Positions 1 to 64,000 of a DNA stretch of 64,000 nt are shown here, in pieces. The stretch comes from Selaginella moellendorffii (Eukaryota; Plantae; Lycopodiophyta), in assembly GCF_000143415.4 (NCBI RefSeq), contig NW_003314308.1, positions 124,001 through 188,000 on the forward strand, read 5' to 3'. Each line of letters begins with the position of its first letter. The first letter of the stretch is position 1. The position numbers were made by a program, and so were the translations under genes. The notes under the pieces were generated by a model. That model made no database searches and was not told where the DNA came from. It was given only the letters and a program-made list of their open reading frames with translations.

Positions 1-312
1 GAATTGAATTATCTTTTTTTGGCACACCTCTTTTAACATAGTGTTCATAACAAGCGTAAGTGAATTCCATCTAACTCCATTGCAAAGCCATAGATATATA
101 TTGTCTGGAGTCATGTCTCTAATGCATCCCATTGAGTTTATCCTTTGTTGCCATTGATTTCCAATATAACTCTCTCAACACTTTAGTTTTGTACTATGGT
201 GCTTAGAAGATTTGCATATGACTCAAAAGTAGGTTGAAGTCTAACCAATTCAATGAATTGGTGGGGCTCATACTTCAATTGTGTACAATACAAAGGTGCA
301 CAGTGTTGATGT

Positions 313-469
313 TTGGACTTGGAGTTCTCTCAAGAAGAGCATGCTGAAAGAGATTTGAGAATGTGGAAGTTGCAATTGCATATAGTAATATTTAGAATAA
401 CAATAGACACTTTCAATATTTTCCAATTATAATTGTTTCAAATTGGACCTGGAGTTCTCTCAAGAGGAG
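313..469. repeat. ~130-bp tandem duplication (unit 1 at 313-442; unit 2 starts at 443, is split by the LTR insertion and resumes at 2159-2272)
   Basis: ttggac(t/c)tggagttctctcaaga occurs at 313 and 443. gaaagagattt.agaat.tggaagttgcaattgcat...caat.gacacttt.aa.attttccaat.ataa occurs at ~346-442 and again at ~2165-2272. Confidence 0.8.
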
Positions 470-2153
470 TGTGAAACACAAATCCCTAAGCCCCAAAGTG
501 GAGCCGAAAGGGTGCCACATGGTAGTGGCCAAAGCGAAAGCCAAACAAGCAGAATATGTTTGGATTAAAAGCTTTAACTTGAAAGGTCGAAAGTGGGAGT
601 GGAACTCCTAACGAAATGCTCGAGGAACAAGCACGAAGCGAGCAATAAGTGTGTCTTTAGAAAAAAGACATAAGAGGACCAACACATGACATGTGGAAGT
701 GTCCGAGATGGAGTTCAAAAAGGAGTCCAAAATTGGAGTCCGAGATGAACCCAAGTTAGAGTCCGAGATGGAGTTCGAGATGGAGTCCGAGATGGAGTTT
801 GAAATGGAGTCCGAGATGGAGTCTAAGATGGAGTCCGAGATGGAATCTGAGATGGACTCGAGATGGAGTCTGAGATGGACCCGAGATGGAGTCCAAGATG
901 GACCCGAGATGGAATCCAAGATGGACCCGAGATGAAGTCCGAGATGGAGTTCAAGATGGACTTGAGATGGAGTCCGAGATGGACTCGAAATGGAGTCTGA
1001 GATGGACCTGAGATGGAATTTGAGATGGAGTCCGAGATGGACCCGAGATGGAGTCCAAGATGGACTCAAGATGGAGTCTGAGATGGACCTGAGATGGAGT
1101 CCAAAATAGACCCGAGATGGAGTCCGAGATGAAACCGAGACCGAGACTGAGACCGAGATCAAGTCCGAGTCTAAAACCGAGACCGAGACCGAGTCTGAGT
1201 CAAAGTCCAAGTCCAAATACTAATACAAGCTGTTGGGTGAAAGCCCAAAGCAATCGTCCCTCGGGGGGGGGGGGGGTTGCAGAAGGTTCAAAAGTATAGT
1301 AAAGAGAGTGTGGGGGTTGGAGCTTAGTAGAGCCAATTTGGTACCCAGGTGTTGGATGATGAGCTAACCACTGGGAAGTCCAAGAGTCGGCTCTAGTTCC
1401 CCTAGGAGATCAAATGATCAATGCTCCTAATCCAAGTGTGGATGGCACTACCTACTTGGATACCTGGCATGGCTTAACAGAACCTCACTCTAAGCCCATG
1501 GCTAGAGCACCCAAAGGCGGAAGGTGGGGAGAGTACCCAGGAGGCTCACGTAGGGCCACGGTGTTCCAAAATGTTATCTCAAAGTCCTAGACTATGAAGA
1601 GGAAAAAAAGCAATCCTTTGGTGTGGTGACTAAGGATGCAATCCTGTGGTAAAGAAGTCCCAAAGGATAGTGGGACTTAGTGGTCGAGCTTGTGGGCCTT
1701 GTCCCAGTGGTAGTGTTGGCAAACATGGCCATAGACAGAAAAGGGATTTGGTAGGGACTGTAAAAAAGATATTGGGGAAGGCTATTCTCCATGTCTAGGG
1801 GCATTCTAAGGATGCTAAGGAGTGGATCTGGGATGATCATTTATGGATAAATGACTCAATTTTTGAGAGATGGGACTATGATGTTGGTAGTGTTGGACCA
1901 CTAGTGTTACCAAGGTGAATGTCCTTAGCGTAATGGGCTGGTGTGTCGCTGGTACTTTGGGGTGTCAGTCTTAGGATTAGATATGTGAAGCACTTGGACC
2001 AAGTGCAAAGGTTGAGTGGTATGGATGCCATCTTCAAGGCTAGCAAACCCCAAGTCCTGAATAGGACTTATGGAGGTTGTGAACAAGACTCGTCCAAGTG
2101 GTTGGAGGGGTGGTTAAATGACTAAAGTAGAATAGAAAAATTAGTCACTTACA
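470..2153. mobile_element. Solo LTR of an LTR retrotransposon (1684 bp)
   Basis: Starts TGTGA at 470 and ends TTACA at 2153. Flanked by the perfect 5-bp direct repeat AGGAG (465-469, 2154-2158). Removing it restores the second unit of the flanking tandem repeat. No gag/pol recognised inside. Confidence 0.8.
703..1215. repeat. Minisatellite of 12-bp units (GAGATGGAGTCC / GAGATGGACCC variants) grading into 6-bp GAGACC/AAGTCC units, inside the solo LTR
   Basis: Periodicity is directly visible and explains the repetitive ORFs 608..1216 and 693..935. Confidence 0.95.
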
Positions 2154-3041
2154 AGGAGTTTATTGAAAGAGATTTAAGAATATGGAAGTTGCAATTGCAT
2201 GCAGTAACATTCATGTGAGAAGAGTAATAACAATGGACACTTTTAACATTTTCCAATCATAACCATTTCAAATTTTGAAATTTGTAAAAAGGGTTTCCAA
2301 GCATGGGGCAAAACTATCCAATGTATATTGTGTGCTACAGCTGAAGAATTGAAGTTTTCAGGGATTGAAAGCTTGTGCTCACTTAATTAAAAGTAGATTT
2401 GTGACAATTTTCTATATGCTCTAACCCTTTTGCAATGTTTGAGGTTTCTAGGTTTCTTCCTAGCATGGCAAACTGAAGAGGATTTTATGACTTCTTTGAG
2501 GCACAATAATGGATCCAATAGGGGACAGGACTGAGGATTCTATATGACGCCTCCTTCTCTCAAGGCTCGACAATCCCTTTAACAAGACAGCCTAAAACTA
2601 CTTCTAATGTTGTGCCAATCACCAAGGGGAAAGGTCCTATTGAAGAAAGCGATAGCAAGGGATATGTTATTACTCGAGATGCAAACGAGGACGATTTCAC
2701 ATATTCAAAGGGTGATTTTGGTTCTACTATGAAATAGGTTGAGAGTTCCTCAAGCAAGGATGGGCATCATGTAACACCTAAGCTTGATAGTTTTGATTTA
2801 GATCCTAAATTAAGAGCTACTTTGGAAGCTATAGTGATTACCTTTGGTGAGGCAAGCATAAGCCAAAAGGGTACCAAGGGCTGCAAGTGCCTCTGATGGG
2901 CATTTGTGGAATATTTTAAATATTCTTACTTTTAACTTTGCCAATGAACTGAAAAGAGTCTCTTTCAAAGTGTGAAGCATATTTCAAGACAATTATCTAT
3001 TTTTATTGTGAAAATATCTAGATTATGGTACTTCCACAACA

Positions 3042-6000
3042 TCAGCCTAATCCATACAAGCTCTTTGGATTTTGGAGTGCCTAATGGATCTTGTGTTTGG
3101 TCCACTCTATTGATAGGTATGTTAAAGGGAAGAAAACTTCTCAAATGCATGTGGAGAACCTGGGAAATCGAGTAAATGATGTACTCTATCTTTTAACTTG
3201 GATCCAAATAAGCTCTCCCAGTTAGAACTCTAGAGAATCAATTGCAAAGTGATGGAACTTAAATAACTCTTTCAAGCTCATATCTATAAAATGTTCAAAC
3301 ATACAAAAATTTTAGTTGTTTGTGAAAGTAAATAGCTACCTCGAATGATGTGCACAATCCAGCTGTAGAAGTTCTCTCCAAAGTCCTAATCAAAGATCAG
3401 GCAATTGATGAACTCTACGGGAAGAATGATCATCCTTACTTGGAAGACCTATGTCCCAATGAGTGAAAGCCCACTTAGCAATGCTAGACTCTTGTAAAGC
3501 CTCTAACGAGCTTTTATGCACATTGAGTGTTGGAAGCTATTTCAAAGTAAGTCTCCCACTACATTTGGCTTGATAAATAGGTAATGCAGACCACTGTAGC
3601 CATGCATGCCTCCACAACCTGCTCATAACCTTCACCAAGTTCGGTGAGTCTAGACTCAAGCACTGCATTGTAGTTGGTAATTGCAGGGTTCTCTAAGATG
3701 GAATCCATAAACTTGCACCGATCGCCCTCCTCCTTTAGGTTTGATGCACCTTGCAATTGTTTGAGTGCATTCCATATATGTGGTGCGCATGCCTTGAGGT
3801 CCATCTCATATAGTCCTCCTTGGGCAAATTGTCAGTTATTCTTGTTTGGAACTTCTCTGATTGCAATTGCCAATGTTGCAATTATACACCTGCGAGATAC
3901 CTGTGCATTACATTCAAATGCTTGGAATAGCAACCAGCCCACAAAGACAACCTGTGCATATAGAAATGAGGAGCATATAAAACTTGTGCTTTAGACTTAA
4001 CTTACTACATCCCATTGTTCTTGTCGCAACGTCTTAAAATGCACTAGCATCCTAGGATGCCAATGCGTGGCTCCTTCCCTAAGCACAAACAGTCCATGCG
4101 TTTGTAACACAAAGTTACTCTAGTGAGCCAAATGAAAATTAGATTTACTGATCCTGGAATTTAGCGAACAGCCTCCCTAATGGCTTTTGCATGTGGCCCA
4201 CCTGCATCTATTGTGGCTTCCTCCCACACCAAAGCTCCTCCAATCTCAAACGCATAGACCATTTTGTAATTCAGTGTGCCGAGATTAGTATTGAAAACGA
4301 ATTGGAAATAACTAAATTCATTGTTTAGTGCAATCTGGAAGGATAAGTGAGGGAACTCCAATTCATAGGCAATCCATTACTTACCAGAATGTGAGACAAC
4401 CTCAAATGTGTACAAGCAAGTTTGTATGGTTAAAGCATGGCCTTTTCAATGTAAAAACGGGAGAACTTACAATACAGTGTTTCAGCAGTGTCAAATAGTT
4501 CTTTTAATTGTTGTGTAGCCGCCCAATTCCTACGTAGGTCCCTGCACAAAACAATAAGATGGTACTAAGTGCTAAGAAATAGATACACATACCTTTTCTC
4601 AAAGAACCATGCTATTGTGAACTTAACAATTGAAGGAGGCATATTGATACTTCCTTCAGCAAGGAGTTGTTAGATTGTGTTGTCACAAAACACACCCTTA
4701 TACTATGCTTCTAAAAGGCCAAGTTGAAGGAAAACACTCTCCCAATCCTACTAATGAGGCATGGCTTGGCTGAAAAGCATGTGTCAAAGAAATATTTCAC
4801 CACCAGCCCAATGGAATTTAGAGTGTCTAGCAACAGCATTTAGCATCTCCTCATCACTTGTGCTCTTCACACCAAAGCAACCAAGAAGTTTGTGTTTCAG
4901 CCACTGCACATGTAAGAGAATTTCAGCATCCTCTTGTGCCCTCACCTCAAGGGCTGTAATGGCATCTTGTAAGGCAGAAACCTCCTCATGTTGCAACATG
5001 ATGAAGTTGGCACTATCTTGAGTGGTTAACTGAACAGCTTCATTAAATGCATTAGTGGCATCAATCCATTGTTGTTGACACTCCAACAATCTACATGCAA
5101 ACATTAATTCCATTTCGAATGGCACAATTTTCAATTATCTTACTCTACTGTAAAAAAGTTGTCAAGCAACTCCATAAAAGTAAGTGGAGTGGAGCTACTT
5201 CCCTCTAGAAAGGGGGGTGGAGGCACAGCATGGTCTTCAAGGCCTCCGCCATCACTGTCATATACTACCATTGGCCTATCTGCATTTAAAAATTAGAAAA
5301 TGAAAGAAATACTCATTTATATTAATGCTTTTTACCAGCCACATGGCCTAGAGCCACTATCTCTGGTAACAAGGATGTCTCTAGAGATCCTTGGTGCAAT
5401 TCATCCCCACCATCACCTTGTTCTTCGACTCCGGTGATGTCCATATTGTTTTGTGTGGGGAGAGTTTCTTTTGGTAATGAAAGAATGTCTTCTTCATCCA
5501 TAGAGTTTTCTTCTTCATTATTCTCATCTTGGTTTGGTTCCTGCGTGGCTGGCCTCGGGAGAAATGGCTCACCAAGGGATCATCATTTGCAATCAAGGTA
5601 TTTGTACTAGCTACAATTGCAAAGACCACAATATATATTTGTGAGAAGGGAAATTTAAGAAAATAATGACTTACGTTCACAAACATCCTTCTCCTTGAGT
5701 GCTCGAGCCTACTTTTGATAACTTAGCTAATGTTTCTCAGTAAGATGCTCCATAACATTGTATAGGTATATTACTATTGCCTGGTTACCATTAGCCTTGT
5801 TTGCTATAGCTCCCCATAATATTTTAAGAGGCCAGTAGTAAGGTCGAATAGAGCTGAGGCAAATTTTGTAGACTCGGCATGGGCCTCACCACTATTGGAC
5901 TACCTTGCACGCTGGACAAATGCTCCTGGGTTGGTTATAGATGAAGGTTGGATTCCTAAGGCTTGAAGTGATAATAGAATCACATGTTGGGCCATGTCAG

Positions 6001-6850
6001 GCTGGAAAGGAATATTGGAGTATAAGCCACCCCATATGAGACACTTTAGGAGGTCCACTATTAGCTTGTCAAGTTCCATCACCTTCACAAATGGCTCTCT
6101 TTTCCACCCATAGAAGTGTATATGCCAAGTCTTCGGGATTGCAATCCACTTGGTGACAAGAACTGTAATGAACAGCCGGGGGACCAAGGGTGTCGTAGAC
6201 AATATCCCACCAATAACTTTGGATTGACTACCATGACATCCATAACGATAAGATAAGGACTGCCAATTGTTATTGGCATAGGTGTGCACTACAGCCACAA
6301 GCGGTAAGAGAGTCTAGCACAATGAAACAAAAATGAGTCAAACAAATCCAAAGAAAAAAAAATTGAAGAGTGCATGGGGTCATGTTATACCTGTGGCTCA
6401 CATGGCAGCCCACCTTGAGGGTCAACTTGAATATATCTGGATGTCGAAGCTCCACTAAATGATGATGTCGATCCTTGGGAGTAGTTGTGGAATGCTGGTG
6501 GGGAACTATAAGCTCGCTAGTGTGGCGACATTGTCAACTCACCCTACGCAGAAAAACACATGGAAAAAAGATGGGTACAAATGAAAAACTTACCGAGCTA
6601 CACCAATTATTGCTTCGAAAGGTAGATGGCTAGGTATTGGCACTTGCATCGGTAGATGGAGTTGCAAGAGTTGTAGCGGCTGGTGGAGTTGCGAGGCTGG
6701 TAGAAGTGGCACTATATGGGCTTCCATGAGCATGTTCTGTAGTTGGTGTTGGTGGCAGCATTCCAAATTGAACAACACCGTGGGCATGAGGCATCCAGAC
6801 TTGCTCATTTTGGACGCTCGGGCTACTGCTTTCTAAGGAAGGCAAAGAGA
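3042..6850 (-). pseudogene. Decayed multi-exon HECT-type E3 ubiquitin ligase gene (transposon cargo)
   Basis: Minus-strand pieces in HECT order: EEATIDAGGP (~4194-4222), VVFVGWLLFQAFE...LYEMDLKACAPHIWNALKQL (~3750-3950), and C-lobe RFPRFSTCI*EVFFPLTYLSIEWTKHKIH*ALQNPKSLYGLG* with catalytic-type Cys at 3147-3149, an aromatic residue at -4 and stop at 3042-3044. Many in-frame stops. The 5' end is approximate. Confidence 0.72.
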
Positions 6851-7499
6851 ACGAAACATGCTAAAAGTTCCACATATGTTGCAATGTATGCAATATTAGG
6901 TGGCGCTCTACTTGCTCAAATGCAGTCATGAGCTGTGGATGGGATGCTGTTAGAGTTGATGTCCCTACTGCGGAGCTTGGAAAATCAAGTGGCTGGCATG
7001 TGTCTCAGGAGACTGTTGGCTGTACTGATTGTGGAATATCGAGTGCTTAGCTGCGTGCTCGCAAGGAATTTCCTGCATAGTATCTACTGCTGTTGAGGCA
7101 TGTGGTGTTCTTGCTTTGAGCCTAAAAACCACAAAGGATTGGTTATGCAAACTTGATCGAGGAAAAGCTACCCACCATCGCAACTGTGGCACTCTTGCTT
7201 AGGCAGTGGTCCTACAATCGGGGGAGTGTGCAATAGAAGCTTTGCCTCCGGTTAGATGACGTGAATTGATTGGAAGAATGAACGAACCATCAACAAAATC
7301 ATGTCATAAAATGAAATTTCCCTGTATCCAAGGCACAATTAATATGGGTGGGACTTGGTGTAAACCCTAATCCTAAATGTGGGAACCCTAAAATTGAAGA
7401 AATCAAGAATTGAATTTAAATTTGAAATTTACACTAAAGAACACTCAGTTTTCTCCAAGTATAGCTAAGTATAATTTTTTTAAAGCTCGTCACTTCACT

Positions 7500-9183
7500 G
7501 GTGTTGCTGTAGTAAGGCACTTTTGATATAAAGTGGTAAATCTACACTCGCAACATCAGCCATTGCACACTCTATTGTTAGATCCAAATGAAGTAGATAT
7601 TGCTTGTCCAAGTTGAGTCCCTCTTGATGCATTAAAAATGCCTAGTTTCGAACAGTGCCAAGACTTGTAAGGTAGCCAAGCACAACGAAATAGATTTTAA
7701 AAAATTGTTCAATTCTTGCTCTAAAGATTACCTCTAACAGAGTTGCACCTTCGATATTGGACAGAAATGGTCCAAGAAGGTCTTTAATATTTTTTCCACC
7801 AACAGCCGGCATAATCCTACAAAAGCACAATTTATAAAGAATTCTGTAACATTACCAAAATTCTTACCCAAACTTTCATTCCATCGGTTAAAATAAGTTT
7901 GTAGGAACATGAGATGGTCTAAAGTAATCACCACATCAATACAGACGGACCTTATAGAGGTTCTAGGTTGCAACCCAGTGTGAAATATCTTTATTGAGGT
8001 ACAGAGTAAAGACACAACATAGACTCTAGTTGTGCCATGGATTAGATACATAAAAAATTCTTACATCTTCTATAAGCTCAAAAAGTGTTTATAAAATCAC
8101 ACCATGCTCAAAGAGCTCTCTCCACAAATGCTTTATATGTTGTAAAACAAATTTGATTTAGTCCTTATTTGGAAAAACTCTAACACTGTGAGCACTTGGT
8201 TACATGTTGATGTCCCATATATGAAGCTCCTAGCTGCAGGACCCCAACAATAGACCATGTCCTTCTCAACCTCATTGTGCTCTGGAGCATTGTCGCTCTG
8301 AATGTGTTTGGGCCTTTCAAATTGACAAACAACCTACACATATGTGTTGAATATTGCATGAGATTCTTTGGAGGTAGCTAGCTTGCAAGCTACAATATAG
8401 TGAGTTGCTTCGCAAATAATGGCATGTACATAGAAACCATAAGTTACAAGCTTGCAATATGCTACAATAAACATGTTACCACATATGTTAACAAAAAAGC
8501 ATAAATGAAAAAATACTCACAATCCATATAGCAAAGTGCATAAGCCTCTTTGTTCCTATAAATCCTCAAATCCTTGTCATGTGCCTTTGTTCCAGCTTAG
8601 TTGGATCATGAGTGGCTAAGGCCTCACGAATTTGGCGTCGGCTAAACCAATATCCTCTAGTTCGATAGCTAGATCGGGAATTGATAATCCCCCAGTTTGT
8701 GCCACCTTGATTCATGGCTTTGTTAGTTCGAATGTGATGAAGTACCTCTTCGGGTGGTACTCTGTAATATACACCTCTCCAATTTGGATTGACAAGCTAT
8801 ATGTATTTGTACAATATTGCCTTGGAAATTCTAAGATAGCATGCGAGGTAAGCAATAGTCTTAGTCTCGAGGATCTTCAGATGCATCCAGGTGCCAAACG
8901 CGGCTGGACTACCGAATCCCTTCGATTGCAAAAAATTATAGAAGGGCTAAAAACATGTAAATCATGAATCTAGAAGGCTGGAAATTAAGCAAACCTCTAG
9001 GACAACATTATTGTCACTATCCACACCTAAACCATAATCCGAATCACTAAAATTGAATGAAAGGTTATCCACTTTGTTTTCCTCCACATCTTTTAGTAAA
9101 CCTGGAAGAAAAGGTTTTAGTGACACAAATTTGAAGTGAACTAGGGAAGGAACTATACTTATGGTAGGAACTTGAAAGTCCAT
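7500..9183 (-). pseudogene. Decayed intron-containing DDE transposase/integrase of the eukaryotic IS3/IS481-like (IS3EU-type) family
   Basis: Spliced minus-strand translation gives HTH-like TIAYLACYLRISKAILYKYI; GGTNWGIINSRSSYRTRGYWFSRRQIREALATHDP; RIYRNKEAYALCYMD|SYCKLVTYGFYVHAII...FERPKHIQSDNAPEHNEVEKDM...ARSFIYGTSTCNQ|HIKHLWRELF; and DVSNPWHN*SLCCVF...WVAT*NLYKVR. These match the family pattern WHxDGxHKL..HGxIDG..PxxxRSDxGxEN..SFIxGxSxxNQRIERLWRD..WNxHxxR. Intron at 8462-8520. Ends approximate. Confidence 0.82.
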
Positions 9184-9682
9184 AAATAGCAATCAAGTAG
9201 TAAATCAAAACCATTTCCAACATTGCCCACAAAAACATTTGAAACCAATCACTAACAAACCAAGTTACTTTCCACATTTGCTACCAAGAAACATGCTAAA
9301 TAACAAAGCACTAAAGCAGCATGCTAAGGCAAACAGGCATCTTTTAAACCCTATGACCTAATGAATCCCTATGTCATGGGGTCAAATTTGATGATATATA
9401 GCATCTATGTATAGCACATTATTCATATTAGGATATCATCAACCCATGGGGCCAGCATTCATGGGGTATCCATGAGGCATCCAAATGACATTTAATGCCA
9501 AATTAATAAAAGACTGCCACATAAACACTATATTGTGAGTGAAATTTGCCATAGTAACACTCACCTTTTTCCGAATTGCACGCCATACGGTGCGTATTAT
9601 GATCGTTGCGCCACGCGTGGTCGCATAAACCCTAAAAATTCTTTCTTTCTTTCTTTCCAACAGTCTAAATTTCGGGGGGACG

Positions 9683-12223
9683 ATGGCAGTGAGCGACAAT
9701 TCTTCCTCCGATGAAGACGACGAGCCATTCGTCTCGATCGGCAGGGCCACCAGCAGCGGCAGCGACAGCAGCAGTAGCGGCGGCAGCGTCGTTTGCAGTG
9801 GCCGGACAAATTCCAAGATCAAGAGGAGCAGCGATGCCGGGCGGAGGATCCAGCATGGAAGGCTCTACGACTCCACGAACGGGATTACTTGCCACTGGTG
9901 CCGCCAGAAAACAGTGGAGGACAAGGTGTGCTGCAGCCGCTGCCCCATCAGCTTTTGCGGGAGCTGCCTCGCCAATCGCCATGGCGAGATTCTTGACGAG
10001 CAGATGGAGGAGGGCGTGCGCTGGGTCTGTCCCAAGTGCCGCGGCGGCTGCGGCCCTGGCTGCGTGGATTCTTGGTAAGATCGATCCATCTCCATCGCCG
10101 AGATCATGCATTTCATTTCTAGGGTATCATCTCACGATCCATTCTTTGCAGCTGTAACTGTGGCCCCTGCCGCAAGGCGCAAGGATTGGCGCCGACGGGC
10201 GTCCTCAAGCACGGAGCTGCGAAGTCCGGATTCAACAATGCGCATGACTACTTGATCCATCTCGAGACTGGTGAGTCCGTGAGAGAGATCGCACAGCGCA
10301 AGCTCGGGAGGGACTGGATCAAGCCCGGCAGCACGGTTCGTTACGACACCGAGCCGATCTTTCGGAGGAGGATCATCCGGACTCTTGACGATGAGGATTG
10401 CACGCCAAAGAAGCGGCGGACCTGCGAGGCCGAGGAGAGGACGCCTCCATCGAGTGTGAGTGTTCTTTTCTTTTCTTTCTCTAAACTTTGGCGATTTTCT
10501 TTCTGGCTTTAGATGCGTGGAGCGCTCAGGGGAGCACAGCTACGGCGGTATCTTTCTCAGCTAGCGTCTGACAAGGCCGCGGATAAAGCCATCGCCGAGG
10601 AGGAGGACGAGGAGGCCAGTGGCAAGGACGTAGCTTCGCTTGGAAGTAGAGTAAAGCTCCGGCTTTTTCAGTCGCGTGTCAAGGGCGAGAAGATGGACCA
10701 CGTTGGGACGAGCTCGATTGCTGCTGCTGCCCCAGCGATCAAGACAGAAAAGCCGGCAGACGAAGAGCAAGGTAAGGTTTTCAGTCGCCAAAAGCAAGTG
10801 AAGATGGAAAAGGATAGTGAAGCGTCGGCTCCTGCTTCCCAGAGCCACCAACAAGCCGGGGAGCGCTTCCGAGAGATCTTCTCTGAGGCAAAGCAGACGA
10901 AAGAACGAGAGGAGAAGGATGAAGTTAACGTTGGTGCTCGAGTCAAGGCCGAAAAGGAGGATAGTCCGAGGACAGGGAGCGAGCAGAGGGCAACTGTTGC
11001 GATCGTCAAGAACGAAGAAGGTGGTGACAAGAAGACGATCAGAGCAGGCATTAGTAGTGAAGAGGGGCGGGTTTCTAGAGGAGAAACTCCTAGCGACACC
11101 CAGGACGAACGAGGAATCGAACACGATAGTGGCAGCAGGGAGAATACACCCGCACCGTGGAGCCGCGCTAGGAACCTGGAGAGAGCCCGCGAGCACGCTC
11201 AGGTGTTCCATAGAGCTTGCCGGAGGAACACTAGAAACAGGAGTAACTATTCGCACTTGGTGGATTCCGCAGCGAGCGAGAGTGAGGAAGAGGAGGAGCT
11301 GGAACCCGACAGCGATGAGAGCTCGAGACGCACCCAGAGTAGCTCGCTCACCGAGCAGCAGGACTCCGACTCGGACAATGGGACAAAGGTACGTTTTTTT
11401 TTCTTTTCTTTGTTAAGCTGTTTGTTTGATCACCAGGATGAAGGATTTGTTCTAGGCCGAGACGCTGGACTTTTGTATCGCCAGCAGCTTGAGAAGGAGC
11501 TTGAGAAGCCCTTCGATTCTCAGCAGCTAGAGAGCATGCTCAAGCAAGCGAGCTGTAGGAAGCCAGTTCTTCGTCACAGGGACACAAGGCGCGGGAGTAT
11601 GCCAATCGCTACTACTGTCACAGCTCCTTCCTATCTCGACTATCATCCAGGTGATAAGAAAAAAACACTGCCTGCTATAGCACGAACTTTCGTTTGCTCA
11701 TTGCTTTTTGTTTGCATGGACAGATCTTGCGGAGAAAGTAGAAGCGGCTGAAGATGAGGAAAAGCTCCGCCTCTTACGTGGTTTCTTCTTCTGGCTTATG
11801 GTAGCGTGGACTTCTTCATGGCGATAAAAAAAAGTGTTCCGTTCTTTTGCAGAAAACCTGCGATCCTGGAGCTTTCAAGCCATGGGTGACTCTCTCAGAC
11901 CAGGAGAAAGGCAGCGACGAGTGCTACTTTGATGATCCAGACTGCGAGGTAGACGGATCTACGTGGAAAATTGTTGCTTCACTAACTTTGTGGTTCATTA
12001 GATTACTGCAGTGGTGGTGCCACTGGACGAGCAGCGAGAAGCAAAAAACCTGCTGAGGCAGCGAAAAACTTCGATCGCCCCAGCGCTTTCAGATGAAAAC
12101 GAAGAGACTCCGACTGGGCACGCCAAAGTTAAGGAAGAGAAACTCTCTGATGAGGGAGGTGCCAAAGAGAAAATCGCCGGTGGAATTGGCGTCAAAGTTA
12201 AGGAGGAGAAGCTCACAGAATGA
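9683..12223 (+). CDS. zf-4CXXC_R1 (CDCA7-type) zinc-finger protein with acidic linker and a C-terminal plant conserved domain (SYLDYHPDL...LLRGFFFWL...GAFKPW)
   Basis: YDSTNGITCHWCRQKT..CSRC..FCGSCLANRHGE..WVCPKCRG..CNCGPCRKAQGLAPTGVL..GFNNAHDYL. In-frame GT-AG introns join about 7 exons (e.g. intron ending at 10512). Confidence 0.8.
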
Positions 12224-12463
12224 GAGAGAGAATTCCGCGCAGGATCGAGACACCCTGAAGATATAAAATTTTTGGTAAGTAGCAGCAGTAGCTGGCTAGG
12301 CGGATTTAAGTTAAGTCACTGTGTAATGTTACGCAAGAAAGGGAGAACAAAGAATGATTTTTTGTTACTTGTAAAGAGCTTACCAAGAACTGGTTCCAGG
12401 CATTGGATATTTTCTTCGCGAGAAGATCCATTGTTGCGATGAATTCTAAAAAGTTCTTCCTTT

Positions 12464-12943
12464 CTAAGCAGGCTCCTCGTAAGTATCCTTTTTGTGAGCC
12501 ATGTTGGCGGCTTCATGGAATGTATGGTTGAAGAGACCGGCAATAGCTCTAAGGAAGAAAGGAAAGACCAAGTTTCAATCAAGCAAGCGAAAGAAAAGCG
12601 ATAGAAAACTCACAATTCTTTCATCTGTTGGATCTTCTCTGGATCACTCTCGTTCATGTTCTTCCGGAATTGCGCGCGCACCATATTGACAATGCCGTCA
12701 GTGTTGCCGTGCTGAGAAGATTCGCAAGAAACGAGCCGATCGATTTAAATCAAGAGAGCTTAGTACCTTGTTGCCAACGTATTGCGCCCGACGAATGCAT
12801 TCCCTGTAGAGCTGCGAAATCGCGAAACAATCAATCACAAGCTAGAATTCTTGCAAATTTCCACTCACACGCTTGGCGCTCTTGGTAATGTGCTTGGGAA
12901 TCGCTGATGCCGCAGCTTGCGCCTTCGCCGCGGCCGCGTCCAT
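12464..12943 (-). CDS. Small LYR-motif (complex I LYR family) protein, 4 exons
   Basis: Spliced: MDAAAAKAQAAASAIPKHITKSAKR|LYRECIRRAQYVGNK|HGNTDGIVNMVRAQFRKNMNESDPEKIQQMKE|LAIAGLFNHTFHEAANMAHKKDTYEEPA*. Canonical splice sites; LYR motif plus downstream Phe. Confidence 0.85.
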
Positions 12944-13215
12944 CGATCAATCACTGCTAGGGTTCTAGCCAATATTTCACCTGACGGAATCTTCTATTTC
13001 ACGGAATGTACTCGGGTCAAGTTCCGTCAGTCAGAATATGCTTCGACTTTATTGCGCGTTGGTAGTGTGTTTCTTTCCTCTCTGGACGGACGGGATCACG
13101 TGTCGACGTTGCATCCAACGGCGCGACGCGAGGAGATGCTCGTCAAGAGATGGCGGGGCGTGAGGGATCGAGGATTCACACAATGCGATGCGCCTAGCTA
13201 AGGAGCGTCTTGGCT

Positions 13216-16076
13216 ATGGCCGCTGCCGCCGAGTGCTACGATGTTACCAGGGATTGCGATGAGGCGGAGCAGGCGCTCAGGTAATCTCTCATCGAAATTT
13301 CAGCTCCCAGGACAGGATCGTGAGAAATTTCTTGCAAAATCGCAGACTCCTTCTCCAGGGGAAATTCGATGAAGCTGAGGATATGATCGTTGCTAGGGTC
13401 AATGCCAGGGACAGCGTCGCCGGAGCGGTGCCGATCTTTACTCATTGCCATGCGGTCATCTTGTTCGCCAAAGCTGGAATCTCCGGAGCTGAGGAAGACA
13501 GGTAGATTTCTTTCTTTCTTTCCTGTGAAATCCTCCAAACAAAGATTGAAAGAAAATGGTTGGACAGGAAGCAAGCCATGGAGAAGCTCGGTACCGCCGC
13601 AAGCATGGCAGAGAATCTCATTCCAAAGCAAGGTTGGGTGCAAAGCATCGCCACTTGGGGAATGGGATACTTCTCTTCTCCATCTCCCAAATCGGATGAT
13701 ATTAGCGAAGAAGAACTAAGCTGGTATTCGCTTTTGCCATTCCTTTTCTTTCGTGAGCTTGATCTTCCATTCTCAAACCAGCCGAATCATTGAAGCAGAG
13801 GCTACATTTCTTTCAGCATTGCTGTGCTTCTTTGAAGAATCCATCGCTGCGTTTTTTAGAGTACGTTTATACTGACCTTCATCACGATCAAAGGCTAACT
13901 GATCTCTCGTGTTACAGGCAGCTTTGCTTATAAGAAAGGCGATCAGAGGTTACAAGCATTGTCACGCCATCATCAAGAAACAGGTTGATCGCGCTCTAAA
14001 GAGTTTCGTTCCTGATCATACATATGAACGCTTGCAGGAATACTCTAACAGAAGCGAACATAACGTCAGTGCAGTAAAGCTTGGCTTTGGTGGCTTCAGC
14101 CTTGCAATCTCAATGCTACCACCGAAAATGCTGCGGCTCCTTTCTGTTTTAGGATTCCCGTCGGATCGAGCTGCCGGACTCAATTCGATCAACGAGAGCC
14201 TGAAAGGTGGAGGTTTGCGAGCACCCCTGTCCGGCGTGTATGGCATTTCGTTTCTTTTCTAATTTCTAGCATCGGTGGCTCACGACATTTTTTTTCTGGT
14301 TTCCAGACTGCTGCTCTCGTACCATGTAATACTACCAGCATTTTTCTCTACTCCACAAGTATGCAAATATGTTCTGGCAGGCACGATGATTCTCTCGCAT
14401 TTCGTATAATTGCAGGAGCGTGAAGACCATGTTGCATCTGCGGTGGAAATTCTAAATTTTATGGAAGAAACTTATCCTAAAAGTTTCTTCCTCAGGTGCG
14501 TATATTATAGAGAACGCTGCGCGTATAATGAATTTGTTTTCAGCTTCTACGAAGGCCGACTGAAACGTCTCAATGGCGACCTTCAAGGCTCCATGGAATG
14601 TTTCCAAAGCCTCGAAAGGGTAAATGGTTTTTCTAAATTTTCCAAGTTTTGACTTTACTTCCAGGGGCTGAAGCTGAGCAGTACTTCACACTTTTTCAAA
14701 TTACGTCATGCATGGGTGTATGAGCTTGGATTAGGCCACATGCTGCTGCTTCAAGTTAGTAAATCGAAGTTCTGTATCGATTTCGCTGACCACTGTTTTG
14801 CTTGGTGACCAGTGGGAAGAAGCGGAGAAATACTGGATTGAGTTGAAACAGGACAGTGCGTGGTCCCGTGCGTTCTTTGCGTATTTACACGTAATTTAGA
14901 CAAGAGAGAGCGTTCGTGGTTAGCTGAGCACCTGTCTTCGCAGGGAGTGTGCCTTTCCATGCGCGGTGAAGCGAAGCTTGCAGCAAAGGAGTTTGCGGAG
15001 GTTGCAGTTTTTACGTGTGCTGGTTACCTTTTAACGTCCGCATGAACAGGTGCAAGGCCTGTTGCGAGGAACCATGTCTGGCCGGGTCTTAGCCGAAGAA
15101 CAATATGCTTCAAGAAAGGTATCTTCTATATTTCTTTTATCTTTTTTTATTTGTTGTTGTTACAAGGTTAAAGATCATGCTCTTGATACCATGGAAGGAG
15201 CACAGGGCGTACAAGGACAATTATGTGGAGTAGAGTTTTTGTACTTGTGGAACTCGTTTCCTCAGGTATGCCATTCTCTCGTTTCTTACCTGTTCTCACT
15301 TTCTCTCACACAGATGCCGAAGGAGGAGCTTGAGGCTGTTGTACATATTATTGACAAAGCCGAAAAGAGCCTTCGAAGTAGTCACCGTGAGAGTGCTATT
15401 AACTTGGAAAAGGAGGTATGTTAAGACAAGAGAAAATGCATAGCAATAAGGTACATGCAGGACGAGGAGGAACCGGACGATTATGTTGCTATTTGCAATC
15501 TCATCAAGGGCACTGCTCTCCGTGAACAAAGAAAACTTGTGGAGGCGCACTCTTGTCTGGACTTGGTGAGGTATATATATCCGTGAACTCGTGGCTACAC
15601 TCGTGACTACACTGCTCTTGTTTGCAGGGAAGATGACATGTACGTGGAGTCCGAGTTGTTTGTGATCCCAATGGCAGCCTACGAACGCGCCCTGCTGCTG
15701 ATGTACGAATACAACGATGACCAATCTCATCCGCTCAAGCTCATCTCCAACGTAAGATCTATTTCCATTGTTTTATGAACTTTGTGTATCTCGGGTGCGC
15801 ACAGGCAAAGAAAGAGCTTGATACTGCGGAGGGCTTTAAGCGAGATTACAACTTCTTGTGGCGGCTTTTAGGCCGCGTTCACGCTGCTCGTGGAGCATTG
15901 AAAAGCATAATCGGAGAGGAGGTACTCTTCTTTTTTTAGAGTTTAATTTGCTATAATACTGCTTACTCAAGCAGGGAAGCACGAACTCGGACACGAGTAC
16001 CATTACAGACAACGACGACGAGAAATGGGAAGACTGCATAGACGAAGTGGACGAAACATTTTTTATGTCACTGTAA
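13216..16076 (+). CDS. TTC39/Iml2-like tetratricopeptide-repeat protein, multi-exon
   Basis: AVKLGFGGFSLAISMLPPKMLRLLSVLGFPSDRAAGL..GGGLRAPL, EFLYLWNSF and YNFLWRLLGRVHAA match TTC39 hallmarks. Many short GT-AG introns. Confidence 0.8.
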
Positions 16077-16235
16077 TGTGAGCAGTGAGTGCTTCCATCT
16101 TGATTCCTTTGTCTTGATGCCAACAGTCTGGTTTTTGTGATGTAGCCCAAGATCACACCGTCATCTATAGATCAATAACGCGCGCTACCAATAGAGCCGT
16201 GGCCCGGCGAGCGACAGTCCCGTCTCGTTACTAAG

Positions 16236-17309
16236 CTACTTCTCCAATAAGTTGCTGGCCATCATGCGCTTAAACTCGTCAAAGTTCACCTGGCCATCGC
16301 CGTCCGCGTCCACAGCTTTGATCATCCTTCGGCAGTCCGCCAGCTTCACGCCCCCGTCTCTCAGTCCCAAGCTGTTCAGCACCGCCTGGAGCTCCACAAC
16401 CGTGATGAACCCGTCCTTGTTCTTGTCAAAGACGGAGAAGGCCTCTCGCAGATCCTGCTCATCACCGTCCCTGGCCCTGTGGTGCTGATCATCGTAGTAG
16501 ATGTTGCTGTAGAGCGCCAGGAACTCATCAAAGTCGACGAAGCCATCGCCGTCATTGTCCACGGCCACCACCATGCTCTCCAGCTCCGACCTCGACATCT
16601 CGAATCCCAGCTTCTTCATCGTGTTGCCAAGCTCCTCGCAAGAGATCTTCCCGTCACCATTCTCATCAAACGTCTCGAACATCTTGATCAGCTCCTCCCG
16701 CTCGGCGAATGGCTCCAGCCGCGACTCGGCGCTCACGAAACTATCGCACGACTCTACGCTCCTCTCAGAGAAGGTGCTGGATCGGCTGCAAGCCGGTCGG
16801 CTCCGTGTTGGTAAGCCTTGCTCGTCGTCGTCCTCCTCATCCATCTTGTGTTCTTCAGCTCCGTTGGAGAGAGCGTTCGGAAGCTTTTCAGCTGCGGAAG
16901 CTCGATCCTCCAAGAGCTCTCCAGTTTGATCGGGAAACTCTTCCGCTTGGCCCGAGAACTCCCCAGCCTCTAGAGTTTGCTCTTCGGTGTGACCTCTAGC
17001 TGGTAAAACTTGTTCTCCTTCGTTGCTACTGTTCTTCCATCGCAGTACTTCTTCGTGGAGACTGCTATCCCCTGTTCTTGACAAACTTCCATGATCTGGG
17101 TAGTGGTCGTCGCTGGAATACCCTGCGCGTGAGCAATTGGCTGGGAGGAGAGCGTCTACGAAGGGGACCAAGACGTTTGTGGCCTCCACCGCTACATCCA
17201 CTGCGTCACTCTCCTCCGAGACCCCCGGATCCAGCACTTTGTTCTCCAAATCCAGCGCGGTCCTGTCCGAGATAACAAGATCGCAGTTGCGCGTGTCGTC
17301 GCGGTCCAT
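16236..17309 (-). CDS. Calmodulin-like protein (4 EF-hands) with long acidic N-terminal extension, intronless
   Basis: EF loops DENGDGKISCEE, DNDGDGFVDFDE, DKNKDGFITVVE, DADGDGQVNFDE. The true start codon is uncertain. Confidence 0.9.
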   Translation of the reverse strand: MDRDDTRNCDLVISDRTALDLENKVLDPGVSEESDAVDVAVEATNVLVPFVDALLPANCSRAGYSSDDHYPDHGSLSRTGDSSLHEEVLRWKNSSNEGEQVLPARGHTEEQTLEAGEFSGQAEEFPDQTGELLEDRASAAEKLPNALSNGAEEHKMDEEDDDEQGLPTRSRPACSRSSTFSERSVESCDSFVSAESRLEPFAEREELIKMFETFDENGDGKISCEELGNTMKKLGFEMSRSELESMVVAVDNDGDGFVDFDEFLALYSNIYYDDQHHRARDGDEQDLREAFSVFDKNKDGFITVVELQAVLNSLGLRDGGVKLADCRRMIKAVDADGDGQVNFDEFKRMMASNLLEK

Positions 17310-17930
17310 CGCAGAGAAAACCTAAACCTCGTACCGATAGATCGATCGCTTCTTCTTCCTCTCGCCAAAATATCACTCCTGGCAGCAATGCCAATGCCGC
17401 GCTCGACACGAGTAAGCGAATGGAGCGAAGAAATTTCCCATTCTCACCTCGTGATCGCGTGACTCGTCGTGAAAGCGCCCGCGCTCTCCCTTTGTGGTAC
17501 CAAGAATCACGCGTCTCTCGCCATCAAGCCAGCATCTCATTCTCTTCTCTGCTCCACTTTAGAATCGATTGCTTGGTATTTCTTTCTAACAGTTCCTCGC
17601 GGCCGGGCTAAGGCTTTAATGCCTGTCCTTAACCGAATATGCCTGCCCTTGACTGGGGCTGACATGGCAAGTGGGCGCCACGTGTACGGTTGGATGGATG
17701 AACGGATTGAGACCGTCGATTGACCAAAAATCAGGATGGATGGACGGATTTGAAACTGGGATTTTGTGCACTGTCAAGGACCGCGTAAGAACCTTCGCAG
17801 CCGAGCGATGGCTAGGAATCGACAGTGGGGGGCGCGTGCTTTAGATTCTCCTTGGAATGGATTGTAGCCCTTTTTGGTAGCACCGAGACTTGAGATGGGA
17901 TTTTGATCGTCTAGGCACGAAATACAGGTA

Positions 17931-19279
17931 ATGCGGTTTGATGCCGCCGAAATGGATCTAGCAGCGGCTTCTACCCTGGAGCCGGCCTTGCAATCGGCGT
18001 GGATCCAGAGATTGAAGAGAGGTAGCAGCAGGAAGGAGCATGGCGACGAGGGACTCCAGATTCCACTGGGAAAGCTCGAGCTGGGAGGTGAAAACGGACT
18101 GGAGATTGGGGGTTTAGAGACAAGTAGAGATCAAGTCCAGGCTATGAGCAAGGAGCTCCTCATCCGGATAAACAGCAAAGTCGGGCTGGATGAGAATGGG
18201 AAGGATTTTAATCCTGGAGCTAAGCTTTGCGCTATCCAACGCTCTCCCAGAGGATTTGGTTCTTTTCGCGTCAAGCTCTCGGGCGTCAAGTTTCGAAAGC
18301 CGCCGCTTCCTCCAGCGCCCAAAGCTGGCAAGGCCGACGCTGTGGAAGCCCACAAAAGAAAAGAGAGGATTGCGAGAATCCATGGCGTGGACGTGACACT
18401 CGAGCAGCAACACCGAAATGGCACGGATGGCAAGAGGAGAGATTTGCTGGCCGAGTTTGCGTTGCGCTTGGACATCAAAGAGAAGCCAACGCCTCTTGGG
18501 ACTTTTCACATTGTGGACAGGAAGAAGAACCCATCGCTGCGCAAGGACAGGAGGTTGGCCACCTTGGTCTCTCCAATTTCGGTGGCGGCAGCAGTGACGG
18601 AAGATCACGATGCGGTGGGATCGATTACAGCCAGCTTAACTTCCGAAGTGCTGAAGCTGGAAGCGTCGAGGCACAGCGCAGTTGGAGCTCGCACCGATCC
18701 TTCCTCCATGGAAGGCAATCTCTCGGAGTCGAGGACGCTCTCCACAACTTATTGCGGCAGCTCTCCTTATCCATGCCCCGCTCCCAGCTGGACTTGCTCG
18801 AGAGGATCCGAGCAACCTGAGAGTAAGTTCGTCAGTTTTTCTCATTTTGTTCTTAGACTTCTTACTGATTCTCCTCGCAGGACGTGACACGATCGAGCAA
18901 GAAGCCGAGGTATCTTTCAGCTTTCCCTTTGTTTGTTTGCTCTGATTCTTTCTTCTTTCCTCCTTACCAGGCCTGTTTTGCAACGGAAAAAAGACGGCGG
19001 GAAGCATCAGTGGCTTTGAGCAAGGAGATGGTACCTTCAACCGTAGTGAAACGAAGCAGAATTTCGGTAGGAGAGGCGACCTTGGCTGGACCCTGGCTGA
19101 ACAGATGGAGGGAATCTGGAGAAAGCAAGCCTGGTAAAGTTCAAAGCGTGACACAGGCATTGGGAAAGAAACAGACTTTGCTACATGGGTCGGAGCCTCC
19201 CAGTGCTGCAGCGTTTGCAATCGTTGGTGCTGCTGTGAGACAGCTCCAGTCCTACTCGCTGGGTCAGTCCACGACTTGA
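17931..19279 (+). CDS. Hypothetical protein, 3 exons
   Basis: A long GC-rich ORF is joined in frame by two GT-AG introns (~18823-18880, ~18910-18970) to ORF 18884..19279. No recognisable domain. Confidence 0.5.
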
Positions 19280-19508
19280 GAATCGTCCCTGGTCCTGCGG
19301 AAGAGATCCATGTCACTAACAACTTCTAGAGGCACCTGGCTGTCCGGAGCCAAAGAGACGATGAAATCGAACCAGTCTGCGCGGACGGTAGGCTATCTGA
19401 GGAACACTAAAATGAGACTCCATAAAAACTTCACAGAACATTGATACCTCTGGAGCAAGCGTTTCAAGCGTAGAAACTGGAAAGGAAGGCTATCGCAAAC
19501 GCTGTCGA

Positions 19509-20653
19509 TCATGCCGCTTGTGGAGCCTCAGTGCCGGGCTGTGGTTGTTGTTGAGACACTGAGCCTGAGAGAGAACGAGCAGACTCGTAAGAAGAAAACG
19601 ATCAAAGGCTTACTCTTGCGAGGGATCAACGTCATCTTGGGAGGCTCTATAACCGGCTCTGGAACTTCGGTGCCTGGCTTCTTCTTCCGCGTACTAAACT
19701 GGAAAGGATAAGTCACTTTTCCAAACGCAACGTGAACTTTCTCGATGGGAGGAGGGGGCCTCTTCATATGCTTGACAAACCACTCGTTCAAAGCCTTTTG
19801 GCCTGTGAGCAGGATCAAAGAAACAAAAAAAAAATCTCATGGTGACAATGGAAAGAGTTGGAAGAGATCAACTTACGTGTGTCTGGAGGCTGATAAGCCC
19901 ATGTCCCTTGAATCCTTCGGTGCAACCGATAGCCTGGAAACGACGAAGGAACTGTGCGGGACGGAGGAGGCGGCCTTTTGAAAGTTTCTACGTAATGGTT
20001 TGCTTGCCGCTGGTAAAGGCTGAGGAGATTCTTTGCGTCCGTCTTGGCAAACATAGAAGGAGCCATTGTTCTTCCAATCTTTCTCTTTGCATCTGCGTGA
20101 AAGAATGTTAAACACAATGCAAGCCTTGGAACCATAGCGAAGAACCACACCAAGCAAAGAAGCTAAGCACAGCACTAGAGAAGGAAGAGAGATTCACACA
20201 CACACCTGGTCGACCAGAAGAACTTGTTCGTTGTGTAGAGATTGGAAGCCTGTGCGAAGTAGTCCTCCTGTGTGACGAAGACAGTGTGTCCCATTCCATC
20301 CTCCCAAACACCGCGGCTTTCTTCTTCCAGGCCGTGACGCGAGGAGATGGTCGCGGAGGCGGCCGTGGGGTATGATGATCGGACTGGCTGCCCTGCAAGA
20401 TGGAATCTAGAAACTCCCTCGGCTGCAATACCACCGACGATCTACTCCCAATTCCAGTCCCCGGCCACGATCCTCCTGACCGCGTTGCGCTCCGAGATCC
20501 ATGCCCAGGACTCGCGGCGGCAGCGGCATTGAGATTATGGAGTGCCAATGGCGGGACAAGGCGCTTGGATCCCTGCAAGGAAGATCTCTGCTGGACGCCG
20601 CCGCCTCCCGGAAGCTGATGGAGCGCTGGCACCCAGGATGATACCTCGGCCAT
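19509..20653 (-). CDS. Hypothetical Pro/Ser/Arg-rich protein, about 4 exons
   Basis: ORF pieces separated by plausible introns. Internal repeats KRPPPP x2 and PGTEVP/PGTEAP. Confidence 0.45.
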
Positions 20654-20795
20654 TTTCTAGCGATCAAAGCTGCCGGATCGAGCTTGCGACTCCTCCTTCG
20701 CCATGGCTGACGCTCTCTGCCCTAAAACCCGTTACCCGTAAAGTATATTCTCGCACTATCAATACTTTTTAGGGCTTACTTTTTAGGGCTCCAAA

Positions 20796-21658
20796 ATGGC
20801 CACTGGGATTGCAAGAGATGCAACGGCTTCAGTGGCGGTGGAAATCGCCAGTGAAGTGCAAAAAAGGCATCCTTATAGTTTGGCTATTCCGGGATTTGTA
20901 GCTGCACAGCTTTCGGTGGTGTCGATTTTGGGCATTTTTGCCACAGCTTGCGCGCTCGTTGTTACATTGGTTTGGAGATTTTCAAGTAAGCTCCAAAGAC
21001 TTGAGTCCTTGTTTTTCATTGTGTTTTTCCAGAAAGGCTTCGTTACTTGAGGAATGTGGAGCGCTGCTTAATGTGTTGGTGGGCAGTAACGGGGCTCATT
21101 CACGTTGTCTTGGAGGGCTATTTTGTTTTCACGCCGGACTTCTACAAGAAGAAGGAGATTCACTATTTAGCAGAAGTTTGTAAGTTCTCTTCTCAGAAAA
21201 AATAGTCAAAGTTACAGATGAAATTACTCTTTTTTTCCAGGGAAGGAGTATAACAAAGGTGATTCTAGATATGCAGCAAGGGATCCGGCCATTGTGACTG
21301 TTGAAGCGATCACGGCGGTTTTTGTAGGCCCTGCAAGCTTGCTTTGCGTGTAAGAAATCCTATCCTGTGTTACTTACCATATACTAACTAAAGTTTCTGC
21401 AGATTCGCAATTGCAAAAGAAAAATTCTACCAGTATCCTCTTCAGCTTGTTGTATCCATAGCGCAACTTTATGGCGACACTGTCTATTACGGCACAGTGT
21501 TTGTTGATGGGCGAGAGTTTTCAGCTCCTGGATTTCTCTATTACTGGTTCTATTTTATGTTTCTAAATTCCATTTGGATTTTAGTGCCTATTGTAATTGC
21601 CACACAAAGTTGGCATCGAATTTGCATTTTGATGCAGTTGAGTAAGAAGCTACATTAG
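20796..21658 (+). CDS. HYD1: Sterol delta8-delta7 isomerase (EBP family)
   Basis: HPY..., WWAVTGLIHVVLEGYFV, WKEYNKGDSRYA, VEAITA, QLYGDTVYY, YYWFYF..NSIWILVP. Confidence 0.9.
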
Positions 21659-22659
21659 TTTTAATTGTGATTTAAGAATATTAAGAATGTATAATTATAA
21701 AATGGATCCATTTTATTTATTGATCAACTCCTTGACAGCTTGATGCCACACCTCCTTCATGACATCACATTCCCATACCACATGTTTGACCTTTTCCACC
21801 TCCTTACTTATATCATTGGCATGCCCCTTCGTGAAATTGTTGGCCTACCAGGAAACATTATTGGCCACCAACTATGAGGTGACTTTCACTTTCTTTTGAA
21901 CCAAGAGCTGCTAGAATTCTAGCATATTATCCACCATTTGTTCCATATCAACACCTTAATTGATCCATTTCCTCCAGAGCTTTAGGATGTTTCCTCCGTG
22001 CTAGTCATGAACACATTGTATACTTCCTAAATGAGAAGAGACCATTTGCCCCCCATCTTCATGCTGTGGGTCTAGTCTAGATTCTCTAACAGCTGTTTTT
22101 GCCTATTAAATTTACTTAAGTGGTTCATGCTAGTGGCAAAATTAAAGCCATAATAATGACCAAAAGTGTATGCAAGCGAGAGCAACACCAAGAACAAAGT
22201 TTTGGGTAGTTGATTGATGAGTTTTTCATATAATTTTCTCATCATCTCTATCATCTCAAACTAACTAGACATGATTCAACAACTTGGCATATATGTACCC
22301 ATTTATATATAGTTGAAATACAAAATTCTTTGTCCTTGTGTGCCCTTCACAAGCCTTGCAGTGGAACTAAAACGATAAAGCATTCTACTATCCTTGTTGA
22401 TAAGGTACTGACCATCCTTGTCAGACTTGCAGCAAAAAATATCTTTCAGACCAAGCACCTAGCTCAAACAACATCTTTACAAGGAGTTCCTTAACTTGCC
22501 ACAACATTCCAGATTGTGAGCAAAGATTAGCAACAGACCCATTGATTGGTCCTCCGTGGGTGTTAGACCAAAGTTCATCAATCAGCAAGCCCATAGCTTA
22601 AAGCCCAGAGGTTATTCAGATGTTTAACAACTATAATGAGACCCTTTAGTTTTTGGTTT

Positions 22660-23447
22660 TATATTTCGTTCTGACAGACCGATACTGCATCTTTCGCAGA
22701 GATGGCAAGCTTCGCCGACATTGTTTATCCATATTTGGCCTGCTTCTCCCATGATATTCTTCACTGCCTTTTCAACTAGACTCCATGGCAAGCAACAGCA
22801 GATCTTCCAATGCTCAACAGCAAGCGCACAGTTAAGTGGCTGCTTGTACAAGAAAGGCCATCCAAGCACTCCAGCAAAGATCGTCTCCAAAAGAGAATTC
22901 CATCCACAATGAGTGAGAAACGCACTTACGGAACGATGTTTGAGAACCTGTGTGGCAAGAAAAGAGGTAAAAGGAGAAGCCTGAGTTGAGGAGCCCAGGA
23001 AACAAACTTGCATTTGTCATAACTTGGATCTTTGAAAAGCTTTCCAAGCTTATCATTGTCTGATCAAAGGAAAGGATAATCACTTTGCACGAGTCCTGAA
23101 TATAGTTGTTTGATATGGTCGGGAGAAGCATTGGCCAGGCTTACAAAGGAGACGTAGATGACTGATTTGGATGGCTGCTCGTCTAGCCAGTCGAGGCAGC
23201 TCAAACTTCCGTCCAAAAAACCACACCTTTCCTGCTCGAGTTCGTCCACTCCAACCTGGCCATCGAATGCATATGACGGGATGGACCGATTGGAACGAAC
23301 CATGGATTGTATCTAGCAAGCTGGTCGAGCTGAGATGTTTCCACTCTCGCCAGTTCAAGGTGAATCTGATTTCGTACCTGGCCTCCCTCCAATTGCTGGA
23401 CAGGATTTTACTTTGGTTCAAATCCACCCCATAGATCCCGACTTCTC
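22660..23447 (-). pseudogene. Truncated, frameshifted duplicate of the neighbouring UDP-glycosyltransferase
   Basis: High similarity to 24540-25420 (CLDWLDEQPSKSVIY, AFLTHCGWNSLLET) with deletions. Segment 23367-23447 is inverted. Confidence 0.9.
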
Positions 23448-23556
23448 AAGCCCAAAAATATGATATCTTCCTTCCCTAGTCCAATTCTTTTGGAGAGAAA
23501 TAGAGGAATGCTCACTAAACATCGAGTCCAGAAAAAGGGAAGCTGTTTATATATAC

Positions 23557-24240
23557 CTTGCTCGATGTGAGATGGATTATGGCTCTGGCAGTGACCGATG
23601 TGGCACATTGGCAGAAATCGTCCAGACATCCCTGTAGTTTTTGACTCTGAAAAGAAGAAAAAAGAGAGTCGATGAAGCTATCGATCACTAAGAACATATC
23701 TTATGGGACGCGAGAGAGAGAGAGAGAGAGAAAGAGAGATCTTACCGGAGAGGGTATGAGCACGAGGAAGAGGAGTATCTTGGGGACGCCATTGAAGTTG
23801 GGCTTTGTGAAGCTTAGGCAGTTATTGACGGAGGTGCTGAAGAAGAACTTGTCAAGATTTGTGAGCACCAACCCCTTTCGCAGGATGCCATCGATGTTTA
23901 TCTCGGACGTGCCGGTGGAACATGAATCTGATAAGATCCATCCCTGTGACGAGTGAGAGAGGAATGCGTACGATAGCATATTGGATCGATCGAGTGAGGG
24001 AACACGCTACCTGGACGGTCATCGCCGAAGAACCTCTCGCACTCGCGGCGGAAGCCAGTGTAGGGCGCGTAATCGGCTTGTTGCAAGCCGGGATTCATCT
24101 CCACGATGTAGTTGTAGCAGCTGATCATCCTGGAGACTCTGGAGCGCACAAAATCCTGATCCAAAAAGGCCGCGAGCCAGTATCCTTGGAAGCTGCCACA
24201 TTGTGCAGCGCTGCCCCAGGATTTGGTTCTTCCTCTCCGT
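23557..24240 (-). pseudogene. Frameshifted PARP/ADP-ribosyltransferase catalytic-like domain gene
   Basis: After an intron: MDLIRFMFH[+1 C]GTSEINIDGILRKGL..FFFSTSVNNCLSFTKP..KILLFLVL, then an exon with DVWTISANVPHRSLP..IIHL. This resembles the PARP H-G-T, F-S/A and Q-x-LP-x-YII strands. Confidence 0.55.
23712..23739. repeat. (GA)n microsatellite in an intron of the PARP-like relic
   Basis: gagagagagagagagagagaaagagaga. Confidence 0.85.
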
Positions 24241-24489
24241 GAAATTCATTCAAATACAAAGGCGCTAAGGGCATATATGCAGATGCTGTTGATTCCTAAA
24301 ATATGCTTTTTACAAAAGTTTTGCTAGACAAGCATTGGGCCGGTCCTGACGCCGCTGCGTCTGTTCTTCCTTCTTTGTTTCATCACTGCTTAGCTGCTCC
24401 TTTCGCGCAGCTCTTCTCCTCACTAGAAATCGCCACACTAGAGCTTCGATCTCTGTTTAACTACTATATAATGACCCGTAAATTTGGTT

Positions 24490-25985
24490 TTATGAAACAA
24501 TCTCCATTTTACACGTAAACGCTTGCAAATTTTGTTGTGACAGACCTCCATCAGATACTGCATCTTTCGCGGAGATGGCAAGCTTCGTGACATTGTCCCT
24601 CCACATTTGGCCTGCTTCTCCCATGATATCCTTCACTGTCTTTTCAACGATTGTGGCATCTGGACTCGGTGGCAAGCAAGAGCCGATCTTCCAATGCTCC
24701 ACAGCGAGCGCACAGTTAAGTGGCTGCTCGTACAAGAAAGGCCATCCAAGCACGGGGACTCCAGCAACGATCGTCTCCAAAAGAGAATTCCATCCACAAT
24801 GAGTGAGAAACGCACCCACGGAAGGATGCTTGAGAACCTGTGTGGACGACATATTAAGCAAGAAAAAGAGGTAAAAGAAGAAGCTTACCTTGAGTTGAGG
24901 AGCCCAGGAAACAAACTTGCATTTGTCATAACTTGGATCTTCGAAAAGTTTTCGAAGCTCCTCGTTGTCTGATCGTATCACCCAAAGGAAAGGATAATCA
25001 CTTTGCACGAGTCCTGAATAGAGTTGCTTGATATGGTCAGGAGAAGCATTGGCCAGGCTTCCAAAGGAGATGTAGATGACTGATTTGGATGGCTGCTCGT
25101 CCAGCCAGTCGAGGCAGCTCATATCTTCCGTCCAAAAACCACATCTCTCCTGCTCGACTTCGTCCACTCCAACCTGGCTGTCGAATGCAAATGACGGGAG
25201 TAATGGACCGATTGGAACGAACCGTGGATTGTCTCTAGCAAGCTGGTCGAGCTGAGATTTTTCCAACTCGTGGAAAGAGTTTATAAACACCCATGCGTCA
25301 TTTTGTATGATCTGGTTCCTGCTATACCGGATAGAGAAGTCGGGATCTAAGGGGTGGACTTCTTGAATTTGCAAAGTAAAATCCCGTCCAGCAATTGGAG
25401 GGAGGCCGGGTACGAAATCAATGATCCTCGAAGTGCCTAAAAAATAATTTAAAGAAAAAATCAACTCAGACTAGAATAAAAGAAAAACATACCTTTTAGC
25501 GGCAGGAGTCCATTTTCCTTGAGCACAAGAAGACCATTCTCGATGCTAAGCCACGAAGCAGAAAATGTTGAAAGAGTCACCTTGCAAATCCCGAACTGGC
25601 GAGCGACGTCTTGAAGGCTAGTAATTACTACGTCGGTGAGTATGCAAGACACTCGAGGCAGAGAAGGATCTGCCATGACATCTTGAATAATTTCTGGCAC
25701 CGCCAATTTGAGATTTTTCTCCAGAATAGCAGTAAACTCGAGCAGAACCGTAGAGGCGGATATGACTCCTGGAAGCAAAGCATCGGGTAAGTAGACAAAT
25801 CGCAAGTGCTGGCCTGTAGCTCGTTGCTCTGTAGCTATAAAATTCTCCCTTTTGTGTGAGACCAAGAAAGTGATGAAAAATCCACTAGATGCGAGCCTCT
25901 TACAAAGTTGAAGCATAGGATTCATGTGGCCTTGAGCTGGGACTGGAACTGCTAGCAAGTGTGGTCGCTGCTTCATCTCCTCCAT
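24490..25985 (-). CDS. Family-1 UDP-glycosyltransferase, 3 exons
   Basis: PHLLAVPVPAQGHMNPML; PSPG box WAPQLK|VLKHPSVGAFLTHCGWNSLLETIVAGVPVLGWPFLYEQ. Confidence 0.95.
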
Positions 25986-27276
25986 AGCTAGACTCCGATG
26001 GCCACACGTTATTGTTTCTTAGTTGGTAGTACATAAAACTAAGAAAAGACTAGTATTAGTAGTTGGTCATAAGTTTTGAATTACTGCTAGCACAGAGAAA
26101 GACTACCATTGGTAGTTGGTCAGAAGTTTTAGATTTGTTTATGTATAGATATTCTAAGGCATAATAATAAAATTTTGCTGATTATTATTATCAATATTAT
26201 AAAAAATTATATATCTAAGAATAACGTAATAAAGCTAAATATTGTGTTATTATAGTAAGTAGAAACATGTAAAATTTACACAGAAATGAAGGAAAGAATT
26301 ATTAACTACAATTTATTTATCAATTAAAGAAATTTTTTAAAACACTAATGCATCATATTATTTATATAAAATTAAGCATTTTAGATCACAGCCATTGTGA
26401 CTGCAGAGGTTTTTTAACTAATAAATATATGAAATATGTTTTCTTTATTAATTTATTTCATTAACTAAGATTTATAATATGGGTTTGTTTATTTTACTTT
26501 TAAAGATTTTATGGTATTAATTAAACTAATTTGTAAATGATAAAGGAATTGCTTAATTTATATCAAACATACTTCTACATTCCATGGTAGAAGAAACATA
26601 ATTAAACTTAAAAAGCTCAACTAAATGTCCATAAAACTGTTTCATATAACAACAATTAACACCTATTCAATTCATGCAAATTGAAAGTTAAAACATGTTT
26701 TCCCTTTTATGTGGCAAATTTAATTATATATTCAAGGGGCTAAACTGTGCTTGCGACTGAGATAAAGTCAAGATCATGGATTTTTCTTTGTTTTAGACTA
26801 AGTGTGATTAATTAGTTATGGATTAAAAATAATCCTAGGGTTGTGAGGGGGAAATTCTTATTGTGAAGTTAAATAAAGAAGGGTTTAGTAATAAAAAAAG
26901 GCTTAGTGGAAAGCAAAAAGCAAATATGTTCTGATGGAGAGTAATAATAGCACTACTGAAGAGGTTAGTGCTGAAGAAAATGAACTTTTGGATGGTTGTG
27001 ATGACAATTAACATCAAAGTGTGAAGAAGCTTAAATCCCTAAGTAACAGTGGTTTTTCTGTACACACTTGTCTTTGGAGTTTTCCTCCACAATATCATTA
27101 TATATGCCTATGTTTGTTATTTACTAATTTATATACTTATTAGTCCTATCTAGACTATTAACCTCTTTATAAATAAAATAATTAGTATCTAAGTTCAAAA
27201 TATATCATGTAATTTCCAATTCACTATCTTTAAAACAACACATTACATCTAGTTATGCCTACATTGTAATAGTTTT

Positions 27277-27302
27277 TATATATATATATATATATATATA
27301 TA
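27277..27302. repeat. (TA)13 microsatellite
   Basis: Direct reading. Confidence 0.95.
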
Positions 27303-27556
27303 GTTGAGATATAAAGTTATTTATCTTTTTAAATGTTTAATTTACTAGCTATTAAAATCCCACTTATTAATATATAACATCATAGCCATAAACCTCAAAA
27401 CATGTTATAGATGTTGTCTATAATCTCTCTTTTTTACAATGCCAAACTAACGGAGTTGTTTATGTAGCTGGGCTGATTTGATTATCTTCTCAAGTGGTGA
27501 AGCCATTTAGATAGCCCCCAGGGTAGCTCAGATCCCAGCTAATTCAAGTTTGAATT

Positions 27557-29323
27557 TTACATGGAGGCCTTTTGTCTAATCTCTGTGGAGGAGAGATCCA
27601 CACGAAAAACGTTCTCTGGAAGGGACGAAAACATTTCTTTCACTTCTTCTGGAACATTAACATCCAACATTGTCTGCAAAAAGAATGCATCAATAACGAT
27701 CATGGGAACAATAAAAATTTCACCTTGAAAACGCCATCGACGATGCGTCCCGCAACCATGAAATCACACCCGAGTCTCTGTACGTTCAGGAGAACTTCCA
27801 TCATTCTCTCCCTGCTTCCACCATAGTACTTCTCCTGAAGAGATCAATTTTCGTGAAAGTGATGCGAGCAATGATATATAGCTTACATTGACAAGTCTCA
27901 TCGCTGTGTCAACGCCGACGAGAAACGTACTGTCCGGGAGAATTTCCGCTTTCTTGTAGAAGAAAGGCTGGTTGGTCACTATCATAGTCTTTCCTGGTGA
28001 ATTCACAAACATCGTGAGAACAGACCTCCTAGAATTCTCTCTCCATACCTCTTTCCACGAACTGCTTCACTCGCTGCCTGATCTCATGAACTGGAAGCGC
28101 TGGCTTGTCTGCGTTAATTGCTGATAGCTCGAAACACGGACTGCCGCCTTGCACAAGGCTGTAACTTGCGTTAGATCAACAAAAACATTTTCTATCAGGA
28201 AACTTACGTGCATGCCGTGCTCATCAGTGTAAGATGACCTTCGTGCAATGGATTAAAAGCACCGGAAAGAACGACCCTTCTGCCGGTTCTACGATCTTTG
28301 CTATCTGTATCACGACTTATGAAAAAACTAGCACTGAGCAAATTTCGAAGTACCTTCACCAGGATAACGGACCATGCAGACATTTCCATGTATTAGCTGC
28401 TCGAGCTCTTCGTCCTCTGTGTAATTCAGCCTCGACTCTCGAATTTCTTCCTCAGGGGTCTTCAATTCTACCGGTACCGTATTTCCAATCTCACAAACGT
28501 CAGCCATAGCCTGGACATAAATCAAAAGCCTGGGCGAACTGAAAAGCCTGGTCATAAAAATCATAACCTTGATCAGGAGCTGACTGGATAGACAATCCTC
28601 TCCAAAACGATCTCTATATCCCTGGAGATGAGATGAGAACAATCGATAAAATTCGTTGCTGTAAATATACAAGACCTTGTAAAGAGTGAGGTCATATCTC
28701 CAAAGAGATGAATGCGTTCGAGCAGATATGTGGCATCTGGAAAGAAAAAATGAAAATAAAACTCTTCCACGAAGAACACGAAAACAAAGTCACCTGTGAT
28801 CTCCTCGCTTGGGACTCCCAGTCGTCAACGCACCAGTGACTCCAAATCCAGCCACCAGAGTGCCTGCACTGCATTCCAAGAAAAAATCCGCTCACTCGAT
28901 CGAGAAAAAACTCTAGTAGAAATCACACCTGGTAGCGAGAGAGTAAGAGCTCGATTGTAAGCAGCGGTAGCCATCTCATCGGCTACTTCACGACTAGCAT
29001 ATTGCTGTGGAGCCTAAAATCCAAAGATCTTTCTTTGTTAGATCGAAGATATTCTAGCCTACTCTTCCAAGGAGCTGGATCATCGACGCGCGCGTATAGG
29101 GAACTGTGGCTTCCAGCAGCGTCTGTGAAGCTCGCGGCACCGACAGCAGCCACCCGAGCGCCTAGAATCCATAGAAATCCCCGATAGCAATCAAGCTAGG
29201 AATCGATCGATCGATCCACACAATGCGGCTGCTGACCTGCGATGCGCCGCCGGCGAGGTGAAGAACAGCGTGCCTTGGCGAGGCGTGGATCGCCTCGATC
29301 GCCGCCTTCATGGCCGAGTCCAT
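27557..29323 (-). CDS. Plant nucleotidyltransferase-superfamily protein (CinA-like N-terminus + HxGH cytidylyltransferase-like domain), multi-exon
   Basis: MDSAMKAAIEAIHASPRHAVLHLAGGASQ|ALGWLLSVPRASQTLLEATVPY; VVLSGAFNPLHEGH; FELSAINADKP; NQPFFYKKAE; VGVDTAMRLVNEKYY; DLSSTEIR. Confidence 0.88.
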
Positions 29324-29356
29324 CGAATTGGAAGAACCCTAAAATATTTCACTATC

Positions 29357-29645
29357 ATGAGCAGGCCAAGGCCCGTCGTCAAGCTCGGATGCTCCGGCAA
29401 GTACTACATCACTCCTGATCCGATCGCGCAATCCTGGGACGCTCTCGGGCCGATGATCCCGTCCCAGGAGCATCGGCTATCAACAAACAGTCAGCTCCTT
29501 CGCTGGCACGGAAATATTTCGGCAGGATCGCTTGCGGCAGGAGATGGAGGCCGAGATCAATCGCCTCCAGATCGTGAGCAGCTCGCCAGAGCTCGTGCAA
29601 GGCTTGCTTTGCGATAGAGACGATGGTGATAATGTCACTGGAGAG
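29357..29645 (+). pseudogene. Deletion-riddled remnant of the UFL1 5' end
   Basis: Blocks match the intact UFL1 at ~41604-41730, 41766-41821, 41894-41935 and 42297-42343 (e.g. gaaatatttcggcaggatcgcttgcggcaggagatggaggccgagatcaatcgcct). Confidence 0.88.
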
Positions 29646-29939
29646 AAGAAAGAAAGAAGGAAAGCTCGAGAAGAACCAAGATGACGAAAATGGAAGAAAG
29701 CTCGCAGTAAGAGATCAAGGCCGCGAGCTTCCAGCCGCGAGTGGAAGGAATGGTAGCATCCCTCCGGATGTGGAAGTGATCTACGTCCCGCACGAGATCA
29801 AGAACAAGGACTCGGGCCTGAAAATCGGCCGGAGCTTGGTCAGGAACTAGACTAGGCAGAGTGTGGAGATTTTTCTCGTCTAGAATGTGAGCTTCTTTCC
29901 TTCTATACTGGTTTTGTAATATTCTATCTATCTTGTATT

Positions 29940-31613
29940 GTTCTTGCCTGGGTTTTCGGGCAATGTACGCGGAGTGTGGCTCCATGGTGGAGCTCATCGC
30001 GTGTTTGAGAGGATCCGGGAGCACGATCTAGTGTCGTGGAATACCATTATCCTGGGCTATGCGGAGAATGGAGAGTGTGGTGAGGCCTTGGAACTTTTCT
30101 CTCGCATGGAGGGCGTCGAGGGCCTTGCTCCGAATCGAGTGACTTTCCTGGCAGCGATCAAAGCCTGCGCTCGGTTTGCTGCGAGAGAAGAAGGGAGGAA
30201 AGTTGGAGGAAAGCTTGTCAAGCTTGTAGCGCTAGAGCCTGGACGACGGCAATGATCACGGGCTATCAGGAAAACGACGAGAGCAGCATTGCTCTGGAAC
30301 TCTACTCGTGTCTCTGCCTTTAAGCAAGAACTCCGGCTTGCGAGCCTCGTTTCTTATTGGAGCACTAGCACAGGCCTTGAGAACCGCAACGTAGCTTCGA
30401 GCGTCTGGTACAATCCTGTCCCTTGTTTGCATGCGGCCGAAGAGCTCGAGAGCTGATTCTCCGTCCCCGTTCTCGGCATAGCCGAGAATCCACAGCACCA
30501 AGTTGCGACCCTTGATCCTGTCGAAAGCTTGACGACCATACTCGATGTTCCCACACTTTGCGAAGGCGTCCACCAGGCTGCTTGCCACGAAAATGTCTTG
30601 GTCGAATCCAGCATTTGCAGCTAGAGAGTGTATAGCTTTCACTCTCTCGAAACAACAGCCTTGATAGCTTTCCCTTCCACCTGTTCGCCGTCCACGCTTA
30701 AACAGGCCTTTAGTGCTGCACGCGATCTGGAGTCCACCCTTGTTCTTGGATTCTCCAAACAGCTCAAGAGCAGCTTCACCTCGTTCTCGGCATAGCTTTG
30801 AATCAGTGCACTCCACAAAGCTACGTCTCGCGTCAGCATCTTGTCAAACACTCGCTGAGAATCCCACACTGCGAGTAGACGAAGATCAAACTGTTCGCCA
30901 GGAAGTGATCCAACATGCAACCGCACTTCATTGCCTCCGAGTGAAGCTCCAAGCACGTAAGTTTCACCATCTTTCCACCGATTTCTTTTAAACTGTCCGT
31001 TGTATCCGCTGTACAAGCCGCACAAGCTTTTACGGTCGCAAGGAAAGTAACTCGATTCGGCATGACTTTGCATCCCCACAAATAACTCCAAATCCAGCCC
31101 GCCTTCACCATTCACGGCATAAGCTAGAATCATCGCGTTCTAGGACACCAAAGTAGGCTGAATCAAGACTCCGTTGGCGTCGACTAAACTTCCACAACCG
31201 GCGGACATAGCGATCAGCGTGTTGGCCACCGAAGAACCGAATCCACACCCACCTCGACCAGCCAGAGAGTGTATTGCTAAAACCTTCTCTCCAGGCACTG
31301 AACCTTCACAGCTCTCCCGTCTATCTTTTCGCCTCTCTCCTTCTCTGCCAGGTCCGAGCAAAGTTACCAAGTCGGGAACACAGCCATCTTCTTCGCTTTG
31401 CATGCTCGAGAAAACGTCAAAGCCGACTGCCCGTCACCAACCCATCCTGTCAAACATGGCCCAAGCGTCCACCATGCTTCCATGCGTACATATCCACCAG
31501 AGTGCTGGCCACGAATATGTCCGAGTTTAACCCACTCCTCACAGCTCGAGCGTGAACCTCTCGTCCAGGCTCTAGCGCTACGAGCTTGACAAGCTTTCCT
31601 CCAACTTTCCTCC
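29940..31613. pseudogene. PLS-class PPR gene fragments in both orientations
   Basis: AHRVFERIREHDLVSWNTIILGYAENGECGEALELF..PNRVTFLAAIKACA (+); DIFVASSLVDAFAKCG, FLANSLIFVYSQCG (-). Frameshifted. Confidence 0.9.
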
Positions 31614-31620
31614 AACTTGT

Positions 31621-32892
31621 GGGCCGTGCAGATTTGGCTAAAGTTCCCGAGGTGAAAGAACGCGTAGAGAAAATGCAGAAACATGTCGAGACTCAAAGTG
31701 AGACAGCAACGGGGTTAGCTTTCGATCTTAAGGTACTTAACCAGGCGCTCGAGCAACAGGTGCAGGACGACTTTGAGCGTGCTCCAGAATATTACAAATG
31801 GTTCGGAGGCGTTGTGTGCTTGCTTTGGTCTGATGACTTCCAGAGATTGAACCCGGAAGAATTCGTGAGAGACTCGTTGTCTAGGACGGACCTCGGCCAG
31901 CTATTGGAGTGCTTCAAACAGAAAGCTCAAGGGCAGAAAATATCTTGGGCTCTATTACCTTTCAGGAAGCCGGCTGCGAGCTCTTCATTCCGTTGCGAGC
32001 TCTTCATTGTTGCTGCAGGTCGATGATAAGCACTGTAGCAAATGTAAATCGCGTGAAGATCCTTCCCGAGGGAAATACCGAGGAAAGTGGATTGTATGCG
32101 ATGTTTGCCAACAGTGCTACCACTTTAGCTGTACCAGAGTTACTAAGAAGCAGGAGCTGGAAGTATTTTGGCAGTGTTCGTCCTGTAAGAGCATGAAAAG
32201 AGAAGAGCATTTGGAACCAAGGCGGCTGTTGCGATATTACGAAGGAGATCTGAAAGCTGCTCTACTGGAGGCCGGTGAGTTAGCGCTGACATCAGTTAAC
32301 ATTGGTTGGCTAATTGCGAATGACGGCAGGTGCTGATGTTATCCAGTATGTTTGGAGGCCATTGATCAAGAATGATGGGGCTGTGGACTACACTATTCTT
32401 CCTAGGACGCTGGCGCAACCAACTATAGCACCACGCCATCCAGTATCGGCGGAAGCTCTTAAAACACATCTCAGTGCTCTTCGTGCATGGAACGATATCT
32501 ATGGCGGGACTAGTAAGCCGGATGAGTTTGTACTCTGCTTCTTCCTGGCGGAATCGAACTATGGCGGGTTCGGCTTCCAGAGCTACCGCGACAAGTCCCG
32601 TAGGGTAGCTAAACAAGCTGTGAAAGGTTCGTTATATATGCGTTTCATAGCTGCTCATACTTATGGAATGAACAATGCAGGTATTCGCCAGTGCAAAGTG
32701 TTGCTGCGGTACACTGCACCCGTTCCATGTGCAGAGGAAATGGAGATTCCCAAGGGTGTCGAGATGGTCAATGACATCGAGGGGTGCAAGTTTGACGGTG
32801 AAGTGTGTAAACCTAATTATTTTGATCCTGTGGAGGCCGTCCTTCGATACGAGGAGGTGAGTGTGAACAAGAAGCGGAAGTTTGCTTTCTGA
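31621..32892 (+). pseudogene. 5'-truncated copy of the Crinkler-type NTPase/PHD/REase gene
   Basis: Begins mid-NTPase (GRADLAKVPEV) and lacks Walker A and the GFVFEE segment. The PHD exon and last exon remain open. Confidence 0.85.
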
Positions 32893-34146
32893 ATCCGTCT
32901 TGGAGAGTTTTTGTGTCTGTACTATCGCAAACTTTAGTGCCAAAGCAGAAAAGACTAGCATAGGGTGCTATTGCTCCAGATCGTCAGAAAGTCTCGATGG
33001 AGAAAGGTAGGCTGCCTTTTTCCTGTGACAAAAAAGAAAAGCCAGCGTTGTTATGGAGCATTCCTGCTAGCAATTTCCAGGATTTTTTCTTTTTTTCTTT
33101 TTTTTTTTCCATGAGATAGCTGAAAATTGAACAGAAAGCTTCCTCCGTAGCAACACTTCACCTCGGGTTCTAAACACAAACCGAGTGGAACAATTTCTCC
33201 TCCTCTCGAGCGCCAAATTGTGAGCTTCACAGACCCGTAGTAAGAAACGTTCTGAACTGTATTAGACATCATCTTCTATTGTATTTATAGTTATAATAAA
33301 ATATTATACTATTATTATATCATTTAAATGCCTGTTAATTTTTAAATTCCAAAATTAAAATATTTTTAATTTAAGAGTAATTTTGACAACGTTTTTATTT
33401 TTAAATGAGTTATAAAATGTAAAAAAATTGGCATGTTTTCATGTATTTTCTTACCAATTCTAATGACTATTGAAACACTGAGAACTGAAACCAATATTTG
33501 CGAGATTGAGTAATGAAATTATATACAAAGTGGTTCACACTAACTTATGGAGCATATTCTATGTTTCTACACGTTAAAGGTTAAAAAAATTGACTCTATT
33601 GCGTTATTTATGTTTGTTCATATATTGCACCCTTAGAAAAGACTGCTTCGCCTTGAAGCTTTAAGAATCTCATCACTAGCTTTTGATGATGCATAAGTAT
33701 TCTTGGCTTGGCTACCCAGTAGCTGCTCCAATTAGCCATCCAGCAGATGCCCTTTAACACTAAGACCTCCTCTCTGCATGTTTACAATCCATGTTAAATC
33801 AGCATTAAAATGTGTACAAAAGTGGTAGCAATGTTCTTATGCTTTCAAGAAGATAAACCGGAGCCTTACCGGGGGACCACTACCAAAAGGCTGTAATAGG
33901 CTTGAATTGCCAAGAAGAGGAGAATTTTATTAGCAAATGGGATTGCAAGACTAAGAAAGTTATAACCAAGTTTGTGAGATATACATGCAGATGCAAAGCT
34001 TCTTGAAGAGGAGCCATGTGTTTATCAAAACAAGGTCCAATTTCTTGCGTATTTTGTGATTGCTATGAACCCATGTGATTATCTGGTAAATTTTTAATTC
34101 CATAATGCAAGTTTTCATTTTTGTCTTTTTCTCACTTTTATTGAGT

Positions 34147-34866
34147 TTAATCCCTTTGCCATTCCTTAATCACAGGTTCGTACGCCTCCGCCACGTCTAC
34201 CGTACACGACTTGATCCACACGTTGCAAATCGGGCACTTTTTCTGGATCGTCGCCATTTGCACTGCGCACTCCTCACACATGAGATGGTGGCACGGCAGC
34301 AGCGCTTTCGTTCTCGGCCCCTCCCCACAGACACTACACTTGGGATCCATCAACGTACTTATCCTGTAGCTCGCATACGGCTTTGGCACCGTACAGCGTA
34401 CGACGAGCTGCCACCCTTCCGCCATAGCCGTGACCTTGGCCCCGAGCACGTACTTGATGGGAGGGAAGCCGTCTCTCACCGCTTCCAGAACGAGCCTTCC
34501 TTTGAAATTGCCCAAATCTGCACGGATCGTCGTGAGGATGAGATCCACTGGGGAGCCCAAGTCGAAAAGCCAGCTCCTGCCCATGCCCAAGACCGTGACC
34601 TTGGGATACTGGGGTGACGAGATTTGGAAAGAGTTGGCCGAAAGATTGTTGATGTCTTGTTGTTGTTGCTGCTGCCAGACGTTTGCTGCTAAAGGGAAGT
34701 TGTTTGAGGCGCTATTGAAGAAGAGGCGGGGGCTGTTGTGAAAAACTGGATTGCCGCTATTGTAGCCCAAGGAAGCCAAGGTCGCCTTAACTTCTTCAAA
34801 GAGAGCTGGTGGGAGGCCCGGAGGACACACTGTGTTCGCAGCACCGTTGCACCGAGAAAACGCCAT
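34147..34866 (-). CDS. Intronless C3HC4 RING-finger protein (copy 1)
   Basis: CSVC..ALLPCHHLMCEEC..KKCPIC. Intact 239-aa ORF with TATA-like TATAAAA upstream. Confidence 0.85.
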   Translation of the reverse strand: MAFSRCNGAANTVCPPGLPPALFEEVKATLASLGYNSGNPVFHNSPRLFFNSASNNFPLAANVWQQQQQQDINNLSANSFQISSPQYPKVTVLGMGRSWLFDLGSPVDLILTTIRADLGNFKGRLVLEAVRDGFPPIKYVLGAKVTAMAEGWQLVVRCTVPKPYASYRISTLMDPKCSVCGEGPRTKALLPCHHLMCEECAVQMATIQKKCPICNVWIKSCTVDVAEAYEPVIKEWQRD

Positions 34867-35169
34867 TGGAAATGAGTGAATACCTAGAAAGCTCTCGCCC
34901 CTGTTTTTATAATGCTGCTTACCTTTTCCCTAATCTTTAACTTAAATCAAAATTAGTGTTTATTTACATTTTCCTTTAATGTTGTGATTAACTTTGTTTG
35001 CTCGATTTCTTCGCAACTAGTCTCCTAGATTTTGCTATCATTTCTTCGCTAACACTGGGGAACACCAGGTTGATGATTTGTTTATTTTTGTTCAATCATT
35101 CTATCTCAGGTAGCATCGCTTGAAAAAATGTATAAATATTGGTTCTAGAACCTCCCTGCAGCCGCATAG

Positions 35170-36780
35170 ATAGTCAAACTCCATATTCTTCCACTTCACA
35201 CACGCCGCCAGCACCGCCATCCAAATCGTCTTGAAGAGCTCTCTGCCTCGTTCGACAAGTCCGGCATGGCTGCAAGCCGTGAGAACCGAGAGGAAAGTCA
35301 CAGCATCCGGCTTGCTTCTTGAACGATTCAAACACCTTGCCGGTGTTTCCTTGATGGCTGTATCCTGCTGTCAGTGCGTTCCAAGTTACCGAGCTCGAGA
35401 GTGGCAAACTCTCGCTCGGCTGCCACCATGCTGCCGCACTTGCCGTAGAAATCCACCAAAGGGTCCGTGTCGAGTCGAGCGCTGCGGATCTTTTCTCTGC
35501 CGGTTGCCATAGCTGCGAGGCTTCCACAGGCCTTGTTCGTCGCGAGCTGCCTGGTGGACATGTACGTCAAGTGTGGCAGCCCGGAAGAAGCTCGCCAGAT
35601 TTTCGACAGGGCGAAGCACCGAGACACAGTTTCCTGGACGGCACTGATCACGGGCTATCAGGAAAACGGCGAGAGCAGCATTGCTCTGGACCTCTGGCCG
35701 CTGCTCTCCAGACTGCGTCACCTTTGTCGCTGTTCTCTCAAGCCCGCTGTTCATAGCTCTGGAGTGGATGTCTCTGCCTTTAAGCAAGAACTCCGGCTTG
35801 CGAGCCTCGTTTCTTATTGGAGCACTAGCACAGCTTGAGAACCGCAACGTAGCTTCGAGCGTCTGGTACAATCCTGTCCCTTGTTTGCATGCGGCCGAAG
35901 AGCTCGAGAGCTGATTCTCCGTCCCCGTTCTCGGCATAGCCGAGAATCATAATGTTCCACAGCACCAAGTTGCGACCCTTGATCCTGTCGAAAGCTCGAC
36001 GACCATACTTGATGTTCCCACACTTTGCGTAGGCGTCCACCAGGCTGCTCTCCACGAAAATGTCTTGGTCGAATCCAGCATTTGCAGCTAGAGAGTGTAT
36101 AGCTTTCACTCTCTCGAAACAACAAGCCTTGATAGCTTTCCCTTCCACCTGTCCGCCGTCCACCTTTGCTACCACCCTTAAACAGGCCTTTAGCGCTGCA
36201 AGATAAGTCACGGTCCACCCTTGTTCTTGCATTCTCCAAACAGCTCAAGAGCAGCTTCACCTCGTTCTCAGCATAGCTTTGAACCAGTGCACTCCAGGAA
36301 GCTACGTCTCGCGTCGGCATCTTGTCAAACATTCGCTGAGAATCCCACACTGCGAGTAGACGAAGATCAAACTGTTCGCCAGGAAGTGATCCAACATGCA
36401 ACCGCACTTCATTGCCTCCGAGTGAAGCTCCAAGCAAGTAAGTTTCACCATCTTTCCACCGATTTCCTTTAGACTGTCCGTTGTATCCGCTGTACAAGCC
36501 GCACAAGCTTTTACGGTCGCAAGGAAAGTAACTCGATTTGGCATGACTTTGCATCCCCACAAATAACTCCAAATCCAGCCCGCCTTCACCATTCACGGCA
36601 TAAGCTAGAATCATCGCGTTCTAGGACACCAAAGTAGGCTGGATCAAGACTCCGTTGGCGTCGACTAAACTTCCACAACCGGCCATGCCGGACAGGTCGA
36701 ACGAGGCAGAGAGCTCTTCAAGACGATTTGGATGGCGGTGCTGGCGGCGTGTGTGAAGTGGAAGAATATGGAGTTTGACT
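35170..36780. pseudogene. PLS-class PPR fragments forming the inverted-repeat spacer; 35633-36683 is a direct duplicate of 30238-31202
   Basis: [22 protein letters not shown]; LFVASCLVDMYVKCGSPEEARQIFD; SSLVDAYAKCG. Near-identity to 30.2-31.2 kb. Confidence 0.9.
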
Positions 36781-39700
36781 ATCGATGCGGCTCTAGAACC
36801 AATATTTATACATTTTTTCAAGCGATGCTACCTGAGATAGAATGATTGAACAAAAATAAACAAATCATCAACCTGGTGTGCATAAAACCCCAGTGTTAGC
36901 GAAGAAATGATAGCAAAATCTAGGAGACTAGTTGCGAAGAAATCGAGCAAACAAAGACATTAAAGGAAAATGTAAATAAACACTAATTTTGATTTAAGTT
37001 AAAGATTAGGGAAAAGGGTACGCAGCATTATAAAAACAGGGGCGAGAGCTTTCTAGGTATTCACTCATTTCCAATGGCGTTTTCTCGGTGCAACGGTGCT
37101 GCGAACACAGTGTGTCCTCCGGGCCTCCCACCAGCTCTCTTTGAAGAAGTTAAGGCGACCTTGGCTTCCTTGGGCTACAATAGCGGCAATCCAGTTCCTC
37201 ACAACAGCCCCCGCCTCTTCTTCAATAGCGCCTCAAACAACTTCCCTTTAGCAGCAAACGTCTGGCAGCAGCAACAACAACAAGACATCAACAATCTTTC
37301 GGCCAACTCTTTCCAAATCTCGTCACCCCAGTATCCCAAGGTCACGGTCTTGGGCATGGGCAGGAGCTGGCTTTTCGACTTGGGCTCCCCAGTGGATCTC
37401 ATCCTCACGACGATCCGTGCAGATTTGGGCAATTTCAAAGGAAGGCTCGTTCTGGAAGCGGTGAGAGACGGCTTCCCTCCCATCAAGTACGTGCTCGGGG
37501 CCAAGGTCACGGCTATGGCGGAAGGGTGGCAGCTCGTCGTACGCTGTACGGTGCCAAAGCCGTATGCGAGCTACAGGATAAGTACGTTGATGGATCCCAA
37601 GTGTAGTGTCTGTGGGGAGGGGCCGAGAACGAAAGCGCTGCTGCCGTGCCACCATCTCATGTGTGAGGAGTGCGCAGTGCAAATGGCGACGATCCAGAAA
37701 AAGTGCCCGATTTGCAACGTGTGGATCAAGTCGTGTACGGTAGACGTGGCGGAGGCGTACGAACCTGTGATTAAGGAATGGCAAAGGGATTAAACTCAAT
37801 AAAAGTGAGAAAAAGACAAAAATGAAAACTTGCATTATGGAATTAAAAATTTACCAGATAATCACATGGGTTCATAGCAATCACAAAATACGCAAGAAAT
37901 TGGACCTTGTTTTGATAAACACATGGCTCCTCTTCAAGAAGCTTTGCATCTGCATGTATATCTCACAAACTTGGTTATAACTTTCTTAGTCTTGCAATCC
38001 CATTTGCTAATAAAATTCTCCTCTTCTTGGCAATTCAAGCCTATTACAGCCTTTTGGTAGTGGTCCCCCGGTAAGGCTCCGGTTTATCTTCTTGAAAGCA
38101 TAAGAACATTGCTACCACTTTTGTACACATTTTAATGCTGATTTAAACATGGATTATAAACATGCAGAGAGGAGGTCTTAGTGTTAAAGGGCATCTGCTG
38201 GATGGCTAATTGGAGCAGCTACTGGGTAGCCAAGCCAAGAATGTTTATGCATCATCAAAAGCTAGTGATGAGATTCTTAAAGCATCAAGGCGAAGCAGTC
38301 TTTTGTAAGGGTGCAATATATGAACAAACATAAACAATGCAATAGAGTCAATTTTTTTAACCTTTAACGTGTAGAAACATAGAATATGCTCCATAAGTTA
38401 GTGTGAACCACTTTGTATATAATTTCATTACTCAATCTCGCAAATATTGGTTTCAGTTCTCAGTGTTTCAATAGTCATTAGAATTGGTAAGAAAATACAT
38501 GAAAACATGCCAATGTTTTTACATTTTATAACTCATTTAAAAATAAAATCGTTGTCAAAATTACTCTTAAATTAAAAATATTTTAATTTTGGAATTTAAA
38601 ATTTAATAGGCATTTAAATGATATAATAATAAGTATAATATTTTATTATAACTATAAATACAATATGTCTAATACAGTTCAGAACGTTTCTTACTACGGG
38701 TCTGTGAAGCTCACAATTTGGCGCTCGAGAGGAGGAGAAATTGTTCCACTCGGTTTGTGTTTAGAACCCGAGGTGAAGTGTTGCTACGGAGGAAGCTTTC
38801 TGTTCAATTTTCAGCTATCTCATGGAAAAAAAAAAAGAAAAAAAGAAAAAAATCCTGGAAATTGCTAGCAGGAATGCTCCATAACAACGCTGGCTTTTCT
38901 TTTTTGTCACAGGAAAAAGGCAGCCTACCTTTCTCCATCGAGACTTTCTGACGATCTGGAGCAATAGCACCCTATGCTAGTCTTTTCTGCTTTGGCATTA
39001 AAGTTTGCGATAGTACAGACACAAAAACTCTCCAAGACGGATTCAGAAAGCAAACTTCCGCTTCTTGTTCACACTCACCTCGTCGTACCGAAGGACGGCC
39101 TCCACAGGATCAAAATAATTAGGTTTACACACTTCACCGTCAAACTTGCACCCCTCGATGTCATTGACCATCTCGACACCCTTGGGAATCTCCATTTCCT
39201 CTGCACATGGAACGGGTGCAGTGTACCGCAGCAACACTTTGCACTGGCGAATACCTGCATTGTTCATTCCATAAGTATGAGCAGCTATGAAACGCATATA
39301 TAACGAACCTTTCACAGCTTGTTTAGTTACCCTACGGGACTTGTCGCGGTAGCTCTGGAAGCCGAACCCGTCATAGTTCGACTCCGCCAGGAAGAAGCAG
39401 AGTACAAACACATCCGGCTTACTAGTCCCGCCATAGACATCGTTCCATGCACGAAGAGCACTGATATGTGTTTTAAGAGCTTCTGCCGATACTGGATGGC
39501 GTGGTGCTATAGTTGGTTGTGCCAGCGTCCTAGGAAGAATAGTGTAGTCCACAGCCCCATCATTCTTGATCAATGGCCTCCAAACATACTGGATAGCATC
39601 AGCACCTGCCGTCATTCTCAATTAGCCAACCAATGTTAACTGATCTCAGCGCTAACTCACCGGCCTCCAGTAGAGCAGCTTTCAGATCTCCTTCGTAATA

Positions 39701-40549
39701 TCGCAACAACCGCCTTGGTTCCAAATGCTCTTCTCTTTTCATGCTCTTACAGGACGAACACTGCCAAAATACTTCCAGCTCTTGCTTCTTAGTAACTCTG
39801 GTACAGCTGAAGTGGTAGCACTGTTGGCAAACATCGCATACAATCCACTTTCCTCGGTATCTTCCCCGGGAAGGATCTTCACGCGATTTACATTTGCTAC
39901 AGTGCTTATCATCGACCTACAGCAACAAGACTTACTAAATGTAAGAAACGAACAGTAAATCACCATAAGCACCACGGTATGCGTAGCTCCGCGCAGTACA
40001 TAAGCAATGCAAAGCTCCTCAAAAACAAAGCCTCGAAGAACCCCATATTCAGGAATGTCCAACCAAGTCCGCATGAAGAACTCCAGGTCTATCGCTTTCA
40101 TCCTCGTCAGAGCAAGAGTAAACTGGGCCTGGACTTTAACACTGCAAAAGTCAAGGTAGTACTCACGGAATGAAGAGCTCGCAGCCGGCTTCCGGAAATG
40201 TAACAGAGCCCAAGATATTTTCTGCCCTTGAGCTTTCTGTTTGAGGCACTCCAATAGCTGGCCGAGGTCCGTCCTAGACAACGAGTCTCTCACGAATTCT
40301 TCCGGGTTCAATCTCTGGAAGTCATCAGCCCAAAGCAAGCGCACAATGCCTCCGAACCATTTGTAGTATTCTGGAGCAGCTCTGACACGCTCGAAGCCGT
40401 GCTGCACCTGTTGCTCGAGCGCCTGGATAAGTACCTTAAGATCGAAAGCTAACCCCGTTGCTGTCTCACTTTGAGTCTCGACATGTTTCTGCAGCATTTT
40501 CTCTACGCGTTCTTTCACCTCGGGAATTTTAGCCAAATCTGCACGGCCC
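36682..40549. repeat. Right arm of ~3.7-3.9 kb inverted repeat
   Basis: Reverse complement of 31621-35270. Confidence 0.95.
37074..37793 (+). CDS. Intronless C3HC4 RING-finger protein (copy 2)
   Basis: Same as copy 1 except F42P. TATAAAA at ~37029. Confidence 0.85.
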   Translation: MAFSRCNGAANTVCPPGLPPALFEEVKATLASLGYNSGNPVPHNSPRLFFNSASNNFPLAANVWQQQQQQDINNLSANSFQISSPQYPKVTVLGMGRSWLFDLGSPVDLILTTIRADLGNFKGRLVLEAVRDGFPPIKYVLGAKVTAMAEGWQLVVRCTVPKPYASYRISTLMDPKCSVCGEGPRTKALLPCHHLMCEECAVQMATIQKKCPICNVWIKSCTVDVAEAYEPVIKEWQRD

Positions 40550-41331
40550 GCAAGCATGATACTTGCTCCAAAGTCGTATTCCACGTTTGCCCACTTCTCA
40601 AGACTGCGAAGCGTTTTCTTCAGTGTTTCCAGCTCACTCGCAAGTTTCTCGTAGTGGATCCTCCACAAGTCCACCAACGCCGCGTACTCATCTTCCTCCC
40701 ACGGGTACATGTACATGACAGTCTTCTTTCGATCGGGTTTGGCAGCTTTAACGTTTTCCTCGGCTGGCGAAGCCGCAAGTAATACAACAGGTCCGATAGC
40801 ACCATCTGTGGGGACTTTCTGATTTATCAGATGCCACGAGGCTTTGGCAAACGTGGCCGCGGTGAAGCTGTCGCGCTTTGCCACACGGACCGCAGTGCCT
40901 TTGAACTCCCATACGAAGCCATCAGACTCGTAGAGAATGTGCAGCTCCAGCTTGACTTTGGAATCTCTCAACTCTATAGCGGTTCTGACGATGAAGTACC
41001 AAAGGAACGCTGACTTGCCCACACCCGAATTCCCGCTTATGTGGCAAATCCAGTCGTTGGCAGAAAACCCAGACTCTGAGCAGATCTGCCAAAATAAGGA
41101 GTCAAACATCCTCCTTACGTACAAGCTGGACAGTCTCTTGTCTGGCGAGACCGAGATGGGATTAAACATCTTGATAACCTTGCCCGCTGCAATATCCTCC
41201 CGCTTCAAACCCCAGACATAGCTCCACCAAGACTGTAGCGATTCCATCTCTGCGGCAAGCGCACACAAATCAGGCAACGAACATAGCCCAGCTACACTCC
41301 ACTTACCGTCTGGCCCCAACTCGGCGCTCAT
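39043..41331 (-). CDS. Crinkler/RHS-type P-loop NTPase + restriction-endonuclease-fold protein with inserted PHD finger (exons 41331-39964, 39916-39661, 39605-39043; 728 aa)
   Basis: LYVR..HISGNSGVGKSAFLWYF (Walker A)..LLAASP..YMYPWEEDE..FGGIVR..RGFVFEE | PHD CSKC..WIVCDVC..YHFSC..WQCSSC | YVWRPLIKNDGAVD..LAQPTIAPRHPV..LCFFL..FGFQSY; C-terminal KKRK. The 47- and 55-bp GT-AG introns keep frame with no stops. Confidence 0.82.
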
Positions 41332-41433
41332 CCTGTGCCAACTTCAACGTTAGTTTGACCTGTTGTTAGCTTTAGGGTTTGTTATAAGACGCATCTTTCC
41401 AGAATCTAGGGTTTAAAGAGACGATAGCGAGCG

Positions 41434-41557
41434 GAAATCCCCGATAGAAATCAAGCTAGGAATCGATCGATCGACACACAATGCGGCTGAGGTGAAGGCG
41501 TGGATCGTCTCGATCGCCCCCTCCATCGAACTGGAACAGCCCTAGAATATTTCAGCT
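41434..41557. promoter_or_regulatory. Duplicate of the nucleotidyltransferase/UFL1 head-to-head junction (partner ~29174-29356), carrying a decayed first exon/intron of the nucleotidyltransferase gene
   Basis: gaaatccccgatag.aatcaagctaggaatcgatcgatcga..cacaatgcggctg..ggcgtggatcg.ctcgatcgcc..ccatcgaa.tggaa..ccta.aatatttca is present at both sites. Confidence 0.88.
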
Positions 41558-44500
41558 ATGGATGCCGAGCTCCGGGAGCTGGAGCGCCTGTTCGAGGCGG
41601 CGCAGCAGGCCAAGCCGACCGCGCGGCTCTCAGAGCGCAGCGTCGTGGAGCTCGTCGTCAAGCTCCAGCAGCTGGGAATCCTCGATGCCGATCTCTTGCA
41701 CACCGTCTCCGGCAAGGAGTACATCACTCAGGTATGGCTCCTCATCCAAGGATTCCTCCAATCCGGAAATATTTCGGCAGGATCGCTTGCGGCAGGAGAT
41801 GGAGGCCGAGATCAATCGCCTGGGCCGTGTCTCGCTCGTGGATTTGGCGTCCTTGGTCGGCGTCGATCTCTTCCATTGCGAGCGCCAGGCCGACCAGATC
41901 GTGAGCAGCTCGCCGGAGCTCATGCTCGTGCAAGGCGAGGTGGTCTCGACCAAGTACTGGGATAATCTCGCGGAGGAGGTGAACGAGACTTTGCAAGAGG
42001 CCAGCCAAGTCTCTCTCGGAGAGCTTGCGAGACGCTATGGTGTTGGAGCGGAGCTCTTGACTGGGATGCTCTCGTCCCGGATAGGTACCATTGTAAGAAG
42101 CGTGTTCTTGGATTTTTGGTAGAAGATCTAACGCTGGAACTTTTTTCTTTTCTTTTTTCTCGATAGATTCACGCGAAGTTGGAAGGAGGCCAACTCTATA
42201 CTCCAGCATACGTTGCTCGAGTGAAAGCCACGGTTCGCGGAGCTTTGAGAGCCATCACAGTGCCTACGTCCTTGCAAAGTGTGTGGAACCTTTTGCAAGG
42301 TTTGCTTCGAGATAGAGACGATGGTGGTAATGTCACTGGAGAGCACAGCTTGTTTCATATGGTGTTGAACGAGCTTGTCGCGGAGGAAGCGGTGAAAGGT
42401 ACTCTTCGTGGATCAATCTGGACACCAGCGGTAAGAACACTCTTTTCTTTTTTCAGAGATTAACTATTCTATGGTGTCAGGTGTTCGCTCACTCGCAACG
42501 TGAAAGCGTTGAAGCATTCTATTCTCAGGTGCTCTGCTTGGTTTGTCTCTCTTTATACAAGCTTATTCATGTTTGAGTTTCAGAACTCCTACATTACTTA
42601 TGATGCTCTTCAGAAGCTTAACATCTCTCAGCCCAGGCAATACTTGCAGGTAAGTTATCTCACATGTCCTTTCGCTTATTAATTTTGCTTCAGACTAAAT
42701 ATCCAGAAGGCATCGCTTTGGACAATGTATTTGTTCACAATTCCTTCATAAGTCTGCTGGATTCAGCTGCGGAAGAGTCAGTCAAAGGGGGAGGATGGTA
42801 ATTCGAATTCGGCTAGGCTATGTACAAATGAAATGGTTCTTTCAGGTTGGATGCCCTTGACGTCCTTCCATCAACTTTTGGATGCTCAGATTCTGGAAAG
42901 CTGCTACTTTTGTGCCCATTCGTACAACGAGCGTTGAAGGTACATTATGACTGGCAGCCTTATTTGGAGTTTACATTGTATGTGTCGATTTACAGGATTC
43001 AACAGCGACCCTTGTGGCCGAAACATGCATCGTCGGTACAGGCTTTGTAAAGGTCTCTAGTTAAGTGGCTGCCATCATTTTCTAACTCGATGAATTTGGA
43101 CAGGCACTGCTGGAAAAGTTTCAAAATATGTTACGAGAAATTCAAGACAAAACATTCTCGACTCTTGAAGTGAAACTCGAAGCGGAACCTGAGCCTGAGC
43201 TGGACGAGAATGAAACAAAGCCGTTTGCTTCAAGATCGAAGAAGAACGACAAGAAGCAAAAGGATAATAGTATCCGAAAGGAAGAAGAAAACGAAGAAAA
43301 GTCGGGGAAAAGTAAGAAGAAGACAGCAAGACACAAGTCAAGCAAGACTCCATCTGTCAAAGAAGCAGTGCCTTCAAAGGCGAGAAAGGGCTCTCCTGCG
43401 GACGAGATGGATCTTTTGGCTGAAGAGAAGCTATCAAAGAAAATCATCGAATGGTATCCAGACCTTGAGGCTGCCGGAACAGGTATCGTCCATCTGTAAA
43501 TCCACTTCTAACTCTGACCGAGCAACATTGTGCGCAGAGGATGGCGATACAGGTGTTCTTGCAAAATGTTTGGCTGATCAACTGCGACCACAATTGATCT
43601 CATACATGACGTCCCTCAAGCGTGCTTATCTTGGAGCGAAAACAGAGGAGAGGAGAAAACGGATAGATGCACTGCAGCGCAAAATTGATGAGGTTGTATT
43701 TCTGTATGTTTTAGAAATTTCTGATATATCTGCAACAGGATTATGCTAATCTGCAGCTGTTCTCAAAGGCAATAGAGCTGTTTGAAGATGACAAGGGAAT
43801 GGAAGTCGGTATTGCTGAGCTCTTTTATTACAGGCTAACGATGGATATTTGCAGGCTGTCTTGCACAAGCATCTGTTGCGTTCAACTGCTTCCGAAATAA
43901 CGGATGTTTTCCTAGAAACACAGGTTTTACCGAAATTTAATTGAGCGCTTATGATTCTTATTGTATACATTTGCAGGCTTTGGAACATAGGATAGAAAAT
44001 GCCGAAAGTGCTGGAGCTCAACCTTGCAAGCCATTTTCGATGGCAGTGAGGATGTCCCTGGTATGATAGTCCCTGTGGTGACACTGACTCATCCTATCTT
44101 ATCAGGCCAAAAATCTACCTGAACCTCTCTCCTCTGCAGCAACTGAGATGGTGGCGTCTCTGGAAGGAAAGGTGTGCTTTAATATCTAACATATCCATAT
44201 CCGCTGTCACTAACACGAGAGAAATCTTCCTAGAACATTGGAGCATTTGATTCTGCTCTTGAAGCGAGCGTCACGGAAAGGTACGCAAACTGGACGAATT
44301 ATAAATGCTAAGTGCCTTCAGTTGGGTGTTCTTGTAGTGGGCTACGTGTGAGAAAGCTTGACAAGAAGGGAGAACGATCATTGTTTTTTGCATATCGAAA
44401 GGTTAGCGTGCTAATTGATATGGTTGTAGCAAAATTGGCAACGAGAAGTCCTTTCTATCCAGAACCTCTCAGAACAAGTGGACCAAGAACAAGATCCCAT

Positions 44501-44938
44501 CGCTCTACTGCCAAAAGTGGTCGCGTTGCTATACGTCCAGGTGAATATTCCCACTTTCTCCAGTCCTACAGATTCTAGTGCTTACTTGAAAGGTCCACGG
44601 CCGCGCCCTCCAAGCTCCCGGTCGAGCAATGTCGTCGGCGGTGGCTCGACTAAAGGTACGGCCTTTGATGAAAAACTATGTTTCTTCGCGGCTACATAAC
44701 TCGCCGTGACTGTAGAGCGCAATCCCTGACAAGGCATTTAGTACACTGGATCAGTATCTTTCGGAAACAGTCTCGTTGCTATCCAGCAGCGCCGCTGATG
44801 TACGCTATAATCTTCCAGCTGGTCCACTTTCTCACACCGCTGTACCTGCAGGATTCCAAAAAGGCTCGTCTCGCGGAGCGCATGGATGAGCTGAGAGCAT
44901 TAACTCGCACCACCAAAGACACCAAAGATAAGATATAA
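41558..44938 (+). CDS. UFL1: E3 UFM1-protein ligase 1, multi-exon
   Basis: MDAELRELERLFEAAQQAKPTARLSERSVVELVVKLQ..LLHTVSGKEYIT; GRVSLVDLA; LYTPAYVARVKATVRGALRAITVP; ALQAPGRA. Confidence 0.95.
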
Positions 44939-45546
44939 ATGGCGACGCTACAAAGCCTGATTTACGAGTTTTCCTTCGATCTTAAAGAAGGTAAGCTCGT
45001 TTGTTACCTGTGAGGACAAAGTAGTAGCTGTGTGATTGATTGATTTGTGGCTCTTTTAGCGCAGGCTCACAGAGAGAAGAGGAAGGAATCTATGTCCAGT
45101 TTTTTTATCGCGTCTCCCAGAAAAACGAGCGATCAAATGCGGTCGATCGCGCTCTCGTTTTTTTCCTCCAAGCCAAGCAAGCGCCAGACCAGGAAGCTCC
45201 TCTTTGACGAATTTAATTCTCACTTGCGAGCTGGGCTGGGAAAAAAAAGAAGAAAACATCCTTGTCTCCAACCGCAATAAATGTACCAGCAAATGAGAGA
45301 TTCCGGGATTGTTTGAATCCTGACCGTCGATCTTGTGAACTCTTCTGGAACGGAATGTCGCGGCTGCCGTAAATTCCGGCGCGAAATCTCAAATCCCGCC
45401 GTTAACATTCCATTCCAACTCTCAGAGATATAAATTTGGAATGGGGGGAAGCGTAGCGCAGTGGCAGCGAGGGCGATAGCGGCAACGATCGTTCCAAAAT
45501 CTCGATCGCAGTCCAGGGTTGGAGTCTGATTGGAGAGCTCATGATC

Positions 45547-46963
45547 ATGGGGCTTGTGGATCTGGTCACAGGGAGGAGGGGTCCGAGCGGCTTTGGATCC
45601 TCCTCCACTGCCGAGGATGTCACCAAGGGAATCGACGCCAGCAATCTCACTGTCCTCATCACGGGTAATGGTTTCTCGTCTGGCCAGGATGGAAATTTCC
45701 ACATCCGTTGCTCCATTGCGTGCTTCTCCAGGTGGCGCTAGCGGCATTGGGGCCGAGGCATCTCGCGTTCTCGCGATGCGCGGGGCCAGGGTTGTGATCG
45801 CCGCCAGGAATCTCACCGCGGCGAGCGAGGTGAAGAATGCGATCTTGGCGGAATATCCCAAGGCCAGAATAGAATGTTTGAAGATCGATCTCAGCTCTTT
45901 GTCGTCGGTGAGGAGCTTTGCGGCGGAGTTCTTGGCCACGAAGCTCCCGCTCAACATTCTCATGTAAGTTCCTTTGTTTCGAAAATTCCTTCTTTGTTTC
46001 TTTAATATGTTTGTTCTTTTCCTCCTAGAAACAATGCGGGAATTATGATGATTCCTTACGAGCTCTCTCCCGATGGCATTGAAATGCAATTCGCTACAAA
46101 CCATCTGGGTATGCGCCATGGAAATTTTCGGGAGTCTTGACTCTTTTCTTTTCATTTGTTTGTGATGTCTAGGCCATTTTCTTCTCACAAACTTGCTCCT
46201 GGACAAAATGAAGGAGACCGCCAAGGAAAGTGGCATCCAGGGAAGAATTGTCAATCTCTCCTCCATCGCGCACATCGCCTCTTACAGCGGTGGAATCCAG
46301 TTCTCACACCTTAATGACAAAGCCTGGTACACCAAACGACTCTCTTTTCTCGTGAGCTTACATTCTTCCTTTTTTCTTCCAAAAGGTACTCCGACACTAG
46401 AGCATACAGTCAATCCAAGCTCGCGAACATCCTCCACGCCAAAGAACTGGCAATGAGATTCAAGGTATTCGTCTAATGCTTTGAAATCTCTCCCACCTTT
46501 CTCTTTCGTCAATGCTTTCTCTTTCGCTGATTAGGCCCAAGGAGTTGACATCACAGCTAACGCTGTTCATCCAGGGTTTATAATGACGCCTTTGATGCGG
46601 CACACATTCTACATAATGAGTTTGTCTCTTTAACTCGTCATTGTTTTCGGTTACTTATGGAACTTTAATCTTCATGCAGGGGTTCTCAAGTTCTTCTCCA
46701 GCTTCCTTTGGAAAAATGTGCCACAGGTAAGAAGAATTCTCCCAATTATCTGGAAGTTTATTGTGACTAATACGTGGTCGGTCTCTCAGGGCGCTGCTAC
46801 GACGTGCTACGCGGCTCTGCATCCAAGCCTCAAGGACGTCACCGGACAATACTTCGTGGATTCCAACAAATCCAACTGTAGCGCCTATGGCAGAGATCCC
46901 GAGCTCGCTCACAAGCTATGGACCTTCTCCCAGGAGCTTATAGACAAGCATTCTCCGTCCTAA
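45547..46963 (+). CDS. Tic32-like short-chain dehydrogenase/reductase
   Basis: [15 protein letters not shown]; ITGGASGIG; NNAG; [10 protein letters not shown]; YSQSKLAN; [13 protein letters not shown]. Confidence 0.93.
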
Positions 46964-47093
46964 AGATAAAAGGTTGATGGTGCTAGAGAGCGAGCGAGCG
47001 AGCGAGCAAACGAGGACAACTGGACAGTGATTCGTGGATAGACTGTATTTACTCTTCTCGAAAGCTCGAGCTCGAGCTCGAGCTCGAGCTTGA

Positions 47094-49203
47094 TCAAAAG
47101 TAAGACGCGTTGCCTACATTGCGCATGACTAAAACTTTGGTTTCGAGCATGTCGTCCATCGCGTACTTGACACCCTCTCGTTGGATTCCAGAGTCTTTGA
47201 TCCCACCGTATGGCTGGCTATCAACGCGCATGCTTGGCGAATCGTTGAGGCAAACTCCTCCAGCCTGTGAGGATCAAATAATCATCAAACAATCAATCAA
47301 TACTTTCTATATCTCAAACGCAAAGCTACCTCTATGTGCTCAAACGCATAGAAGGCCTTGTTTAGATCACGCGTAAAGACGCCGGCTTGGAGACCATAAT
47401 GCGTGTTGTTAGCCTCCTTCACGGCTTCCTTGAAATCACTGCGTCACCACCGTTTTAATTTAGAGAAAGAAAAAAGGAAGTAAAGAAGAACGTTGCGAGC
47501 TAAGAAACTTTGAGAGCTTACTTGTATGAGTAGAGAAGGATCACGGGACCGAAAATCTCTTCCTTCCTTGCGTCCGTGTCAAAGGGAGCGTCTTCCAGGA
47601 CTGTTGGCTCCATGAAAGCTCCCCTTCGCTTACCACCAACTAGAAGTTTGGCGCCTGCCTTCACTGCCTCGTTCACGCTCTTCTCCACAGTAGCTGCCGA
47701 CGACTCGGATATCATGGGCCCGATGGACGTGTCGTCTTGGCGAGGATCGCCACCTTTGAGTTTCTTAACGGCAGCGATCAATGCGTCCTTCACCTACACA
47801 ACCAGCACCAGATACGTTAGATCAAAGCTCGATTTGAGAACAAAGAATACGATAGAATTTAAAGACGGGTGTCGGATACCTCCTTGTAAAGGCCACCTCT
47901 CACGTAAAGACGCTGCATGTGAATGCACGACTGGCCGCTTTGATAGAATCCCCCATGGACCAACCTAGCGATTGTGCCTTCCAGGTCTGGAACGAGATCT
48001 TCCACTATGCATGGAGCATTGCCTCCCAGCTCCATAACCACCTGTAAGAGGAATCAAAGAAGTTGAAGAAAGCGAAGCTCCATCTGAAGGAAGAAAGCGA
48101 AAGAAAAAATAAAAAGAAAGAGCCGACGAACCTTCTTCTTTCCGGCTCGAGCTTTCATATTCCAGCCAGCCATGCCAGAGCCTGTAAATGTGAGAAGCTT
48201 GAAGCGATCGTCGGTCGTGAAAGCATCAGCTTCGTTGCGAGTGGTAGGGAGGATGGAAAAGGCACCCTTGGGAAGACTGTCACACGATGCTAGAATCTCT
48301 CCCAGGAAAAGCGCCGAGAGTGGAGTCCGACTGCTCGGCTTTAGGACAAACGGACACCCCACAGCAATGGCCGGTGCCACCTTGTGTGCAACCAGGTTGA
48401 GCGGGAAGTTCCACGGGCTTACCATCGAAACCGGCCCAATAGGGAACTTCTTTACAATACCCTGCACCAAGCGTTCTCCTTATAACTTGCCAATAGTTGA
48501 CAAAAAAAAAGAGTAGCTTACCTCTATGCCTTTGTTGCGTGCTGAAATATCCAGTGGAAGAACTTCCCCGTAAATCCGAGTAGCTTCCTCGGCAGCTACT
48601 TCAAAAGTGTCGATGGATCGCTGAACTTCACCCCTTGCATCCTTGATCGGTTTCCCGGACTCGGTGGTTATCAGTTGAGCAATCTCCTCGGACCTTTTTT
48701 CGAGCTCGAAAACAATCTGGCAAGCATCGAGAGTCAGTAAGTGAGAAGGAAGAACAAATGCAAGACTAAAATGGAAAGAATGTGGATGTTTTCTAATGTT
48801 TTCTCAAGCGAACAAAGAAGCAAGTATCAAGAGCAAGTGAGAAGGAAGAAAGAATGGAAAGAATGTGGATGCTTTCTAATGTTTTCTACAAAGAAATTTG
48901 GAGCTACGAGAGATGAGAGCGATGCAAAAATCCATACCTTTCTAAGCACCGCCTTGCGCTCGTAGGAAGGTAACGCCGCCATCGCCGGTGCCGCTTTCAC
49001 GCATTCCTGGATCGCCTCTTCGATGTCCTCGGGAGACGCCAGCGGCACCTTGGCGGCTGGAAAGTCCCTCATCGCAAATTTTTGAGCGAAATATTTCGAT
49101 CGATCACATACATACCCGCTTGCCCGGTGTGCTTGTCGATCACATCCAGGTAATTCGCCGATTGATCCCTGGCGCAGCTCGCAATATACATGGGAAATTT
49201 CAT
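47094..49203 (-). CDS. ALDH21: Aldehyde dehydrogenase, family 21-like
   Basis: PWNFPLNLVAHKVAPAIAVGCPFVLKP; FTGS; MELGGNA; FYQSGQSCIH; EEIFGPV; QPYGGIKDSG. Confidence 0.85.
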
Positions 49204-49429
49204 CCTGGATCCTGCCGATGATCGAAGACGCTAGATCGATGGATGCGAAATACCTCTCTCCAATCGAAGGAAACTCGACCTAGATAGCCAGCTGCTGGCT
49301 TAGATGGCAGCATTTCAAGCGCTCAACGTGTCCCACTCTCTCTAATAAACCCTAGAAAAGAAGATACGAATATTCGTTCAAAGAATATTCTTTTACAAAA
49401 CTTTTTCATACAAGCGCGCGAGGATAATG

Positions 49430-50047
49430 CTAAGCTTGTCCCAGCCATTTTGCGCGATAGCCAGTTCCTTTGCATTGATCGCAATTCACGACCCCCTGGA
49501 AACTACCACTCGTTAGAACCGATCAAACGAGAAGAGGAAGAGATGATCGATCGATCGATCGATCGCTCGCTCACCTTTCCAGCGCAAATGTAGCAGCTAG
49601 TGTTGTGGGACGAGATCTCGCACAGGACATTGTCGCCGAGGATGAAGAAGCCCGTCCCTTTGCACCACGGGCACTCTCTCTTGCCGCAAGCTTGGCACCG
49701 AGAACAAGCCACCGGCCTGGGTTGCTGGGATCAATCGATCAAACGCGATCGCCGAAGAATCGCAAGAGGAAAGAATTGCGAAGAGGGAGAGATTTTACCT
49801 TGGAAATCAGCCATGTCTGCTCCATTCTCTGGATAAACCCGGGCATGTCTCCCTCCTCCTCTTTGGCGCTGTCCGATGGCCCCGCGATCACGCCCGAGCT
49901 TGCTACTACGCGAATCCTGGATGAAACCACTCGATGCCTCCAGATTCTACTGCGAATCCCCAGCGCTGGAGCCGCATCGAAGCTACAGGAGCAGCCGCCA
50001 CTGGGCGCCGGACCAGCGCCGACGATGATCGCTCTCGACGATTCCAT
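49430..50047 (-). CDS. DnaJ-type cysteine-rich zinc-finger protein, probably plastid-targeted, 3 exons
   Basis: WLISK|QPRPVACSRC..CPWCKGTGFFILGDN..CYICAGK|GVVNCDQCKGTGYRAKWLG. Confidence 0.88.
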
Positions 50048-50138
50048 TTACCCTAGATTCTGAGCGAATATCCTTACACTTGAACATGACTCTCGTGTTC
50101 GTGGGGCCTAGGGCTCTTCCACTTCCCTGGGGTTTTCC

Positions 50139-52832
50139 ATGGAAGATGGAGCTCGCATCGATTTGGCAGAGCCGCTGCTGGATGGGAACAAGCCCGGCGA
50201 CCTCCCGCCGGGCGCATTGGACAGCTTGAATTACGAGTAGCGATTCTTTCTCTCCTCGTTTCCTTCAGTGTTCTTGAGTGATCTCTTCTTTTTCTTGCAG
50301 AATCGTGGAGAATGATCTGTATCGGCAAGACTGGCGATTAACCTCGCGATTCGGCATACTCCATTACACAATCTGCAAGTGGATCCTGGTATTTCTGGTT
50401 GGATTTTGGACCGGCGTCGTGTCTCTCTTGATCAATGTGGCTGTGGAGAACATTGCTGGGACGAGATTTCTTGCGACAGTCGATTTAATGGCTTCTAACA
50501 GGTATGATTTCTTTCGTTTTCCGCAAGAACAGTATCAGTATCTAATAAAAAAATAAATCTTAGAGATGTCTCTTAGAAGTGTTTTTTCGTTTGCTAGCGA
50601 CTTGTGATTCTTTGAAATAACTGGTCCATTTTTTTCTTTTTTTGTTTTTCGGGCTCAGAATCGCTATGGCTTTCGCTGTCTATGCCGGAAGCAATATCGT
50701 GCTGGTTCTACTATCGGCTTTACTTTGCATTTACGTTGCTCCAGAAGCGGCAGGATCCGGAGTTCCGGAAGTCGAAGCTTATCTCAATGGTGTCGATTGC
50801 TCCTCGGCCTTGCGTTTCAACACATTTTTTGTCAAGGTTTGCATTGTTTCTTCATTGAATCTTCATCGATGAAGGTTCTTTCGTGTTCGATCTTTGAGTT
50901 TGATCTTCCAGGTGGTAGGAATTGTTGGTGCTCTTTCGAGCGGTCTTATGTGTGGTAAAGCTGGGCCTTTGGTTCATATGGCCGCTTGTATAGCGTTTTT
51001 CTTCGGGCAGCCTGGTTTTACACATCGTTTGCTGGGTTTTACGAAGCTAGATCTTCTTGACAACGATAAAAACCGTCAGGATCTCGTCGCTTGCGGAGCT
51101 GCCGCGGGGCTTGCTGCGGCTTTTCGAGCACCCATCGGTGGAGTTCTTTTTGCTTTGGAAGAAGCTGCCTCATGGTAAGAGTGAGGGATTTTCTTCTACG
51201 CATTATCTTTCTCTTGATCGTTAAGCTGCATTTCTGGCTTCGCAGGTGGAGAAGCGCGCTGCTATGGAGGACCTTCTTTACAACTGCAGTCGTCTCCTAC
51301 GTCCTGAGAATCGGCATTCACTGGTGCCGCCATGGTCACTGTGGAAGCTACGGAAAGGGTGGCTTGATACTTTTCGACGTAGGAGACGCGGGAGTAAACT
51401 ATGGTTTGCTCGAGCTTGTTCCAGTCGCAATTCTGGGTGTTATAGGCGGCACACTGGGAAGCTTGTACAACCATCTTCACGCGCATTTCTTCTTGTTCAA
51501 CACAAAGTGGCAAAGCAGGTACTTCCTCAAAATTTTATCTTCTCGCGCCTACTTATGCGTGTTTATTTGGCTGTAGAAAAGGAGTTTTTGCCAAGCTCTT
51601 TCATGCTGCGCTGGTAGCGTTTATCACTTCTATCTGCAGCTTTGGCCTTCCTTGGCTTGCCCCATGCCGGCAATGCCCCCCAAATAACGAAGAATGCCCG
51701 ACTCACGGACGCGTTGGAAACTACAAAGCTTTCAACTGTCCTCCTGGTCACTACAACGATCTGGCCGGGCTTATATTCAACACCACCGAGGACGCGATAC
51801 GAAACCTTTTCAGCCTTGGTACGCCCTTCGAGTACAACTATATCACGCTGCTGATCTTCACGGCCTCGTCCTATATGCTCGCCTTGATGACTTACGGGAT
51901 CCTCGTTCCATCGGGGTTATTCGTTCCGGCAATTCTCTGTGGAGCAACTTATGGCCGGCTCGCTGGCATGGTGATGGTTTCGATATTTGGACACGACCGT
52001 CTGGACGAGAGCATGTACGCTATCATCGGTGCTGCTTCTTTCCTCGGTGGCTCCATGAGGATGACGGTCTCTCTCTGCGTCGTCATTCTGGAGCTCACGA
52101 ACAACTTATCGATGCTTCCGCTGGTGATGTTTGTGCTGCTCATCTCCAAGGTGGTCGGGGACTGTTTCAACTATGGGATCTTCAAGCTCCACATCGACAT
52201 CAAGGGGTTTGATTTTCTCAAGGAGGCTCCTCCTCCGTTTATGTCCCAGCTTACAGCTCGTGATGCCATCCTGACGCCTCCAGTGACACTCTACCGCGAA
52301 GAGAAGATTGGGAGAATTCTCGACGTCCTCTCCGGCTGTTCCTACAACGCCTTTCCGGTGCTGGATCGTGAACCCGACGGCAAGGACAGGTTTTTCGGGA
52401 TGGTTTTGCGAGCTCACATCCACGTCCTCCTGGAGATGAGATCCGCGAACTCGCCGAAGAAGATCGCAGTGAAAACCGTGAGAAAACACCCGGCTGCGCA
52501 ACGATCTCTCTCGGGGAATTGTTTGGAGGTGGAGAGCCTGCTCGATCTAACTCCAGTCGTGAACCAGTCGCCTTACACGGTGTTAGAGACACTGTCACTG
52601 GCAAAGACGTACTCTCTCTTCCGGCAGCTTGCGTTGAGACATCTTTGTGTTCTTTCCAAGAACAAGGAGGTATGTATGTTTCTCTCTCTTTTTTCTCTCT
52701 TTTTTATGCTCACTTCCTTCACAGGGATCTCCCGTGGTGGGAGTGTTAACGAGGCACGATTTTATGCAAAGCTCTCTCTGGAAGAAGCATCCACAACTGG
52801 GACGTTTATCTTCTTTTAGGATTTTGGAGTGA
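50139..52832 (+). CDS. CLC anion channel/transporter with CBS domains
   Basis: GSGVPE, GKAGP, AAFRAPIGGVLFALEE, PSGLFVP, MRMTVSLCV, C-terminal CBS (LRHLCV). Confidence 0.95.
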
Positions 52833-52975
52833 TGATACAGGAAGAAATGAACGACGGGGCTGGATTTTGTTTAGTCCGACGGCTGCGATTCGCGATCAAC
52901 TTAATCTCAGGTGAAAACTAACCTCTCTGTTTAATACAAATAAGATCTTAGTCGACACTGATTTCTTCGACACTC

Positions 52976-54100
52976 TTGCCTGCGCAAGATCGAGGTGCCT
53001 GGAATCACTCTGGAGATTGTATGCTTTCTCAGGTTTTGAAAGGTGGCAGAGAATTCAAGACTGCCATCCTTCAGAATGTCGATGACGTCTATGCAGCAGC
53101 AGTTGGTCTCAGCATGCACGTCGTTTCCCGCGATCCGGCAAACACCGACTCGATCGTCTTGAGCTGCGTCAAGGAAGCTCAAACCAGCGCCACCTCTGTA
53201 TATGCTGTTTTGATAGTCTCGCGGTGCCCAACTGGAAGCATGAGAAGAAGATGGGATGGCGTGAGCGGTGAGTGGGTTGATTGCGAGGAGGCCACCAACG
53301 AGGACGCGAAAACGATAATCCAACTTACGCTTTTTCATCCATGGGAACACTCTCGCTGCATTCATGGCAATGGCACCACCAGAGCAGCTCGCAGCCGCGA
53401 AGCATTTCGCCAAATCTTGCCACTACCCCTGCAATATATAGTGCGAGTATGGACAAGTGGGGAGACGTGTGGGATCAGGATATGGTGCAGTCGAGCCTGT
53501 TGGAGGGACTGAAGGCTCCAATCGTGCGGCTACGGACATGAATTCCCGAAATGAAAGTGGGGGACAGGGACAGGCTCAGAGCGGATGTACGAGTTTCAAA
53601 AGCATTTACAGGTGCAGAAACGTGCTGCATTTTTCAAAGAACAAGTTGAAGCTGTGGAGCCACAAAAAAGTTGGAAGTATTGGAATTGGAGCCACCCCTT
53701 CCGCCATCCAAGCAGGCCCTGGATTGATTGCATGGAGGGTCTGGCTCGTCCTTATTTCCCTCTTGCGGCTGAGCTGGACGGGGAATGGAACTCGGGGGAC
53801 CGCCTCCATACTCTCTGCTTGGCGGGGAGGATTGGGACGAGTCGCCAGCAATCCCAGCGACGCACAGCTTTGAGGCGGCTAGCCTTTGACGACTTCGAGG
53901 AGATTGTCAACAAGAAGTGCATGGCTAGCGGCTTTGGCTTCTCCTCAAACAGGCGCGTCGCCCTCGTCCGTCAAGGACGCTTTGAAGAGTTAGGCCGAGC
54001 TCATGATGCGCGACGAAGCTCCGACTCGTACCACTTCGTCGAGAAAGAGAAAGGACGCTACCACTACCGCTGCTGCTGCTGCTACAAAAGATGGCGGTGG
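52976..54100 (+). other. Possible frameshifted coding relic of unknown family
   Basis: Consecutive GC-rich ORFs in shifting frames (52976..53512, 53281..53541, 53585..). No motif identified. Confidence 0.25.
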
Positions 54101-54669
54101 AGTCCAAGAGGAAGAAACCGAGCAATGACATCTTCACGCTGTGGGAGAACTTCAAGTACGGGAATCAGCCAGCTGCTACTCCACTTCTCTCAACTTGCAG
54201 AAGCTTCAAGAGGCCCTCGAGCTCCATATTCTCTGGGACAGAACAGTTCCACTTGCAGAGGAGGAAAGCGTGCAAAACGAACCATGATTTTACCACTTGG
54301 AACACAACTTTGGAAACCAGGTTCCCGGGATCTCTCTTCAAGCTCACTCGTCTCTTTACAGAGGTTGCCAGAAAACAAGCCACGCGGTAGAGAACTTAGA
54401 CAAAACTTTGAGACGAGGTTCCAATTACCAGGTTCGACTTCGAACCTCCTGTGTTGTACAAGCCCGCTTTGTTTTACACAGGTCTCGCTAGCTAGACGTA
54501 AAGCCTCCTAACTTACCACTTTACCATTCGCTCGTACTACGTAAAGCCTCCACTTCTCTCCCATTTTACAAGTGTTAGTCTCTCGCCGAATACCCACTCT
54601 ATACTCGTAAACCTGCAAGAGAAGAAGATTGACAGAGAGAAAGAGAGTCAAAGGATCACAAACCTCTTT

Positions 54670-54697
54670 CTATTGCATAACAACAACTCCACCCGTT

Positions 54698-54741
<44 letters not shown>

Positions 54742-54749
54742 TTGCTGTT

Positions 54750-54783
<34 letters not shown>

Positions 54784-56871
54784 AATTTGTTGCTGCTGCT
54801 GCTGTTGAATGTGTTGTTGTTGCTGCTGCTGCTGAATCTGCTGCCGTAGCTGCAGCTGCATCTGCTGCTGTAACATACACGCATGGTACATGTCCATTGT
54901 CATGTTTAGTGGCTGCCAAAGAAACAAGACAACACAGAACAACAAAGTCCACGTTTTATAAGAGCAAACCTTTCAACTGTGAGGTAAAAGAACGAGGAGA
55001 GAAATATGGGAACGGGCTTTGCTTGCTTACCATGGGGCCGCTGGTTAAGGGTCGCCCGACGGAGTCCATTACTCCCATTCCCATCACTCCCATCCCCATA
55101 CCCATTCCCATCCCCAGCGTTGGCATCTGCGGCATTTGCAAGTGCTGCATCCCCGCCGGGATTATCATTGGTGGTAAGCTCAAGCCGGTCCTCATAGCCA
55201 TCATCTGGAAGAGACGAGGAACACAAAGAGAAAGCTTGTTACGATGAGACTTTGCTGGATCCAGGTGAAAGTACCTGGAGTTGGAGCTGGAGCATCTTGA
55301 GATACTCGATCGCTTCGTCCAGCATTGATGCCTTGTCCGTCTGGTAGAGAAAGTGGTGTCTCTCAGCGGGAGAAAGCTTTGAAAAGAGCTTACCTTGTTG
55401 GAGTTTGGTATAAGTTCTTGCAAAGCTTTCATCTTCTCGTTTATCCGGTCGCGCCTTCTCTGCGATCCAGGAGAGGAAACGTTCATGCAAAAGCGTTTGA
55501 GAACAACCGAGACGACGTACCCGCTCGGAAAGATTGTGCACCTCGGCTGCCCTGCTTCGCTTGGAACTCGTCCGCGCGGGCGGGGCTTTCTTCACATCAA
55601 CCGATTCTCCTTCCACGTCCTAGATCCGACACGAAAGTTCAAAACACCACCAAAGAACAACCACTTACTTCGCTTTGGCAGTCCGCAGACTCGTCCACAC
55701 TCTTCACCTTCCTCTTTCCTTTGGCATTGCTTCCCTTGGCTCCGTCCGCGCTGTGACCGGATCCACCTGAGGACGAAGTTAGCGTCTGCTCGTTCCCATC
55801 AGCAGCAGTCGCACTGGAGCTCGGCTGAGAATCCTTCCCCCTTGTCCCTGCCGCCTCTTTCCTCGACGTGCAACTTATCAGCGATGGCAAGCTCGACTGG
55901 CTCACGCTCTGCTGCGCCTCCGAGCTCTGTTCTTGAGCAACTGCGCTTCTCTGCGTGGGAGCCGAGCCAATCGATCCTTCGACAACACCGTTGGACGCAG
56001 CCGCCGGTGCCACTGCTACCGCAGCATCGTTCTTCTTAAACTGCATCTGCAAATGGTTCGTGATGCTCGTACTACACTTCCCAAGCGTGTGCAAACTCGC
56101 CTTCGCGATCACGGCCGGTCGAGAAAAGTGTGAGAAGTTGAGCGACGAGTTGACTTTGTGAGCCTTGGGTGGCAGCATGGCAAGATGACGAGGCTTTTTC
56201 GCCGGATCGGCCCACTGTGACGCCCCTGCCGGATGAATCACAACACCATCTGTAGCTGAGTCCCTCGACCCTGTTCTAGCCATCGTCGGAGCTCCGCTAG
56301 AAGCCTGTTGTTGCGAATCACGGGGAGCCACCTGGGAGGACTGATCATGCAAAGCCTGAGTGCTGAAGATGTCTGAGCAATTGTTCTTATCCAGATTGTC
56401 GTCCGGATACTGCAACCAGGAGATCAATTCATCCTCTTCGTAAGCAGCAGCAGCAGCAGTAGTAGCAGCCACGGTCTCTGTCCCGACCGCGCTGATCACC
56501 ACAGCATCCAAAGTTCCATCTTTTATCCTGTTGTCGCTGGATGGCTTGCTACTCGAGGGTGCCAATCGATCCTCATTGCCGTGCCTATTGTTACCCCAGA
56601 TTCCTGAAGAGACCCACTGCGAATTCTTGTTTCCGCCGACTTGCATCACGCCCAAGCTCCCATCGCTCGTCCATATCAACTCGGAGAAGTCGTTCTCGCA
56701 GCTGCCATGATAGTGGAGAGTGTAAGCATTGTCAAGAACAACACACCAAAAAAAAAAAAAAAAAAAAAATTCTGGAAAGAGTACTCACAACTTTGGATTG
56801 TTCTTTGCTGCTGGCGATTCCTGAGATTTTTCTGTTGGAAATTCATCGCAGTCGGGAACACAATGATTCAT
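54670..56871 (-). CDS. PIF: Phytochrome-interacting factor (bHLH)
   Basis: MNHCVPD start; APB-like [14 protein letters not shown]; [11 protein letters not shown]; [11 protein letters not shown]; b[58 protein letters not shown]. Confidence 0.92.
54700..54870 (-). repeat. CAG/CAA trinucleotide tract encoding the C-terminal poly-Q of PIF
   Basis: (ctg/ttg)n on the + strand; ORF 54670..54945. Confidence 0.9.
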
Positions 56872-58800
56872 GCCTGCAATCGACCGAAATTTCCAGTGAA
56901 TGCAGGTGTGGGATCGATGATACCTTGCGAGGCAGCTCTGGTAGACCCAAAATCGAATCTGATCACTCTCCTGGATCCGCTGGAAGCCTCGCGCCTCCAG
57001 CCGTCAAGCCGCAAAAAACAGAAAAACCCTAGCCCCCTGACTGCGAGCTTCCTGCTCTAAGCTCCATGAATCGAGCACTCCTAGAACCATCGATCGTGGC
57101 GCGATGGATACAAGATCTCCGGCGAGGGATCGTCGGGATCAGATCGCCCCAAGAAGCGCAAGAGAGCAATTTCTCAAGTCGATTCTAGCCTCTACTCCTA
57201 GAACAGCCAAGCAATCAGCGACATCTTTCGTGATAGATCCGACGGCCAGGATGGGGCATTGCCCGCCAAGTGCGCAGATCTTTCCCGGAATGATGCTCGC
57301 AGCGGAATGGCGACTCGATGGCGCAACCTAGACCGTTTGATGTTTACCATTTATGTCATGAGATTCCCGCTCAAATTTAAGTTTTAGGGCTTTGTGGGTG
57401 AATAATATTTCACCAGCGGATCGATCGAGCGAGGCGCAGCGCCAGGTTCATCCTTGATTTCTTCCGATCTACGCTTCCTTGACGCTGGCCCTGGGATGGA
57501 AGCCATGGCGGGCAAGCATCGCCAAGGAGCGCGCGTGAGTAGACGATCGATCGAGATCATTGTTTTTTCATCCTCTCCAGGTGGGCCAATCTTTGCTAGG
57601 CCAATCTCCACAGTAATCGCGTGGATTGGATTGATCACTTTCATAGTTTGTCTCGAAAATTGATTGAGCTGATTGTTCTTCCCCTCTTTCTCGATTGATT
57701 AGTCTTTTTCCCGTTTATTTTTCACTGTCAGGTCCTCCACATGCTAAGCAGGGGCCCATACCTCTGGCCATGAAATATTGGCTGCCACTATGAAGATTTG
57801 GTTCATTGTCGGTATAAGGTAATGCCAAGCCAGTGATAAGCCTTACGTTTGCAAGTAAGCCTCCAAAGGCCGAGTCGCTGTCAGGTGGGATAATTTTTGC
57901 TTTTGCTGCCACACTTTCATTGACAAGAAAACGATATTTGTCGTGCAGCAAACTCAGAACTGGGTTGTCGAGCTTGGCTTGGTGTGCGAGACTAAAAATT
58001 TTGGTGGCAAGTGTGGAGCGAGTCTTCAACACTCCCGGGTTTTATATCGTAAACGTGCTCCGGAAATTGGTAACTTTGGCCGAACGTCGTTGATTCTCGT
58101 TTTCTTATAGGCCATCAGCAGGAGACATTTCAAAGGGCGTCTTAGTTGGACGTTGGCTGCTATCAATCACCCCAATTTGGATGCTTGCACAGGCCTATTG
58201 CTACGCTTGGCAACGAGTGCTCATTTTGTCAACGAGCGCCGTGGGTGATTCGCAAAGTTCCGTCCGCTCGGAAAAAAGCAAGGACAATGTTTTTCCGGGA
58301 GAGCTTCCAAAGTAATTATCCCCTTCTAGTACTGCATCCCTTTCTACTTGGGCTCCACCGGGAAAATCCTGCTTGCAGGTTCGAAAGTGTCGCTTTTTCT
58401 CTAACTTCGCTCCTGTTGCAGAAGATTCAAGCTGCAAGATGCTCTTACCACATATCGTGCTCACGACATTCAAGAGCTCAGGGACAAAGTGCGCAGCAGC
58501 GAGCACGAGGGGCATTGTACTGGGACTGCTCCTCGGCCACCCGTTCCTAAAATTCGTCAAAAGTGAGTGATGCCAAACTTCATTGGCTGTCATGCCTCGA
58601 CGTTTCTCACTCGGGGGGCTTTCAGTTGGAACGACGAGGGAAATCCGGTGCGAAGATTGCTCCCGCGTACGCTCCACTTACTTTGGGACGTAACAATCCA
58701 AGTCGTCCTCTCAGTGGCTTAAAATCGTTTTAAGGTGATACCATTGCTATGTTTTAATTTTTGTTTGTTTTCCAGGCACCATTTTAGGGTTTTGGGAATT

Positions 58801-61800
58801 ATGGCGTTGGCTCCCACTATCGCTCGAGCATACAACTTTGGATCTTCCTGGGAAGAGGTAAGGGCCGTCCCCTTCTGCCACTGCCCCTGATTCGAAAATT
58901 TTCCAAACAGAATGCGCCCTTGAGCGACGAGCAACATGCCGCCATAGCTGCATTGGCTCAAGTCGCATCAGATCGGCCCTTGCCTTCGCATCTTACCGGA
59001 TCATCTGGAAAGGAGGTGAAGTTTAGCTGAACTACCTTTTTCTTTACTCGCTTAATCTCGATGCCAGGATGCTCCTCACATCGACGAGCAACTGGGTCAT
59101 GCAGCGGCAGATTTCTACAAGTGGTACTCGGATCTAGAGTCTGCTATGAAATCTGAGGTAGATTTTGCTTGTATGCATTGTTCGTTTTCCAAACCATGCT
59201 TGTTTAGACTGAAGAAAAGTATCGCCAGTATGTGAACACTCTCACCGGCCATCTGAACACTTGTGATGGTATTCTTGAGCAGGTAAATTGTTTTCCATTT
59301 TTTCATGGGAGGTTCATAGGTGGAAATGTGTGAGCAGCTGGATGACACCTTGCTTCTTTTCGACGACTTGCAAATGCAACATCAAGCTGTGGCCACCAAA
59401 ACAAAAACTCTTCATGATTCTTGTGATCGGCTGGTTTTGGAGAAAGATAGGCTTGCTGAATTCGCAAATACACTTAAAAGCAAACTCGTCTACTTTGACG
59501 AACTGGAAACCGTACGTTTGAGCTCTTTCTCTTGTTTTTTTTTATTTTTTATTTTTTTTTGCCTCTTCTCTGATCTGTTCAATTTTCAGATTGCTACACA
59601 GTTCTATTCAGCAGCCATGAGCGTAGATAATGAGCAGTTCCCTTTGCTACTCAAACGTCTGGACGACTGCATAATTTTCATAAGCAGCAATCCGCAATAT
59701 GCCGACTCTGGTGTCTATCTGCTAAAATTTAAGCAGTTACAGGTGAGCCGTTTCTTTGAAATATCAGGAGATCAGCCGTAATAGTTTTTCAGTCAAGGGC
59801 AATAGGAATGATGCGCTCTCACGTCCAATCCGTGATGAAGAAAACAACAGCGCAGGTATTTGTGTTTGTATATTTTGAGGTTCTTACCGACGAACAGGTG
59901 CAAGCTGCCCTCAAAGAGGGGACTGCTTTATCCGAAGGAATCGAGACCTCTGTTCTATATGTACGCTTTAAGGCAGCAGCAAGTGAGGTGATTTTTTTTC
60001 TTCGTCCCAGCTAGGTGTTCTTCATTGTCCTTAACAGATGAAGCCTCTCATGGAAGCGCTTGAAAGCAGAACGAAACTAACGGAGTATGCGTTATTCCTT
60101 TCGGACTGTCAAACACTTTACTGTGAACAGCGCTTGCTCTTGGTTCGATCAGTGTTTGGTCAACTTGAAACACGTTATGCTGGCATTTTTGTCACAGGTG
60201 CAAGGCGTTGTACAACAACGGATTTCGGAATACTCTAAAAGAGAAGAATTACCACCTTTCACTAGATCGGGTTGCGCATACCTCATGCAGGTCTGCGTTT
60301 TGCATATTGAACGACCTGACTTGGTTTGTGCTCCAGGCTTGCCAGTTCGAGCATCAGCTCTTTGTTCACTTCTTTCCATCCTCGTCATCCGAAGCTTCAA
60401 AACTTGCTTCTCTTACTGAGCCTTTGTAAGTTCTCTGTTTCTAGCTGTTGTCGGGGAAAACATTCCGATATTTATTTGTAGATGCACCGTCCTATATGAT
60501 GCATTGCGGCCTAAGTTCATACACGAGACAAGAATAGATCTCCTCTGCGAGCTAGTTGATATCTTGAAGTTTGAAGTTCTTGAGGAGCAACTTAACCGAA
60601 AGGGAGATCCTGTTGCCGGCCTCAGACCAACAATAATGCGAATCCTAGCTGATGTTCAAGAAAGGCTTACATTTAGAGTGCAAACCTACGTGCGAAACGA
60701 GGTAGGCCTTGAACTGCCGGTGAAAATATCCCCGTGCTGATAACTTTTTATCACGTAGGTTGCGAACTACTTGCCACTGGCAGAAGACCTCGACTATCCT
60801 GCAAAACTAGTGAAACAAAGTGAATCCAGCGCTTCAGAGGTTTTAAAGTTTTTTGTTTACTTTCATCTTATTCTCTGACGACAGGAAGGAGCCATATCGG
60901 AAGGAATGGACGGGCTTTACCCTCCTCTGGTGAAGACCTTAGCGTGCCTTTCAAAACTTTACCGGTGTCTTGAACCTACAATATTTACTGGGCTCGCGCA
61001 GGTAATGCTTTTCTCATTCGTGTGAGAAAATGGCAACTCAATTATCTACAGGAAGCTGTGGGAACCTGTACAGCGGCAATTCAGGCATGAATTCTACTTG
61101 ATCTTAAAAAACTCATGCACTTGCTATCTCTTTCAGCGTGGCAGCAAACTCGTTGTCAAGAAGTCGTCTGAAATGGATGGTCAGCTTTTCTTGATCAAAC
61201 ATTTGTTAGTACTGAGAGAGCAGGTGCGTTAGATCCTTAAGTTTTGCATGACTGATCATCTTGGTTACAGATCACTCCATTCGATATTGATTTTGCCGTA
61301 ACTCACAAGGAGCTTGATTTTGCACACGTTCTCGTGAGTATATTGAAAGAAACTCTTGTAGTTTTTTTCTGAAGGTGCCTGTTCATAAGGACCATTTACG
61401 CCGTATTCTCAGAGGCCAAGCATCAGTATTCGACTTGACAAGTAGAACAAGTTTGGCCCGCACATTTTCTCCTCGAGTCCTGGAAAATCAAGTGGATGCC
61501 AAAAAGGTTGTGTCCGTTTGCCTTGCTGCAGTGTTTTGCTGACGCTTTCTGTGTTACAGGAACTTGAAAAGGGCCTCAAGCTTACTTGCGAACAGTTCAT
61601 CATGTCCGTAACGAAACTTACTGTCGAGCCCATGCTGTCTTTCGTGACTAAGGTGAGTTTTTCTCCAGTTGCAATTTTCGTCGATCAAGGGGGCCTATTA
61701 CGAGCAGGTCACAGCCGTAAGAGTTTCTGTCTCAGCCAACAGAGCTCTCAAGGATCAGGCATTTGCAACGCCTGAAAAGGTTGCGGAAGTGATTTCTAAG

Positions 61801-62141
61801 GTATCCCGTCATTACATCTGAATTCTTTTCTAGATTCTTACCTTGTCTTATAGGTGGACTGTTCCCTCAAGGAGGAGCTACCAAATGTGATATCCAAGAT
61901 GAACCTTTATCTGCCAAATCCATATACCCGCTCCATTCTTTTGAAGCCTATCAAGTAACCTATGCAACAAGCGTTCTCCATGCTTTGTGCTAATGAGCGT
62001 TAACTTTCCAGATCCAACGTTGTGGAGGCTTACTCTCAGGTGCTTAACATCGTCGAGGCAGAGTATAGTCAAGACGATATCAAAACTTTCCCTATCATCA
62101 GCATTACAGAACTGCAAGCTCACCTCGACTCCCTCGGCTAA
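58801..62141 (+). CDS. COG3: Conserved oligomeric Golgi complex subunit 3 (Sec34), many exons
   Basis: YNFGSSWEE|NAPLS; [15 protein letters not shown]; [16 protein letters not shown]; [11 protein letters not shown]; [19 protein letters not shown]; [22 protein letters not shown]. Confidence 0.95.
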
Positions 62142-62443
62142 TTTCTGTGCGTAAGTTCTTCACAAAAATTATCGCTTCTAACTCAAGCCCTTGATGTGCA
62201 GGATCAGCTCTATGATTTTCACACGAAGTTTAATGAAAGTGAAAAGCTTTTATGTCATGCTCATGTCAGGAGAACCCGTCTTTACAAGCAAAGCGTGAGC
62301 TCTTGGGTGCTGAGAAGGATCTAGAATAGGTGAGCGAGTTTATAAAGGCGGCGGTGATATTCTAAGCTTGACCACTGGAGCGACTGGCCCTCGTCCAACA
62401 AGTAAGGCGCTCTCTTTCTTTTCCTACTATTTCAATCGAGAGA

Positions 62444-63246
62444 ATGAGCCAAGTGGTGAGATTTGCCACGGCAGGAGCTAGGATCCCCAGCAGCAGCAAG
62501 AGATTTGCATCGACAACCACTGCTGCGGCGGCCATGGGAGGCGGAAATCTCAAGATGATCGCCGTTTCCGGGTCTCTGAGGAAGGGCTCTTTCAACAGTG
62601 GTCTCGTACGCGCAGGTAAGATCTTTGTTTTAGCTATGTTGGTAATTGTGTTGCTGCTTGTAGCACGCGAGATTGTCAAGGAGAGCTTCGAAGATGTGGA
62701 GCTAGAGCATGTGGACATTTCCCAGCTCCCTTTCCTCAACACGGACTTGGAGCAAGACGGGCAATTTCCGGGGGTCGTGGAGGATTTTCGAGCTAAAGTC
62801 CTTGGGGCGGACGCTGTGCTGTTTGCAAGCCCGGAGTACAATTACTCCATCACAGGTGGAACTTTTCTTTGCGCTCTCACAGTTTTTCTTTGTCCTCTTT
62901 CTTGATTTCTTTCCGCATTTTATGTTCTTGTTTGTTGCTTGCAGCTCCACTCAAGAACGCATTGGATTGGGCGTCGAGGAATCCAAATGCGTGGGCCGGG
63001 AAGCCAGCCGCAATCGTGAGCGCTGGGGGCGGGTTTGGAGGCGGCAGAGCCCAATATCATCTGCGACAGGTGGGAGTTTTCCTCGACCTCCATTTCATCA
63101 ACAAGCCCGAGCTGTTTGTTGCGGCGTTTCAAGCGCCGCCAAAGTTCGACTCGGACGGGAATCTCGTGGATCCGGACACTAGAACCCGTCTCAAAGCCCT
63201 TCTTCTCGCCTTGCGCCAGTGGACCCTCAAACTAAAAGAATGCTAA
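62444..63246 (+). CDS. NQR: NAD(P)H:quinone oxidoreductase (FMN reductase flavodoxin fold), 3 exons; alternative start at 62534
   Basis: SGSLRKGSFN; LFASPEYNYS; LKNALDWASR; GGGRAQYHLRQVGVFLDLHFINKPE. Confidence 0.92.
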
Positions 63247-64000
63247 CAGCCATTAAGATAAAACTCCCGAACTGAAGATTTCTGTTTAGAGTTTAAGAAA
63301 TATACCTAGAATATTCATGAATATTCTAGTATTCAATGGCTTTTAGCATTTCTTTAAAACACATACAAATAACTTCAAAATCAAGGTTTAATTCGCTTAT
63401 TACTAACTAGTATTGCAGGAGATATGTAGTGGAATTAGTTAATAAAAAATGATTATTATTTTAGATATTTTTATTATCTTGATATGTTAAGCCATACTAA
63501 AAGGGTACACTACTAAACCAAATATTATATATAGTACACATTAAACAACACCAAGAATAATAATTATAAAATATATTTTGCAGGAAAATGTAGGTCACTA
63601 CCCAGACCTATACAAAAGTAATAAATAATTACTAAGAAAAGTCGTTTATCAATATAAATATCTACCAAATCCTTGAATCAGCATTGATTGAATATTTAGG
63701 AAAATAAAAATTATGTGATACAAACATTTTATAGTATTGAAAGTACTCTTTTCATGAGTAGCATGAAAAGATCTAAAACATTACTACTTAATTCAAAAGT
63801 ATATTCTACCCAGACTCAGAATAATAACATTAGAAGTTCTTGTGTTAAAATAGTTTATATACTATCCATACAGAAAAAAATGTATATAGTTAAATTCACT
63901 TTAAACTAAAGCAATATTTAATTAGGCAGCCAAAACTTGCTTTGTCACAAAAGAATGAATTTGGTTTATGACCAATGCAACCAAGACAACATTTTCCATC

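What the first reader, a model, noticed from the sequence alone, without database searches (positions are those of the whole stretch)
3042..9559. Fossil two-gene transposon: IS3/IS481-like DDE transposase coupled to a HECT ubiquitin ligase in a land plant
Seen: hidden by stops and introns, the minus strand carries an HTH + integrase-core gene (D at ~8523, D at 8292-8294, E position in (R)I(E)(R)LWRE at ~8133). It is followed by a HECT gene with IDAGGP, the catalytic STC motif and the terminal YGLG*. Established: this integrase type (IS3EU-like) is known mainly from animals and fungi and is not a standard plant DNA transposon superfamily. Inference: the two genes travel as one element, and the HECT ligase could counter host silencing or regulate the transposase. 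My recollection that animal relatives also sit beside HECT ORFs is unverified.
Basis: partly seen in the sequence, partly recalled or inferred. Interest (0 to 1): 0.85.

Follow-up and report, generated by a model that had tools for sequence, protein, structure and literature searches.

The report
Dead GingerRoot transposon carrying HECT-like gene
This stretch is a long-dead copy of a many-copy cut-and-paste transposon of the known IS3EU/GingerRoot kind in the spikemoss Selaginella moellendorffii; what is unusual is that the family carries, besides its transposase, a very divergent HECT-type ubiquitin-ligase-like gene and a small RNA:DNA-hybrid-binding-domain gene.

Summary
On the minus strand there is a decayed DDE transposase: D at 8522-8524, D at 8292-8294, and the E codon now K at 8131-8133. 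Downstream lies a decayed gene with TIDAGGP (4194-4214), STC (Cys 3147-3149) and YGLG-stop (3042).

The two genes do travel together. The same order, between about 57-bp inverted ends (TATGG...CCATA) and 5-bp target duplications, recurs in full-length copies at several other S. moellendorffii sites.

- **Extent.** The element runs from 9587 past the window's left edge.
- **Insertion.** It is split by a 1684-bp LTR-like insertion at 470-2153.
- **Third gene.** A third gene on the plus strand (2288-2896) has an RNase H1-type hybrid-binding domain.

The HECT call rests on modest evidence. The intact last exon of sister copy L003 hits Pfam HECT at E 4.7e-4, below the curated cut-off, and all 60 protein-language-model neighbours are HECT clusters. 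The N-lobe was not recognised, and the structure models were too poor to use.

This transposase kind was already described in Selaginella and mosses (GingerRoot, 2019), so it is not new to plants. I found no report of the HECT cargo in searchable papers. This scan has found the same family before on other DNA of this genome.

The parts
1..9587 (-). Whole element as far as the window holds it. It is a dead copy of an 8.1-8.5-kb GingerRoot/IS3EU-like DNA transposon. About 321 bp, including the far inverted end, lie beyond the window's left edge.
   Evidence: blastn shows window 9587-2164 matching L002 9784-17205 at 88%, and window 469-21 matching L002 17211-17655 at 91%. The allelic copy L009 runs on to its CCATA end 321 bp past the point that matches window position 1.
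9531..9587 (.). Terminal inverted repeat at the transposase-proximal end. Read on the minus strand it begins TATGGCGTGCAATTC.
   Evidence: All copies have the same terminus, and the reverse complement of the far end matches it over roughly 55-60 nt. Window 9587-9534 matches L002 18324-18271 in inverted orientation.
9588..9592 (.). Flanking 5 bp (CGGTG on the plus strand). This is one copy of the target-site duplication; its partner lies outside the window.
   Evidence: The allelic copy L009 has CGCCG and TGCCG at its two ends. L002 (TTTTT), L003 (GCTCA) and L001 (CTCTC) have exact 5-bp duplications.
7445..9280 (-). Transposase pseudogene, with helix-turn-helix-like N-terminal parts and an integrase-type DDE core. 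It has several stops, at least one intron, and the catalytic E changed to K.
   Evidence: It is colinear with gene models P0001, P0010, P0014 and P0020. Pfam rva_4 is passed by P0001 and P0010. The window pieces give rve at E 0.011 and rva_4 at E 0.002.
8131..8524 (-). Catalytic triad positions: D at 8522-8524, D at 8292-8294, and K (E in sister copies) at 8131-8133. In the gene models the spacing is D-57-D-35-E.
   Evidence: The spacing was counted on the P0010 and P0001 sequences. L003 keeps QRIEHLWRE.
3042..7177 (-). Gene 2 pseudogene. It has a Ser/Thr/Pro-rich N-terminal region, an acidic stretch, a roughly 190-aa unassigned region and a C-terminal HECT-like domain.
   Evidence: It corresponds to the annotated model P0021 (733 aa) in L002 and to a 747-aa model in L003. 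L003 keeps stop-free segments of 239, 189 and 89 aa. The window has 2 to 5 stops per exon.
3042..4262 (-). HECT-like domain. It includes TIDAGGP at 4194-4214, the candidate catalytic Cys at 3147-3149, a Tyr at position -4 and the stop at 3042-3044.
   Evidence: The intact homologous exon L003:15990-16247 hits Pfam HECT at E 4.7e-4, 20.3 bits, profile positions 252-301 of 306. The only PDB match is the HUWE1 C-lobe (E 0.52, not significant), in which the Cys lines up with the Cys of HUWE1's AHTCFN motif, which I take from my own knowledge to be the catalytic one. All 60 Atlas feature hits are HECT clusters, with a top score of 0.95.
2288..2896 (+). Gene 3 pseudogene, on the opposite strand and convergent with gene 2. 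It encodes a small protein with an RNase H1-type N-terminal hybrid-binding domain and an acidic, Ser-rich tail.
   Evidence: The homologous exon L003:16883-16996:- hits Pfam Cauli_VI (PF01693) at E 1.5e-5, 25.6 bits, above the cut-off of 21. The L002 exon scores 20.2 bits. The window copy has stops inside the domain (YIVCYS*RIEVFRD*).
470..2153 (.). Secondary insertion of 1684 bp with TG...CA ends and a 5-bp duplication AGGAG (465-469 and 2154-2158). It looks like a solo LTR and contains the tandem array at 701-1217.
   Evidence: It is absent from the allelic copy L009 and from all other copies. The tandem array was found. It is 73% similar to another repeat at L002 4-1626.
2164..2274 (.). One unit of an internal direct duplication of about 110-140 bp. 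The other unit is at 313-444.
   Evidence: Shown by self-blast. The same duplication is present in all copies.

Best explanation
Window 1-9587 is a non-functional copy of an autonomous cut-and-paste DNA transposon family of Selaginella moellendorffii that belongs with IS3EU/GingerRoot.

**Shown.**
- Full-length copies are 8.1-8.5 kb.
- They end in about 57-bp inverted repeats (TATGG...CCATA) and are flanked by 5-bp target duplications.
- They carry three genes in a fixed layout:
  1. An integrase-type transposase with D-57-D-35-E spacing.
  2. On the same strand, a protein of roughly 730-750 aa whose extreme C-terminus is HECT-like, with a Cys in the catalytic position and an aromatic residue at -4.
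  3. On the other strand, a small protein with an RNase H1-type hybrid-binding domain.
- This copy sits 95 nt upstream of the start codon of a zf-4CXXC_R1 host gene.
- It is present at the same site in a second, roughly 98.7%-identical version of the locus.
- It has been inactivated by many stops, a frameshift, an E-to-K change in the triad and an LTR-like insertion.
- Its decay is dominated by C-to-T changes in CG, CHG and CHH contexts.

**Inferred.**
- When the family was active, the transposase bound the inverted ends and moved the whole three-gene unit.
- The HECT-like protein acted as a ubiquitin ligase serving the element. The likeliest role is marking a host chromatin, repair or silencing factor, or the transposase itself, for degradation.
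- The hybrid-binding protein helped at RNA:DNA hybrids.
- These two accessory roles are guesses; nothing here tests them.
For: **Family membership and mobility.**
- Copies L002, L003, L006, L007, L009 and L010 are colinear over 7-8.5 kb.
- All copies have identical termini. Exact 5-bp duplications occur at three different sites, and duplications with one mismatch at the L007, L009 and L006/L010 sites.
- At least 10 annotated S. moellendorffii gene models derive from the transposase.
- 1145 contig pieces from a DNA run cover all 30 bins of the stretch.

**Transposase.**
- Pfam rva_4 is passed by P0001 and P0010.

**HECT-like gene.**
- L003's intact last exon hits Pfam HECT at E 4.7e-4.
- In the alignment to HUWE1 the Cys lines up with the Cys of HUWE1's AHTCFN motif, which I take from my own knowledge to be the catalytic one.
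- 60 of 60 Atlas neighbours are HECT clusters.
- L003 keeps a 239-aa stop-free segment in the N-lobe region.

**Hybrid-binding gene.** The L003 exon is above the curated Pfam cut-off.

**Death and decay.**

**Literature.** IS3EU and GingerRoot are described with TA..TA ends, and in Selaginella.
Against: - **HECT.**
  - The hit is below Pfam's curated cut-off (20.3 against 23.9 bits) and covers only the last 50 residues.
  - The 223-239-aa N-lobe ORF finds nothing in Pfam, PDB or the Atlas.
  - Both AlphaFold models were unusable, with pLDDT of 40 and 47, and Foldseek on the second gave noise.
- **Target duplication.** It is 5 bp here, not the usual 6 bp of IS3EU/GingerRoot.
- **Selection.** Substitutions among copies show no third-codon-position excess. 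So these copies give no evidence that any of the three genes was under selection.
- **Expression.** No RNA reads were laid from three RNA runs, but there was no positive control.
- **Phylogeny.** No tree with reference IS3EU or GingerRoot transposases was made.
Confidence: 0.85

Rival explanations
1. Gene 2 is a real gene of the element but not a HECT ligase. On this view the C-terminal resemblance (STC, LP-x-Y-like, aromatic at -4, IDAGG) is chance or convergence, and the protein has some other element-specific role.
For: - The hit is below the Pfam cut-off.
- The PDB match has E 0.52.
- Profile searches with A1 and A2 find no HECT.
- The N-lobe is not recognised by any tool.
- The structure models are uninformative.
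Against: - Two methods, the Pfam profile and protein-language-model features, point to the same family and the same part of it.
- The match lies at the very C-terminus, where HECT catalytic lobes always lie.
- The Cys and the -4 aromatic residue align with HUWE1.
- An IDAGGP motif lies roughly 300 residues upstream, close to the expected distance.
Confidence: 0.12
2. The HECT-like gene is passive cargo. On this view a host gene or fragment was picked up once by this Selaginella lineage, as GingerRoot and Pack-MULEs are known to do, and was of no use to the element.
For: - GingerRoot elements often carry acquired host gene fragments (PMC6839031).
- No selection signal is seen among copies.
- I could not check other species.
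Against: - It is a complete multi-exon gene with its own N-terminal regions, not a fragment.
- It is present in every full-length copy fetched.
- It is so unlike canonical HECT ligases that a recent capture from a host UPL gene is excluded.
- Earlier notes of this scan report the same pairing in other organisms; I did not check that claim.
Confidence: 0.12
3. The transposase relic and the HECT relic are two unrelated sequences that happen to lie side by side, for example by nesting of two elements or a host gene next to a transposon.
For: None beyond the fact that a single window cannot show linkage.
Against: The same order, spacing and orientation recur between the same inverted ends, with different flanks and target duplications, at several independent sites.
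Confidence: 0.01

Closest known systems
GingerRoot (Selaginella lepidophylla, mosses, some animals; Cerbin et al. 2019, PMC6839031) and the Repbase superfamily IS3EU, shown to be one lineage (Kojima 2023, PMC10045372)
   Same: - An integrase-type DDE transposase without an HHCC finger.
- A cut-and-paste element with terminal inverted repeats and TA...TA ends. The TATGG...CCATA here equals the TAYGG..CCRTA reported for fungal IS3EU (PMC12730594).
- The host is a spikemoss.
- The elements are several kb long and heavily decayed, as expected of methylated repeats.
   Different: - The target duplication is 5 bp in all scorable copies here, against usually 6 bp (6-8 bp in GingerRoot).
- The inverted repeats are about 57 bp, against 100-150 bp in S. 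lepidophylla.
- Neither paper mentions a HECT or a hybrid-binding gene.
- I did not make a tree with reference transposases.
Fungal IS3EU families that carry extra enzyme genes (TET/JBP dioxygenase and alpha-kinase; Kojima 2025, PMC12730594)
   Same: IS3EU-type elements with a fixed multi-gene layout, in which accessory enzymes are thought to help the element against host silencing.
   Different: The accessory genes differ: a HECT-like ligase and a hybrid-binding-domain protein here. The host kingdom also differs.
Plant MULE and CACTA transposons carrying a ULP1 (SUMO protease) domain gene. This comparison is from my own knowledge and was not checked here.
   Same: A plant DNA transposon that carries an enzyme of the ubiquitin-like modification system as a second gene.
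   Different: The transposase superfamily differs, and the enzyme is a protease that removes SUMO rather than a ligase that adds ubiquitin.
Canonical eukaryotic HECT E3 ligases (such as HUWE1 and plant UPLs)
   Same: A C-terminal catalytic lobe pattern: ...TGS-like strand, Cys in xSTC, LP-x-Y-like strand, a C-terminal helix and an aromatic residue at -4. There is also an IDAGG motif in the expected N-lobe position.
   Different: - It is extremely divergent, at 20 bits to Pfam HECT on the C-lobe only.
- The N-lobe is not detectable.
- It is encoded inside a transposon.
- It has no recognisable substrate-binding domains.

Membership tests
IS3EU/GingerRoot DNA transposons | Integrase-type (rve-like) DDE transposase | tested here: met
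   P0001 and P0010, copies of this family, pass Pfam rva_4 at 44 bits against a cut-off of 26. The window pieces give rve at E 0.011 and rva_4 at E 0.002. Spacing is D-57-D-35-E, and the triad is located in the window.
IS3EU/GingerRoot DNA transposons | Terminal inverted repeats with TA...TA ends | tested here: met
   TATGGCGTGCAATTC...GAATTGCACGCCATA in L001-L003, L006, L007, L009 and L010, and at window 9587. The repeats are imperfect and about 57 bp long.
IS3EU/GingerRoot DNA transposons | Target-site duplication usually of 6 bp | tested here: not met
   The duplication is 5 bp. It is exact in L002 (TTTTT), L003 (GCTCA) and L001 (CTCTC), and matches 4 of 5 in L007, L009 and the L006/L010 site. 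The 6-bp reading fails in all. The papers say 'usually' or 'mostly' 6 bp, so this marks a variant rather than an exclusion.
IS3EU/GingerRoot DNA transposons | Transposase groups with IS3EU/GingerRoot in a phylogeny | not tested
   No reference IS3EU or GingerRoot protein sequences could be obtained. All database relatives found were S. moellendorffii copies.
HECT E3 ubiquitin ligases | C-terminal catalytic lobe with the active-site Cys | tested here: inconclusive
   L003's last exon hits Pfam HECT at E 4.7e-4 with 20.3 bits, below the cut-off of 23.9, at profile positions 252-301 of 306. Its Cys lines up with the Cys of HUWE1's AHTCFN motif, which I take from my own knowledge to be the catalytic one, in an alignment at E 0.52. 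60 of 60 Atlas neighbours are HECT clusters, top score 0.95.
HECT E3 ubiquitin ligases | N-lobe with the E2-binding subdomain | tested here: inconclusive
   Only an IDAGGP motif in the right place. The 223-239-aa ORF of L003 finds nothing in Pfam, PDB or the Atlas. The model had pLDDT 40.
HECT E3 ubiquitin ligases | Forms a ubiquitin thioester and transfers ubiquitin | not testable with these tools
   This needs a biochemical assay on an intact family member.
RNase H1 N-terminal hybrid-binding domain (Pfam PF01693 Cauli_VI) | Match to the family profile above the curated cut-off | tested here: met
   L003:16883-16996:- gives E 1.5e-5 with 25.6 bits against a cut-off of 21, and L002 gives 20.2 bits. 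Only the first half of the domain lies in that exon. The second half (FxVSGFPxGMANWRGFYDFFEAQQW) was read by eye. The window's own copy at 2288-2520 carries stops.

The most novel reading that the evidence does not exclude
A lineage of IS3EU/GingerRoot cut-and-paste transposons carries its own HECT-type ubiquitin ligase and an RNA:DNA-hybrid-binding protein as conserved, working accessory genes. They would be used to mark host silencing, chromatin or repair factors, or the transposase, for degradation. That would be a transposon counterpart of the ubiquitin-system hijacking known from viruses and bacterial effectors.
Probability: 0.3. Interest if true: 0.75.

Novelty: new variant of a known kind. 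Interest (0 to 1): 0.55.

Why it matters
Plant DNA transposons are known to carry a few accessory enzymes, and fungal IS3EU elements carry TET/JBP and kinase genes thought to fight silencing. A transposon-borne HECT-type ligase would add the ubiquitin system to the tools that mobile elements bring along. It would also give a concrete protein to test for its host target.

In addition, the family extends GingerRoot/IS3EU with a 5-bp-duplication variant. The pair of allelic copies offers a clean natural measure of how much faster a methylated transposon decays than its flanks.

This particular copy is dead and adds no function to the host, apart from sitting 95 nt upstream of a gene.

Tried and rejected
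- **Window HECT pieces.** Pfam and PDB searches found nothing.
- **First homologue search.** The search for homologous proteins with a 66-aa window piece returned no candidate, because of the length filter.
- **Representative search.** Ten of the 12 hits were repeat-driven noise, for example RCC1 and repeat proteins.
- **Annotated model P0021.** This 733-aa model of gene 2 uses wrong frames in the HECT region and hits nothing relevant.
- **Atlas feature search.** The L002 177-aa and L003 223-aa ORFs gave no usable hit.
- **Profile searches.** Copy alignments A1 and A2 against PDB gave no HECT.
- **Structure.** AlphaFold2 on A1 and A2 gave pLDDT 40 and 47, too poor to use. Foldseek on the C-lobe model gave noise.
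- **Codon-position test.** There was no third-position excess among copies, so no selection signal.
- **RNA reads.** Three runs gave 0 reads, without a positive control, so this says little.
- **Metagenome scan.**
  - The single-protein scan gave two spurious short contigs.
  - So the pairing in other organisms could not be tested here.
- **Inverted repeats.** The search inside the window found no ends, because the second end lies off the window.
- **Consensus.** A majority state per alignment column was used inside scripts only, to polarise substitutions.
Full report
**What is there.**

- YALCYMD, with D at 8522-8524.
- IQSDNAPEH, with D at 8292-8294.
- HIKHLWREL, with the third catalytic position at 8131-8133. 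This is K here and E in sister copies.
- TIDAGGP at 4194-4214.
- FSTC, with Cys at 3147-3149.
- LYGLG followed by the stop at 3042-3044.

The region is full of stops, so the window's own pieces are weak queries.
- Two adjacent transposase pieces give Pfam rve at E 0.011 and rva_4 at E 0.002.
- The HECT pieces give nothing in Pfam or PDB.

**Relatives and the organism.**

A full scan of 1.8 billion representative proteins with window:8136-8333:- found two true relatives, P0001 (E 7e-17, 75% identity) and P0010. The other ten hits were repeat noise.
- Both relatives pass Pfam's curated threshold for the integrase core family rva_4.
- A word-based search found ten such proteins, all annotated as hypothetical proteins of Selaginella moellendorffii.
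- Their contigs come from assembly GCA_000143415.2.
- The D-57-D-35-E spacing was counted on P0010 and P0001.

**One element, three genes.**

Window 9587-2164 is colinear with L002 at 88% over 7460 nt. Window 469-21 continues the same copy.

*Copies.*
- Full-length copies are L002 (8541 bp), L003 (8458 bp, the best preserved), L009 (8056 bp), L010, and L006 and L007, each of which carries a secondary insertion.
- L005 and L008 are partial, and L004 is fragmented.
- L001 is an inversion-plus-deletion derivative, which explains the chimeric gene model P0010.

*Ends and target duplications.*
- All copies start TATGGCGTGCAATTC and end GAATTGCACGCCATA, with roughly 55-60 nt of imperfect inverted repeat.
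- Flanks differ between sites and show 5-bp duplications. These are exact in L002 (TTTTT), L003 (GCTCA) and L001 (CTCTC).
- They match 4 of 5 in L007, L009 and the L006/L010 site.
- L004, L006 and L010 share their flanks, so they are duplicates of a larger unit and not independent insertions.

*Gene layout.*
- The transposase and gene 2 lie in the same order in every full-length copy.
- A third gene lies on the other strand. Its first exon in L003 passes Pfam's cut-off for the RNase H1 N-terminal hybrid-binding domain (E 1.5e-5, 25.6 bits against 21).
- The rest of that domain is readable in L002 and L003.
- In the window this gene is at 2288-2896 on the plus strand and is decayed.

**Is gene 2 a HECT ligase?**

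L003 keeps long stop-free segments of 239, 189 and 89 aa. Evidence for HECT comes from its intact last exon, which ends ...FSTCTREVFFPLTYPSKEWTKHKIHRALQNPESLYGLG-stop.
- It hits Pfam HECT at E 4.7e-4 with 20.3 bits. That is below the curated 23.9, and it covers profile positions 252-301 of 306, the end of the catalytic lobe.
- Its only PDB match is the HUWE1 C-lobe, at a non-significant E of 0.52. In that alignment the Cys lines up with the Cys of HUWE1's AHTCFN motif, which I take from my own knowledge to be the catalytic one. The Tyr at -4 lines up with the Phe of HUWE1's terminal GFGL.
- All 60 nearest clusters by protein-language-model features are HECT clusters, with a top score of 0.95.

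Evidence against, or missing:
- The N-lobe ORF finds nothing.
- Profiles built from the copies find nothing.
- The two structure predictions were too poor to use, with pLDDT 40 and 47.

I therefore rate a HECT-type catalytic lobe as likely, at about 0.8, but not proven. It is certainly not a recent copy of a host UPL gene.

**State of this copy.**

The window holds the element from its end at 9587 down to position 1. About 321 bp, including the other inverted end, lie outside.
- A 1684-bp insertion with TG...CA ends and an AGGAG duplication splits it at 470-2153.
- Relative to L003, the window has 2 to 5 stops in each gene 2 exon and a 1-nt deletion near 3584-3588.
- The catalytic E is K.
- Substitutions among copies show no third-codon-position excess, as expected for neutral decay after insertion. 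So they give no selection evidence for any gene.
- Three RNA runs gave no reads, but without a positive control. A DNA run gave 1145 contig pieces across the whole stretch, with transitions far outnumbering transversions.

**An allelic copy.**

L009 (GL377619.1) has the element at exactly the same site next to the same zf-4CXXC_R1 gene.
- Its flanks are 96-99.8% identical to the window's in 500-nt bins, mostly 97% or more. The element is only 86-90% identical.
- Polarised against the other copies, 434 changes are private to the window, 443 are private to L009 and 214 are shared. About 84% of the private ones are C-to-T or G-to-A.
- The share of mutated cytosines is about 35% in CG, 26-31% in CHG and 10% in CHH. 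I read this as deamination of methylated cytosine in the three plant methylation contexts.
- L009 lacks the LTR-like insertion, so that insertion is younger than the split of the two versions.

**Comparison with what is known.**
- GingerRoot was described in S. lepidophylla, mosses and some animals, with TA..TA ends, mostly 6-bp duplications and 100-150-bp inverted repeats (PMC6839031).
- IS3EU and GingerRoot form one lineage (PMC10045372).
- Fungal IS3EU end in TAYGG..CCRTA and can carry TET/JBP and alpha-kinase genes (PMC12730594).
- The present family fits in its transposase type and ends. It differs in its 5-bp duplication, shorter inverted repeats and cargo.
- None of these papers, nor full-text searches for HECT with transposon terms, report a HECT gene in a transposon. 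Repbase itself could not be consulted.

**Earlier notes of this scan.**

After I had found the GingerRoot paper, the scan's notebook showed that the same family has been reported and followed up several times on other DNA of this genome, with the same reading. My tests agree with them independently on the transposon kind, the HECT-like gene, the hybrid-binding gene and the species.

**Verdict.**

The feature is a new cargo variant of a known transposon kind. This copy itself is a fossil.

Noticed in passing
window 5142-18186 versus L009 1-13088: The same insertion exists in a second version of the locus (GL377619.1). Host flanks are 96-99.8% identical in 500-nt bins, mostly 97% or more, but the element is only 86-90% identical, with about nine transitions per transversion. 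About 84% of the private changes are C>T or G>A, hitting 35% of CG, 26-31% of CHG and 10% of CHH cytosines. The transposon has decayed roughly nine times faster than its flanks, in the pattern of plant cytosine methylation.
   Followed up: yes
window 470-2153 (duplication AGGAG at 465-469 and 2154-2158): A 1684-bp insertion with TG...CA ends and a 5-bp target duplication, looking like a solo LTR. It is absent from the allelic copy L009, so it is younger than the split of the two versions. It contains the 12/81-bp tandem array at 701-1217 and is 73% similar to a repeat at L002 4-1626.
   Followed up: partly
window 9683-10078 and onward (+): A host gene with a zf-4CXXC_R1 domain (Pfam E 8e-18; CDCA7-like is my own label). 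It starts 95 nt from the transposon end, so the element sits in its promoter or 5' region in both versions of the locus.
   Followed up: partly
L004, L006, L010: Three copies on two scaffolds share the same flanking sequence on both sides (tagaagctgcttaaacaa... and ...caaacaaaattgtgg). They are duplicates of a larger unit, either a segmental duplication or an insertion inside another repeat, and not independent transpositions.
   Followed up: no
L001 8744-13159: A copy with an inversion of the transposase segment and a deletion of most of gene 2. The annotated protein SELMODRAFT_412061 (P0010) is a chimera of antisense gene 2 / gene 3 sequence and transposase exons.
   Followed up: partly
window 3832-3834 and homologous codon in L002, L006: The window, L002 and L006 have a stop at the same codon, where L003 has Arg (NEDD-R-RLARGG). 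This looks like parallel CGA-to-TGA decay at a CpG, or a shared subfamily mutation.
   Followed up: no
window 29174-41557: Earlier notes on this window mention a duplicated head-to-head gene junction and an intact Crinkler-type NTPase-nuclease gene. They are unrelated to this finding and I did not examine them.
   Followed up: no

Follow-up and report, generated by a model that had tools for sequence, protein, structure and literature searches.

Gene organization at the locus

The window, that is, the 64,000-nt stretch of Selaginella moellendorffii DNA analysed here, carries a host gene on the minus strand at 41331-39043 (Table 1). The 530-aa ORF at 39739-41331 on that strand, which the sequence-only reading had taken for an exon read through an intron, indeed crosses a GT donor at 39963, and the same frame in the allelic locus L001 reaches a stop four codons past this donor. 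Excision of the two introns proposed in that reading (B and C in Table 1) left the frame intact and reproduced the junctions of the allelic protein model P0001 (..VVLM|V/GDKHC.. and ..LLEAG|ADAIQ..). In addition, both introns diverged more strongly from L001 than the exons did (2.6-3.5%). Two further GT..AG introns, A and D, are open in frame and had been overlooked; the counterparts of both in the paralogue L002 contain in-frame stops, and no family member in the family alignment has residues at intron D. Because these two segments are also introns, the product predicted from the sequence is likely to comprise 691 aa, encoded by five exons with four short introns, instead of the 728 aa expected previously.

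The whole-protein comparisons described below were performed with P0001, the 684-aa model of the allele, or with P0002 as a stand-in, and the exons of the window were used separately. In place of the predicted KKRK tail, the P0001 database model has an alternative splice at GTGAGT after ..RY(D/E)E. A 33-nt segment encoding V-R-R-M-F-D-S-L-F-W-Q is also excised from P0001 as an intron; this intron was rejected because the segment contains the family-wide L-Y-V-R motif.

Two haplotypes or assemblies contain the gene in intact form: all 691 codons are open in both the window and L001. The Ka/Ks values were 0.37 against the allele and 0.48 against L002, the latter with an excess of synonymous changes (p 7e-8). 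Both were significantly below 1, and on these ratios the gene is under purifying selection.

The allele or near-copy corresponds to SELMODRAFT_421858 (96.6% DNA identity), and the alignment of the window with GL377619.1 showed 96.6% identity across 2690 nt. The neighbouring genes, namely UFL1 in head-to-head orientation, a RING gene pair, and PPR genes, are common to both. The best protein matches were S. moellendorffii proteins, which, together with the shared locus and neighbours, agrees with the earlier view of a plant-encoded gene. The gene has been annotated as “hypothetical, PHD-type domain-containing” since 2011. No RefSeq (XP_) model was found for the locus, although several paralogues have one, and among the sequencing-run records none labelled RNA contains the stretch. 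A second copy lies about 7 kb from the intact gene. It is annotated elsewhere as SELMODRAFT_421855 (268 aa) and lacks approximately 223 nt corresponding to 39929-40164.

Table 1. Coordinates of the gene, its encoded motifs, and the second copy in the window.
Feature	Position	Strand	Description
Exon 1	41307..41331	-	Starts at ATG; MSAELGPD plus one base of the next codon; followed by GTAAGT donor; junction as in P0001
Intron A (57 nt, GT..AG)	41250..41306	-	Open in frame by chance; two in-frame stops in L002; removed in the P0001 model
Exon 2	39964..41249	-	P-loop NTPase, coiled-coil hairpin, helical/winged middle domain, first nuclease-fold helix
Walker A, GNSGVGKS	41011..41034	-	G, G, G, K invariant or nearly so in alignment A4
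Walker B strand, W-H-L-I-N-Q	40819..40836	-	Asn at the conserved Asp of the family
Coiled-coil hairpin	about 40680-40363	-	Selaginella-only; ~100 residues, within the NTPase region
G-F-V-F-E-E, first nuclease-fold helix	40032-40015	-	Exon 2
Intron B (47 nt, GT..AG)	39917..39963	-	Coincides with the N-terminal boundary of the PHD; 10.6% divergence from L001 against 2.6% in exon
Exon 3	39661..39916	-	PHD finger, then first core strand and helix of the nuclease fold
PHD zinc ligands	39901 to 39749	-	Exon 3
LLRYYEGD	39709-39686	-	Exon 3
Intron C (55 nt, GT..AG)	39606..39660	-	7.3% divergence from L001; same junction in P0001 and P0002
Exon 4	39309..39605	-	Nuclease-fold core
R-P..K-N..A-V-D	39582-39547	-	Exon 4
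L-A-Q-P-T	39525-39511	-	Exon 4
Intron D (54 nt, GT..AG)	39255..39308	-	Open in frame by chance; in-frame stop and indels in L002; segment removed in the P0001 model
Exon 5 and stop codon	39043..39254	-	Last core strand I-R-Q-C-K, acidic/Cys-rich stretch, tail ..VSVNKKRKFAF
KKRK	39066-39055	-	Tail kept in L001 and in paralogue L002
Second copy	31586..32892	+	Other arm of an inverted duplication; 5'-truncated, internally deleted; inverted repeats I2 and I4

Domain architecture of the predicted protein

All motifs named in the sequence-only reading (GNSGVGKS, GFVFEE, the C4HC3 ligands, GAVD, AQPT, HPV, FQSY, and KKRK) were found at the positions assigned to them. KKRK, which that reading likened to a nuclear localization signal, may have a role in nuclear import. 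The Walker A motif follows the P-loop pattern G-x-x-G-x-G-K-S/T, and the structure search of the model placed the NTPase fold nearest to mS29/DAP3 and Apaf-1. The Walker B acidic residue is replaced with Asn in the window, P0001, P0002, and P0005, in contrast to the other members of alignment A4, where fungal sequences have W-Y-L-V-D, and P0004, P0054, and P0006 have H-L-I-D-Q. The structure matches of the N-terminal whole-exon model were dominated by coiled coils. The model of the middle domain, which was searched as part of a larger query, contains two helices (343-364 and 398-408) and two strands (377-380 and 392-395), an arrangement that would suit a winged helix. Pfam gave no match for the NTPase or nuclease parts.

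Predicted models and fold matches showed that the segments on either side of the PHD finger form one restriction-endonuclease-like fold, as expected from the earlier assignment. The overall pLDDT of the C-terminal model was 75, and that of the core was ~90. The fold matches included R.BspD6I, Bse634I, Cfr10I, NgoMIV, and the Pfam family Mrr_cat, all without sequence similarity (4–12% identity). In the ESM Atlas, the C-terminal part matched Mrr_cat clusters and a cluster with the Crinkler header (TM 0.55, 168 residues, 2.3 A). Exon 4 also encodes H-P-V, F-V-L-C-F-F, and F-Q-S-Y, and the window copy retains every column that is nearly invariant in the family (P, D, P, Q, T, H, F, and Q). The proposed PD-(D/E)xK-like character of the motifs held only in part. 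The Glu of the first helix and the Asp of the second strand are conserved, whereas Q-x-T stands in place of the (D/E)-x-K that forms the third motif in type II and Mrr enzymes; the Gln of Q-x-T is nearly invariant, and the Thr is invariant in 26/26 aligned rows. Therefore, the canonical catalytic Lys is absent family-wide, and nuclease activity should not be assumed; the term “nuclease” here denotes the fold and is putative as an activity. A further difference from these enzymes is the 60-residue zinc finger after the first helix.

This zinc finger is a genuine C4HC3 PHD finger. The Pfam profile PF00628 was matched over its whole length with 29.2 bits (cut-off 24, E 9.6e-7), and 8/8 zinc ligands are present. 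The fold was confirmed by structure matches, with Foldseek against the PDB giving PHD fingers only. The finger is inserted between the first nuclease helix, which bears the conserved Glu, and the first core strand. The exon containing it had been described as self-contained; this was rejected, since the same exon encodes the ..LLRYYEGDLKAALLEAG strand and a helix of the nuclease core.

At the cage position, the window and P0001 have Q-Q-C-Y-H and thus lack the Trp located two residues before the zinc-binding His in H3K4me3 readers. This bears out the Cys noted earlier, whereas paralogues P0004, P0005, P0006, and P0008 keep Trp (K-W-Y-H or G-W-Y-H). The best PDB sequence matches were the PHD fingers of AIRE (PHD1), PHF21A (BHC80), ATXR5, and CHD4 (E 1e-4 to 1e-3), which share the C4HC3 pattern; in AIRE and PHF21A, too, the residue two places ahead of the zinc-binding His is not aromatic. 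PHD fingers of this type read unmethylated H3K4. In the window PHD, 17 residues separate the first two Cys pairs, a longer loop than in this type.

Relationship to Crinkler and RHS proteins and the Selaginella family

Crinkler/RHS-type modules have been described in fungi, oomycetes, and trypanosomes. They are best known from pathogen effectors and from an enigmatic trypanosome family, and most of what is said of their biochemical activity is inferred. An exhaustive phmmer search gave 51 matches among 1.84 billion proteins. Two of the fungal proteins bear a Crinkler header detected with Pfam, namely P0023 of Modicella (header E 8e-21) and P0043 of Gryganskiella (header E 4.7e-19); the phmmer match lay in the NTPase of the former (E 2.5e-6) and in the nuclease part of the latter (E 3.9e-4). 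Comparison of the Selaginella-family profile with the profile of fungal proteins carrying the header using hhalign gave a probability of 99.9% (E 9.2e-34, 425 columns, from the ATPase through the nuclease part). The motifs in common are G-x-x-G-x-G-K-S, G-G-x-P-R, F-E, P..N..D, Q-x-T, and H-P. Thus, the region from the NTPase through the nuclease-fold domain is homologous to the Crinkler “CR” module. The predicted shapes of Crinkler proteins also agree (TM 0.55–0.63), and the shape neighbours in the ESM Atlas were Crinkler and RHSP clusters (feature scores 0.94–0.99, TM 0.59–0.63, ~440 residues). According to the summary in PMC5289972, Crinkler C-termini with NTPase, HTH, and REase domains constitute the “CR” module of Zhang et al. 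(2016), for which a transposon origin was reported.

The Crinkler identity proposed from the sequence thus stood for the ATPase–nuclease module but not for the header. Pfam detected no Crinkler header (PF20147) in the window pieces, P0001, or P0002, and the header columns of the fungal profile were unmatched in the hhalign comparison. The N-terminus (MSAELGPDEMESLQ..) is acidic and, by eye, not hydrophobic, with no evident signal peptide. Without the header, the protein therefore does not strictly qualify as a Crinkler effector. It also differs from Crinkler proteins in being the product of a plant gene with four short introns, in the PHD within the nuclease fold, in the coiled-coil hairpin, and in the Walker B Asn.

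By predicted structure (TM 0.59, 444 residues) and language-model features (0.94), the overall module is also that of the RHS proteins. The likeness is one of shape and features, with no significant sequence match: the RHSP profile (PF07999) did not match P0001 or P0002 up to E 10, and an RHS_N domain is absent. In trypanosomes, RHS proteins reside in the nucleus, where they have roles at chromatin and in Pol II transcription (PMC6393297); a relative with a PHD finger is in keeping with such roles.

The S. moellendorffii family is lineage-specific and comprises about a dozen loci, some of them in a tandem array. Among the paralogues compared were LOC9650130 and LOC9650134 (P0053, P0054), SELMODRAFT_428297 (P0005), and LOC112341278 (P0006). 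On the phylogenetic tree, the window gene and the Selaginella paralogues formed one clade (97/95), with a hornwort transcript as its sister (100/99). The paralogues carry the PHD at the same insertion point. The family lacks the Crinkler header and has acquired the PHD and the long coiled-coil hairpin. Besides the cage Trp, most paralogues differ from the window gene in having Asp at Walker B (Asn in P0005), and their C-terminus is a DNA-binding tail of the Rho_N/SAP-like type (Pfam E 1.9e-9 in P0005) in place of the short basic KKRK tail. The closest paralogue, L002, shares all four intron positions with the window gene; it has lost most of the PHD exon, and the AG acceptor before that exon has decayed. 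Homology to L002 is confined to the coding region (41298-39044) and stops at the stop codon of exon 5. The comparison of flanks revealed neither flank homology nor terminal repeats, and a transposon with terminal repeats was rejected because the flanks of the two genes share no homology. No adjacent transposase or integrase was found. Numerous family fragments occur, some of which the annotation merges with unrelated genes (LRR-DYW in P0010 and lipoxygenase in P0022).

In the literature covered, which did not extend to Zhang et al. (2016), we found no paper naming these loci, and the link between Selaginella and Crinkler proteins appeared only as a passing mention.

Possible function and alternative explanations

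The identity and architecture of the gene can be assigned with high confidence. We consider it reasonably probable that the gene belongs to a host-gene family built on a Crinkler/RHS-type module whose nuclease fold holds a PHD finger and for which a nuclear role at chromatin is proposed. The occurrence of such a module in a free-living plant, without a delivery header and with a histone reader within the nuclease fold, points to chromatin as its natural target. The chromatin-directed mechanism itself is tentative. The protein would work in the nucleus, where its PHD may dock on the histone H3 tail, in this copy probably not in the K4me3 state. The middle and nuclease-fold domains may contact DNA, and the NTPase could serve as a nucleotide-bound switch, which in this copy probably binds nucleotide but hydrolyses it poorly.

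Alternatively, the nuclease fold may be catalytically dead throughout the family and serve as a DNA/RNA-binding or scaffold domain of an RHS-like chromatin or transcription factor. The invariant Thr of the Q-x-T motif, the Walker B Asn of this copy, and the chromatin and Pol II role of RHS proteins, which have the module in common by predicted shape, would all suit such a protein. The absence of the canonical catalytic Lys throughout the family also counts against our preferred explanation. However, Glu, Asp, Gln, and His show little or no variation across very long divergence, as an active site would. Moreover, the nuclease-fold domain is held responsible for Crinkler toxicity, and a CRN8 mutation there abolished cell death (PMC5289972). 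We therefore regard a dead fold as possible but somewhat unlikely.

The Walker B Asn, the cage Cys, and the absence of a SAP/Rho_N tail, along with the decayed PHD exon of L002 and the truncated copy in the same inverted duplication, could mean that this branch is losing function. These features, like the absence of a RefSeq model for the locus, weigh against the preferred explanation and would be expected if this copy were a decaying paralogue and future pseudogene, with the family function carried only by sisters such as LOC9650130, LOC9650134, and LOC112341278. Such decay is nevertheless unlikely given the fully open reading frame in the window and L001, the low Ka/Ks values, and the retention of every zinc ligand and all near-invariant nuclease-fold residues; the Walker B Asn, occurring also in P0005, may be a tolerated state. 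A very improbable explanation is that the gene is part of a selfish mobile element whose PHD picks chromatin for insertion or cutting. The many copies and fragments and the transposon origin reported for the module in the above summary are consistent with it. Nevertheless, the coding-only homology with L002, the conserved intron positions (despite the decayed acceptor), the tandem array, the lack of a neighbouring transposase or integrase, and the ordinary neighbour genes, the same in both assemblies, argue against such an element.

A more far-reaching version of the preferred explanation, the host-gene family with a chromatin role, is that a land plant domesticated a Crinkler/RHS conflict module as nuclear NTP-gated nucleases aimed by their PHD fingers at H3 states. 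The Trp and Cys paralogues would then read different marks in a chromatin-addressed system of genome defence or editing. We find this version doubtful, and to our knowledge no plant counterpart of such a system has been described.

The paralogues vary naturally in the cage residue (Trp or Cys), the Walker B residue (Asp or Asn), and the presence or absence of the SAP tail, and this variation is useful for comparative assays. For annotation, a “hypothetical” gene gains a family assignment and a corrected five-exon, 691-aa model.

Gene structure and allelic copy

The 530-aa ORF, which the sequence-only reading had explained as an exon read through an intron, proved to be just that. Its final 74 codons lie past the GT donor at 39963, and in L001, the locus of SELMODRAFT_421858 on GL377619.1, the exon frame hits a stop four codons beyond that donor; thus, the ORF of the window owes its length to chance read-through. 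The neighbors of L001 match those of the window gene, namely UFL1 in head-to-head orientation, a pair of RING genes, and PPR genes, and the two loci share 96.6% identity across 2690 nt. This indicated that the window copy is an allele, or another accession's copy, of the SELMODRAFT_421858 gene. Divergence between the two amounted to 10.6% and 7.3% in the two introns identified from the sequence alone and to 2.6–3.5% in the exons.

Excision of these two introns preserved the frame and linked three open segments, and both junctions were identical in P0001, the 684-aa S. moellendorffii protein of SELMODRAFT_421858, which was also the top match of exon 1 (E 1e-260). This part of the earlier spliced model therefore stood; however, it had missed two further introns, which are open in frame in the window (see table). 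The residues at the second of these, close to the 3' end, were absent in every family member. The best model of the gene has five exons and encodes 691 aa, which is close to the 692–693 aa of the RefSeq models of the paralogues. The removal of 11 residues after ..LSSLY in the P0001 model was rejected, since this stretch holds the family-wide L-Y-V-R motif and is therefore coding. The tail ..VSVNKKRKFAF-stop was kept in both L001 and L002, the locus of the paralogue SELMODRAFT_409910, and DNA homology to L002 ended at the stop codon. The 2011 database model alternatively splices at a GTGAGT immediately upstream of this tail, after ..RYDE (near 39078); use of this donor would take KKRK out of the protein.

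Coordinates of the gene features and of the surrounding duplication in the window
Feature	Position	Length	Strand	Remarks
ORF	39739-41331	530 aa	minus	read through an intron
Intron	39963-39917	47 nt	minus	GT..AG
Intron	39660-39606	55 nt	minus	GT..AG
Additional intron	41306-41250	57 nt	minus	GTAAGT..CAG; in-frame stops in L002
Additional intron	39308-39255	54 nt	minus	GT..CAG; in-frame stops in L002
5'-truncated second copy	31586-32892		plus	opposite arm; PHD exon kept; lacks about 223 nt matching 39929-40164
Arms of inverted duplication	31780-34930 and 37010-40378			96-100% complementary
RING-finger gene	34147-34866	239 aa	minus	identical to the next
RING-finger gene	37074-37793	239 aa	plus	identical to the previous
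ORF	29258-29617			duplicates a portion of the UFL1 5' end
A/G-rich low-complexity stretch	38817-38863			directly downstream of the gene

Family assignment and domain composition

Annotation of the locus as a hypothetical protein dates from 2011 (UniProt name “PHD-type domain-containing”), and a literature search found no paper that names these loci. Crinkler-type proteins in land plants were reported by Zhang et al. (2016), according to a review in which the NTPase + HTH + REase architecture of such proteins is described (PMC5289972).

Outside the PHD finger, Pfam gave no match. When the PHD-less paralogue (P0002:1-600) served as the query of an exhaustive phmmer search against 1.84 billion representatives, 51 proteins were recovered at E ≤ 1e-3, including Selaginella paralogues with 37–42% identity and the PHD at the same place, the hornwort transcript P0014 (E 8e-17, without PHD), and fungal and algal proteins. 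P0014 is a 696-aa sequence from the Nothoceros aenigmaticus transcriptome (EukProt), the closest relative outside Selaginella and a possible contaminant. The NTPase part was matched by P0023 from Modicella (E 2.5e-6) and the nuclease part by P0043 from Gryganskiella (E 3.9e-4), and both fungal proteins carry the Crinkler N-terminal header of Pfam (E 8e-21 and 4.7e-19, respectively). A profile of eight Selaginella sequences aligned with one of eight fungal sequences over 425 columns (99.9% probability, E 9.2e-34), ranging from the NTPase through the whole nuclease-fold domain, with the PHD appearing as an insertion, whereas the fungal header remained unmatched. In the ESM Atlas, the look-alikes of P0002 were Crinkler, RHSP, and unnamed fungal clusters (feature scores 0.94–0.99; TM 0.59–0.63 across about 440 residues). 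The assignment of the gene to the Crinkler-type NTPase-nucleases, as proposed from the sequence alone, is supported by the profile match.

The model of the N-terminal part, built from a 29-row alignment, had a pLDDT of 79.8. Walker A is intact in the window copy. The Walker B residue of the family is Asp (W-Y-L-V-D in fungi, H-L-I-D-Q in several paralogues), and Asn occupies this position in the window copy, P0001, P0002, and the paralogue P0005. Only the Selaginella members carry an insertion at about residues 213–326, which forms a hairpin made of two long helices.

The AlphaFold model of the C-terminal part, obtained from a 26-row alignment, reached a pLDDT of 75.4 and a pTM of 0.71, with the core near 90. 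The predicted order of elements was a helix (F-E motif), the PHD, a strand, a helix, three strands (A-V-D; L-A-Q-P-T), a helix, and two strands. The expected match for the segments flanking the PHD was found: in the Atlas shape search, a Crinkler-header cluster ranked first (TM 0.55, 168 residues, 2.3 A), and Mrr_cat clusters were also recovered. The claim of PD-(D/E)xK-like motifs held in part. The near-invariant family residues (G, F, E; P, D, P; Q, T; H; F; Q; Q) were all retained; however, the third motif is Q-x-T with an invariant Thr in all 26 rows, unlike the (D/E)-x-K of PD-(D/E)xK nucleases, and catalysis is therefore presumed rather than read from the sequence. The chromatin-guided nuclease function proposed from the sequence alone remains inferred.

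Exon 3 covered the Pfam PHD profile entirely (29.2 bits against a cut-off of 24, E 9.6e-7) with all eight C4HC3 zinc ligands present, which bore out the proposed PHD finger. Its top PDB sequence matches were MLL3, AIRE PHD1, PHF21A, ATXR5, WSTF, and CHD4. The Cys noted earlier two residues ahead of the zinc-binding His (Q-Q-C-Y-H) was confirmed; the paralogues P0004, P0005, P0006, and P0008 have Trp there (K-W-Y-H), so Cys is the derived state of this gene's branch.

Family history and possible gene conversion

On the maximum-likelihood tree of the N-terminal region (29 rows, with fragments, repeat proteins, and P0001 excluded), the six Selaginella rows formed one clade (97/95), to which the hornwort transcript was sister on a long branch (100/99). 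The PHD is older than the split from L002, where the PHD exon survives in decayed form (L002 9350-9600): it has suffered three deletions of about 8, 10, and 96 nt, and its acceptor AG has become AT. The annotated 746-aa SELMODRAFT_409910 protein skips the PHD and continues into an unrelated C-terminal tail, and this model is probably wrong. The Rho_N/SAP-like tail at the C-terminus of other paralogues (Pfam E 1.9e-9) is missing from the window gene.

The gene remains under purifying selection; Ka/Ks was 0.37 against the allele L001 (25 synonymous and 33 non-synonymous changes) and 0.48 against L002 (p 7e-8). Several derived changes in this copy are possibly weakening. Against L002, Ks fell from 0.55 in the long exon to 0.13–0.24 in the final two, a drop that suggests gene conversion between the window gene and the unlinked paralogue SELMODRAFT_409910 in their 3' half. 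Identity in these final two exons (window 39044-39729, L002 9474-10159) was 88.5%, compared with only 73.8% in the long exon. Homology with L002 was limited to the coding region, and neither a transposase, nor terminal repeats, nor shared flanks were found at the gene or in this comparison. In addition, fragments of the C-terminal domain were fused in two S. moellendorffii models, P0010 (LRR + DYW-deaminase, 1082 aa) and P0022 (lipoxygenase fragment, 528 aa); these models are probably chimeras produced where annotation ran across scattered pieces of genes.

Inverted duplication at the locus

An inverted duplication carries the gene in one of its arms and the truncated copy in the other; the truncated copy is annotated elsewhere as SELMODRAFT_421855. 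The same layout was present on GL377619.1, and the duplication is therefore not an artefact of the window's assembly alone. It includes the two RING-finger genes, and PPR-like ORFs, duplicated as well, lie between these genes and next to them. The ORF at 29258-29617 shares ..NISAGSLAAGDGGRDQSP.. in one frame with the UFL1 gene starting at 41558; thus, the head-to-head UFL1 junction seems to be part of the duplicated unit.
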